A DNA stretch of 64,000 bases, taken from contig NC_134468.1 of the NCBI RefSeq assembly GCF_964194025.1, forward strand, positions 68,448,001 through 68,512,000, given 5' to 3'. Position numbers and translations under genes: made by a program. Under the pieces are notes generated by a model. That model was not told the origin of the DNA. It worked only from the letters and a program-made list of their open reading frames with translations, and made no database searches. This document shows, in pieces, positions 1-64,000 of the stretch; the stretch's first letter is position 1; each line of letters begins with the position of its first letter. The DNA is from Convolutriloba macropyga. Its lineage: Eukaryota.

Positions 1-6
1 CTGTAA

Positions 7-3000
7 TTAGAAAAAAGAAATTGTTTATTGATTATGAAACATCTCATATGAAATACGAAAATTTCTTTTGAAAGAAGAATTTTTTCAGTTCACATAAAGA
101 CTTTTAATTGCTTTCGAATGAGAAGCAGTTGTTGTAAGTATGTGTGTCTGCTTTTATGCAAATTATTTTATCAACCGTTTTTGTGCTTTTATGCTGGAAT
201 AGTATTTGACTTTTCAAGTGATTTTTTTCACATACTTCTTGATTTTTGAGTGATTTCAATTCCTCTTACTCCGAAGTAAGTTTGTTTTTCAAAGTAAAAC
301 CGATGGTTAGAGAGATGATGTCACAGCCATAGTAGCCGATTGCTTATTGCCCCTGTCGAGATTACGGAATCGGATTCAGTTGGTCGAGGTTTGAATCCAT
401 TGTTTGTGTTAATTTTTGCACCCATGAAGAAAAATTTATCTGCGCTACAGTCCCTGAATTAATTTGCCTCGCCTGTAATTCGAGAGCAATTTTTCCGACG
501 TTAGTCGGTATCTGTTTAAATTCTCCTAATTCTTTAAAAAACTTACACAAAAGAGCGAAACGCATATTTCACGTATGACCAAGGTTCCCCAACGCTACTA
601 AATAAGAGCCTTTAAAAATAGATTTCAATGTTCCTCTACATGTCAGACACAACTAGACGCAGAGTGCAAAGCCGCTTGAATTATTAAAATGGTAGCAAAA
701 CTCCTTAACTTAGAACAATTTGCAAAAGATTGAAAAAAATATATTCAAAACAAAATTGTGTTTATTAAATCTAGCTGTTAACACATACGCGAGTTCTGCT
801 AGCTGTTATTACATCTGCGAGAATAAGTGGTGGCCATCATTGAGAGAGCAGATTTCAAAAACAGGAAAAATTACCTAATACTTGCTCCAAATTGTGGCTT
901 TAAATGTGTCCAATAGCAAAACTGTTTTCAAATCGTGCTGGTATCTACAAATTTTTCAAAAACTAATTGTCCCATTGTGCTCATGAAACATTTAAAATGA
1001 CAAATTATTTCGAAAAACAATAAAAAGTTCACTTCAGGTTTTACTAGAAATTTTACGATTACAGATAGAAGGGCCTCATAAAGTCCTCGTTTGATTTTCT
1101 AGAAAAACGCAATCAAGTATTTTATGAACGGCGAGGAACCTTGAGTAAAGATCAGATGCCAAAAAGAAAAAAATGAGAGAGAAAGCGAAACTTAGTCTGA
1201 GATAATTAGATCGTTTAAAGGTCGGGCATAAGTAGAGACAGAGTGCAAAAATGAGAAATCATGAAAAAATTAGAAAAATTTATTGTTTTTTGATTATGAA
1301 ACTACTCATATGAAAAACGAAAAATTCTTTTGAAAGAAGAATTTTTTCAGTTCATAAAGATTTTTAATTGCTTTCGAATGAGAAGCAGTTATTGTAAGTA
1401 TGTGTGTCTGTTTTAATGCAAATGTTTTGCTCAACCGTTTTGTGCGCTTTTATTCTGGAATAGTGTTTGACTTTTCAAGTGATTTTTTTCACATACTTCT
1501 TGATTTTTGAGTGATTTCAATTCCTCTTACTCCGAAGTAAGTTTGTTTTTCAAAAAATGATGGTTAGAGGGATGATGTCACGGCCTTGGTAGCCGAGTGC
1601 TTATTGCCCCTGTCGAGATTACGGAATCGGATTCAGTAGGTCGAGGTTTGAATCCATTGTTTGTGTGTTAATTTTTGAAGCCATGAAGAAAAATTTATCT
1701 CCGCTACAGTCCCTGAATTAATTTACCTCGCCTGTAATTCGAGAGCAATTTTTCCGACGTTAGTCGGTATCTGTTTAAATTCTCCTAATTCTTTAAAAAA
1801 CTTACACAAAAGAGCGAAACGCATATTTCACGTATGACCAAGGTTCCCCAAGGCTACTAAATAAGAGCCTTTAAAAATAGATTTCAATGTTCCTCTACAT
1901 GTCAGACACAACTAGACGCAGAGTGCAAAGCCGCTTGAATTATTAAAATGGTAGCAAAACTCCTTAACTTAGAACAATTTGCAAAAGATTTAAAAAAAAT
2001 ATATTCAAATCAAAATTGTGTTTATTAAATCTAGCTGTTAACACATACGCGAGTTCTGCTAGCTGTTATTACATCTGCGAGAATAAGTGGTGGCCATCAT
2101 TGAGAGAGCAGATTTCAAAAACAGGAAAAATTACCTAATACTTGCTCCAAATTGTGGCTTTAAATGTGTCCAATAGCAAAACTGTTTTCAAATCGTGCTG
2201 GTATCTACAAATTTTTCAAAAACTAATTGTCCCATTGTGCTCATGAAACATTTAAAATGACAAATTATGTCGAGAAACTATAAAAATCTCACTTCAGTTT
2301 TTACTAGAAATTTTACGATTACAGATAGAAGGGCCTCATAAAGTCCACGTTTGATTTTCTAGAAAAACGCAATCAAGAAATTTATGAACGGCGAGGAACC
2401 TTGAGTAAAGATTAGATGCCAAAAAGAAAAAAAATGAGATAGAAAGCGAAACTTAGTCTGAGATAAATAGATCGTTTAAAGGTCGGGCATAAGTAGAGAC
2501 AGAGTGCAAAAATGAGAAATCATGAAAAAATTAGAAAAATTTATTGTTTTTTGATTATGAAACTACTCATATGAGAAACGAAAAATTCTTTTGAAAGGAG
2601 AGTTTTTTCAGTTCATAAAGAGTTTTAATTGCTTTCGAATGAGAAGCAGTTGTTGTAAGTATGTGTGTCTGTTTTAATGCAAATTTTTTGCTCAACCGTT
2701 TTTTGCGCTTTTATTCTGGAATAGTGTTTGACTTTTCAAGTGATTTTTTTCACATACTTCTTGATTTTTGAGTGAATTCAATTCCTCTTACTCCGAAGTA
2801 AGTTTGTTTTTCAAAAACAGATGGTTAGAGGGATGATGTCACGGCCTTGGTAGCCGAGTGCTTATTGCCACTGTCGAGATTACGGAATCGGATTCAGTAG
2901 GTCGAGGTTTGAATCCATTGTTTGTGTGTTAATTTTTGCAGCCATGAAGAAAAATTTATCTCCGCTACAGTCCCTGAATTAATTTGCCTCGCCTGTAATT

Positions 3001-3790
3001 CGAGAGCAATTTTTCCGACGTTAGTCGGTATCTGTTTAAATTCTCCTAATTCTTTAAAAAACTTACACAAAAGAGCGAAACGCATATTTCACGTATGACC
3101 AAGGTTCCCCAACGCTACTAAATAAGAGCCTTTAAAAATAGATTTCAATGTTCCTCTACATGTCAGACACAACTAGACGCAGAGTGCAAAGCCGCCTGAA
3201 TTATTAAAATGGTAGCAAAACTCCTTAACTTAGAACAATTTGCAAAAGATTGAAAAAAAATATCAAAACAAAACTGTGTTTATTAAATCTAGCTGTTAAC
3301 ACATACGCGAGTTCTGCTAGCTGTTATTACATCTGCGAGAATAAGCGGTGGCCATCATTGAGAGATCAGATTTCAAAAACAGGAAAAATTACCTAATACT
3401 TGCTCCAAATTGTGGCTTTAAATGTGTCCAATAGCAAAACTGTTTTCAAATCGTGCTGGTATCTACAAATTTTTCAAAAACTAATTTTCCCATTGTGCTC
3501 ATGAAACATTTAAAATGACAAATTATTTCGAAACACTTCAAAAAGTTTACTCAGGTTTTACTAGCAATTTTACGATTACTGATAGAAGGGCCTCATGAAG
3601 TCCGCGTTTGATTTTCCAGAAAGACGCAATCAAGAAATTTATGAACGGCGAGGAACCTTGAGTAAATATCAGATGTCAAAAAAATGAGAGAGAAAGCGAA
3701 ACTTACTCTGAGATAATTAGTTCGTTTAAAGGTTGGACATAAGTAGAGACAGAGTGCAAAAATGAGAAATCATGAAAAAATGAGAAAAAG
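7..3790. repeat. Tandem array of a ~1260-bp unit (3 copies visible), probably inside an upstream GOGAT intron
   Basis: The same landmark (acttacacaaaagagcgaaacgcat) occurs at 541, 1800 and 3061, and near-identical ORF translations occur at 362-565 and 2894-3085. Confidence 0.95.
1582..1660 (+). repeat. tRNA-like (Pol III A-box/B-box) module inside the 1.26-kb unit; equivalent modules at ~325-400 and ~2843-2920
   Basis: TAGCCGAGTGC (1590-1600) resembles an A box and GGTTTGAATCC (1645-1655) a B box. No full cloverleaf can be formed. Confidence 0.5.
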
Positions 3791-4749
3791 TACTTATTAT
3801 TTGCTATAAATTGGTTAATAAAATTAGTACTAAACCAAAACTGAGTTTTTTAAGTGTCGTTGATGACACACTTACGAGGTTTTGAAAAATGTTTGTCCTA
3901 TTACGCTCATGAAAAATCGGAATTGAAAAGAAATTCACACCAAACTTCAACAAGTTAGATTTCAAAATAGTGTGAAAATTACAGTTACCGATACAATTGC
4001 ATTGTAAAGTTGACTTCTGTTTTTAGACCTAAATGAACAGTCACCAACCTTGAGTATTGACCAGTTTCCAAAATCAATTTTAAAAGCAATGTTTTTTTTT
4101 GGAGTTGGGCTTTGTATCTGTTGGTAGATGTTTTTTTGTGTAATGTGCTCTTTGTGTTTATGATTTTTCTGTGTCCTTGTGGTTCAAATTGTACTACAAT
4201 TATCTTTTTAGAATTTGTTGAAGAGTTTTCATTTTTTTTCTGCCGAAAAAAGACGGTATTTTTTGGTTCAAACAGAACAAGTAATTTTCTCCAATGCATT
4301 TAAGTTGCTTTTGGATACTCCCAACGGTGCCTGACAGAATTCAAAAGTTGTTTTTATAACCTTGAGAGGTATATTGGAACAAGATGTGCTACGCACGGAC
4401 TCGCACGAGCCGTTTTGTTTTTTATTCTCTACAGTTGATATGTCCCCCATAACATATTTTTTTTCTTATTCCTCTTTTTCTCAGTATTGTATTCACTGCT
4501 ATTTGTTATCAATGAGTAGGCCACCTATTGTTTTTCTGATTCGTTGAGTCAATTTTGATGTTTTTGTACGACTTCCGATTTGCAAGACAATAAATACTAT
4601 GGTATAATTGTAAAATGATTGAGAACAATAACAGAAGCTTTAGTACTCCAAATACTGTTCAAGTTTCTTATTCTGATGTGCACATTTGACAAATCCAAAA
4701 ATCCAGTATCTTGCAAGGCTGTGTACAGGAATTAAACACTCTGTTTCAG

Positions 4750-4963
4750 GAAGGAGCACAACATCGATCTTCCCGAGACTGGCAGGTATGCCACTGGGAT
4801 CATCTTCCTGGACAGGTTGCAGAGATCACGAGACCAGTGCATGGAGCATTTTAAATCACTCGTGGCCGAATGTGATTTGAACATTCTGCATATTAGACTT
4901 ATGCCCACCAATAATTCGTGTCTGGGCAACAGTGCTAAATCCACAGAGCCATACATAATCCAG
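4750..4963 (+). CDS. GLT1: NADH-dependent glutamate synthase (GOGAT), internal exon A (glutamine amidotransferase domain); not in the ORF track
   Basis: Acceptor tgtttcAG (4748-4749) and donor GT at 4964. Translates KEHNIDLPETGRYATGIIFLD...MPTNNSCLGNSAKSTEPYIIQ, matching the GOGAT 'LP..G.YA.G..FL...LG..A.S.EP...Q' region. Splices in phase 0 to VFIT at 5760. Confidence 0.9.
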
Positions 4964-5149
4964 GTTACCAGAGTGTTCTCATTTGATACTCTCTGAAAGA
5001 AGAAGACAAATACTAGTCTGCGCGGCACAGAATGTCCCAACTTACGTCTCACGCATGTCGAAAAATTTGAACGTGTTCTGGCAAAATAAGTTTTCTGATG
5101 TTCATTCTTAAAAGATAACTTGAAGCAATTTTTCACAGCTTTTTTGAGT

Positions 5150-5600
5150 ATGTTTATTAATTGCCCTCGAACGATGTTGGAAGCAATTATTGTAACGTTT
5201 GTGCCTTTTTAATGCATAATTGTTGCTTGACGCTTTTTTTCACTGTGTTCTAGAATATTCTTTGACTTCTTCACACTTAAGTTCTTCATCTTTGAGTGAT
5301 TAAGTTGCGCTCGTTCTGAAATAAAGTTCGTTGCTTGAAGGTATTGTGAGTGAAACGAAATCAAAGTCTTAGTAGCTGAGTGGTTAAGGCTGCCAACCTG
5401 GAGATGTGGGTGCGAAACCCATTGGGCTTGTTTTTTTGCACCCATAAAGTATTTCTAAGAAACGCCCCCTCTAATCAATTTATTGCTCACATCTGTCGTT
5501 CGAGGTCAATTCATCCGACATTATTCGGTTAGTTTTTGCTGTAAATTAGCGTAAATTTTTTCCAACTGCAATAGGACAAACACATTTTTAGATAGTTCAG
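5150..5600 (+). repeat. Diverged solitary copy of part of the 1.26-kb repeat unit, including a tRNA-like head (5365-5428), in the GOGAT intron
   Basis: Collinear similarity to the array unit (gaagcaattattgtaa...tttaatgca...gaata..tttgac...ttgagtgatt...tttttgcacccat). Contains GTAGCTGAGTGGTTAAGGC and the T-arm-like hairpin GTGGG-TGCGAAA-CCCAT. Confidence 0.6.
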
Positions 5601-5759
5601 AGCAGCTGATGCAGCAGGACTTAATAGGATTGGATTGTGACGATCGATAGGATTGGATTGGAGGCACATTTGCGTCTTTTAGAACACGAGATAGATATAG
5701 CTGTCCGACTGCAAGTGAAAGCATAATGTTGCTCTCTCTCTCTCTCTCTCTCTCTTTAG

Positions 5760-6319
5760 GTGTTCATAACTGCTCAAGATCCATCTGATGACTTTGAGAA
5801 GAACATCTACCTGTTACGGAAGCAGGCTTCTCACCAAGTACCAGGACCACACAACCTCCGATTCTACATCTGCAGTCTGTCAACGACCACAATTACATAC
5901 AAGGGTCTATTCACGTCTTACCAACTGTTCCAATACTTCCCAGACCTAGAAAACCCCAATTTGAAAGCTAAAATTGCCCTAGTACATAGCAGGTTCTCCA
6001 CCAATACTTTTCCATGCTGGGAGCGAGCTCATCCTCAAAGAATGCTGTGTCATAATGGTGAGATCAACACTTTGAGGGGGAACGTGAACGCAATGCGGGC
6101 TAGAGAGGGTGTGATGTTCAGTAAGAAATACGGGATGTCGCTCCAGAAACTGTATCCGGTTGTTGAAGCTGACATGAGTGATTCCGGTAGTTTTGACAAC
6201 GTGTTGGAGTTCATTCACAACACCAGTGACAGGACGCTGCCTGAGTCTATTCTCATGATGGTTCCGGAGGCGTGGGAAGAGGACACAAACATGAAGGAAA
6301 ACCGCAAGAACTTCTACAG
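5760..6319 (+). CDS. GLT1: NADH-GOGAT exon B (class II glutamine amidotransferase domain)
   Basis: (CT)n tract plus tttAG acceptor at 5758-5759. Motifs FYICSLS..TITYKG, HSRFSTNTFP.WERAHP, HNGEINTLRGN, SDSGSFDN. Donor AG|GTGAAG at 6320 (phase 2). Confidence 0.96.
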
Positions 6320-6553
6320 GTGAAGCTCGATTTTTGAGCCCAATTCTCATGGGCATCAACAATTTATCCGCGTTGGATATACTAGGTTTTTATCGCTCAG
6401 CATCATAAATTATGTTTTAATTGTGTTGAATGACCATTGGATTTGCTTGGAAATATATTTTTCAATAGAAGAAATAGTTGGCTTTTAGTTTGAAGGTGCT
6501 AACGCAAAAATGTCAATTTTTGGCTGTGAGAATTTAACACTGTGAATATTAAG

Positions 6554-9500
6554 GTTCAACGCATATGTCATGGAGCCGTGGGATGGACCGGCCCTACTGG
6601 CATTCTCGGACGGTCAATACATTGGAGCCATTTTAGACAGAAACGGTTTGAGGCCCTCGCGATACACGCACACAACAGATGGCATGCTGTACATGTCTAG
6701 CGAAACTGGAGTTGTGGATGTTCCTCCAGAAAAAGTGGTGAAGAAGGGTCGGTTGAAACCCGGTCGAATGCTGTTAGTTGACACAATTCGAAAGAAGTTC
6801 TTCGACGATAACTCACTGGTGGCTGAGATCAAAGAGGAAGTGAGCAATCGGTTTCCATATAAGGAATGGTGTCGGCATGAAATCAACATCAAAGACATTC
6901 CACTGCCTCCTGAAGTAAATGGTCACATCGAAGCTCCAATGACGAATGGCTACGCGATGATGAATGGCCATGCAGATAGTTCTATGACTACCGATGTTGT
7001 GGTCCAGTTGTTGGAAAACGACAGGAGGCTAATCAATTTTGGGTACTCGACTGAAGTCATCAACTTGCTTCTGGCGCCTATGGTTGTCAATAAAAAGGAG
7101 GCTTTGGGATCCATGGGTAATGATGCTCCATTGGCTTGTCTGTCCAAATTTAACCCCCCAATTTTCGAATACTTCAAGCAGCAGTTTGCTCAAGTAACCA
7201 ATCCGCCAATTGATCCATTCCGAGAGAGGGTCGTCATGTCAATGCGATGCCCGATTGGACCTGCCCGAAACCTACTAGAACCTTCTGACGAATACAGTAA
7301 GCGTATAATTTTGGACCAGCCTATCTTGACCTCGGCCGAAGTAGAAGCTATCAAATCCTTGACAAAGAACGATTTCAGATCTGAAACCATCAGTATCGTT
7401 GTCGATGCCAACGACTATGAGTTGCGAAAGCACTTAGATCGAATTTGCAGTGAGGCTGAAAAACTAGTGAAGAATGGAACTACATTTATTGTGCTAAGCG
7501 ACGAAGGTGTAAATGCGTCGAAAATTCCTATTAGTTCATTGCTGGCGTTGGGGGCTATACATCAATATTTAGTGCAACAGAAACTAAGGTCGAAAGTTGG
7601 TTTGATTGTGAAAACTGGAGAAGCGAGAGAAATGCATCACTTTTGCGTTTTGCTTGGCTATGGTGCTGATGCGATTTGTCCCTATGTAGTGTTTGAAACC
7701 CTGAACAGAATTCGAACCTCGATAGACCCTAACTTGACCGAAAAAGATATCGTCAAAAACTTTAAATATGCATGTGCCATTGGCGTGAACAAAGTTATGG
7801 CTAAGATGGGAATCAGTACTCTGTACAGCTACAAAGGTGCACAAATTTTTGAACCACTGGGACTTGCAAAAGAAGTTGTCAAAAAATGTTTCCGAGGATC
7901 GCCCGCTCGGCTGGGAGGTTGCAGTTTCAAAGACTTGGCCGCTGAAGCGTATGACAGACATTCCTTAGCATTCAAACAGTTCGGACAATTTGGAATTGTG
8001 AACAACATTGCCAACAATCCCGGTGTTTACCATTGGCGCAAAGGAGGCGAAAAGCATCTGAATGAGCCGGAAGCTGTTGCCGCGTTACAGGAAGCCGCAA
8101 AACTGAATTCGAGAGCAGCCTATAAAAAGTACAGCGAGATCACGCAAGAAATGAACAGATATTGTACCATTAGAGGTCAGTTTTGTCTGGTGCAACCGAT
8201 TCACGGCCAGATTATGCTAGAAGATGTGGAACCCGCAGCAAATATTGTGAAGCGTTTTGCGACTGGCGCCATGAGTTTGGGTAGTATTTCAGACGAGGCA
8301 CACAAAACTTTGGCTATTGCAATGAACCGAGTAGGCGGTAAATCTAATTCAGGTGAAGGAGGTGAAATTCAAGTGCGATTTATGGATGACGCAGATTCCT
8401 TCAAATCTACTCGGTCAGCCATCAAGCAAGTTGCGTCGGCTAGGTTTGGTGTAACTTCTGCTTATTTAAGTCACGCAGATGATCTGCAGATTAAAATGGC
8501 CCAAGGTGCGAAGCCAGGCGAGGGAGGAGAACTTCCATATTACAAAGTCACGGAGGACATAGCTGAAGCAAGGCACGCCATTCCATACGTGGGGTTAATC
8601 AGCCCACCGCCTCATCACGACATTTACTCAATTGAAGACTTGGCCCAGTTGATTTATGATTTGAAGTGCGCGAACCCGAAAGCGAGAGTGAGTGTGAAAC
8701 TAGTCTCAGAGCTGGGTGTTGGAATAGTTGCAGCCGGAGTTGCCAAGGGAAAAGCGGACTTGATCACCATCTCAGGACATGACGGTGGAACTGGTGCAAG
8801 TAGCTGGACCGGAATCAAACATGCAGGACTACCGTGGGAAATGGGGTTGTCAGAAGCACATCAGGTGCTGGTTAGGAATGGATTACGATCACGTGTCAGA
8901 GTTCAAGCCGATGGGCAGATTCGGTCTGGCTTGGATGTTGTTATTGCGGGAATCCTTGGTGCGGACGAATTCGGATTTTCGACTGCACCTTTGATTACTA
9001 TAGGTTGTATTATGATGCGAAAATGCCATTTGAACACATGCCCGGTGGGAATTGCTACTCAAGATCCTGAGCTGCGAAAGAAGTTTGCTGGTGAACCAGA
9101 ACATTTGTTAAATTATCTCTTCTTGCTCGCGGAAGAAGTGCGACAAATAATGAGCACGCTTGGAGTGAAAAAATTCGACGACCTGATTGGTCAAACTAAA
9201 TTTCTGGGAATCAAACAGCCGTTAACAGACAAAGCCAGAACTCTCGATTATCACAACATTCTGATGAAAGCGTCCGATGACCCGACCGAGATGATCGGTG
9301 GAAGAATAAAGCAGGAGTTTAGTCTGGAAACTCGTCTGGACTACAAAGTGTACCAACAAGTTCTCCCGGTTATCGAAGGTCACCAGAACCATATGGAAGT
9401 ACAGTATCCAATCCGAAATGTTGACCGTGCGTTTGGGGCTTCACTAAGCTACTTCATATCTAAGAAGTATGGCGAGGCAGGTTTGCCTGAGCACTTCTCA

Positions 9501-11091
9501 ATTGACATCAAACTAAAGGGTTCTGGTGGTCAAGCGTTTGGATCCTTTTTGGCAAAAGGAGTCAGTATCGAGTTAGAAGGAGACTCAAATGACTACGTAG
9601 GAAAAGGTTTGTCTGGCGGAGAAATTGTCATTTACCCCCCAAAATCAAGTAGCTTCCTGTCTGATGACTCAATTATTGTCGGAAACGTTTGTCTCTATGG
9701 AGCTACCAGTGGACGAGCTTTCTTTAGAGGTCAAGCTTGTGAACGGTTTTGTGTCAGGAATTCGGGTGCAATTGCAGTGTGCGAAGGCTGTGGTGACCAT
9801 GGCTGTGAGTACATGACTGGAGGCGTTGCCTTAGTTCTGGGAAGACCTGGTCGAAATTTCGCTGCGGGCATGTCTGGAGGTATCGCCTATGTCTATGATA
9901 CAGCTCGAGTTTTCACGACATTATGCAACCTTGAAACAGTTGATCTGGAGGCGCTCAATCTGAATGAAGACTTAGACTTTGTTCATGGATTACTGAAGGA
10001 CTTCAAAGAAAGGACTGGCTCTGAAGTGGCTTCGGAAATCTTGACTACGTGGCCCGAGTCCTGTAAAGATTTCCATAAAGTCTTCCCAAAGGAGTACAAA
10101 CGAGCACTTCGGGATATGGAGCTGAAGAAACAGCAAGAGGCGGCTGAAAAAGAGAGCGAATCGGCAGAGACGATACTGGATCTCGAGAAAGGCGACGTCA
10201 AGTCCTCTCCTAAAAAAGACGCAAAGACATCACTGGATATTGAAGACATTATTCAGAACCCTAAGTTGATCAAAACTCTCAACAAGACTAAAGGTTTTAT
10301 GTTGTACAAGCGATCAGAGAAGAATTACAGAGATGTGAAAGAGCGGATGAAAGATTTTGGCGAGATCCAAGACCACAAGTACGTTAAGGACACAATTCAG
10401 TACCAGGCGGCTAGATGTATGGATTGCGGTGTGCCCTTTTGTCAGTCTGAGAGCGGTTGTCCTCTAGGTAATATAATTCCGACCTGGAACAATCTTGTTT
10501 ATCAGGGCAACTGGGAGGAGGCGTACCACCAATTGAATCAGACCAACAATTTTCCAGAATTCACCGGTCGTGTTTGCCCAGCGCCGTGCGAAGGTGCATG
10601 TGTTCTCGGAATTAACAGTCCGCCTGTTAATATCAAAAATATCGAGAACACAATCATTGAAACAGCTTTCGAGAAGGGATACGTAAAACCCCAGCAAGTA
10701 CCGCATAGAAGTGGGAAAAGGGTTGCGATTGTTGGTAGCGGACCAGCGGGTCTGGCAGCGGCTGCTCAACTTAACAGTGCTGGTCACTGGGTGTTCGTAT
10801 TTGAGAGAAACGACAAGATAGGTGGTCTTCTCAGATACGGAATCCCGAACATGAAGTTAGACAAAAAGATTCTGGATAGAAGGATTGACCTCATGAAAGA
10901 CGAGGGAATCACGTTTATAACTAACACTGAAATTGGCAAAGATGTTCCTGCAAAAAGTCTGACTGATGACTACGATGCAGTATTATTGACAGTCGGAGCT
11001 ACTTGGCCCAGAGGACTCAATATACCTGGCAGCAACGCTCAAGGCATACACTTCGCAATGAGCTTCTTGGAAACGTGGCAAAAGCATCAAG
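6554..11091 (+). CDS. GLT1: NADH-GOGAT exon C (4538 bp): end of GATase domain, central domain, FMN domain, GXGXG domain and start of the beta-subunit-like region
   Basis: The acceptor AAG (6551-6553) restores FYRFNAYVMEPWDGPA. Motifs FAQVTNPPIDP, IKMAQGAKPGEGG, [3Fe-4S] CIMMRKCHLNTCP, CMDCGVPFCQ...CP, CPAPCEGAC and FAD-binding GSGPAG. Donor G|GTAATA at 11092 (phase 1). Confidence 0.98.
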
Positions 11092-11149
11092 GTAATATTT
11101 GAGTAATTAATAGCCGCCGTCAGCCTCTCAACAGCCTCAGTCTCTCCTC

Positions 11150-13080
11150 TTTTTTTTACAATTTAAAGACTTTGAATTGTATTGGGGCGCTGGCTTTTTT
11201 ACGACTCGAAGAGGAGTATTGGAAAAGTCTCTTAATCAATTCTATTGGATTGAATTTTGAAGCACGAAATGAAACACGGGAAAAAAGCGTGAGTTGTTGG
11301 TGAGTTGAAAAATTGGAGACTAGAGCGAGAAAGGATTGTTTTTATAGCTGTAAGCTGAGCGTAGCTATATTGCGGTGCTCTTGGTTTTTACAATTCAAAG
11401 AATTTGAATTGTATTGGGGCGCTGTCTTTTTTTAAAGATCTGTTCACACATTTTCATGATTTTTGAAGTCAAATTGGAGTAGTGATTTTGGTCACGCCGA
11501 AACAGGAAATGGAGCGGAAAAGCGAGTGGTTTTGCGGCGTGAATGTTTTTCGCTCTAATTTTAAAGTAGAGTGCGAAAATCGTGTTTGAACAAAAATTCG
11601 GTTTCTCGGTAGTGGTTTTCTGTTCACATGCGGCAATTTCACTCTGATTTTTACTGTTTTTTTCGATTTTTTGGATCGGATTTTTTTTCTAAATGGTTTT
11701 CCTAATCCATTCATAGCTCAGTCTAAGCCTATTTTTTTTGTTTGAATTGAATTTTCATTTCTCGCTAGTGGTTTTTTTTGTTCACATGCGGCATTTTGAC
11801 ATTGATTTTCTGTTTTTTTTCTTTTGATCTGATTTTTTAAAAAATGGTTTTCTCAATTCACTCATAGTTCATTCTTGGTCTAGTTTTTCTGTTTAGTCAA
11901 TGAAAATTCTTTGAATTGTACGTCAGGACTTGGCCTGCTATGTTTTTTGTTTCGTCGTCTGACGCTCTTTCGTTTTACATTTGTTCACACAGCAAAGCTG
12001 AAGTCATTTTCTGAATGACTTCTTCCTCTCACTAACGGCATTGGCGCGCGTGACGTCATTTCTCACTCGTTTTAGCGAAAGTTTTTAGGTTATTTGCGTG
12101 ATTAGATTTTGATCATACGTGACTTACCTCACTCAATAAAATGACCTTAACTTTAAAACTGTAAGTTTAATTTGAATTTGTTTAAGGTCAAAGGAACTCC
12201 TATGTGCAGTAAAGGTCACTAATAAGAGGCTTCTGTGGAATGAATTTTATTAAGTTTTATTGGTTTATCGCTGAATGTTTTTTAGCCTAGTTTTTTGAGT
12301 GTCGTCGATTTTTCAATTTAGGTCTGTATCTGTTTCTATCTCTATTATATGGCACGCAGGTCTATTCTTTCGCAGGTATTCCGGCAATCTGCCGGCTATG
12401 TTTTGTTCATTCTGCTGTTTTGGCGAGAGAGAGAAAGTGAGGTGTGAAAAACATTTTCTAAGCGAGCGATTTTTTTTTCGCATATGGCTTTTTAAAACCA
12501 ATTTTTTTTTCAAATTTTTTGGTTCGATCATGATAGTTTATTAATTTGTGGTTTCTTCTCATAGAGGGATGAAGGTTTTGTAGTTAATGCGTGTTTTATG
12601 CTAATTTGGAGGTTTTTTATCTATTTTGCTCACTTCAAGGAGAATTTTAGCGATTTTTCGTCTTCTGTTTTGCTTAACTATTACTTAAGGTGTCTTAAGC
12701 TACCGAGGGTTACAGTTTTGTTGTTTTCTTCGAGTGGTTTCCGGAGTTCTTCTGGCTATGTTTTTTAAAGATCGCACATTTTCATATTTTTTGAAGTCAA
12801 GTTGATATGATCTTCACGCCGAATCAGGAAGTGGATTTGCGGTGTAAAACTTTTTTGCTCTAATTTTTACTAGAGTGAGAAAATGGTGTTTGAACAAAAG
12901 TTCGCTTTGTCAGTAGTGGTTTTTTGTTCACATGCTGCTTTTTGACATTAATTTTTTTATTTTTTTGATTTATTGACTCTTTCTAGGTCCATTCTAGGTC
13001 TTGTTTTCCTGATAAGTCAATGACAATTCCTTGAATTGTTAATTTCTGTTAGGTCAATGAGAATTCTTTGAATTAAAGTT
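11150..13080 (+). repeat. Dispersed repeat family with several partial copies in the last GOGAT intron (~11150-11200, ~11355-11920, ~12760-13080)
   Basis: tgagcgtagctatattgcggtg.tcttggttttt.acaattcaaa...gaattgtattgggg occurs at 11356 and again at 46068. The segment aaagatc...cacattttcat...gaagtcaa...cacgccgaa.cagg repeats at ~11435 and ~12767. Confidence 0.8.
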
Positions 13081-13643
13081 CTTCGAATTGTGTCAGGACT
13101 TCTATTTTTTTAAAATTCGTTTTGCCTTTTGATCACGTTTTTCGTTTTGCATAAGTCACCATTTTCACGTTTGATTCGTGCCGTACCTCACTCATGGTTT
13201 CAACTGAATGGATTCTAAATTCTTTTCTTGCATTGAACTACGCAATGTAGTTATTACGGACAATGTCAAAGAGCAAAATCAAAAGAAACGGGATAAACCG
13301 ATAAAGCCCGGTCATTAATTCAGTTCATCAGGTTATCAAAGTCCATTAGAAATATTGCCAGCTGACATTAGTTTTAAGCTTAATAGTTTTCAGTTTAGGG
13401 CCTGAATTGAGTATAGTTTTGAAATATAACTATCTGCACATCGAATTAGAACACTTTTCAAAACTTCGGAAAAAATTCTGTCAATTTTCCTTTTTTGTCT
13501 TTTTTTTCAATCCTGATATGCTTGAAGCGCGTCAACGGTGGGTATTTTCTGGCAATTTGCTGGCTATGTTTAATTGATCTCAAAGTTTGTAGGAATTATA
13601 TTACTTCTGTTGGTCTTTTTAATGCGATTTTTTGTTTGACCGA

Positions 13644-13805
13644 TTTTTCGTCTGACCCATTTGACTTTTCGTCCTCAAAAACGGGATAAACAGGTAGCAC
13701 CCAGCAGGCATTAAGTTCTCTTTTGAAGCCTTTCAGCTCACTAGTCTCAAAGTATGCGATTCACAGAAACTGTTTTGGAGACTTATACTTCTGGTGTGAA
13801 GGGCG
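13644..13805 (+). repeat. Dispersed host repeat (copy 1)
   Basis: ttttcgtctgacccatttga.ttttcgtcctcaaaaacg.gataaacaggtagcacccag...ttttggagacttatactt.tgg matches 28503-28655. Confidence 0.88.
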
Positions 13806-13933
13806 GTACTTCACACCAGCAATTCGCTTTGATGTTACTCGGTTATTTTTTGTGTTAAGTTTGTTTGTGTCAGAAAATTTGAGCTACTCGTGACAAATTT
13901 TGGTTCGATTATCGTTAAAATGTGTCTGATTAG

Positions 13934-14619
13934 GTGCTGGCAAAGAAGACACATTGAAGCTTCTGGCCAAGGAGAAAGACGTCATCATAATCGGAGGAGG
14001 TGACACTGGCAATGATTGCATCGGAACCTCTCTCCGTCAGGGAGCCAAATCAATTACCAACTTCGAAATCCTGCCTGAGTCACCCGAAACACGAGCGGAT
14101 GACAATCCCTGGCCTCAGTGGCCCAAAATCTTCAGGACAGATTATGGACATTCAGAAGTCAAAGCCAAATTCAAATCCGACCCTAGACAGTATTGCATTT
14201 TGAGCAAGAAGTTCACCACTGATGAGAACAACAATCTAACTGGGGTCGATACCGTTAAAGTCAAATGGACTAAAGATCCCAGCACTGGTCGGTTCAATAT
14301 GGCCGAGATTCCTGGGAGCGAATCTCATTTTAAAGCAGATATGGTTCTGTTAGCCATGGGATTCTTGGGTCCAGAGAAAACAATAGCCAGTGAATTGAAA
14401 CTGAACCTGGACAATAGGGGCAATATTAAATGTGGCGGCGAAGGTCCCAAGAAGTACAAGACGTCGGTCAGTCGGGTGTTCGCGGCCGGTGACTGTCGGC
14501 GAGGCCAAAGCTTAGTAGTTTGGGCAATTAACGAAGGTCGTCAAGCTGCTAGGGAGGTGGACATCTTCCTTATGGGAAAAACTACGCTTCCACTCACTGG
14601 TGGCATATCAATGTCATAA
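13934..14619 (+). CDS. GLT1: NADH-GOGAT terminal exon D (NAD(H)-binding beta-subunit-like C-terminus)
   Basis: Acceptor TAG at 13931-13933, with phase matching exon C. Motifs IIGGGDTGNDC, NPWPQWP, FAAGDCRRGQSLVVWAINEGR. Stop TAA at 14617-14619. Confidence 0.97.
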
Positions 14620-17199
14620 ACATAGACTTAACTTAACTTTGAAAACTTTGAACTTAGACCTCAAAAGTTAGTCATCTGGTATACACATTTAGCAACTCAT
14701 CAAAAATCAAATAATGTATATGACGTAATAGGTTCTCCCAAGCTGCCAAATGATATAGCCGAAAATAAGTTAGCTAATGTAATTAGGTAAGGTTTTGCGA
14801 TTTTAACGCTTTTATCTAAATTTCACAAAAGTTATGAGATGCACAAAAAGGCTTGGAGATCCTATTAAGTAGTAAAGTCTGCAAATTTTTATTCATGTGC
14901 TTGAACGGAAGATGTTTTAATGGCTTTTACTAAGCTGCAGTGAAAGTTCAAATATGTTATGGTGCGAACAAGCTTTATAATTATGTAAATTAATGCTGCA
15001 GAAATTGGCCTCCATGTGAAATTGTCCCTTATTTACCAATGAAACACTGCGTTGAAATGTAATTTAATGGGTTCTTAAGAATGTTTAACCGGGGAAATGG
15101 GGGGGGGGGGGGGGTGTGGGGATTCACAGGACCATATGACATTACATGTTTGCTGTATTCCATAGTTTGTAACGGGATTGTATTTGTCCCTCCGAAAGTG
15201 CTCCTATCGCTTCTAATTTTTAAGCCAAGATGTTTAGAGAAAGTTAGATGTGATACGTTAGCTGTTTAAAACATATACCTGCAAGCTATATCGATAGATA
15301 CTACTACTCTTTTTGTCATTATTTCGATATATTTGAGCTATAAATGAAATTAGTGCTATTTTTGAATGTTCACCTTTTCTTACTTATTATTGTTCATTAG
15401 CTAGCTGACTGCCATAGACGGAGCTTGTTTTTAAAAGGTCACTTGTTTGTTACATTGCACATTGCTCTGCGCTGAAAATCTTAGGTCACATGAATGTGTG
15501 TATACTTTGAGGCAAAACACAGGAGGAGGCAATAAAAACAACAGCCGAGCGCGATATTAGCGGGAGTAAAATTTATGGACAAGGTTTGAAAATTGTCTGT
15601 CAGTCAGTCTGAAAATTGTCTGTCTGTCAGTATGACCCGAGATTTAAAGCAAAGTGGACCTTGCGAAGTGACTGATTTGATGATGACGATGATGCTAATT
15701 TATTAAGTGACAGATGTAGCTTGCTTGCACCACAATTGTTGGATCTAGCCAGACAAAACCACAAAGTAGGAAGGGCCATTCAAACAAAACTTCCGTAATT
15801 ACGTAATTTCTGCGTATTCGAATTCAGGCGTGATGTTGAGTGGCAAGATCGGACTGCTGAATCTTTGCTAACCATAGTTGATGCTTATTTAACATTAAGT
15901 TAAAAATATTTGGAATGACTTTATTCTTAATAGAACATTGTATCTTCTAATGTACATCGCTTACAAAATATAATCTGTAATATAAATCAGTTTTCTCCCA
16001 CTCAAGAAATTGAAAGAAATGGTCACATGAATCGGACTCCAACATCTGTGTTGTTGCCGAAAAAGGTTTGTTTTACAGTGGCTGAAAACTTCTTCACTAT
16101 TGCAACACCTTTGACTTTGACAATTGCAACCCTTTAACAATATTAACAAACGTATGTCACTGTAGAAATATTTTTCTGCTATTCCGATAAATAGGAAAAT
16201 CCAGATAAGTGAAACGTAAAGAGAGTGAGTTGACTCCCTCTTTAAAGCTGCTCGACTTGATCATGTTTCCAACATTTTGAGCTACTATTTACATTGTGAT
16301 TTTGACAGCCTTTTGATCAACATGTGGGACTAAAATTACTGCTTTTTAACGAAAACTGACAAACTTACATCTCCATTTTATCTTGAAATACTGTTGCAGT
16401 GTTTCTAAAAGAGTAATTAAATTTCTACCGATTCTCAGTCGAAGCATATAAATAGCGAGGAAAACGGATATTGAAGTAGGAACGAAAATGCTCTTGAGAA
16501 GCATGCAGTTTACCATGTATTTTGGCTACTTTAACGTTTACTTATGTTAATGAGTGTATTAGTCTTGATGGCCTTGTTTTGTTTTTCGTACTACCGTCTT
16601 TTTGTCTGATATTTTTGTTGAGTTTTCGTCTTCGAAAACTCGATAAACAAGTAAAGGGTAGAGGGAATTGAGTCGGTAAGCAGTTCTCCTAGAGGTTCAC
16701 GAGCCTCTGACTTCAAATCACCGAAGCTGCCGAATTGACAAGAATACCCTCTCTTAATCCCTCAGTACCCTCCAAATCTTTAGAGCCAAACAGTTTAAGT
16801 TAGCAATTTAGTGGTTCTAAATATTTAGATTAGTCGTGAAAAAATTTACATTACTCTGAAGCCTTTATTTTTAAAACAGTGTTTCGTATTACCGAATTTT
16901 GGCTCAGATTTTCAAATAACTTTCTTCACCCATGAGTTCCAGAGTTTTGGGCGAATGATTGCTCTCATGCAGAGTCTAAAGCAGCTTTGTTTATTTGTGG
17001 TTTTAATAATGAAAATATAAATCGCGCAGAACGATATTCCAGTCAATTTGATCTAATGTGTTAGTTGCTTTTCGTTGAAATCTATCTTTTTTTCTTGAAC
17101 GTTGTGTAATTTTGAATTCCTTAAATCCAATGAAGAGCAAGTGGACCACGTTGCTTAAAACCCGAGTAAAAAATTGACCAAAAACACGTGCGGGGCCGG

Positions 17200-18300
17200 A
17201 GAAAAATGCAAACATACGTAACATAAATCGGTTTTGCCGCAACGACTCTTGTTTGTCCATCTCGTCTAGGCAATGTATCCATAACACCTCGCAACGGCCT
17301 GCAACTTAATGGAGTTAGATGTTTTAACAATAACGCCATTTTTAAAAGTAGTCAATCATATCCATCTATTTTGATCGTCTGCTAGTGGTGCGCAGGTTTT
17401 CTTTTGCCAGACGTCTTTGTTAACTTTACATCAAATTTTCCACGTCTCGAAACCTACAGGGCGATGAAAGCCAAACTGTCCCGAATCGACGCTAGACAAG
17501 CAAATGGTTTTGCGTCTGTGGCCCCTCGTTGTCTCCTTGTTCGGCGACGTTTATCAAAGGTCGATAGTGGAAATTTGGCTCGGGTTCAAACAAAGTATGC
17601 GCTGAATATTCTTCCTGATCAGTGCGACTGATAGATTCTATTTTGAAGTGTGTAACTGGCTGTTGCTCTTTTCCGTGCAGACTGAGATGTTAAAACTGCG
17701 TCTACAGAAACAAAAAAATTTTCCATTTGATGCTTTCAAAAATCAGTAAATATTTTTCTGATCTTCATTGATCCTTATTATTGATGTGGAGAGTATTCTT
17801 TGTCCAACGCGTAGAAGAAAATCCAAATCCGTCGATGTTAGTTTATGAGATAATTAACGTGCATGCAATAATAAAGGGGAGCTAGCCTCAAGTTTTCGCT
17901 TCTAAGGTTTTTTGATTGTTTTGGATTCTTTTGAAAAGTGTATAGCAGGCGCAACAAGCGTGATTAAGTTGAACTGAAACTGAACTTAGATAGGGGTGCC
18001 AACTGCAAAAGCGCTGAGTTGGCATTAGTTTTTGATGCTCCGATCACAATTAAACGCGTATTAAACATCAAAAAAGTTCAGTTTTCAATTTTGTTGGGAG
18101 CCGGCCAGTTTTTTTTACTAGGCTTCTCAAGCGACTCGCTCTCGGAGATTCTTTACCTGGACTAAAGATTTATTTGGATCAGTGTATAATGTATTCCCGT
18201 CTGTGTCGAGCAGAATTAATTCTTTCTTGACCAATGGTTTAGATGAAACGAGTGACCAGAAATCTTTTTTAAATCATTTTTTGGATTTCAATTGAATTTT
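17200..18300 (-). mobile_element. Decayed BEL/Pao LTR retrotransposon pol remnant (integrase and C-terminal DUF5641-like region)
   Basis: Minus-strand fragments broken by stops and frameshifts: HYRPLINVAEQGDNEGPQTQNHLL (cf. LN.RPL......D...LTPNHFL), RRLAKENLRTTSRRSK (cf. .R...EYL..L..R.KW) and LLKHLTPLSCRPLRGVMDTLPRRDGQTRVV (cf. WPLGRV....PG.DG..RVV). The upper boundary is approximate. Confidence 0.7.
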
Positions 18301-18549
18301 TGAATCCAAAACTCAGGATAACAAAAACTTATGAAAACTTTTCTGGAACTGCTTATATTGTTTTTCGAGCGAATATTTTTCGGCAAATGTAATCGGCGGT
18401 TGTTTAAGCTTCTGCGCTTGTACATACCAAATTTTTGTTACGACCCCTCTTGAGGGGGGGGGAACAATATACTCAAATGGGTTTTTTTTTGTTCAGACAA
18501 TTTTGACCGATCGATATATTCATCGTAGAGATTTGAGACTGGTAAAATT

Positions 18550-21500
18550 TCGCCAATTTTTCTAAATTTTCTTCAAAAATTTTTCAACAAAATGTTGTTG
18601 ATTTTATTTTTAAAAACAAAGAAATCGTCGGCTATTTTTATTTACTTTTTTGTCAAAAATTCTGGCTAAAAATTTCACATAATTCCGACTTTTTCAATAA
18701 AAACAGCACGAAATAATTTTCTTTTGTTTACTTTGGTTAAATTTGCAGGAATTGCACACCCAAACACCACTAACACAATTTTTGTGGACTCAGAAGGAGG
18801 TTCTTTCTACTTCGATTTCCGTTGAGAGTGCTCAATAAATAAAACTTTGCCGTTTTGTTGCTATCTTTATTCGTTGATTATCAAAAACTCAGCATTTCTT
18901 TTGATTTTTTAACTAACAAAATAACTATATCTATAATATTCAAAAAATGTGTTCTTAATCGACAAACAGCATTAGCAGAGCTAATTTCACACCAACGTTG
19001 GACTGTTACAATCCAAAAATAATCCGGATTGTAATCAGTAGGTCTTTTTTATTAATAAAAATTCAATCTTTTTTCTACATTAATTAAATAACAGAACATT
19101 TCAAAGCAACGCTCACTAATTAGAGGTCCAATTGGATTCGTTATTAGCTCCACATTGTTGTATTTAGTTGATTACTTAAAAGCTCATAGTTGTTCTTTTG
19201 ACTTTTAAGAGTATTTGATTTTTGAATAAAAAATGACCTATTAAATTTTGCCTCTATTTTTCTCTTAATTTGGTCATTTTTTAGCTTATTGTCAGCAGGG
19301 AAAGAATGCCTCTTCTTTCTATTGAAATCAAATTTAATATTTATTGCAGTTGTACCCTTTAAATTATGTTTTTCTGGCTTTGATATTACTAGATTTCACA
19401 TTTTTTATAAAATTTATTTTTAGGTATTTGCCCATTTTTCACGTTTCCTAGTTTTGTCACATTATCACAACAGTTCGTATATCGCATTATTGGCTTTCAA
19501 ATTACGACACAATTGATAATATTAAATTCCTTGAAGATATAGATTTTACCGGCTTCGACACTACTTTCTCGAAGAATTTATTTGAATTTTTTTTTAAATT
19601 TTGTCTTTAACTGTCCTTTTTACTTCGTCGTTTTAGTCGTCTGAAAATTCCAGTACAATGACCCGGTTTCAATGGTTTTTAATGGAGTTATAAATGATCC
19701 GATATTCTGATATAATTAGATAGCTGATGGCTTTCATGACTCTGAAAACAATTGTTTTATAAATTAAAAAAAAACTTTGTGACTTCGCAATTTTGCTCAA
19801 TTTATTGCCTGTTTGTTATCTAGCCTTGTTAATTACAAGCCAAATATGACATTAATGTTGTCGAAGGAAAGCTGCCTTAGGAAATGGTGTCACACAATCT
19901 AATGTTTTTAAAGAATTCGTTGACTTTACTGGCTTCGACCCGGAAAAAAAGTAAATTAACTTTTGATTCTTGTCATGTTTGACGTTCTTTTTGCAGAATT
20001 AAGACATATTCTGGATAATTTCCATTCTCATGGGCTAGCTTTGGAAGAATAAACGAATTTCTATAATTTTTTCATTCTGTAACTAATGGCGATCATGTCT
20101 TCGGAAATATTTTTTTTGAAGAAAATTAAAGTGTTACTTTAATTTGCATTTTTTATCATTTTTTTCTACTTGTTACCTAGCTTCAATAATGAGAGGTTAC
20201 ATAATACATTATTGGTACTCGCAGAAAGTGCAATCCAACATATTTTGATGGCCAGATTATGATATTACGGTTTCGAAAGCGTTTTCTGCCAAGTTTTAAT
20301 TGATTTTTTTTGTTGTCTATTTGTTGTTCTTTTTGTAACCGCATAGAAAATCGAATACCAGCAGTTCTTAATTCCTTCTATGGAAGAATTGGTGATTGTA
20401 AACCTATGGGATATTTTAGTTGGTTTCTGATAGTAGGTTTTTAAAAAAATTAAATAACAGAACATTTAAAATCAAAGCCCACTTGTGATAGATCCAATTC
20501 GCTTCCTAATTGCCTCCAAATCATTGTATCTGCTTTGTTACCCGAAAGCCTATGGTCATTTTGACATTTTAAAATATTTGATTTTTAAATAAAGAATGGC
20601 TGATTGAGTTTGCCTCCATTTATCTCTTAATTTGTTAAACTTGTAGCTTACTGTCAGCAATGAAAGAATGCTTGTTCTTCCTACTAATTCAAATTCAATT
20701 TTTATTGCGGTTTTACACCTTAAGTTATGGTTATCTGGCTTCGATACTACTAGATTTCACTTTTTTTATTTTCAAGTATTTTTCTTTTTTTCACGTTTCT
20801 CAGTTTTGTCACATTATCACTTTATTGACAGTTCATACATCACATTTTTGGCGTTCAAAATGAGGCACAATTATTAATATTAAAATTCTTAAGGATAGAG
20901 ACTCTGGTTTTAACGGCTTCGACAATACTTTCATGAAGAATTTATTTGAGTTTTATAATTTTGTCTTTGACTGTCGTTTTTACTTTGTCTTTTTAGTCGT
21001 ATGATTTTTCCTTTACAGTGACTTGGTTTCAGTGGCTTTTCATTGAAAAATAGATGGGCCGATATTCTGTTAGTAGTAGGTAGCTGATGGCTTTCACAAC
21101 TTTGAAAACAATCGTTAGTGTCAGCAGTGGAAGAATGCTTTTCATTTCTACTGACTTGAAATTCAATCTTTATTGCGGTTTACTCCTTAAGTTATGGTTT
21201 ACTGGCTTTTATACTACTAGATTTCACTTTTTTTTTATTTTTATGTATCTGCCCAATTTTCATGTTTTCTAGATTTGTCACATTATCACTTTATTGACAG
21301 TTCATACATCACATTTTTGGCGTTCAAAATGAGGCACAATTATTAATATTAAAATTCTTAAGGATGGAGACTCTGGTTTTAACGGCTTCGACAATACTTT
21401 CATGAAGAATTTATTTGAGTTTTATAATTTTGTCTTTGACTGTCGTTTTTACTTTGTCTTTTTAGTCGTATAATTTTTCCTTTACAGTGACTTGGTTTCA

Positions 21501-23250
21501 GTGGCTTTTCATTGAAAAATAGATGGGCCGATATTCTGTTAATAGTAGGTAGCTGATGGCTTTCACAACTTTGAAAACAATCGTTAGTGTCAGCAGTGGA
21601 AGAATGCTTTTCATTTCTACTGACTTGAAATTCAATCTTTATTGCGGTTTACTCCTTAAGTTATGGTTTACTGGCTTTTATACTACTAGTTTTCACTTTT
21701 TTTTTATTTTTATGTATCTGCCCAATTTTCATGTTTTCTAGATTTGTCACATTATCACGTTATAGACAGTTCATATATCACATTATTGGCATTCAATAAT
21801 ATTGATAATATTAAAACTTAAATCCTTAAAGATATAGATTGTGGTTTTTTACGTCTTCGACACTGCTTTCACGAAGAATTTAAATGACTTTTTTTTAATT
21901 TTGTATTCAACTGTCGTTTTTATTTGTCTTTTATTCGTATGAAACTTCCTGAACAATGACCTGGTTTCATTTGCTTTTCAAAGAGTAAGAGATAAGCTGA
22001 TATTCTGATACTTGAAGATGGCTGATGGCTTTCATGACTTTGAAAGCAATTGTTTTCCACAACAAAAAAAAAACAAATTTAACTTCGCAATTTTGTTCCT
22101 TTTATTTTCTGTTTTTTATCTAGTCTTGTTAATTACAGACCAAATATGACATCGCTATTGCCAAGGGAAAGTGTCAAAAGCGATTGTTGTCACAAAATCT
22201 AATTTTTTAAAAAGAATTCGTTTTGAATTTACTGGCTTCGACACTGGTTTTTCCCAAAAAAAAGTAAATGAATTTTTCATTTTTGTCGTATTTGAGGTTT
22301 TTTGTAGACGTAGAATAATTTCTGGATAACTATATGTATCAACGGCTTCATTTGAAAAAAGGAACCTAATTGATTATTTCATTTTGTAATAAATGGCTTT
22401 CATGTCTTCGGAAATAATTTTTTTCGAAAAAAACAAGTATTAATTAAATTTGCCGTTTTTTTCTTTTTTGCTTTCTTGGTACCTAGTTTCATTAATGAGA
22501 GGTCGTATAATACCTTATCGGTGTTCGAAGAAGGCACAGTCCAACATAATTTGAGGGCCAAAGGATGGCTTTACGGCTTCGAATGTGTTTTCTGGCAAGT
22601 TTTGTATGAAAGTGTTTTCTGGCAAGTTTTGAATAAGGACTAATGTATGAATACCAACAGTTCTTAATTCCCTTCTGTAGAAGCATAGACAATTCGCTTC
22701 TAATTCCCTCCCAACAGTTCATTACTTTGATATTAATTGTGTTTTTTTAAATAAGCGAACTTTCCAACTTTACTGTTTTTGTTCTTTATTGTCTAATTGT
22801 TGCCAAGTCTTATTATGGACTCGTCCCACGTCTTTTCTGATGAATTAGAAGTCATTTTATTGAATTTAATTTCTATCCGACGCTATTTTGACTTTGTTAT
22901 TAAGTTTTGTTTTTTAAAACGGACATAAAGTTTTTGATATAACAATTGTTTGTTGTTGTTTTTTGATTTTGATGTTCCCGTTGACTCGCTTTTTTAATAT
23001 TGACCTATCTCATCAATGCAATGCTTCATTTCTTACTCCACTGAGTTATTTTCTTTGGAGGCTATATTTTCGTTCAAACACCAATTTTTTTTTGAAAAAT
23101 TCTTGAATTTTTGGGTTTTTCTACCTGTTCCTCATTTGGTAGACAATTTTATGCCAAAATTGTGGATGAGCGCGGTCGGGACCTTATGTGCGATCGCACA
23201 TTGCCGAGCCTCCTTGTTGATTGAGCATTTAAGTTTTGTAATAACCTGAA
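18550..23250. repeat. Degenerate tandem repeat region (~1.4-kb periodicity), distantly related to the 4.27-kb satellite
   Basis: Landmarks recur at ~19093 and ~20460 (agaacattt...ccaatt). gtcacattatcac occurs at ~19456, 20807, 21277 and 21746 and also in the satellite (52615). cctcatttgg (23130) and aattagagg (19118) are shared with the satellite. Confidence 0.7.
20805..21770. repeat. Recent, near-perfect 469-bp tandem duplication
   Basis: ORF translations at 21087 and 21556 (offset 469) differ by one residue, and the nucleotide blocks match. Confidence 0.93.
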
Positions 23251-25629
23251 TTGCGTTCATAATTATTTATCGTTTGTAGAGACTTGTGCGCTCGATTTGA
23301 GCAACATTTGTGTTACAAGATGTTTATAGTGAGATATTCGCGCCATTATCAGACATGTTGTAGGTAGTTGCGGGAAATTCCTCCCTATAATTAGCATCAA
23401 AACCAATAACTAATTTTCGAATGAATTTTTTGAAGTAATGTAGATTGGGAGAACCAAATTATAGAGGAATTTTGAGCTGCTAGTTAGCTATAATTTTGTT
23501 GCATTTTACAAAGAAGAAAAGCTTCAGTATTCATAAACATTCTCGGAAACTCTAATTTGAGAATTCTCATTTTTTTGGCGCCAAAGTTTATTCTGAAATA
23601 CGAGCTTAATCTTTTGTCCACTTTTGTTGCGTTTTTAACCGACTATATTCCCATTTATGTTTTTTGTTCTCCTATTGTGGAATTTGCCTCAAGACCTCGG
23701 AGGCCATTTTTGATATCAGATCTGCACTTCACGCGCTTTTACTTGGCACCATGGTTATTTTCTAAAGATGCATAATTTTTGAAATTTTGGACGTCTTCGA
23801 AATTTTGAACGATGCTATATAATAGTAATAATAATTCTGTGATCTATTAATATTAGTTGTCATGATACTGCTGTGATTATTGACGTGAAGTCGAAGCGGC
23901 CGTGAAAAGAAAAGAGGTCCCCCCTTTATTGCAAACAAAAAATCCGGAAAAAAGCTTCAGTTTTTATTAAGTTTGGTCAAAATTTTTGAGAATTCAGAAG
24001 CTGAGTGACATTCTTCCATATCTGCAAGAAGCTGTCAGTGTATTCTTTTTTGCTTTCAACTAGTAATGTAAATTCGTGGCGACTATTAATAATACAATTC
24101 AAGGTGTTTTTAACGCTTCAATAACTCGTTTTAAATTTTTTCTATCATTTTTGTTCTCTTAACAGCTAGCTACAAATTACATGCAAAAGCGCGGTGTTTT
24201 TAGCTTTAACATTATTATTTCATTTGTTAATTCAGAGATTAAATTAATCTGCCGGAAAGGAAAACAATAAATACATTAGTCAAGTTTGTCTGGAGCCGTG
24301 AACGAAAGCAGAAAAGTTAGTTGATGTTGAAAACTCCATTAATACCACTTTTTATAGAATTCAGTTCAATAAAAAATTGTTTGGGCAGTCAGCCGAAAAT
24401 GGTTGTGAATGCTTTGCATCACAAAACTAAATGTGCTTAAGAAATAGTAATTTTTAAAATTAAAAAAATTTGGTCATGTTATTCTGTTATTCTTCTTTTA
24501 GACCAAAATTCAACACCCCCCCCCCCCCCCCCCCCCCCACCATTTTCATTAGTCCTTATTTACTTATTTTGTTATTTTCATTAATTTTGATCCTCACATG
24601 CAATGGTACCGCAATACTTTAATTCCTGATGTAATTTACAAATTTAATTGTAAATAAAAAATCTGAAATGAAAGGTAACGTACATAGATCAACGGAAAAA
24701 ATATTAGAACAGTCTAAACCCGGCAGCATGGTCTGTGTAGATATAGTGAAGCTTGACGGAATGAATTATGCTAACTGCGCTTTTCCAAAATTGGGTCTTG
24801 CGGTCGCAATATCACCCCTGAGACGAAACTTGAGAAGGATAATAGTAACTGGTAGTGACAATTCAATTTAACTGCTATGTTCTATCCTCAGTTTATTTTC
24901 CCATTTTCATGCACAAGTTCGGTTTTCATATTCTCTGTCCGCATTAAAATTCATTTTTAATCTGGAAGAAATTATCAAGACATCTTATCTATTCTGGTCA
25001 ATAACTACTTTCAAAGAGAAGTTTAAAAATAGTTCTAGTATCTCCGTAGAATATGAATAATTGAGTTTCCATCTGTTTTAAACATATACAAAATTTTGTG
25101 CTACTTGGTAACCTGTCTTGAGCTATTTCGCTTCTTGGGCTACAGAAAAATCCTTGTGAAAAATTCTTGAAAGATCGCAAATTTAGATTAGTTTTCAGGT
25201 ATCGCTTCAAAAATTGCTTGTTCATGACAGGGCAAAATTTGAGGACAAATATTTTATATAAAGGGGAAACCTGAAGTGTTCAGAGCGAATATGGACGCCA
25301 GATTGTTCGTAGTGGGTTCAAAATTACAAAATCTGCAACCCTCTAAAATTGCATGCAAGCAAATACCAACGTACAAAAGTCTGAACATGAACGGGAAAAA
25401 TATCTGGTCTTGAGCGAAAATCTTTTCGTACGCTCATCAATCAGTCGCGTGTTCACATCCAGGCTTTTATGTAATCACCAGACGCAGAAAATGTTATACG
25501 AGATAGCAATATCTGATCGTCTGAAATTTTTTTTACACTGAATCATATTGTCCATAAAATCAACTTGATCACAACATGATAACAAACACGTGAAACAAAG
25601 CAAAGAATTAAAAGCACCAAGTCTAAATA

Positions 25630-25662
<33 letters not shown>
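25630..25662. repeat. Compound (GT)n(GA)n microsatellite
   Basis: Directly visible in the sequence. Confidence 0.93.
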
Positions 25663-25663
<1 letters not shown>

Positions 25664-28502
25664 AAGAGTGAATTGACCACTCTAACAAACATTTTATCGA
25701 ATGAGCAGCTTGTTAAAGATGTGGAAGTTATAGATAACCGATTTTCGCTTTGGCTTAGTTTTTAACGTAGCAAGCAAAAATATCTAAGTGTTTAAGACGC
25801 TACAGTTTTTTTTACAAAACACGCGTGTTTAAACATAACTTATAACATCAAACACAGAAAAAACAAAACAACGTGCCGTCAAAGTAGCAAGCGACTGCGA
25901 AGNNNNNNNNNNNNNNNNNNNNNNNNNNNNNNNNNNNNNNNNNNNNNNNNNNNNNNNNNNNNNNNNNNNNNNNNNNNNNNNNNNNNNNNNNNNNNNNNNN
26001 NNNNNNNNNNNNNNNNNNNNNNNNNNNNNNNNNNNNNNNNNNNNNNNNNNNNNNNNNNNNNNNNNNNNNNNGAGAGAGAGAAATAGAAAACTTAATCTGA
26101 ATATATAAGAGATCACTGCAATTGTGCGAAATATCGAGTCAGTAAACTGATGAACTAATTGATCATGAACCAACGATAACTCTAGACAAGACAGGATTTT
26201 AAGTGTACAATTGGTATCACCATAAACGCACCAAATTTGGAAAGAGAAGCATGTGGAAAACTTTTTTTTGCCTTTGTCCAAAATCAAGCGTCCGCGCATT
26301 CATGTTTTGCGTTGAGCATTTAGCATTGAAACAGCGTTAATGAAAAGGATCCAATGCTTTTGTCGCTTTTCACATAGTCTTCAATTTATTGAGCTAAAAA
26401 TTTTCCAATCTTTCAAAAAGCTAACAATTTGTTCAGAAGAAATTAAGATATCCCAAGTAAACAACCCATATTAGTCGAACATGTCAGTCGAACATATCAG
26501 AACGCACGATAAAACTCGGCAAAACAGCAAGAAGCAGACAGTAAAAGTAGCGGACGAGTTCATGCAAAAACGGATGAAAGGAGAGAAGTAGAGAGAGCGG
26601 GAAGAGAGGGTTTTGACAAAGTATTTAAGCATCTGGTACTATTTGAAAAATATTGTAGAGACGATTCAAGATAACAAATTGAGTGAGGTCACGTAGCCCG
26701 TCAATGATCATTTAAGCTACTTCTCATACACAATCCATAGATATGTAAAACATTTTTCTTGGAATCAAAATAAAGAAAGAAAACAAAATTTTAGCGGTTC
26801 CACTAAACTACGAAATTAAATTTTTTAATTGTAAAATTGTACAACAAACTTCCCATTTAGTTGCGACATCACAAAATAGGGAAGTTCTGACTTTTACCCA
26901 CAAAGGTTTTGCCTATTTCCCAAGGTCAGTGTGTAAAAGAGCCTGTTTTTCCCCCAAGTTTGATTTTCTATTCCGATTCTTTTTTTCCAATTTCTCTATA
27001 ATAATCGTGAAATTAAAATATTTTGAATGATAAGAAACTTGTTTGCATGGTTTGTAGAAGTGAAAAGTTAGATCTTAATGTTTCTTTTATTTTCTTGAAA
27101 TAACGAAGTTTGCGTAGTTTAGCTATGCTTCTAAGCTCATTCGCAAATGAAATAATATATTCAAGCGTTTTGAATTCAAAATCCAATACAGCTAAAACTA
27201 CGGATTAAATTGCTTAGTGAGCCTCAATGAATTTGCTCGGGGGTCCCTGAGTTTTCAGGAAACAACTCTTCTCTGAATTGTGACTAATCCTTAGAATGTA
27301 AAATAAAAATAGTTACTACTGCCGAATTCCATCAAAATTGATATAATCTGTGAACGAAACCTGAGGTCAAAGTTTCATTTATTCGGTTAAGAATTTTCCT
27401 AATTGCAACCAAACTTCATGTGTTACCGAAACTAAGTTTAATCAATTAGAAATTTTGGTTGACACTGATTTTTAAAATGAGAAATTGAACGCATTTTAAT
27501 CAGAAGCAGCTCTCATAACTGGTTTAATTTCTAATATCTACTTTTCTCACGCCCAACAATTTTCTTTTTTTTTAACCAATTTCTGAGGCCAGTATCCAAT
27601 GACATCTTTCAAGGGGGATTAGTAAAAGGGAATTAATGAAATGCAACTCTTAAACTTGCCAACTTTTGTATATCCTTCGTCGCAGCCCNNNNNNNNNNNN
27701 NNNNNNNNNNNNNNNNNNNNNNNNNNNNNNNNNNNNNNNNNNNNNNNNNNNNNNNNNNNNNNNNNNNNNNNNNNNNNNNNNNNNNNNNNNNNNNNNNNNN
27801 NNNNNNNNNNNNNNNNNNNTTTTCCTGTTCTTGTCCGGTGCCCAAAATGGGAGCTAATAATGGATGTATCCTGGAAAAGGAAAAAGGAAACACAAAAAGA
27901 GTGAAAATAGGAAAGGTTGATTAATTTCGGTTTGGATTTCTGAGGAATATGGGCTATCTTTTTAAACTAGACAAGTCATGTTAAGCGTTGAAATTTTCCA
28001 TATGCATTTAAACTCTATTCTCCATTTAAAGCTGATGATAAATCAACAGTACGTCAAAGAAACATGGTATAGGGGGAACTGCTCACTATTATTAGGGGCA
28101 ACCAAAATTTTGACCCCAACAATGATAACTTTACAAGCCATCTCCATATGAAGTATAATAGCATATATGCTGCATACATCTTCGGTTTCTGTAAAAATTT
28201 TAGTAATGCCAACATACCCAATATTTATCCCAAAAATATATCAGTCCCACAGCTCTTAACTTGAATTCAAACTTATGAGCAGATGCTCCCATTTTTTCTT
28301 CAAGCAACAAAAATGGCAGCGAAAACTACTCCACCAAATTTCAAGATGAATTTAAGATGGCATAGAAAGTTTTGGCAACTTAGGCAGCTAAAACTCATTG
28401 GCCATTGACAACACTTTGGATATGATTGTGAACATTGAGAAAAAGTTGCTTTCTACCTGCCTTTTTAATTGCTCTCAAATGAAGTAGGTCTTTTTAATGT
28501 AA

Positions 28503-28655
28503 TTTTTCGTCTGACCCATTTGAGTTTTCGTCCTCAAAAACGAGATAAACAGGTAGCACCCAGTGGGCATTAAAGACTCTTAGAGCTTTTCAGCTCACTA
28601 GTTGCCAAGTATGCGAAACTGTTTTGGAGACTTATACTTATGGTTTCAAGGGCGA
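28503..28655 (+). repeat. Dispersed host repeat (copy 2), ~190 bp left of the GC-rich island
   Basis: Near-identical to 13644-13805. Confidence 0.88.
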
Positions 28656-29802
28656 TTCTTAGAGGTTAAGCCCCAAACCCAACATAACCACCCCCCCCGC
28701 CCACATAAGCCCCCCCATACCTCACTTCACCCCCGCTCACAATCCCCAATAGTATTATGATGCACGTGAAATTTTTTTCTAATCGGTTCTTTTACAACTA
28801 GTATCTGTTGAGCCTTGACTTAAAACTATTGTCATAATTTACATCTGTGGGCCCGCATACTATGCTACACACCGATAAACTCTGCCTTGTGACGACTTGT
28901 GAGCCAATCGCCGCATGCACCTGGCAGGCGGCCACAGCCCACCTACCGAGCCGGGGCCAGCAGTGGAGGCCATGACTGGGTCACAGATGGGCACACACCC
29001 GCACCATTCTTAGCGCTATGTTCAAGTGCTATCTATATACTATACGATACCCGCCATCTATGCACGATCAGAGTGATTCGGTACCCGACACTGTAGGTAT
29101 GGACGAACAATACCCGCGAGCGTCGTCCAGCCAGCGGACCCTACCACAGAGGAACGGAGGGAGGGCGTCGTGGGTCAGCATTGAGGCGCCCCACCCCAGT
29201 CCAGGTAGCGCTGCACGCTCCCCCACTGATGACCACATGTGACCGTCCGCGTAGCCCTCCGCCATGAAGTGTACCCTGCCAGGCTCCCGCCAAGGCCTTG
29301 AATCCCCGCTTGTTCCACCACGGAACCTGGCAACTAGGCTGAGGTGCATCAGGGGCTTGTCGACAAACATACATGGTGGGTGGGTGCTGGGGTGATTGGG
29401 TAGGCATTGCGGAGGGTCGATCCATGACGGCCGGAGCGCAAGTGCTGTTGGTCATGACCGTGAACCTGCAGGACCATAACGGGCAAGTGATTGGGGTTGG
29501 GATTCAGCCGCTGCATGCAACGGTGACTGGGTGATCCTGATCTCCCTCAGCCTCACCGCCGGCCCTTCCGCCTCGGCCATCAACGCAGTCTCCCGTCTCT
29601 CCCTCGCCACCCGTCTCTCCCTCCCTCCCTTTCTCGTCCCTTTTGTCTCAGGCTGCCCTGCCTCCTGCCTTCCATCCCTCCTCCCCACCGATTCTGCTCC
29701 CCTCCCCTCGCCGCACCTCGGCCCCTCCCACTCGAAGCGCAACGCCCCCTCCGCTGAGGAGCAAAGTGCAGCCGTGGCGTCTCACCTGATGAGGAGGAGG
29801 CA

Positions 29803-29964
29803 TCACTTAGCCTCGTACCACGTCGGCGCAACCTTAGAGTCCACCAGCAACTGGACCCGGAGCGGGTTTTCGCCATCGAACGGTTTCTCCATGCACTCCA
29901 CAACCAGCGCCTGGGCCTCGTCCTTGTGCTCCTCCGGCCCTTCGAGCATCACCTCGTCGTGGAC
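29803..29964 (-). CDS. POP: POP terminal exon (motif C)
   Basis: Acceptor gtcAG|GTC. Translates VHDEVMLEGPEEHKDEAQALVVECMEKPFDGENPLRVQLLVDSKVAPTWYEAK*. The C-terminus W-Y-x-A-K-stop is as in plant POPs. Confidence 0.95.
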   Translation of the reverse strand, partial: VHDEVMLEGPEEHKDEAQALVVECMEKPFDGENPLRVQLLVDSKVAPTWYEAK

Positions 29965-30234
29965 CTGACCAAATCAAGGCATGGCACATGAGGTGCTGGG
30001 CGAAAGGGGATCCGGGAGGGCCGGCCTGCTGCCATTGCAGTACGTGCACCCCCACACAGCGTCGTTTTGCAGTGCTGATGAGGATCAGGGGGAGGGTGCT
30101 ATGGGTGGGACCAGGGACTGCAAAGACAGCAGGAGCACGCAGGTGAATGGACTGAGCTGGGAAGGAACGGTGGATGAGGGTGGACCGGCAGACTGGAAAG
30201 CCGACAGGAGGGTTCAAGATGTGACTGCATTTAC

Positions 30235-30480
30235 CTGTAACAGGAGAGTGTACCCGAGCTCCTTGAGCCTCTGGCACCTGTCGATGGATATCATCGCGGC
30301 TGTGGCAACATCGGCCGCCGAACCCTGGATAGGCGTGTTGATGGCCGCCCGCTCTGCCCTCCCCTTCAGCCCCTGGTTCTTAGCGTTGATGCCAGGCAGC
30401 TTGCGGCGCCGCCCCAGCAGCGTGGTGACGTACCCGTGTTGCCTAGCAAACTCCCTCTGCTTCTCCTGCCACCTTTCCAC
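30235..30480 (-). CDS. POP: POP exon (fingers/palm)
   Basis: Splice context tacAG|GTG...CAG|GTaaat. 82 codons including GYVTTLLGRRR and ERAAINTPIQGSAADV. Confidence 0.95.
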
Positions 30481-30970
30481 CTGTATTCGGGAGGGCATCC
30501 GTGATGCATGGGCGGTCCAGGCCGTCGTATGGTCAAGTTGCAGTCTGGAGGCGAGGCTCAGGCCCAGCTGCAACCATCAACGCTTTCACCTCTCTCTGTC
30601 GCAGCGCTCCCTGTCACTCGCTTCCCCTTTCCGATGCCCAACCATCTCCCTCTTGGCATTCCCTCAACCGCCGTGTCTGATCGCTCCCTCTCCATCCCTT
30701 CAGCTCCCGTCGCCCCGCTCATCCTGCCGTCCGTCCGCTTCTCGCCGGTTCTCTCTCTATCTTAGCTCTACATATCTTACCACTGTTCGCCAATCTCAAT
30801 GTTAGACTCTACTTGGTTCCCTCTCCTGTGGCACCGACCCCGCAACTTCCGTCCTCCCTGGGGGTTTAGCCTTGTGTCTTGCCCGCCCTCCTTTCCCCGT
30901 GGGGGAATTCCTTCCTGTGTCCCTTCTCTGCCCGCCCCGGAGCTCAAAGTGTTTTGGCCACGTGTCGCAC

Positions 30971-31087
30971 CTCCGCTCGGTCTGCATACCACCGCCTGAC
31001 AGTCGCCTCCGCCTCTGTGACGTTGGTCCCAAAGTCCTTCGCCAGCCCGTGAGCGGTCTTCCCGTAGGCAATGCTGAAGTTGAGCAC
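30971..31087 (-). CDS. POP: POP exon (motif B)
   Basis: Splice context cacAG|GTG...GAG|GTgcga. 39 codons, VLNFSIAYGKTAHGLAKDFGTNVTEAEATVRRWYADRAE. Confidence 0.94.
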
Positions 31088-31520
31088 CTGTGAGGCAGGG
31101 CCGGGAGGTGCGCAGGGTAAGCCGGTAGAAACACTTGGGTGACGGTGGCAGTGGGCGGGGGCCCAGACTGGGGGACGGGAGAGAAGGCAGCAACAGAGCG
31201 GCGATTCACCATGCCGAGGTGTTCAGACGCGAGCGCTCCACAGATTCAATTTCAATCCGCTTCCTTCAAAACGGACAGGCCATCGCTGTTGCTCTCTAGG
31301 TTAACTCCACGTCTCCTCAACACTCCCCGTGTCGCAGTCTCATTCCCATGCCCATCCACCACATCTTCGCCATCCTTTTTTTTGTGTGTTCCCCGTTCCC
31401 CTGCCCCATTCCCTCTTCCCCTCTGTCCTCTGGGCCCCTTAATTTTTGCGCCCCTCCCCTCCCGTCCTGTCTCCCTTGCTCTTCCACTCTTTGCCCAACC
31501 GGAGGTGATTCGAAACGCAC

Positions 31521-31583
31521 CTTGGCCTTCCGTCTCTCGCTGCCGTACTTGTCTTTGATGAGGGGCACCGGCGGCGGCTCTCC
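31521..31583 (-). CDS. POP: Plant/algal organellar DNA polymerase (POP, family A), first visible exon
   Basis: Splice context tgttcAG|GGA...AAG|GTgcgt. 21 codons, GEPPPVPLIKDKYGSERRKAK, matching the POP-type 'PPVPLLKD.F.SERRKAK' segment before motif B. Confidence 0.92.
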
Positions 31584-31756
31584 CTGAACACAGCATATGT
31601 ACAGGGTCAGAGTTCTCTACAGGACATAAAGACGCCTGGCCATTGGGATGGGCCCAGGCAAGGGGGGGAGGTTACTCCAGCCGGCCTGCAACCGCACGGG
31701 ACGCACACAGAGGGTGACGATGGCGTTGATATGGGAAGGCAGGGATGAATTGCAGG

Positions 31757-31956
31757 NNNNNNNNNNNNNNNNNNNNNNNNNNNNNNNNNNNNNNNNNNNN
31801 NNNNNNNNNNNNNNNNNNNNNNNNNNNNNNNNNNNNNNNNNNNNNNNNNNNNNNNNNNNNNNNNNNNNNNNNNNNNNNNNNNNNNNNNNNNNNNNNNNNN
31901 NNNNNNNNNNNNNNNNNNNNNNNNNNNNNNNNNNNNNNNNNNNNNNNNNNNNNNNN
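31757..31956. other. Assembly gap of exactly 200 N (other gaps: 25903-26071, 169 N; 27689-27819, 131 N)
   Basis: N runs. A round size of 200 suggests a scaffolding join. Confidence 0.97.
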
Positions 31957-32513
31957 ATTTTAAAAACATTTGCAAAACTATGCTTGATCGCCATCAACTG
32001 CAGCAGTACGTTTACTGGAGCTCACCTAAAGACCTCAAAGGTCTTGAGTTTGGACCAGGAAAATTTGTGTCGACTCGTGTTGCTTTTCATGAGAAATCTC
32101 TAACAGTTTTCAAAATGCGATTGGGCTTCGATTTAGAATGGATCTACGAATGTAAGAGAGCCCTGAGATGCGGCGTATGGTTCAGGTGTCAAGATGCAGT
32201 CTTTGCAAGCTACAATTGCGAAACTGATGAACCAAATTTCCTGAAAATCGAAAAGATTCTCAACATTTCCGACGAGCTTTATTTTTTTGGTTCGTACTTG
32301 AAAACGTCAAATTTCTATGAACAGTCTCGGAGTTTTCTTGTTTCTGAAACTTCCAACATTGATCTCCTGAACTTTAACTCCATTTTTGATTACCATTGCT
32401 ATTCAATCCATCGGTGTTTTGACCAGAACTGCCTCTTCGGGCACGTTGTGCTACGTAATAAAATTGCTTATAACAATTTCCCTAGTTGTGTCAAAAACAA
32501 TAAACTTTCCTAA
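31957..32513 (+). CDS. C-terminal part of an EnSpm/CACTA (CMC)-type transposase, truncated by the gap
   Basis: The frame is open from the gap edge and reads FKNICKTMLDRHQLQQ, resembling the 'NFKNI.KTLA.RHQ' motif of animal EnSpm transposases, followed by a typical F..I..I......YF.G......F tail. Confidence 0.72.
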
Positions 32514-32589
32514 CTGATTTCCCTTCATATTTATTGCTTGAACTGTTCATAACCTATTTTTTTAAATTTATTTTTTGTTCTCTTTTAAA

Positions 32590-33775
32590 TTTGCTATTAG
32601 CTCGTCGCCTCCATTTTTTGAAGTGTTCTAAATTGTTGGGCCATAAAATTGACCAACTTGAGTTCTTTTCGTGTCTTCTCTTCTATTTCTTGGTATTAGC
32701 TCGTGACCTCCGATTTTTTAAAACAAATTTTTTAAAGGTTTCGGTGGCAAACGTGTTCTAAATTGTTGGGCCATAAAATTGAACAACTTGAGTTCTTTTC
32801 GTGTCTTCTCTTCTATTTCTTGGTATTAGCTTGTGACCTCCGATTTTTTGAAACAAAGTTTTTAAAGGTTATGGTAGCAAAAGTTATCTCAATTGTTGGG
32901 CCATAAAATTGACCAACTTGCACTCTTTTCGTGTTTTCTCTTCTTTTTCTTGCTATTAGCCTTTGGCCTCCAATTTTTTGAACAAATTTTTGAATTAGTT
33001 ATGGTGGCAAACGTGTTCTTAATTATTGGGCCATAAAATTGACAAACTTGAACTCTTTTCATGTCTTCTCATCCATTTCTTGCTATTAGCTCGTGGCCTC
33101 CAATTTTTTGAAACAAATTTTTCAAAGGTTATGGTTGCAAAAATTGTTTTTAACTGTTGGGCCTTAAAATTGACCAACTTGAACTCTTTTTGTGTCTTCT
33201 CTTCTATTTCTTGCTATTAGCTCGTGGCCTCTAATTTTTGAAACAAATTTTTTAAAGGTTATGGTGGCAAAAAGTGTTTGTAACTGTTGGGCCATAATAT
33301 TGACCAACTTGAACTCTTTTTGTGTCTTCTCTTCTATTTCTTGCTATTAGCTCGTGGCCTCCAATTTTGTGAAACAATTTTGTTATAGCGATGGTGGCAA
33401 AAAGTGTTCTTAACTGTTGGGCCATAAAATTGACCAGCTTGAACTCTTTTTGTGTCTTCTCTTCTATTTCTTGCTATTAGCTCGTGGCCTCTAATTTTTG
33501 AAACAAATTTTTTAAAGGTTATGGTGGCAAAAAGTGTTTGTAACTGTTGGGCCATAATATTGACCAACTTGAACTCTTTTTGTGTCTTCTCTTCTATTTC
33601 TTGCTATTAGCTCGTGGCCTCCAATTTTGTGAAACAATTTTGTTATAGCGATGGTGGCAAAAAGTGTTCTTAACTGTTGGGCCATAAAATTGACCAGCTT
33701 GAACTCTTTTTGTGTCTTCTCTTCTATTTCTTGCTATTAGCTCGTGGCCTCCAATTTTTCGAAGAAAATTTTTAA
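32590..33775. repeat. 130-bp minisatellite, ~9 copies, with a 260-bp dimer structure at the right end
   Basis: gggcc(a/t)taa(a/t)att recurs every ~130 bp (32638, 32768, 32898, 33028 ... 33679). 33181-33440 is repeated at 33441-33700. Confidence 0.95.
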
Positions 33776-33911
33776 TGTTGTATTTTTAGAAGGTAGTTAG
33801 AGACGTACATGAATAAAACTTCTCCTAACAGCACAAATAACAAGTGCTTTTTGGGGCGACCGCCCCTTTTTTTGAATGAGTTTTGTAAAAAAGCAGTACA
33901 TGATTTGTCAT

Positions 33912-34424
33912 ATGAGATCACATAAAAAATCATGTGCCAACACACGATTTTTCAGTTAAAAAGTGACACACGAAAAAATTGCAATTTACATGATATTTCG
34001 TGTGAAATCACACGAATCTCTCGGGTTAGCCTTCACGAGTTGTCACGTGATTCATACGATTTTTCACGTAATTTCTCATGTAAAGTCACACGAGTTTTAG
34101 TGTGACCCCACATAATTTTTCGGGGTTTTTCACATGATTTTTCGGTAATTTTTTCGCAAAAAATCGTGTAAAATTTCATGTAAAAATACACGATTTTTCG
34201 TTTGAAAATCCCCCAAAAAATCGCGTGGGCTCACATGAAAAAACGTGTGATTCTACATGAGAAATTACGTGAAAACTTGTGTGAATCACATGAAAACTCG
34301 TGAAGGCCAACCCGAGAGATTCGTGTGATTTCACACGAAAAATCACGTAAATTCCAATTTTCTCGTGTGTCACTTTTTAACTGAAAAATCGTGTGTTGGC
34401 ACATGATTTTTTATGTGATCTCAC
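33912..34424. repeat. ~510-bp imperfect palindrome (arms ~220 bp)
   Basis: tgagatcacataaaaaatcatgtgccaacacacgatttttcagttaaaaagtgacacacg (33913) is the reverse complement of the sequence ending at 34423. Confidence 0.93.
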
Positions 34425-35403
34425 GCGAGAAAATTTTAGAGTGAACAAAATAAAATAATAACCATCAACAAATTTCTGAATGAATCACATTATAAAAATT
34501 TCTTCCGATTGTTTTCTTCCTAAATAAATAATTAAAAGCTGATAATAAAGGAGGATGAAAATATAATTTACCGTTCTTTAGTATTACGAAATACCTAACT
34601 TATAACGCAGAGCCTACAAAAACAAATATCTTGCTCCTTTCAACTAGATTCAATTTGGTCGTTTGAAGACTTTAAATTGCATGAAAATCACTTTAGTCTA
34701 CACAGCCAAGTTACACGTAAGTTTGAGTCTGAAAAATGTGAATTTTGGCAAATAAATTCTGTGATGTACTTAAATTTGTCAAATATAGCGTACCTTCATC
34801 AAAATTTCACAATAAAAAAAATTTAAAAAATGAAAATTTGAAATAAAAATTATGAAAAGCATGCAGAAAAAGAACGAGAAAGATTGAAAATTAATTCCTG
34901 TAGAAGAGAACTTATTAGTTCTGGGTAAAACTTGGGTCCTTTTCTTCAATTGCAAAATTGAGATGCAAGAATTGGCCTGCCGAAACATTTGTATTTGATG
35001 AGACAAATGCTATTTAAATTCGGAAATTTTGATTACTTGTCTGAACGGATTCGAAAAATTGCACGTGCATCATCATACTATTGGAAGTGATTATTTGACT
35101 AGAAGAGAGTTATAAAGAAGAACTCTCCGATGGCATACAAATTTCAATTAGATAGAATTGTAAAATTAGTTATTCATCTTCTCCCCCCTGGGTCTCAATT
35201 TTAGCAAATTGGTTCAACTTTGACGGTTGAATCTGTAATACAGCTTCTTGCAGTTAGATAGTCGTTTAAAAAATGTATAAGAACTCTCAAATTTGCAAAA
35301 ATCTGGCGAAGTCAATGAGTTTTATTTTGAAAAAACTATTTGATGAAAATTGATTTGAAACCTAACATCAAGCTTGATTATTGTCTATTGTGAAATTGAT
35401 ATA

Positions 35404-35578
35404 ATATATGGGATCTTTTCCGTTTGTGCCCCCCCAGTACGTTATGCTCCCCCCAGTGACAGAGCACGTGTCATTACACAGTAAATCATTATGTAAAAAT
35501 ATTGCACGTGCGTCTGGGGGTTGCAAATAATATGCACCCACTAAGCTGGGGGGCACAAACGGAATAGATCCAATATAT
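35404..35578. mobile_element. ~170-bp MITE with ~30-bp terminal inverted repeats
   Basis: ATATATgGGATCTtTTCCGTTTGTGCCCCCCCAG ... CTGGGGGGCACAAACGGAAtAGATCCaATATAT, with AT-repeat flanks. Confidence 0.8.
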
Positions 35579-37512
35579 GATGAAATCTAGTTATTGCAAC
35601 AATTGTTGCTTATTGGAAAAGAAACTGAATCAATTGATTCTATTGGTAATGAAGTAATTTCAATTGTTCCAACGCTAAACTTCCAGTCCACCTCCAATAT
35701 TTGGTTTTAAAATTGAATCGATCAACATGTTAACAAATAGAAGAAATATGGAATATTTGAGATGAGAAGAAGCAAAAACCTTATAGTGAGAAGGAAAGAA
35801 TTTTTTTCAACTCTATATTCTGTTAATTGATTCTGATCCTTCACGTCAACTTAAAATTTTATCATTTTGTTGGTCTCTAGCAGATTATTTATTTTACTCA
35901 ACACACGTCATAAAAATAAAGATAACACCATTATATTTTCGCTTTAATGGAAATAAAAAGATACTCAAATCCGAAAAAGTTTTCGGAAAAATATGAAATC
36001 AAATTTTTCTTGTGAACGGTTGCGCAAACTTAAGCTATACATTGTGGAAATTCTTATTTGCAATTTTTGATCGTTTTTGCTTATATAAAATAAAATGAAA
36101 GAGTTGGTTCTTCGAGGACATTGAAAAAACGACAACAAGAAAGGCAACCAAAACAGCAGAGCACCAATAAAATTTATTTTTTCAAACGCTTTACTTCAAA
36201 AATAAACTGACTTTGATTATTATACAGCACATTTTTTTTCATTTTAATTAGCAGTCCGAGTTATTGAAGTTTCTACATGACGTTTTTTTTGCTAAAAATA
36301 TATATAAAAACTGTTAATTTTTTATTGAGTTAGGAAGAAGTTTTTACTTCATTGGTGCAATACACTGGCGAAAACCCAGTCCATCAGTATATTGAGGGTT
36401 GTCTACGACTATGATTAGCCGAAATGATCATATGCGGAACTTGTAACAAGAGCACCAAAACTAATATTTTTGATGGTCACTTGTTTATCGGTGACTTTTT
36501 TTGCAAAATAATCTGGAACAGCATGTCTTATTGACAGATATTTTCATCAGTTATGCATTTTTCTAATGAGATAGAATTTATATGAGAAGAAATCAGTCAT
36601 TTGTTTGATTGCTACTTCAATATTCTAAACTGATTGCTAACTATTTTTTACAAACTACTGTTAGTGTTTGTTTAAAACAATTTTTCTGCGCGACTGATTG
36701 CTCTTGCTGAACTGCATTTTTCTCAGGAGCTGATGTATGTTCCAAACTAATTGACAGTGCATGGGATTTATTATCTATTAGAATCATAATGAAATGAGGG
36801 TTCTGATTTTTATCTGTTTCCATACTGAAAAAAGTTGTAATCATGGCTGCTCCAAAAAAATTGCACCTATTTGAGTTTTGCAAAACTGGTAGTCGAAACA
36901 ACTTCGCCTCTCGGAACAATTTTTTTCGAAAACTTCAGGCTTATATTGGAACATTCTGTGATTTGCGCAGTCTCGCGCGAGCCGTCTTGTTTTTTATCTG
37001 GTTTTATTAAACAAAAGTTAGTGACGTTTGTGGAAATTACTATCTTTTACAGCAGCGAGAACAGAGGAAATGGGTTTTTCTCTTAGATACTGGCGAGGAA
37101 ATTTCCCTCATTTTGTTCATTGTGATTATGTGATTGTGACAATTTCTTCACTGATTGACAATGGAAGTATTAACTTTTGTAATAAGGTGCTTAATGTAAA
37201 GTTGCAGCCATTCAAAAGCACGTCATAGGACCATTATCACTTATTCCTCGTTTTGATCGGGTATCATCATAAATTCGCTACCCAATGAAATGCAATTTTT
37301 ATCTGTGAGCTGTAAAGTGTTTTTGACCACATTTTTTCAATTGAGCACTTTTAACAATGGTTCAAATGAAAAAAGGGTTTTCTGTGTTGATAAGACGGCT
37401 GTTCCATTTGTTTTAGTAGGAACCTGTAAATAAATAATAGTTTAAATAACTTCAATGATTCAACAGTTTTGAACTAAATTTTCGATTGAGAGAAAACGAA
37501 AGATATAAACAG

Positions 37513-38342
37513 CTTCCGCTGACATGACTTTCGAACGCAGCGTGATGACATTCGTGCACGAAATAGTTCATCAATGGATGGGGGGTTTAATCGTGAACGA
37601 ATGGTGGTCCGACTTCTGGATCAATGAAGGCCCAACTTGTTACTTCAACATTCAAATTATTCGAAAACTTGTCAAGTTACAAATCATTCCAGATTTGAAT
37701 TATGATTTCATTTCAAACGATTCACTTGACCAATCAGAGCTCAAAATAGTTGCAGAGCAGAAAAAATCATTGGCTAAAGATGGTTTTGACTTTCATGGAT
37801 TTTCTAGAAGTTTTTACACACATTCGTTGCAAGCTACAGAACTTTTAGATACAGCTATGAATTACACGCTTATGCCATGTCTTGGCCTTATACTGAAAAA
37901 GAAGCAATTTTCGTCCGTTTCTGTTAAAAATTTACTCGACGAACTTACAAGTTGTCCATTAAGTAGTTTAAACGCAACAAGTTTTATGCATTTTTGGCTG
38001 TACGATAATCGGGTTCTAATTGTAAAGCTCGAAATTTCCTCAAAACCCCCCTCAAAGTTTGAACGCTCTGATAATTACTACAGCATCAAGGTTTCTTTTG
38101 ATTTCTTGTGCCCTGAAAAAAGTTCGAACAATTGTACGAAAAAGATTGAACCCGGATTCGAACCCCATTTCGCGTTAACTTTATATAGTCAAAATGGCTC
38201 TATATTACAACCACCGATTTTAATTGCAAGCAACAATACAAATGTCGGGCTCAAATTTAACCCCGAAAACGTTGAATTCGTGGCAAATGCGCATTATAAA
38301 GCTCGTATTTTAGTAGAACAGCCAAAATTTGTTAACAGCTGA
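37513..38342 (+). CDS. M1 family (aminopeptidase N-like) zinc metallopeptidase, catalytic-domain exon; partial or possibly a pseudogene
   Basis: HEIVH-x18-E motif (HEIVHQWMGGLIVNEWWSDFWINEG). FSRSFY sits where the catalytic Tyr is expected. There is an in-frame stop at 37506 and a candidate acceptor cAG at 37510-37512. No GAMEN-containing exon was found. Confidence 0.82.
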
Positions 38343-39452
38343 AACGATTACAGGACACTCAGATAAAGACACGTCTTAAAAATTTCAAAAGCCGCTCACT
38401 GCAAATATTTATAAACGTGCTTCCATGTTCGTGGCTTATGAGACTAGGACTTTTTGTTCGCGGGACAATGGAGGTAGTACAGGTTCGAGGGGATTGAAAT
38501 TGGGATGATCATCTAACACAATACACCTAAAAGTGTCTATGATTTTTAAATCTGTTCTTATTAATACTGTTTGTTAATAGTTAGATAAAGAGCTGCTCAT
38601 TTTATATTTGAAGTTAGTTAGTTTAGATCTGAAACGAAATTTTCGGACGTCTCTCTTAAGATTTATCTCCCGTTCTATTTGAAATGGGCGCTAAATTGAC
38701 AGTTTTTTATTTATTAAACAGTTTGTAGCATAGTTGTAATGAACTGCCAATAATAACTTGTTCACGCACTGCTACATTGCTACATCGATATTTAAAGAAT
38801 TTCGAATATTCAACCAAGACAATCTAAAGTACACTTTATATCTGGAAGGTACACTTTATATCTGTTTGTAGTCTATTTAACGAAATAAGTTCATATCAAA
38901 TGTAATCCATGTTTGCATAAAATATGTGCTATATTCACGACAAGGTCAATATTACGTCGACTGTTTTTGTATATAGTGCAAAATTGATCACGTGACCTGA
39001 TACGCCTTCATGTAAAGGTCGCCGTGTGAACAAAGCTAAGCTTAGATTGTAATTTGATCACGTTATAGTATTACCAGAAGTTTTTGTATCTTTAAATCAT
39101 GCGCTTAACATATAAAAACAGAAAAAAACGAAACTAGTTGAATCGAACAAAAAAGAAGGTTGGCTATAGTCCATTCCAATAATTTTCTGACCTGCCGAAT
39201 GAAAAAAAAAACCAAGACTTGAAGATAAAAAAAATTTTCTTAGAACGCATGCTGAGATGAGTATTCGAACGTTTTGCTCCCCCGAAAGAAGAAGCTGACT
39301 ATTAACTATATATAATAGTTTTGAGGTCTGCATACTGTAAAATTGATCTTTACTTATTTCGTGAAAAAAACGAGTTGGAAAAAGGTATAATCTACTTTTT
39401 TTCAGAAGTTACTTGTTTTACAGCTTCGAAAATTCTATCTAAGGATTTAAAG

Positions 39453-40263
39453 ATCATTACGATGCAGAGGTATACCCAAATCGTCACGGGCAGATATGCC
39501 CGATGCGTGTATCTCGTGTTCGTTTTTACTATGTTAATACATCGAAAGTGGAACAATATTGCGGAAAATAGCTACTTTAGCAGAAACCGGCAAAATGGAA
39601 GGGAATAGCGTATCCCGTGTTCGCAAAAGTGTCCTAATTTTAGCCGCGAAATACAAGTAAAAACTTAATAAACTATTTTTCGCGCGAGTTATATCACGCA
39701 TCCGCTCCATTTATGTATCGATTTTTCGCACAAAATGTAGCTCGATTTCGCATACAATCCGCAATTAAGCCTATTTTAATTACTACTTATTTATTTAAGC
39801 CTAACTTATTACTATTAGTAGTGCTTTATTATTACTTTATTACTACCTATTACTACTTATTAGTACTATTTATTACTACTTTTTAAACTCGGCCAGTCCC
39901 ACATTGATATACAAAGCCTTTGATGTGCGAGGGATTTTTTGGAAAAAATCAGTTTTTGTGGTTGCATTTGTTTAAAGCACTTTAAAGCTTTGAAAGCTTT
40001 AATTAAATCTTTATTAAAGTGCTTATTGCATGCTTAAAATGCGCGCGAATAATAGATACTTAAATTGAGCGGAAACGTCCTACAAGATTTGTTACCTACT
40101 TTTCGCACCGAATGTTCTTTTATTTCGCAAAATTGGCGGAACCCGTTTTGCGAAAAGTAAGATGCAAAGGATGTTTCCTAATTTCGTTCATTGTATGTAT
40201 CTAATTTTCGAGCCAATTTTACTAAGGCGGAAATTTTGGGTTATACCTCTGCGTCGTAATGAT
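39453..40263. mobile_element. 811-bp non-autonomous DNA transposon (MITE) with ~28-bp TIRs
   Basis: ATCATTACGAtGCAGAGGTATACCCAAA (39453-39480) is the inverted complement of TTTGGGTTATACCTCTGCGTCGTAATGAT (40235-40263). Internal (TACTTAT/TTA)n low-complexity tract at 39775-39880. No clear TSD. Confidence 0.82.
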
Positions 40264-40827
40264 AATATCTGACAAACATATGTCCCTCACGTATCTAAAC
40301 ACATTTGACAATTAAAAAATTGTTCCCCGAGACCAAATGCGTGGAAAAATGAATGAAACTTTTACTATTTGAGTCCAATTTGAAACTATATTTAAAAACC
40401 TGCAAAATTTTGGCGGACCAAATGATCAAAGTGTTTAATTTAATTTTATAAATGAAATAGGAAACAGAAGCAGGCTCAAAACAAGCATAAATTCGACTTT
40501 TAGTGTTGCTGAGTTTTTAAGTTCAAATAGCCATAATAACTTGTACAAACAAATGAAAGCTGAATTTTTTAAAAAATTTAATCAGGATGCAACAAAACAA
40601 ACGCAAAAAAAACAAACGGCGTGTAAATTAGCATCAACTTATTCAAAAAATTGTTGTTTATATAAACAGAAGGAAAGAAGAACAATCCACCTTTCTATAA
40701 AACAATCAATTTTAAAAACTCTACCAAAGACGTCATTAACTACCCACCTAGATAATTCTATAATATTGTCATTCCTACCAGGATTGAAAAATAAATTTTA
40801 TCACTTTGCTCAAACAGACAATTAGAG

Positions 40828-41075
40828 CTATTTTTTCTGTTCGACAGACCAGAGAAAGTAAGAAATAAAATTTGAATAAAGCTCTGTAAAATATTTTTAT
40901 TTTTTTCTGTTCGACAGACTAGAGAAAATAAGAAAAAAAATGATTAAAGTTCTTAAAGATGTTTTTTTTCATTTGTTTGCTGTGTCGAAAGTTTGTCGAC
41001 AGTTTTTCTGTCTGTCGAATATTTTTCTGCTCGACAGACTAGAGAAAATAAGAAAAAATATTTGAATAAAGCTTT
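40828..41075. repeat. Short direct-repeat cluster (3 copies)
   Basis: ttttctg(t/c)tcgacagac(c/t)agagaaa(g/a)taagaaa occurs at ~40833, ~40903 and ~41023, with inverted tgtcga units in between. Confidence 0.8.
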
Positions 41076-41899
41076 TAAAAATGTTATTATTTTTTTCATT
41101 TGTTTGTTGTGTTAGAGGACGATTCAGGTAAAACAGGCGATTCTATAGTTCATTTCATTTTTCTGAAACAAAATTTTGACAGTTTTTTCAACTACCAGAT
41201 AATTTGTTATGAGCTCTGCAATGATTTTGGTAACTCTACGCGGAAGATGTCGATTGGTGCGAAATTTCCAAGTAAATCTTTTACCCGCAGCTAGGGTATA
41301 GCGCCCTCAAACATTAAGTTTTGGTTAAAACTAAACTTTTCCTAAACTATAATTTTGCTTGTGGTTAAATGCGTAGACTACCTGACAAGAAAACTATTTT
41401 ACGCGTTTATTTTATGTTATTAATTCGGAAGCTCCTTTTTGGTTAGATATTATTGTTTTGGGCAATAGGTCCTTAAAATACACATGGTTAACTTCGAATT
41501 GGAAGTCACAATATTAACCAACCCAATTTGATGTGCTCGGTAATGATCAGACCCATCCAAAAAAAGATTAAATATGATAAAATTTTAACTGGTTTGACAA
41601 ACTTTGTTTTTGTATAGTTTTTGTACAAATTCATCCAGACAATACTTATCCATAATCACAACCATCGAAATGAAAACCCGCCATGATCTGGTTTTTACTA
41701 ATTTTTAATTTTTTTCTCGTTTTCCCCTCGTTTTTTTTCGAATCTTTTGGAAACAAAATAATTTTTTCAACATAATCACCTGAAAATTTGTATAAATTCG
41801 CCTTTTTGAAGTAAAATGAAATTGCTAAACAAATTTTTTTTAGTCCAGAAAATTATTCCCCTGCATTGCGCGATATAGACTAATATATTGCTTCGTCAA

Positions 41900-43080
41900 C
41901 CTTTTGATTGGCAGAGTACCACCCCTGTGCGCAGTTGAATAAATGGTCAATCTCTTTGAAAGCGTGGCAGCGTTTTTGAAAGATGTTACGAGCTCTTTGC
42001 TTTAATAGTAGTGAAAGAAAATTTCTTTGAATTTTTTGTCAATGACATTGCTAATAATGAGACTTCAGCTCGTTAAGCGTCAGAGTATAGCTTGCAAATG
42101 ATCAACTTACATTTAGAACTATAATGTATTAAAAGCTTTAACCTTCCTCTGCATTCTTAATTGTCTGATCACTAATGAGCACCTCAACCTGGGAAATTAT
42201 TTATTATCAATAACACATTAATTAGACATTAGCAAAAGACAAGCATTAACCAGACCAAACCTAGAACAAAATTACATTACAGCATGACATGATTGAAACT
42301 AATCGTCTGCTAGACAGATCTGTCCAAAAAAGCAAAAAGGCAACAAAAAAATTAAAGCCAAGCAAACCGAGGAAAGAACAAGCTAAAAATGTTATAAATA
42401 CGTAATGATTGGGGATTGATTGATGCAATATTACATGCTACAACCTGAAACACTGCATTTTTAAAAGTTACTTTAATGCAAGAATCGTAAAAAAGTGATC
42501 ATGCATCATGCTTCAGAGTTGAAACAAAAATAAAATGTTCCTCAAACTCTAAACATCCCCATAGAAATTTTGGAAGAACTCAACTATCTAACGAAATGGA
42601 CATACGGATTGCTTTAAAATCGCTTAAAACTTCACTCTCTTTCTACAGCTCCAAAATGAACAATTGGCATAACGAAGGTTGGAGAGAGAGTTCTCAAGAC
42701 AGAAGCTTGGAAAAAGCACAGGAAACATTTTTTTCAGTCTCATTTTGGTTAGTCGATAACCAACTGTAAAATGGTCCATTGATCTTCAAAAAGCCTGGAA
42801 GCTCTGATACCACAGGATATTACAGCCATAACCACAAAAAAGCATTGTATTTGCTGCATACCTGAATGTCTAGCCGTCTTAACATCTCAAACATAGATTT
42901 TATCAATCTAACACTAATTTTTGGAAATATATCTACTATCCAATTTTTGTTCAGAGAATATGTCTCTAAACCTCCAACAGCAGTCAATATCGAGCGTTCA
43001 TTTCTTCAAAATGAAACTATTGAACACAAACTATCAAAATAGAAAAGTAATTTTCGTCACACTGCTACAAAGTAATAAAT
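41900..43080 (+). mobile_element. Possible highly decayed hAT transposase remnant
   Basis: KPPTAVNIERSF at 42968-43003 resembles the hAT dimerisation motif P.TS...ER.FS. The upstream sequence is full of stops and boundaries are uncertain. Confidence 0.3.
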
Positions 43081-43104
43081 GGAATTGATTTTCTTATGGA
43101 AATT

Positions 43105-43211
43105 TCAGATGGTGGAAATTATATTGGTTCACATGGTGGAATTTTCACATGGTGGAAATTACATTGGTTCACATGGTGGAATTTTCACATGGTGGAAATT
43201 ATATTGGTTCG
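43105..43211. repeat. 40-bp minisatellite (~2.7 copies)
   Basis: atggtggaaatta(t/c)attggttcacatggtggaattttcac is repeated in tandem. Confidence 0.92.
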
Positions 43212-46065
43212 GAAACTTTTACCAATACCATTCTCACTGTATTCAATATTTTGTTCAATAATGCTGCCCTGAAATATAATTTGCAAGCTTCTAAAAATGT
43301 AAAAATTCAACTAATTCCAAATATTTTCTTGTTTTGTTATTGAGACCCAAAACCGATTCCTGATTTTTATGTTTCAATCTTTAAATTTTAGGAAGCTTTT
43401 CTCAAAATTTATTCTAGTTTTTTTTCAAGACTCAAACTTTCTACAATTACCTAACTTACAAATCAGATATTCATGCAGTTACAAATCAGATATTCATAAA
43501 TTCTTCTCAACGTTTTGACACAAAGATTGGGTATTAACTTTTTAGCTTGATGCCATAAAAAGATTCAATGCAATGCGCTTTAACGCAGTTCCTTACAAAT
43601 TTGAAAACATTGGCTTTAATTTTTATCTTTCCTTTCTGCTCTTTCTTGCTAATTATTCGTCAAGCAGCGTGTTTTAAATATTGATGGATTTTTGTCAAAA
43701 TTAACTATCACACCATGCAGAATTCAGATTTCAAAACATTCAGCATGAATGTTTCTAGGGTTCATTGACGATTTTCTTTGTTTGAGAACTCTCTGAACTT
43801 ATTGGGTGTCAAGTTTAATTATAATCTCCACGAAATAGTTTATGCAAAAGAAAATCGGTTGGAGAAAACAAAATGAACTTAAAAGATGCTATATTTGCAA
43901 AAAAAATTTCTCCGAGATCATGATAAATGGGTAAAAAAAATGAAAAAAAAAACAAAATAGATTTAGCCTGAGAATAAAGAGAGCATTTAAAGTTCTCAAA
44001 AAGAAAGTTTGTGCCCTTGAAAAGAATTACTTCATATTCAATTTATATGAGATTAAGAATGAATTTGTTCTTGATTAGCATTTTCTTAGTCCTGGGTTTA
44101 CTACTGCAATGTTTTGTTTCTTTTTTACGAAAATGCGAGAAGATAGGAGGATTACAGAAAAAAGCATTAAAGTAAGCATTGCGAAAAAAATACTTCAGCT
44201 ATTTTAAATCTAATGAGAGTTTCCAGCAGAACAATTTGCTCCCAGAGAGTTTTTAGTTTTGAGAAGTGACTTAATCATGTCTTTTACGTTTTTTCAGTTC
44301 AAAAACAAGGATCAAAATTGGAAATTATTCGAATGTTTTTATTGTCAAACCCTAAATTGCTTGCTATTCAAAATGTTTACTTGAAAACTTCAACTTCTTG
44401 AAAAATTTGGTTTATGTAAATAATGCTAAATACGAAAACTCATACAAAACAAGTAGAAGACAATATTTGTTCGGACTTAAATTCGCCTAACAAGAAAACA
44501 GTACTTATATATGACAAGTTACATAAAAAGTTTAAAGATTGAAATTCAAAAAGCGGACTAAAACCAGCTCGCTTGCAATATAACATCGCACGGTTGTAAG
44601 CAAAATCAGAGAACATTTTCTGAAGATGAAACTGATTCCTCAAATTTTTTTATTCATCTCCACTAGCAAATTTTGATGGACATTTTATTTCCTGTGGATT
44701 CTATGTGGACAAGAACGCTGATTTACACCTCTACAAATATAAAAATCGTCATTATACTCAGTAAGTTAAAACAAAACAAACAAAAACAAAACATATTACG
44801 AACGAATCCACTAATTGGAGTTCTCTTCGCTCACCATTGCATTGAGCGCAATTTTGTTTCACAAAAATTGATCTGGTGAAAATCATGCATTTTGCTGGAA
44901 ATAGGGGTCATCAAAACCCAATATTTTATAGGATTATGCATCACAATTGAAGCATACAATTATATAGATGTACACATATCAACTACAGTTGTTTATGTGC
45001 CAACTGTCTTCTTGAAAAAATGTCATCCTTTTTCAAAACAATAAATTATGCCTCAGTTACGATCGTGACCGGCAAAGACCTTAAAATCACAAGTAAAATT
45101 TTTTAAACGCGTTTATGATTTTTCTTGTTAGGTACGGCCATATTTGATAGTGTTGCCAATCTATTCTGCCAATTTTTAAGATGAAGTGTCTTCAGACTTC
45201 TCGCTAAAAACTGTTTCAATAATTGAATTCACAAATAAAAAAAGGTGCGCTTTTAAAGGCATTATCTTTGTTTTCCAACGTTTTGTTGTTTTTTTTTTGA
45301 TTTATCAATTTATCATTTATTTTATGTTTTTATTGATAGCGTTTTGTAATTGATATGAAACTTGTAATAATTTTAGTAATTTGGACTCTTCAGCAGTTTT
45401 GCGTTTTTTCAGGCTAAAAAAGTTGCTTTTGCTCATTCTTTGTTTTATTGCATTCATTGAGTTTTAATTATACGCCAATTGATCAAAGAAATTTTCAAGT
45501 TATAATACATTTTTGTATTTTTTTGTATTGTAAAACAGTATTTCCGCTGAAAAGGACTAAAAGTCAAGAAACTACTTTACTAAATTTCATGCCTTTTCTT
45601 TATTTTTTCAAAATAAGAACCATATTTTATGCAACGCCAAACTATTTTCTTTGTAGGACAGTGCGTGATTTTTTGTGAGTAAATATTTCAAAATGGTCCT
45701 ACAAATCAATTGTACAATTATATTGTTCTATCAGAGACTGGAATTAAGCAGTTATGTGTTTAGAACTCCCTTTAACTGCTCGACAAAGTCAAATTTTCTT
45801 AGAGAATTCTTTTTTTTCCGCGTTTATTTTTCAAATTGACCTTCCAAAATATCGAGATACATCCAGAAATTTTTTGGTTTTCTAAAAATTTGGCTGTGCA
45901 CCAAAAACAATAAGCGAGCCAATTCTGTAAACTAACTCGACAAGGACATTGTAAAGGCTTTAAATTCGTTTTTGAGTAACGGTTAGGCAGTTTTGATGAG
46001 AGAATCTTCAATGTCTTTTGGCTTCAGAAACTGAACTTTTTGGTGTTTATGAAACCTATAAATAA

Positions 46066-46385
46066 GTTGAGCGTAGCTATATTGCGGTGTTCTTGGTTTT
46101 TTACAATTCAAATAATTTTGAATTGTATTGGGGCACTGTTTTTTTTAGATCGGCTCACACAGTTTCATGATTTTTGCAGTCAAATCGGAGTGATCGTGGC
46201 CAAGCCGAAACATGAATAGGAGCAAAAAACGAGGTGTTTGCACAAAAATTCGCTTCTTCTGTTCACGTGCGGCATTTTGAGTTGCGAGTTTTCTGATCGG
46301 TTTTTTCTTAATGCTTTTCCGAATCAATTTATAATCATTTCTAGGTCTAGTTTATTGTTTATTCAATAAAAATTCTTTGAAATGA
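46066..46385 (+). repeat. Second-locus copy of the dispersed repeat found in the GOGAT intron
   Basis: Direct sequence match to 11355-11900, with internal deletions. Confidence 0.8.
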
Positions 46386-46585
46386 AATTCAGGGTTTATC
46401 CCGCTGTTTTTTTCTTTAAAATGTGCAATATGTCTCAGTAATTTTTCTGTTTTCTCTACACTGGTCAACTTCGTCGTCGACTTTCATTTTCTTCTGTTTT
46501 ATGTAGTTAGCAAAGCTAAGTTCAAGGTCTTGATTACTCTATACTGTTGTGATGGTTTAGGTTATCAAGATAAGAGAAGAGAAGA

Positions 46586-46685
46586 ATGTCTGAGGGCGAG
46601 GATGGGGGTGGTGCTGGGGGCAACAACAACTACCCGGAGACAGTCGCTGAGGAAGACGAAAACAATGCGATGGCGGATGAACCAG
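46586..46685 (+). CDS. Probable first coding exon of an unidentified protein with an acidic, Gly-rich N-terminus
   Basis: GC-rich patch. ATG at 46586 gives MSEGEDGGGAGGNNNYPETVAEEDENNAMADEP, followed by donor CAG|GTTTAT at 46686 (phase 1). Confidence 0.65.
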
Positions 46686-47667
46686 GTTTATACCGAATGC
46701 AATTGATCTCTTAAAATCTCAAAACGCGCAATCCAAACGGTTGGCGTAAAATTTCTAACCCTAACCCTGAAATTTCTAGCCCTATAATTTCTAACACTAA
46801 ATTTTCTTTTGCCCTGTCTGTTGAGAATCTCTAGTATGCCGACGACCACTACATATGACTAGGCTTTGTTTCAACCACAGGCGTGGGTTGTCGGTATTAG
46901 TTTGTTCTCGACGATCATAAATCGACCTAAGATTGCAGCGTTTGACTGGCAAGGGATTTTTTTTCACCATATTGATAAGAATTGAAAAAATAATACTAAA
47001 TATATTTTCTGATAGCTCCATCTCTCTCATTGCATGACTGAGGATTTTCAAGTGTGTTAGAAAAGACACTACAATAGAGCCATCTATGAGAGAAGGGTAG
47101 CTTATATTTTACAGAAAAAAAAATTTAAATTTCCTGTCAAAATAGACGCATGCAAAGATTTTGGATCTGTCGTCTTCGGAATGTTGATTAGGCTCAACAG
47201 TGACTCTGTCGCCCTGAAGATCGATCAAGTGAAATAAACAAAAAGTTTTTAATTAGCAAAGCAAGCGCTACTTTGTTATTCGGCCCTTTCCTTTATTCCA
47301 TTCTTGTTCGCTGTTGCAATTTAGATTGTCTCAAAATATTTTATTCTCAATAAAGCCCTGAATATCAATTATTGCACTTCAGTAGAAAGAACAATCTAAG
47401 GACAATTTATAACAGTTATTGAGATAATATTAATAATACTCTATCCGTGTTTCATATCCCAATTGAATTTGAACAAAAAGCTCACAGTATCTCAACTATT
47501 CTTGCATTTACAAAATAAAATGAAGAAAATTAAACTTTCGCAACACTATAGGCGTTCCAGTTTGTCCCCCAAGATTTAAGTTCTCAAATTTTTTTGCTTT
47601 AGCTACCTCTCGACTCTCAATCAGCCAGTCTTTCTCGACCTTAATCACAAACGTTCTCAATCTCGTA

Positions 47668-47670
<3 letters not shown>

Positions 47671-47719
<49 letters not shown>

Positions 47720-47720
47720 T
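47671..47720. repeat. Compound (CT)n(GT)n microsatellite
   Basis: Directly visible in the sequence. Confidence 0.95.
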
Positions 47721-50292
47721 CACAAAAAATTCTCTATCCACACATGGGCTGCCATTTCTACGCAACCAAAACGCTTATTTCTTATGCAAAAAATACTAGT
47801 ATCAAGAGTATGCATTGCAACTTACTCTCAAAATCTGTAATGTTCCGAAAGAAGGCTTTGGTTAGTATTCAAAGAAATAGTGCTCACACATAATTTCGTT
47901 ACGCAAACGCAGACAAACGTTGTTCGACATCACAATATCACAAAAAAAACAACCCTTGAAATCTATTGTAAGCAAACCCACTCGGCTTAATTTGACATAT
48001 CAATCTCAATTTGCTTAGCAGAGAATGCAATGTTTCTTTAAAACCCCTTATCACGACATTCTCGTTATCATTATAAACTATCTTTGATCAATCATTGTCA
48101 ACTGCCTTGTGTTAATTAAATCACTAAACTTAATCCAAACTGTAGGAGAAATTCTCATTCCCAATATTAAAACCATTTCATACAGTTCCCTTGTTAAAAT
48201 GCCGAGAAAACCTGATTTCAAATGTTATTCATTTGTCATCAAAAACAATGGAGCGATTCAACCCTTTAAAACAACTATTGCAGTCGAAAATTTAACCATA
48301 AGTGCACATACCTATGATTTTCAATGCTCTAACTACCAATAAAACCTGAAAACGACCGCCAAGATACCTTCGCGTTTGTACCACGGTTGAGAACTCAAAA
48401 TGCCATATCTCTTGATCTAAGGCTCAAATTCTCCTCGGGTAAAATTATTTAGAAACTCTAGGGCAGGAACACATTGCTTCCAAAAACCCATTATTCATTG
48501 CGAACCGTTCGTATGTTCAATTTTTTGAAGGGTCGTGAATGCTTAAGACCGAAAAATCTGAGCCGGTCAAAACTGATAGGAGTGGGCGTTTCTTGGAACT
48601 GTCCTGCACCACCATTCCAAACTCATTTGGCTCGCAAACAATCGCAAATTTTGGTTTGTTCTTTTCGGGTTGTCCCGAAACATCAATTTCTGTTCGGACC
48701 CAGACTTCAAAGATACCACCAGTCAAAGGCCCTTGAAAAGTTACAGCAACCCTAAAAAAATTACAACCTTAGCACCATTATTGCGCGAACTGGTTCATTT
48801 TTTCGTCTCGATGCACCTATTTTGGATATTAAAGTGGAGTTTGATCAGGGATTCAATTCAAAATTACTTCGTATTCAGATTAGTTTAATTTTTGTAAATT
48901 AGTTTAATTTTTAAGTCCAAGCGACTTCATTTTTCGAGAAGTTACCATTTCAATTTTAGTGCTAAATGTTTTTATGCCAAAGATGTCTGTTTCCCGCAAA
49001 ATCGCTATTATACAACCTAATCTTTTCTCTTGAACACCCAATACACTATTTTGGACATATGTTGTATTGCATCCGTTCTACACCCTCATTTTGCACTTAA
49101 ACAGTAATTTTCCATTTCAAAATATCAATAACCTTCAATTCACACTAATTCCGGTGTTAATAACTCAGGGGTGGGTGAGTACTCATGCATCTTACAGGAT
49201 CAACCCTACTAGGTATGAAGAGAAACTGTGATTAATGAGAAAAGAATATGTAAACAACCTTGTTAAAAAACAGAATGCGTTCCAATTTATACGACCAGGC
49301 AAAAGGTTGAAGAGTATTGTAAATTTTGCTCCAAGCATCGGCAGGATTTGTCTTAGCAGGAACATAAAACATATTTTAAAAGAAGCACTGTTGAAACACT
49401 TAATGGAGTTGGAAGTATTCTAACTGAAAACGAACTTATTTTTAATCTCTTGAATTTGATGCAACAAGTTTTGACTAAGATTTATAGCATCCAATATACG
49501 TGGGATTGTTGTCAGGCTGACATTTAAATCAAAATCAGCGTCACCTGCTTATCTTTCTGCAGCGCTGCACCAAAAAAATTTTTTTTCATATCTTATTTAC
49601 TATTTTTGTTGTAAGAGAAATGAGTCTGGTTCTAATTTATTTTGTTGTTTTAGAAAAAATTACAGGATCATGGGAAACACACAATGTATGGCACTACAGA
49701 AAGTTAATAGACAAAACTAGTCATGTTTTTATTATTTATTGTCCTACGGGCTTGTTTTGGATTGCAAATTTTTTGTTGCTGTTTCGAACAAGCAACGAGC
49801 AATCTCTGAATTGTATTAGCTGCTACAAGTTTGAATCAAGGTGTGATAACATTCGCTTGTGATAGCTTCATATGAAGTCCCGGTCCGCTAAGACATGACT
49901 GTGGTGATTGTCAAGTAAAAAGTGTATTATAAATTATCCCGATCGGGTAAATACATGCTAATTAGTCTTTCTGTTAGTTTTAACTACACAGCTTAACATT
50001 GGTTAGTCTCGTTAGCATTTGGGAAAAAATGGGTCCACTCGTCTGCATTAATAATGTCTATATTGACTATACTTGGTCATTCGTTGACCCGGGGAGGGGG
50101 TTGGTGAGGATAAGATAATGTGAAAATATGATTTATTTGTTCAAAATTATGATTTATTTCTTCAAGATGTAGACCAAAAAAAATTTTCAAAACTTTTAAA
50201 GGCGAGCAAGAGAGTTCCAAGATTTCAATATCATTTTACCAAGCAGCGCTTAAGACACTGACCCCAATTTTTAATATAATAATTTAAATTAG

Positions 50293-50507
50293 AAACTGCT
50301 GAAGACGAAGATGACACGAACGGGGGAAGAGGAGGCAGCAAGAAGGAGGGGGGAGGAGTCGCCAATCCACCTGGGACAGGAGGGGAGGGGGGCACAGGAG
50401 GAGGGGCGGCCGGTGGAGGAGTGGCTGGAGACGGCACAGAAGGGGCCAACACTCAAGGGGAGGAGGGGGAGGAAAATGAGGAGGAGCAAGAGGAAGAAGG
50501 CGAAAAG
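50293..50507 (+). CDS. Second exon of the same acidic, Gly-rich protein
   Basis: Acceptor ttAG at 50291-50292 with phase 1 matching the first exon. Translates ETAEDEDDTNGGRGGSKKEGGGVANPPGTGGEGG...GEEGEENEEEQEEEGEK. Donor AAG|GTAAAA at 50508. The ORF-track frame 50311-50511 is a different frame. Confidence 0.68.
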
Positions 50508-51329
50508 GTAAAACAATGAAATTTCAAAGGCAACTTAAAATAACCGAGAAAGTTTGACCTTTTAGAATTGATAGTTTTATTCTTTTGCAAAATTTATTGG
50601 ATTTTTGTCTTGGAAACTCTCTGTTTTTTATCTTTCTGTTTTTTTCAGCAATACGCACTGCCTTTAAAATGTTTGTCGAGTTATGTCTAGTAATTAAATT
50701 AAATTTTCAGAGATAAAATTATCACTTTCAAAGTATTAGTCTGCAGGTTCCAGTTGTTTTAGTTAGAATTTCTTTATTAAAATTAAATCTTTGAAGCTAA
50801 CTGAGTTGATAACATTCTAGCTATTGTGTAAACTATTGAAATGTGTTAATTTTAGATTGGATTTTGGTAACCTTTTCTCTAAGTCCTCAAAAAATTTAGC
50901 AATCCAAAGTTGGAACACTTAGTGCTAAATCGTTTTCCGTATAACGAGTTTGCACAGACAACGAGCTGGATTATATAGGTGACAACAAAGCAGAAAAATG
51001 AGGAAAAAAACTGATGGTGCATAGTCATTAAAAATTTTGATGCATAATTAGAAATCCTTATGTTCAACTGCAATAAAAAATTATTTTATTGTTTCTAATG
51101 TTTCTGTTAAATAGTAATCAGATTCCCGTTTCTGACCATTTCGAATTACACTTGTTTTTGAAACAATATTACTAAATTCGTCATTTCTGCCCTATTTTTT
51201 ACTCTGTTTGTTACATTGCTCCTTTTCTGTTCTTTTTGTTTTTGACTCATCTTATTTTAATTTGATTGTTTGTGTCAGCATGTAGTCAATGACTTGAATG
51301 ACTCTGATCCCATTTGTTTATTGGAAACA

Positions 51330-54300
51330 TCAATAATTCTTTTTTGGTTTTGCTAGCTTTTATAGTTCTTTTTGTTATATTTTCTCCCTTTTTTCATAAA
51401 GTTACGCGATGCATGCATTCTAAAAACGCCTAGTTGTTGCAAGCCCCTATATTGAGTGAGAGCAATGTACTCAACTTTATTTTTTGGTAAGTCAATTATT
51501 GCCGAGCGATATATATTTAAAGAACAGAGTTGCAAATGTGTTATTAGAACGCTTGTCAATTGAATAAAATCAAGTTCAAACGATTTTCTGAACTAAGCTT
51601 TTCCAAGGAAGTACGCAGGTTTATAATTTTGTGAACATAAGGCTACACTCCTTTGTTTTGTTAAAATTGTTTCAAATTTTGCTGAAATTTTGGTCGAACT
51701 TGCTAAAAAAAATGATAATGTTGTTAACATTAGTCTCAGTGATGTCACCTTTAAAGATAAAAAGAGAGTTTATGAAGTGATTTAACCAATTTTTGGAAGG
51801 AGGTTTCGCTAATTTTTTTAAAAAATTCGTTTTTTTCCACCTTTAATAAAAACTGCCCCCAAAATGCCACTTTGTTTAACGTGACCAAGAAAGTGACCGC
51901 TAGTACAGATATAAAAATTCTGACACCATCTCCGTTTTCACACAGATAAGGAAAATTATTGATTCTGGTTTCTAAGAAAACTCTAAGAAAGACGAAACTC
52001 TAATGTTTTTAGCTAATACTTAACTGTTTCAAGCTGATATAAGTCTTTAGAAATCACAATTTCATCTTATATTTTTGATTTAATGACTTTTTCGTCAAGC
52101 TAGCTGTTGCAGTATTTTCTAAAACAATCTGTCGTTTTAATTCAGGAGCAGCAATATCAACAATAGTGGTGATCTAATTTTGGAGTTCTAAAATCAAAAA
52201 TCATTGGAATTGCAATGGAAAGCATTTTTTAATAAAATTTTTTGGTTTTTAATAGTTAATTTTAGTAGACAATGGTTTTACCCCATTACTTGACAAACCA
52301 AACCTATTAACAATTGAAGGTCAATTAACGTTTTTTAAAAATTCAGGAATAAGCTTATGGTTTTATGGGCTCCAACATTGTTTTCGCATTAACATGTTTA
52401 GTAAATTTTGAGTTCGCCCTGTTTTTGTTTTTTGTAGTCTTTTGACGTAATATCATAAAACAAATGTCGCATTGGCTGGTTAGGTTGTTTACTGCTTGCT
52501 ATTTCGAAGCCTACGGTTGTTATGAAAGCTCTTCTAAGATTTCATTGAAATTCTACGAGACTTCATTGAAATTCTTTTGCGTATTTCCAAATTTTGATGT
52601 TTTTTTGCTTTCTTGTCACATTATCACAATAGTGATAATTTTAAAAACACGTCAGGAGTGTTGTATGAAGAGGCAACTAATTATTTTTTGATTTTTTTTT
52701 GAAAAATTATCATTTTAGCCTTTGAAACCGTTTTCTCAGAAAATTTGGTTGTTTTGTATGACTTTTGACTGTATTTGTTCATTCTGTAGCCGTATCACAT
52801 TTCGGATGATTGCTTTCAATGGGTTCATAGGGATGTAAAAAAGCCATTTAATTGTTTTAGTTGTTCGCTAACAGTTTTCAATTGTTGTTATTTGATGGTA
52901 TTTTTCCACAATGACAAGCTCCATTTTAGTTCTCGCGAAATGCAAGTTAAGTTGTCTAGACAAGTTAAGCTCATTAGTTTAGCTTTTCTATGATGCTGCT
53001 TCAACATTTCAGAGAGATTTATAAAAGAACAGGGAAGCATTGAGTTTTGATTGTAAAAAACCCTTGTTGTTTTATTTGATTGTGTTGTTTGCCTTCTCTC
53101 ATAGTCTCGTTAATGTCGGTATCATTGGCATTTTAATGAGGAATTATTGTTTTTTTAAGTTTCAGCTTAAAGCCATTCCTTAATTGGATTTAATAATAGC
53201 TCTCTAACAATACATGAATTTTTGAAAGTTTTCCATTTCTACCTCATTTGGCTCAGAATAAATTCAAAATTGTGTCCAAACTCACATTACAGAGCTGCCT
53301 GTAAAACAATAATTTTAAAGAGGTTTCCTTGATTTGAAATCTACTAGTTGTAAAAATAGAGTGCAGCAATGAAAGAAGACAAATCGTCGATCAAACGCAA
53401 AAAACAGCATTTGTTGTTTAAAACTTCAATAATTTATTTAGTTGTGTTAATTATTATAGTTCTTTTTGTTACTGTTTCTCATCTATTTCATAAGGTTACG
53501 TGATGCATGCATTCTAAAGACGTCTAGTTGTTGGAACCCTCTGTATTGAGGGAGAGCAATGTACTCAAATTGTTTTTTTCTTCAGTCAATGTTCACCGAT
53601 CGACATATTCAATGAAAAGAGTTGCGAATATGTTATTGTCAATTTAATGAAATCAAGTTTTGTGAACATCTAGTTTTGTAAAGTTTTGTAAAGTTTTGTG
53701 AACATTAGTCTACATTCCTTTGTTTTGTTCACAATTGTTATAATTATTGCTGAAATTATGTTCTAATTTGCAAAAAATATGATAATCTTGTTAACATTAG
53801 TCTCAAGGATGTCACCTCTAAAGTTAAAATAAAAGAGAGTTGATGAATTGATTGAATCCATGTTTTTGGAGGAAATTTTGGCTAAAATTTAGAAAATTCA
53901 GTTTTTTTCACCTTAAATGAAATATGCCCCCAAAATGCCACTTCGTTTAACGTGATCAACAAACAGACCTTTAAAACAGATGCAAAAATTCTGACACCAT
54001 CTCCATTTTCACACAGATAATGGTAATTTTTCTTTCTGGTTTCTAAGAAAGTGCTCTGGAACTACCAATTTGAGGACCTTTCTCTAATTTAAAACGTTTT
54101 TATTAAAAATGCATTATTTACATCTGAGATACCAAAACTTTGGTTCTCCAAAAAATTTAATTCAGAGTTTTCTCAAAATATTGCGTGTTCCATGGGCCGG
54201 GCAAAGAACGCAAAGCCAGTTTTAGTCTTATCGTTTTTGTAATGAAAAACGATTGTGTTTTATTTTGGCTTTGTCCATTTTTGAAATGACTCTCGCGTCT

Positions 54301-57300
54301 TTTTGTTTCCCAATTACAGAAACTTTGCTTTCAATTAGAGGTTCAATTCTGAGAGGTTCAGTCTGTGTTCAAATGAGCCTCAATGAACCAAAAATTTTAT
54401 TTCTGAGTAAAACTCTCGTCTTTCATAGCTCTGACAATTTGTTTTCGTAAGTTTTTAATGAAATTTTGAGTTCTTCCAGCTTTTTTGTTCCTTGTGTTCT
54501 CTTATGACTGAGTCTTATTGATCAAAGATCTTACTCGCTATCTAAGGAACTATCCAGAAAGGCGAAACTCTCTATTGCTTTTAGCTCATATTTAACTATT
54601 TCAAGCTGACAGAGGTCTTTACAAATCACCATTTCATCAAATATTTTTGATTTAATGACTTTTTTGTCAAGTTAGCTGTTGCGGTAACTTCTAAAACAAT
54701 CTGTCGTTTTAATGCAGGAGCAGAGAAAACATGAAAAGTTGTGATCTACTTGAGGGGATTCAAACATCAAAATTTTTTGGGATTGCAATTGAACGCATTT
54801 TTCCTTTAAAATGTTTGATATTTATTAGTTAATTTTAGACCACAAAGATTTTATTTCCCAGAACATTACTTGACAAACCAAACCTAATTGAAATTGAAGG
54901 TCAATGAACCTTTATTTTGATTTCAAGAATAAGCTTATGGTTTCTTTGGCGCCAACATTGTTTTCGCAATAAATTGTTTCATAAATTTTGAGCTAATCCT
55001 TTTTTTTGTGCTTTGTAGTCTTTTGACTCAATATCAGTAAACAAATGTCGCATTGGCTGATTATGTTGTTTACTGTTTGCCTTTTCAAAGATTACTGTTG
55101 TAATGAATTATGGTTTTGAAAATTGTGTTTTCTATAGAAATGAAAGGTTTTCTAAAATTTGCCCCTTTGTTTCTTCTTTATGTCTTTTTGTAGCTTGGTG
55201 TCAGCAAGGAAGAAACAGGACACATCGTCCGTCAAACGAACTAAAAGACAGTATTTGTTGTTGATTTCTCCAATAGGTAATGGCTTTTTGGCTTTGATAT
55301 ATTCAAAGAACAGAGTTGCGAATGTGTTCTTAGAACGCTTGTCAAGTGAATAGAATCAAGTTGAAACGAAGTTTTGAACTTAGCTTTTCCAAGGAAGTAC
55401 GCAGGTTTATAATTTTGTAAACACAAGGCTACACTCCTTTGTTTTGTTACAATTGTTAGAAATTTTGCTAAAATTTTGGTCGAACTTGCTTAAAAAAATG
55501 ATAATGTTGTTAACATTAGTCTCAGTGATGTCACCTTTAAAGATAAAAGGAGAGGTTACGAAGTGATTTAACCAATTTTTGGGAGGAAATTTCGCTAATT
55601 TTTAAAAAATTCAATTTTTTCCGCCTTTAATAAAAACTGCCCCCAAAATGCCACTTTGTTTAACGTGACCAACAAAGTGACCGTTCGTACAGATATAAAA
55701 ATTCTGACATCATATCCGTTTTCACACAGATAAGGAAAATTATGAATTCTGGTCTCTAATAAAGTGCTCTGGAACTACCAATTTGAGGAACTTTCACTAA
55801 TTTAAAGCGTTTTTTATTAAAAATGCATTATCTACATCTGATATACCAAAATTTTTGTTCCTCAAAAAATTTAATTCAGAGTTTTCTGAAATCATTGCGT
55901 TTTTCATCGGCCGAGCAAAGAGTGCAAAGTCAGTTTTAGTCTTATCGTTTTTGTAATGAAAAGCTATTGTTTTATTTCGGCTCTGTCCATTTTTTAAGTG
56001 ATTCCCGCATATTTTGTGTCCCAATTAAAGAAACTTTGCTTTTAATTAGAGGCTCAATTCTGAGAGGTTCAGATTGTGTTCAAATGAGTCTCAATGAACC
56101 ATATATTTTTTTCTGAATAAAACTCTCGTTTTTCATAGCTCCGCCATCTTTTTTTTGTAAAATTTAATGAAATTCTGATTTCTCCCAGTTTTTTTGTTCC
56201 TTGTGTTCTCTTATGACTGAGTCTTATTGATCAAAGATATTGCTTGCTATCCAAGGAGCTATCAAGAAAGACGAAACTCTCTAATGTTTTTAGCTGATAC
56301 TTAACTGTTTCAAGCTGATACTTAACTGTTTCATATTTTTAATTCAATGACTTTTTCGTCAAGCTAGCTGTTGCACTAACTTCTAAAACAATCTGTCGTT
56401 TTAATTCAGGAGCAGCAATATCAACAATAGTGGTGATCTAATTGAGGAGTTCTAAAATCAAAAACAATTGGAATTGCAATGGAACGCATTTTTTCATAAA
56501 ATTTTTTGCTTTTAATAGTTAATTTTAGTACACAATGATTTTATTTCCCAGAACATTACTTGACAAACCAAACCTATTAACAATTGAAGGTCAATTAACG
56601 TTTATTAAAAATTCAGGAATAAGCTTATGGTTTTATGGGCTCCAACATTGTTTTCGCATTAACATGTTTAGTAAATTTTGAGTTCGCCCTTTTTTTGTTT
56701 TTTGTAGTCTTTTGACGTAATATCATAAAACAAATGTCGCATTGGCTGGTTAGGTTGTTTACTGCTTGCTATTTCGAAGCCTACGGTTGTTATGAAAGCT
56801 CTTCTAAGATTTCATTGAAATTCTACGAGACTTCATTGAAATTCTTTTGCGTATTTCCAAATTTTGATGTTTTTTTGCTTTCTTGTCACATTATCACAAT
56901 AGTGATAATTTTAAAAACACGTCAGGAGTGTTGAATGAAGAGGCAACTAATTATTTTTTGATTTTTTTTGAAAAATTATCATTTTAGCCTTTGAAACCGT
57001 TTTCTCAGAAAATTTGGTTGTTTTGTATGACTTTTGACTGTATTTGTTCATTCTATAGCCGTATCACATTTCGGATGATTGTTTTCAATGGGTTCATAGG
57101 GATGTAAAAAAGCCATTTAATTGTTTTAGTTGTTCGCTAACAGTTTTCATTGCTGTTATTTGATGGTATTTTTCCACAATGACAAGCTCCATTTTAGTTC
57201 TCGCGAAATGCAAGTTAAGTTGTCTAGACAAGTTAAGCTCATTAGTTTAGCTTTTCTATGATGCTGCTTCAACATTTCAGAGAGATTTATAAAAGAACAG

Positions 57301-60300
57301 GGAAGCATTGAGTTTTGATTGTAAAAAACCCTTGTTGTTTTATTTGATTGTGTTGTTCGTGCCTTCTCTCATAGTCTTGTTAATGTCGGTATCATTGGCA
57401 TTCTAATGAGGATTTATTGTTTTTTAAGTTTCACCTTAAAGCCACTCCTTAAATGGATTTAATAATAGCTCTCTAACAATAAATGAATTTTTGAAAGTTT
57501 TCCTTTTGTACCTCATTTGGCTCAGAATGAATTCAAAATTGTGTCCAAACTCACATTACACCTGCCTGTAAACTAATAAATTTAAAGAGGTTTCCTTGAT
57601 TTGAAATCTACTAGTTGTAAAAATAGAGTGCAGCAATGAAAGAAGACAAATCGTCGATTAAACGCAAAAAATAGCATTTGTTTTTTAAAACTTCAATAAT
57701 TTATTTAGTTGTGTTAACTCTTATAGTTCTTTTTGTTACTTTTTCTCAATTGTTTCATAAGGTTACATGATGCATGCATTCTAAAAACGCCTAGTTGTTG
57801 AAACCCTCTGTATTGAGGGAGATCAATGTACTCAAATTGTTTTCTTCATCAGTCAATGTTCGCCGATCGATATATTCAATGAAAAGAATTGCGAATATGT
57901 TATTGTCAATTTAATGAAATCAAGTTTTGTGAACATCTAGTTTTGTAAAGTTTTGTAAATTTTGTGAACATTAGTCTACATTCCTTTGTTTTGTTCACAA
58001 TTGTTATAATTTTTGCTGAAATTATGTTCGAATTTGCAAAAAATATGATAAACTTGTTAACATTAGTCTCAATGATGTCACCTCTAAAGATAAAATAAAA
58101 GAGAGTTGATGAATTGATTGAACCCATGTTTTTGGAGGAAATTTTGGCTAAAATTTAGAAAATTTAGTTTTTTTCACCTTAAATGAAATATGCCCCCAAA
58201 ATGCCACTTCGTTTAACGTGATCAACAAACAGACCGTTAAATCAGATACAAAAAATCTGACACCATCTCCATTTTCACACAGATAATGGTAATTTTTTTT
58301 CTGGTCTCTAAAAAAGTGCTCTGGAACTACCAATTTGAGGACCTTTCTCTAATTTAAAACGTTTTTTATTAAAAATGCATTATTTACATCTGAGATACCA
58401 AAACTTTGTTTCTCCAAAAAATTTAATTCAGAGTTTTCTCAAAATATTGCGTGTTTCATGGGCCGGGCAAAGAATGCAAAGCCAGTTTTAGTCTTATCGT
58501 TTTTGTAATGAAAAGCGATTGTGTTTTATTTTGGCTCTGTCCATTTTTTAAATGACTCTTGCGTTTTTTGTGTCCCAATTACAGAAACTTTGCTTTCAAT
58601 TAGAGGTTCAATTCTGAGAGGTTCAGTCTGTGTTCAAATGAGCCTCAATGAACCAAATATTTTATTTCTGAATAAAATTCTCGTTTTTCATAGCTCCGAC
58701 AATTTGTTTTCGTAAGTTTTTAATGAAATTTTGAGTTCTTCCAGCTTTTTTGTTCCTTGTGTTCTCTTATGACTGAGTCTTATTGATCAAAGATCTTACT
58801 CGCTATCTAAGGAACTATCCAGAAAGGCGAAACTCTCTATTGCTTTTAGCTCATATTTAACTATTTCAAGCTGACAGAGGTCTTTACAAATCACCATTTC
58901 ATCAAATATTTTTGATTTAATGACTTTTTTGTCAAGTTAGCTGTTGCGGTAACTTCTAAAACAATCTGTCGTTTTAATGCAGGAGCAGAGAAAACATGAA
59001 AAGTTGTGATCTACTTGAGGAGATTTAAACATCAAAATTTTTTGGGATTGCATTTGAACGCATTTTTCTTTTAAAATGTTTGATATTTATTAGTTAATTT
59101 TAGACCACAAAGATTTTATTTCCCAGAACATTACTTGACAAACCAAACCTAATTGAAAATGAAGGTCAATGAACCTTTATTTTGATTTCAAGAATAAGCT
59201 TATGGTTTGTTTGGCGCCAACATTGTTTTCGCAATAAATTGTTTCATAAATTTTGAGCTAATCCTTTTTTTTGTTCTTTGTAGTCTTTTGACTCAATATC
59301 AGTAAACAAATGTCGCATTGGCTGATTATGTTGTTTACTGTTTGCTTTTTCAAAGATTACTGTTGTAATGAATTATGGTTTTCAAAATTGTGTTTTCTAT
59401 AGAATTGAAAGGTTTTCTAAAAATTGCCCCTTTGTTTCTTCTTTATGTATTTTTGTAGCTTGGTGTCAGCAATGAAAAAACAGGACACATCGTCCGTCAA
59501 ACGAACTAAAAGAGAGTATTTGTTGTTGATTTCTCCAATAGGTAATGGCTTTTTGGCTTTGATATATTCAAAGAACAGAGTTGCGAATGTGTTATTAGAA
59601 CGCTTGTCAAGTGAATAGAATCAAGTTGAAACGATGTTTTGAACTTAGTTTTTCCAAGGAAGTACGCAGGTTTATAATTTTGTAAACACAAGGCTACACT
59701 CCTTTGTTTTGTTACAATTGTTACAAATTTTGCTAAAATTTGGTCGAATTTGCTTAAAAAAATGATAATGTTCTTAACATTAGTCTCAGTGATGTCACCT
59801 TTAAAGATAAAAGGAGAGTTTACGAAGTGATTTAACCAATTTTTGGGAGGAAATTTCGCTAATTTTTAAAAAATTCAATTTTTTTCTACCTTTAATAAAA
59901 ACTGCCGCCAAAATGCCACTTTGTTTAACTTGACCAACAAAGTGACCGTTAGTAGAGATATGAAAATTCTGACACCATCTCCGTTTTCACACAGATAAGG
60001 AAAATTATGAATTCTGGTCTCTAAAAAAGTGCTCTGGAACTACCAGTTCGAGGACCTTTCACTAATTTAAAGCAATTTTATTAAAAATGCATTATCTACA
60101 TCTGATATACCAAAATTTTGGTTCCCCAAAAAATTTAATTTCGAGTTTTCTGAAATTATTGCGTTTTTCATCGGCCGGGCAAAGAGTGCAAAGTCAGTTT
60201 TAGTCTTATCGTTTTTGTAATGAAAAGCGATTGTGTTTTATTTTGGCTCTGTCCATTTTTTAGGTGATTCTGGCATTTTTTGTGTCCCAATTACAGAAAC

Positions 60301-63300
60301 TTTGCTTTTAATTAGAAGTTCAATTCTGAGAGGTTCAGATTGTGTTCAATTGAGTCTCAATGAACCAAATATTTTTTTCTGAATAAAACTCTCGTTTTTC
60401 ATAGCTCCGCCAATTTTTTTTGTAAACGTTTAATGAAATTCTGATTTCTCCCAGTTTTTTTGTTCCTTGTGTTCTCTTATGACTGAGTCTTATGGATCAA
60501 AGATATTGCTTGCTATCTAAGGAGCTATCAAGAAAGACGAAACTCTTTAATGTTTTTAGCTGATACTTAACTGCTTCAAGCTGATATAAGTCTTTAAAAA
60601 TCACAATTTCATCATATATTTTTGATTTAATGACTTTTTCGTCAAGCTAGCTGTTGCAGTAACTTCTAAAACAATCTGTCGTTTAATTCAGGAGCAGCAA
60701 TATCAACAATAGTGGTGATCTAATTGAGGAGTTCTAAAATCAAAAATGATTGGAATTGCATTGGAACGCATTTTTTCATAAAATTTTTTGGTTTTTAATA
60801 GTTAATTTTAGTACACAATGATTTTATTTCCCAGAACATTACTTGACAAACCAAACCTATTAACAATTGAAGGTCAATGAGCGTTTATTAAAAATTCAGG
60901 AATAAGCTTATGGTTTTATGGGCTCCAACGTTGTTTTCGCATTAACTTGTTTAGTAAATTTTGAGTTCTTCCTGTTTTTGTTTTTTGTAGCTTTTTGACG
61001 TAATATCATAAAAACAGATGTCGCATTGGCTGCTTACGTTGTTTGCTGCTTGCTATTTCAAAGCCTACGGTTGTTATGAAAGCTCTTCTAAGATTTCATT
61101 GAAATTCTACGAGACTTCATTGAAATTCTTTTGCATATTTCCAAATTTTGATGTTTTTTTTGCTTTCTTGTCACATTATCACAATAGTGATAATTTTAAA
61201 AACACGTCAGGAGTGTTGAATGAAGAGACAACTAATTAATTTTTTGATTTTTTTTGAAAAGATTATCATTTTAGCCTTTGAAACCGTTTTCTCAGAAAAT
61301 TTTCATTGTTTTGTATGACTTTTGACTGTATTTGTTCAATCTGTAGCCGTATAACATTTCGGATGATTGCTTTCAATGGGTTCATAGGGAAGTAAAAAAG
61401 CCATTCAACTGTTTTAGTTGTTAGCTAACAGTTTTCAATTGCTGTTATTTGATGGTATTTTTCCACAATGACAGGCTCCATTTTTGTTCTCGCGAAATGC
61501 AAGTTAAGTTGTCTAGGCAAGTTAAGCTCATTAGTTTAGCTTTTCTATGATGCTGCTTCAACATTTCAGAGAGATTTATAAAAGAACAAGGAAGCATTGA
61601 GTTTTGATTGTAAAAAACCCTTGTTGTTTTATTTGATTGTGTTGTTTGCCTTCTCTCATAGTCTCGTTAATGTCGGTATCATTGGCATTCTAATGAGGAA
61701 TTATTGTTTTTTAAGTTTCAGCTTAAAGCCATTCCTTATATGGATTTAATAATAGCTCTCTAACAATACATGAATTTTTGAAAGTTTTCCATTTCTACCT
61801 CATTTGGCTCTGAATGAATTCAAAATTGTGTCCAAACTCACATTACAGAGCCTGCCTGTAAACTAATAAATTTAAAGAGGTTTCCTTGATTTGAAATCTA
61901 CTAGATGTAAAAATAGAGTGCAGCAATGAAAGAAGACAAATCGTCGATTAAACGCCAAAAATAGCATTTGTTTATTAAAACTTCAATAATTTATTTAGTT
62001 GTGTTAATTCTTATAGTTCTTTTTGTTACTTTTTCTCAATTGTTTCATAAGGTTACGTGATGCATGCATTCTAAAAACGCCTACTTGTTGGATGGTCGCC
62101 GATCGATATATTCAATGAAAAGAGTTGCGAATATGTTATTGTCAATTTAATGAAATCAATCAAGTTTTGTGAACATCTAGTTTTGTAAAATTTTGTAAAA
62201 TTTTGTGAACATTAGTCTACATTCCTTTGTTTTGTTCACAATTGTTACAATTTTTGCTGATATTATGTTCGAATTTGCAAAAAATATGATAATCTTGTTA
62301 ACATTAGTCTGAATGATGTCACCTCTAGAGTTAAAATAAAAGAGAGTTGATGAATTGATTGAATCCATGTTTTTGGAGGAAATTTTGGCTAAAATTTAGA
62401 AAATTCAGTTTTTTTCACCTTAAATGAAATATGCCCCCAAAATGCCACTTCGTTTAACGTGATCAACAAACAGACCATTAAAACAGATGCAAAAATTCTG
62501 ACACCATCTCCATTTTCACACAGATAATGGTAATTTTTCTTTCTGGTTTCTAAGAAAGTGCTCTGGAACTACCAATTTGAGGACCTTTCTCTAATTTAAA
62601 ACGTTTTTTATTAAAAATGCATTATTTACATCTGAGATACCAAAACTTCGGTTCTCCAAAAAATTTAAATCAGAGTTTTCTCAAAATATTGCGTGTTTCA
62701 TGGGCCGGGCAAAGAATGCAAAGCCAGTTTTAGTGTTATCGTTTTTGTAATGAAAAGCGATTGTGTTTTATTTTGGCTCTTTCCATTTTTGAAATGACTC
62801 TCGCGTTTTTTGTGTACCAATTACAGAAACTTTGCTTTCAATTAGAGGTTCAATTCTAAGAAGTTCAGTCTGTGTTCAAATGAGCCTCAATGAACCATAT
62901 ATTTTATTTCTGAATAAAACTCTCGTTTTTCATAGCTCCGACAATTTGTTTTTGTAAGTTTTTAATGAAATTTTGAGTTCTTCCAGCTTTTTTGTTCCTT
63001 GTGTTCTCTTATAACTGAGTCTTATTGATCAAAGATCTTACTCGCTATCTAAGGAACTATCAAGAAAGGCGAAACTCTCTAATGCTTTCAGCTCAAATAT
63101 AAGTGTTTCAAGCTGACAGAAGTCTTTACAAATCACCATTTCATCAAATATTTTTGATTTAATGACTTTTTCGTCAAGTTAGCTGTTGCGGTAGCTTCTA
63201 AAACAATCTTTCGTTTTGATGCAGGAGCAGCGAAAACATGAATAGTTGTGATCTACTTGAGGAGATTTAAACATCAAAATTTTTCGGGATTGCAATTGAA

Positions 63301-64000
63301 CGCATTTTTTCTTTAAAATTTTTGATATTTATTAATTAATTTTAGACCACAAAGATTTTATTTCCCAGAACATTACTTGACAAACCAAATCTAATTAAAA
63401 TTGAAGGTCAATGTACCTTTATTTTGATTTCAAGAATAAACTTATGGTTTTTTTGGCGCCAACATTGTTTTCGCATTAATTTATTTAGTAAATTTTGAGT
63501 TTGTCTTGTGTTTTTTTTGTAGTCTTTTGACTTAATATCAGTAAACAAATGTCGATTGGCTGGTTAAGTTGTTTACTTTTTGCTATTTCAAAGCTTAGGA
63601 TTGTTATGAATTATGGCTTCGAAAATTGTGTTTTCAAACGAAATGAAAGCTTTTCTAATATTTGCCCCTCTCTATCTTCTTTATGTCATTTTGTAGCTTG
63701 GTGTCAGCAGTGAAAAAACAGGGCACATCGTCCGTCAAACGAACTAAAAGACAGTATTTGCTGTTGATTTCTCCAATATGTAATGGCTTTTTGGCTTTGA
63801 TACTACGAGACTTCATTGAAATTCTTTTGCATATTTCCAAATTTTGATGTTTTTTTGCTTACTTGTCACATTATCACAATAGTGATAATTTTAAAAACAC
63901 GTCAGGAGTGTTGAATGAAGAGGCAACTAAATAGTTTTTCGATTTTTTTTGAAAAGATTATCATTTTAGCCTTTGAAACCGTTTTTTCACAAAATTTGAT
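51330..64000. repeat. ~4.27-kb higher-order tandem repeat made of two related subunits (~2.55 kb and ~1.72 kb); ~3 copies, running off the window
   Basis: Identical or near-identical ORF translations at 52464/56734/61018 and 55159/59424, with related ones at 54253/58521 and 63662. The landmark ttagtct...gatgtcacct occurs at ~51731, 53797, 55516, 58063, 59780 and 62305, alternating between two variants. Confidence 0.95.

Follow-up and report, generated by a model that had tools for sequence, protein, structure and literature searches.

An algal organellar DNA polymerase gene in a Convolutriloba macropyga scaffold is very probably a chimeric contig tip and not a transferred gene

Has a green alga's gene for copying organellar DNA moved, introns included, into the genome of an animal? 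The question is raised by a window of 64,000 nucleotides from the Convolutriloba macropyga assembly (GCF_964194025.1, contig NC_134468.1, forward-strand positions 68,448,001 to 68,512,000). Positions 28845-31756 of this window form a GC-rich island of algal sequence, which carries on its minus strand the 3' part of an organellar DNA polymerase (POP) gene with introns and 3' UTR, truncated at both ends. The first-pass annotation of the window headlined a recent DNA-level transfer from alga to animal and offered a chimeric contig end as its fallback reading. Among the checks that it proposed were a comparison and phylogeny of the spliced peptide, and a comparison of the island's sequencing depth with that of host sequence. 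If the transfer were true, it would be a striking move of an organelle-replication gene from photosymbiont to animal; Opisthokonta have lost POP and use Pol gamma instead (PMC10877234; PMC6523293). The analysis described here leads to another answer. The island is very probably a chimeric contig tip made of DNA from a symbiotic or otherwise associated alga, and not a gene that was transferred into the animal.

How sharply does the island differ from its surroundings? Its GC content is 0.61, compared with about 0.31-0.37 in the adjoining sequence and about 0.29-0.37 elsewhere in the window outside coding exons, and its introns range from 59 to 66% GC. GC at third codon positions (GC3) is 0.83 in the coding part of the island versus 0.45 in a host exon of the glutamate synthase (GOGAT) gene. 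This host exon is an open reading frame of 1510 codons (6570-11102). Its best named relatives are found in bryozoans, nemerteans, molluscs and arthropods at 58-60% identity, and three unnamed ENA proteins match it at 100%, 85% and 77%. Judged by its sequence, the GOGAT gene near the island is of animal type, and such low identity to named proteins from many bilaterian phyla would fit a sparsely sampled lineage such as an acoel. The DNA directly to the left of the island is also host sequence. This host flank (27820-28844) is 92% identical to L003:15323-16384 and includes a host repeat of very high copy number (at about 28480-28743), a further copy of which lies within the window at 13643-13811. 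To the right, the contig that carries the island ends in a run of 200 Ns (31757-31956), so that only a single junction is available and host sequence is not re-entered.

The structure of the gene was reproduced as it had first been read, and chance can be dismissed as its cause. Four minus-strand exons (31583-31521, 31087-30971, 30480-30235 and 29964-29803) join into 195 amino acids followed by TGA, with no internal stops. The length of each exon is a multiple of three and each is flanked by AG...GT. The spliced peptide contains RRKAKVLNFSIAYG (motif B) and QVHDE (motif C) and has the C-terminal end WYEAK. The first of these exons (31521-31583, 21 aa) ends in SERRKAK and holds the start of motif B. 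The second (30971-31087, 39 aa) begins the remainder of that motif with VLNFSIAYGKT, and the third (30235-30480, 82 aa) encodes part of the fingers and palm of the polymerase domain. The last coding exon (29786-29964) contains motif C (VHDE), WYEAK and the stop codon at 29803-29805, and includes 17 bases of 3' UTR. A 320-base GT-AG intron within the 3' UTR (29466-29785), missing from the first-pass list, begins 17 bases past the stop codon; its minus-strand ends read GTGAGA...TGCAG. The remaining minus-strand sequence (28845-29465), truncated at 28845, would be 3' UTR or downstream algal sequence. In all, the window contains no more than the last 195 residues of a protein whose expected length is about 1000-1200. 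Motif A, the N-terminal 3'-5' exonuclease domain and the targeting peptide of such a protein would be encoded upstream of 31756, past the run of Ns.

Direct evidence for splicing comes from public sequencing data. Three public runs from one study (here X1, X2 and X3, from samples S1-S3) were used together with a 2016 run from another study under the same species label (X4). In X3, a contig of 1370 bases (record 19) is spliced on the island. It lacks 30481-30970 and 29965-30234, and its joints on either side of the third coding exon omit 490 and 270 bases. The pieces of the spliced contig end at 31083 and resume at 31517, covering 31517-31583 of the first exon, which fits an intron at 31088-31520. 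Its splice sites are exactly those predicted for the three coding introns. The intron in the 3' UTR is placed by a further X3 joint (29463>29784, cut +2), and contigs 18 and 19 of the same run cover the truncated sequence beyond it. Upstream of 31583 the spliced contig has 523 extra bases that match nowhere on the window. These bases show that the upstream exons of the POP gene lie elsewhere and that the owner of the gene expresses and splices it. It is the alga itself that expresses and splices this gene.

What type of polymerase is encoded? Exons 2-4 match successive parts of the Pfam DNA_pol_A profile (PF00476, length 381), namely 213-246, 252-332 and 333-381. Exon 3 alone matches it with E=2.7e-23, and matches Pol I large fragments in the PDB with E of about 8e-16. 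A family A polymerase domain with the catalytic motifs B and C is thereby present. Exon 3 was also searched against 1.84 billion representatives, and algal proteins of about 1000-1400 aa (Chrysophaeum, Gonium, Sanguina) were among the best full-length matches. Further searches seeded with those algal proteins gathered POPs from green algae, land plants, stramenopiles, haptophytes, Amoebozoa and Thecamonas. A search of the ESM Atlas with exon 3 returned short bacterial family A fragments only, which are uninformative on origin, and two open reading frames of the island (119 aa and 274 aa) had no recorded counterpart in exact look-ups.

The closest relatives of the spliced peptide are the POPs of Tetraselmis striata (76.4% identity) and Tetraselmis sp. 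GSL018 (75.4%; UniRef A0A061RMH8). Both align without gaps over 195 of 195 residues and share the C-terminus of the island peptide, as well as its motif B (RRKAKVLNFSIAYGKTAHGL) and its motif C (LLLQVHDEV), and both proteins contain PF01612 as well as PF00476. About 24% of residues differ between the island peptide and either protein, which indicates that the source was neither of these species. Identity between the two Tetraselmis proteins in this region is no more than 75%, so that the identity of the island peptide to them falls within the range of the genus. Next in order are trebouxiophyte POPs at 68-70% identity. Across other core chlorophytes and land plants (Elliptochloris, Coccomyxa, Trebouxia and the Arabidopsis-type Pol IA/IB), identity to the island is 60-70%.

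These relationships are mirrored in a maximum-likelihood tree of 59 rows and 198 columns (LG+C20+F+G4). It was built with Pol gamma and PREX left out, and its outgroup consisted of eight bacterial Pol I sequences, checked against NCBIfam, and a Pol theta-like protein. The island peptide groups with both Tetraselmis POPs (100/96), and this clade is nested within core chlorophytes (96/83). The other core chlorophyte and land plant POPs fall outside the Tetraselmis subclade, unlike the island peptide, and share with it a clade against PolA. That POP clade is split from bacterial PolA and Pol theta by a 100/100 branch. Bacterial DNA polymerase I (the Klenow, Bst and Taq large fragments) belongs to the same fold family and is 39-45% identical over the island fragment; it differs in lying across the 100/100 branch, and the gene of the island is set apart by its spliceosomal introns and its eukaryotic transcripts. 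Taken by its motifs, matches and placement, the island gene is identified as a POP of core-chlorophyte type and Tetraselmis-like. The first-pass annotation was thus right about the family, and the best matches and the tree both uphold its guess of a Tetraselmis-type donor; the peptide comparison and phylogeny that it had proposed place the sequence with Tetraselmis POPs and away from bacterial PolA and Pol theta. For chloroplastids, POPs are reported to be targeted both to the plastid and to the mitochondrion (PMC10877234; PMC6523293). As a gene, the island POP is an ordinary member of its family from a Tetraselmis-like alga.

Does this algal gene reside in the animal genome? One reading is a fixed or common germline integration of at least 2.9 kb of algal nuclear DNA, introns included, which occurred recently at 28844/28845. 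Several observations are in keeping with it. The junction in the window is free of gaps and the host flank is truly host. The donor alga is also a regular associate of the animal; island sequence is contained in X1, X2 and X3, from three samples of one study. The depth of the island speaks against such an integration. In X1, word depth is 3.5 for the contig that carries the island (record 8, 4112 bases) versus 26.6 for a contig of unique host flank (711 bases). In X2, the island has a depth of about 2-9 versus 50 for the host flank. The island is thus present at 8-13% of host depth, and in neither run does its depth equal that of the flanking single-copy host sequence. The host repeat at 28480-28743, for its part, has a word depth of about 1.8e5-2.5e5 in both runs. 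Of the checks that the first-pass annotation had proposed, the one on depth therefore goes against transfer.

The contigs of the public runs also leave the window at the junction. X1 record 8 spans exactly 28845-31756 and extends 474 bases beyond 28845 and 726 bases beyond 31756. Contig 10 of X2 continues for 101 bases beyond 28845 and contig 18 of X3 for 146 bases, and none of these continuations is found on the window. The 30 displayed letters of the X3 continuation are 60% GC. All public-run contigs thus pass 28845 into other sequence, which is at odds with a germline integration at this point. On the host side of the junction, X1 has no contig over 28744-28844, yet 98% of the words of the island are present in this run. 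A 91-base query across the junction found at most two of five sampled words in any indexed run, which is weak evidence as only five words were sampled. The junction has no support from independent data. It should be read together with the fact that Logan contigs discard rare variants, so that a rare true junction would go unseen.

Two further observations bear on residence in the host. First, a comparison of the island with the short-read contigs gives two single-base differences in homopolymer length (29682 and 31129) and no substitutions over 2.9 kb. Differences confined to homopolymers are what free algal DNA would be expected to show in a long-read consensus of thin coverage, and zero substitutions against the alga's own contigs give no sign of residence time in the host. 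Second, X4 contains the host flank (depth of about 3.4) and the repeat, and its depth over the island is 0 throughout; as X4 is shallow, this counts as moderate evidence only.

Is the island present at the same locus in an independent assembly? An ENA contig from the same animal, ctg30797_35x_l (79.5 kb), encodes the exact product of the GOGAT exon and was walked in four steps. It is collinear with the window over 10455-28844 at 87-97% identity, with an extra segment of 8 kb at about 27430 of the window. Along the host flank (27820-28844), the alignment stops at exactly 28844, where the two sequences share the end ...AATTTACAT. Past this point the window continues with CTGTGGGCCC... and the contig with TAAAACTAAAAATG... 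The contig then runs on for at least 9 kb at a GC content of 0.28-0.39. The island was not found in this sequence, nor does the contig rejoin the window sequence to the right of the gap within those 9 kb. A Peptidase_M1_N exon on the contig has no tblastn match in the window. With a divergence of 3-13% from the window, ctg30797_35x_l represents another haplotype or another individual, and the absence of the island from it would also fit an insertion that is polymorphic. The host/alga breakpoint at 28844/28845 is accordingly marked from both sides: the independent contig diverges past 28844, and the contigs of X1, X2 and X3 begin to match at 28845. The join is blunt and without microhomology.

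At the same locus, then, the island is missing from both ctg30797_35x_l and X4. Given the low depth, the different continuations past the junction and these two absences, the transfer reading is unsupported. A fixed or common germline integration, for which the second junction is also absent because the island ends at a gap, is extremely unlikely. The island very probably does not belong to the genome of the animal; every test of residence run here gave a negative result. The headline transfer of the first-pass annotation is thereby contradicted, by depth, by the run contigs that pass 28845, by X4 and by the independent contig. Its fallback reading of a chimeric contig end agrees with the depth, the continuations and the independent contig.

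Could a real integration be rare enough to escape these comparisons? Symbiont DNA may have been inserted beside the high-copy repeat somatically or at low frequency, in some cells or individuals, and then caught by the assembler. A low island depth and an absence from other assemblies are both compatible with this reading, and in such associations the symbiont lives inside host cells or closely touches them (PMC11091193; PMC12308330). If such a rare junction were true, DNA of a photosymbiont would have been caught in the course of entering the genome of an animal. The same evidence would be produced by a chimeric read, which is a far commoner event and from which such an insertion is indistinguishable. 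Moreover, the island comes without a second junction, a target-site duplication or microhomology. Free algal DNA fully accounts for the low depth, and its contigs extend beyond both ends of the island. A rare real integration is for these reasons very unlikely.

An assembly chimera remains the preferred explanation, and its probable course can be outlined. The island itself is genuine nuclear DNA, and its source is a Tetraselmis-like member of the green algal class Chlorodendrophyceae, most likely the photosymbiont of the animal or at least an alga consistently present in the samples. In the sequenced animals, the depth of this alga would have been about one tenth of that of the host. The island carries the end of the nucleus-encoded POP gene of the alga, with four coding exons and the 3' UTR; the enzyme replicates plastid and mitochondrial DNA. 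The host contig appears to have ended just beyond a repeat that is present in thousands of copies. Its low-coverage algal extension of 2.9 kb would stem from a single chimeric long read or from a few of them, with a blunt join, and scaffolding would afterwards have set the 200-N gap behind the algal sequence. One point against a chimera is that the junction is free of gaps in the window and must hence have been joined by some read or path of the assembler. A chimeric read is the likely mechanism of this join.

Was the alga a resident of the animal? A casual alga from the environment or from food, or a laboratory contaminant, would also have led to an assembly chimera. An identity of merely 75-76% to the two available Tetraselmis POPs could be taken in favor of a casual source, yet this value is within the range of a genus whose two reference POPs differ as much from each other. 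Identical island sequence was recovered from all of samples S1-S3, and the depth of the spliced transcript in X3 is comparable to the host repeat signal there; both argue against a chance visitor. A casual source is thus unlikely, and a resident symbiont is the likely one.

The island resembles the chimeric contig ends known as contaminants of holobiont assemblies in several respects. It has a sharp break in composition and a foreign depth, it has a repeat on one side and a scaffold gap on the other, and it is missing from an independent assembly. Unlike the usual contaminants, it continues gap-free from host sequence within a piece of chromosome scale, where ordinary contig-level screens would miss it. 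For one Tetraselmis-bearing acoel, the published genome was obtained from aposymbiotic juveniles in order to keep algal sequence out (PMC9911081). The present case shows that algal DNA can hide in chromosome-scale host scaffolds as contig tips adjacent to gaps and so escape contaminant screens that work at the level of contigs. Other alga-like genes in this genome therefore need tests of depth and of junctions before they are labeled as host-encoded. In the assembly, 28845-31756 of the window should be removed or flagged.

One alternative account of the left end of the island was considered and rejected. The letters TGTAA at this end resemble the poly(A) signal of chlorophytes, and could have suggested that a reverse-transcribed pre-mRNA had been inserted. 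These letters lie on the host side, within the end that the window shares with the independent contig (...AATTTACAT), and algal transcripts and contigs extend past 28845. Apart from its position in this scaffold, the 3' end of the POP gene with its four introns provides a nuclear marker for the associated Tetraselmis-like alga.

Beyond the host flank (window 27820-28844), the independent contig (ENA ctg30797_35x_l, which covers the same locus) continues into further genes. Past the equivalent of window position 28844, it was shown to carry two tandem Peptidase_M1_N genes of 330 aa, located approximately 3.2 kb apart (L004:1-4156, a stretch walked along this contig). When these genes were searched by tblastn across the whole window, no match was found; a Peptidase_M1 catalytic exon is present in the window at 37524-38342. 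The 200-N gap at 31757-31956, which closes the right end of the algal island, probably reflects a loss of host sequence from the window or an incorrect scaffold join.

Two other N runs, both of odd length, lie to the left of the junction at 25903-26071 (169 long) and 27689-27819 (131 long). Both sides of each are collinear with the independent contig, where the corresponding spacings are ~95 and 180 bases. The behaviour of these runs is that of brief masked or unresolved segments, not of scaffold joins. At the equivalent of window ~27430, the independent contig has an extra 8-kb segment (L003:6717-14752), which probably reflects structural polymorphism or the duplication of a gene or element. 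Two units arranged in tandem within this segment are similar to window 47160-49180 read in the opposite direction, although their identity is only 67-77%.

Next to the junction, a host repeat of very high copy number was identified at 28480-28743 from word depth in the sequencing runs X1 and X2. Its word depth of ~1.8e5 to 2.5e5, versus 26-50 for the unique flank, implies thousands of copies, and the run contigs show many variant joints at this repeat. Within the window, a further copy is found at 13643-13811 and a short match at 16618-16653. Between the repeat and the junction, a degenerate G-rich stretch (ggggg...tggttatgttgggtttgggg) was observed on the minus strand at 28690-28760. The independent contig has this stretch as well, so it belongs to the host and does not stem from read-end noise.

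An animal NADH-type glutamate synthase gene is encoded on the plus strand at 5760-14619. A single exon of this gene, at 6570-11102 (plus strand), spans 1510 codons, which is unusually long; other exons lie at 5760-6323 and 13954-14619 on the same strand.
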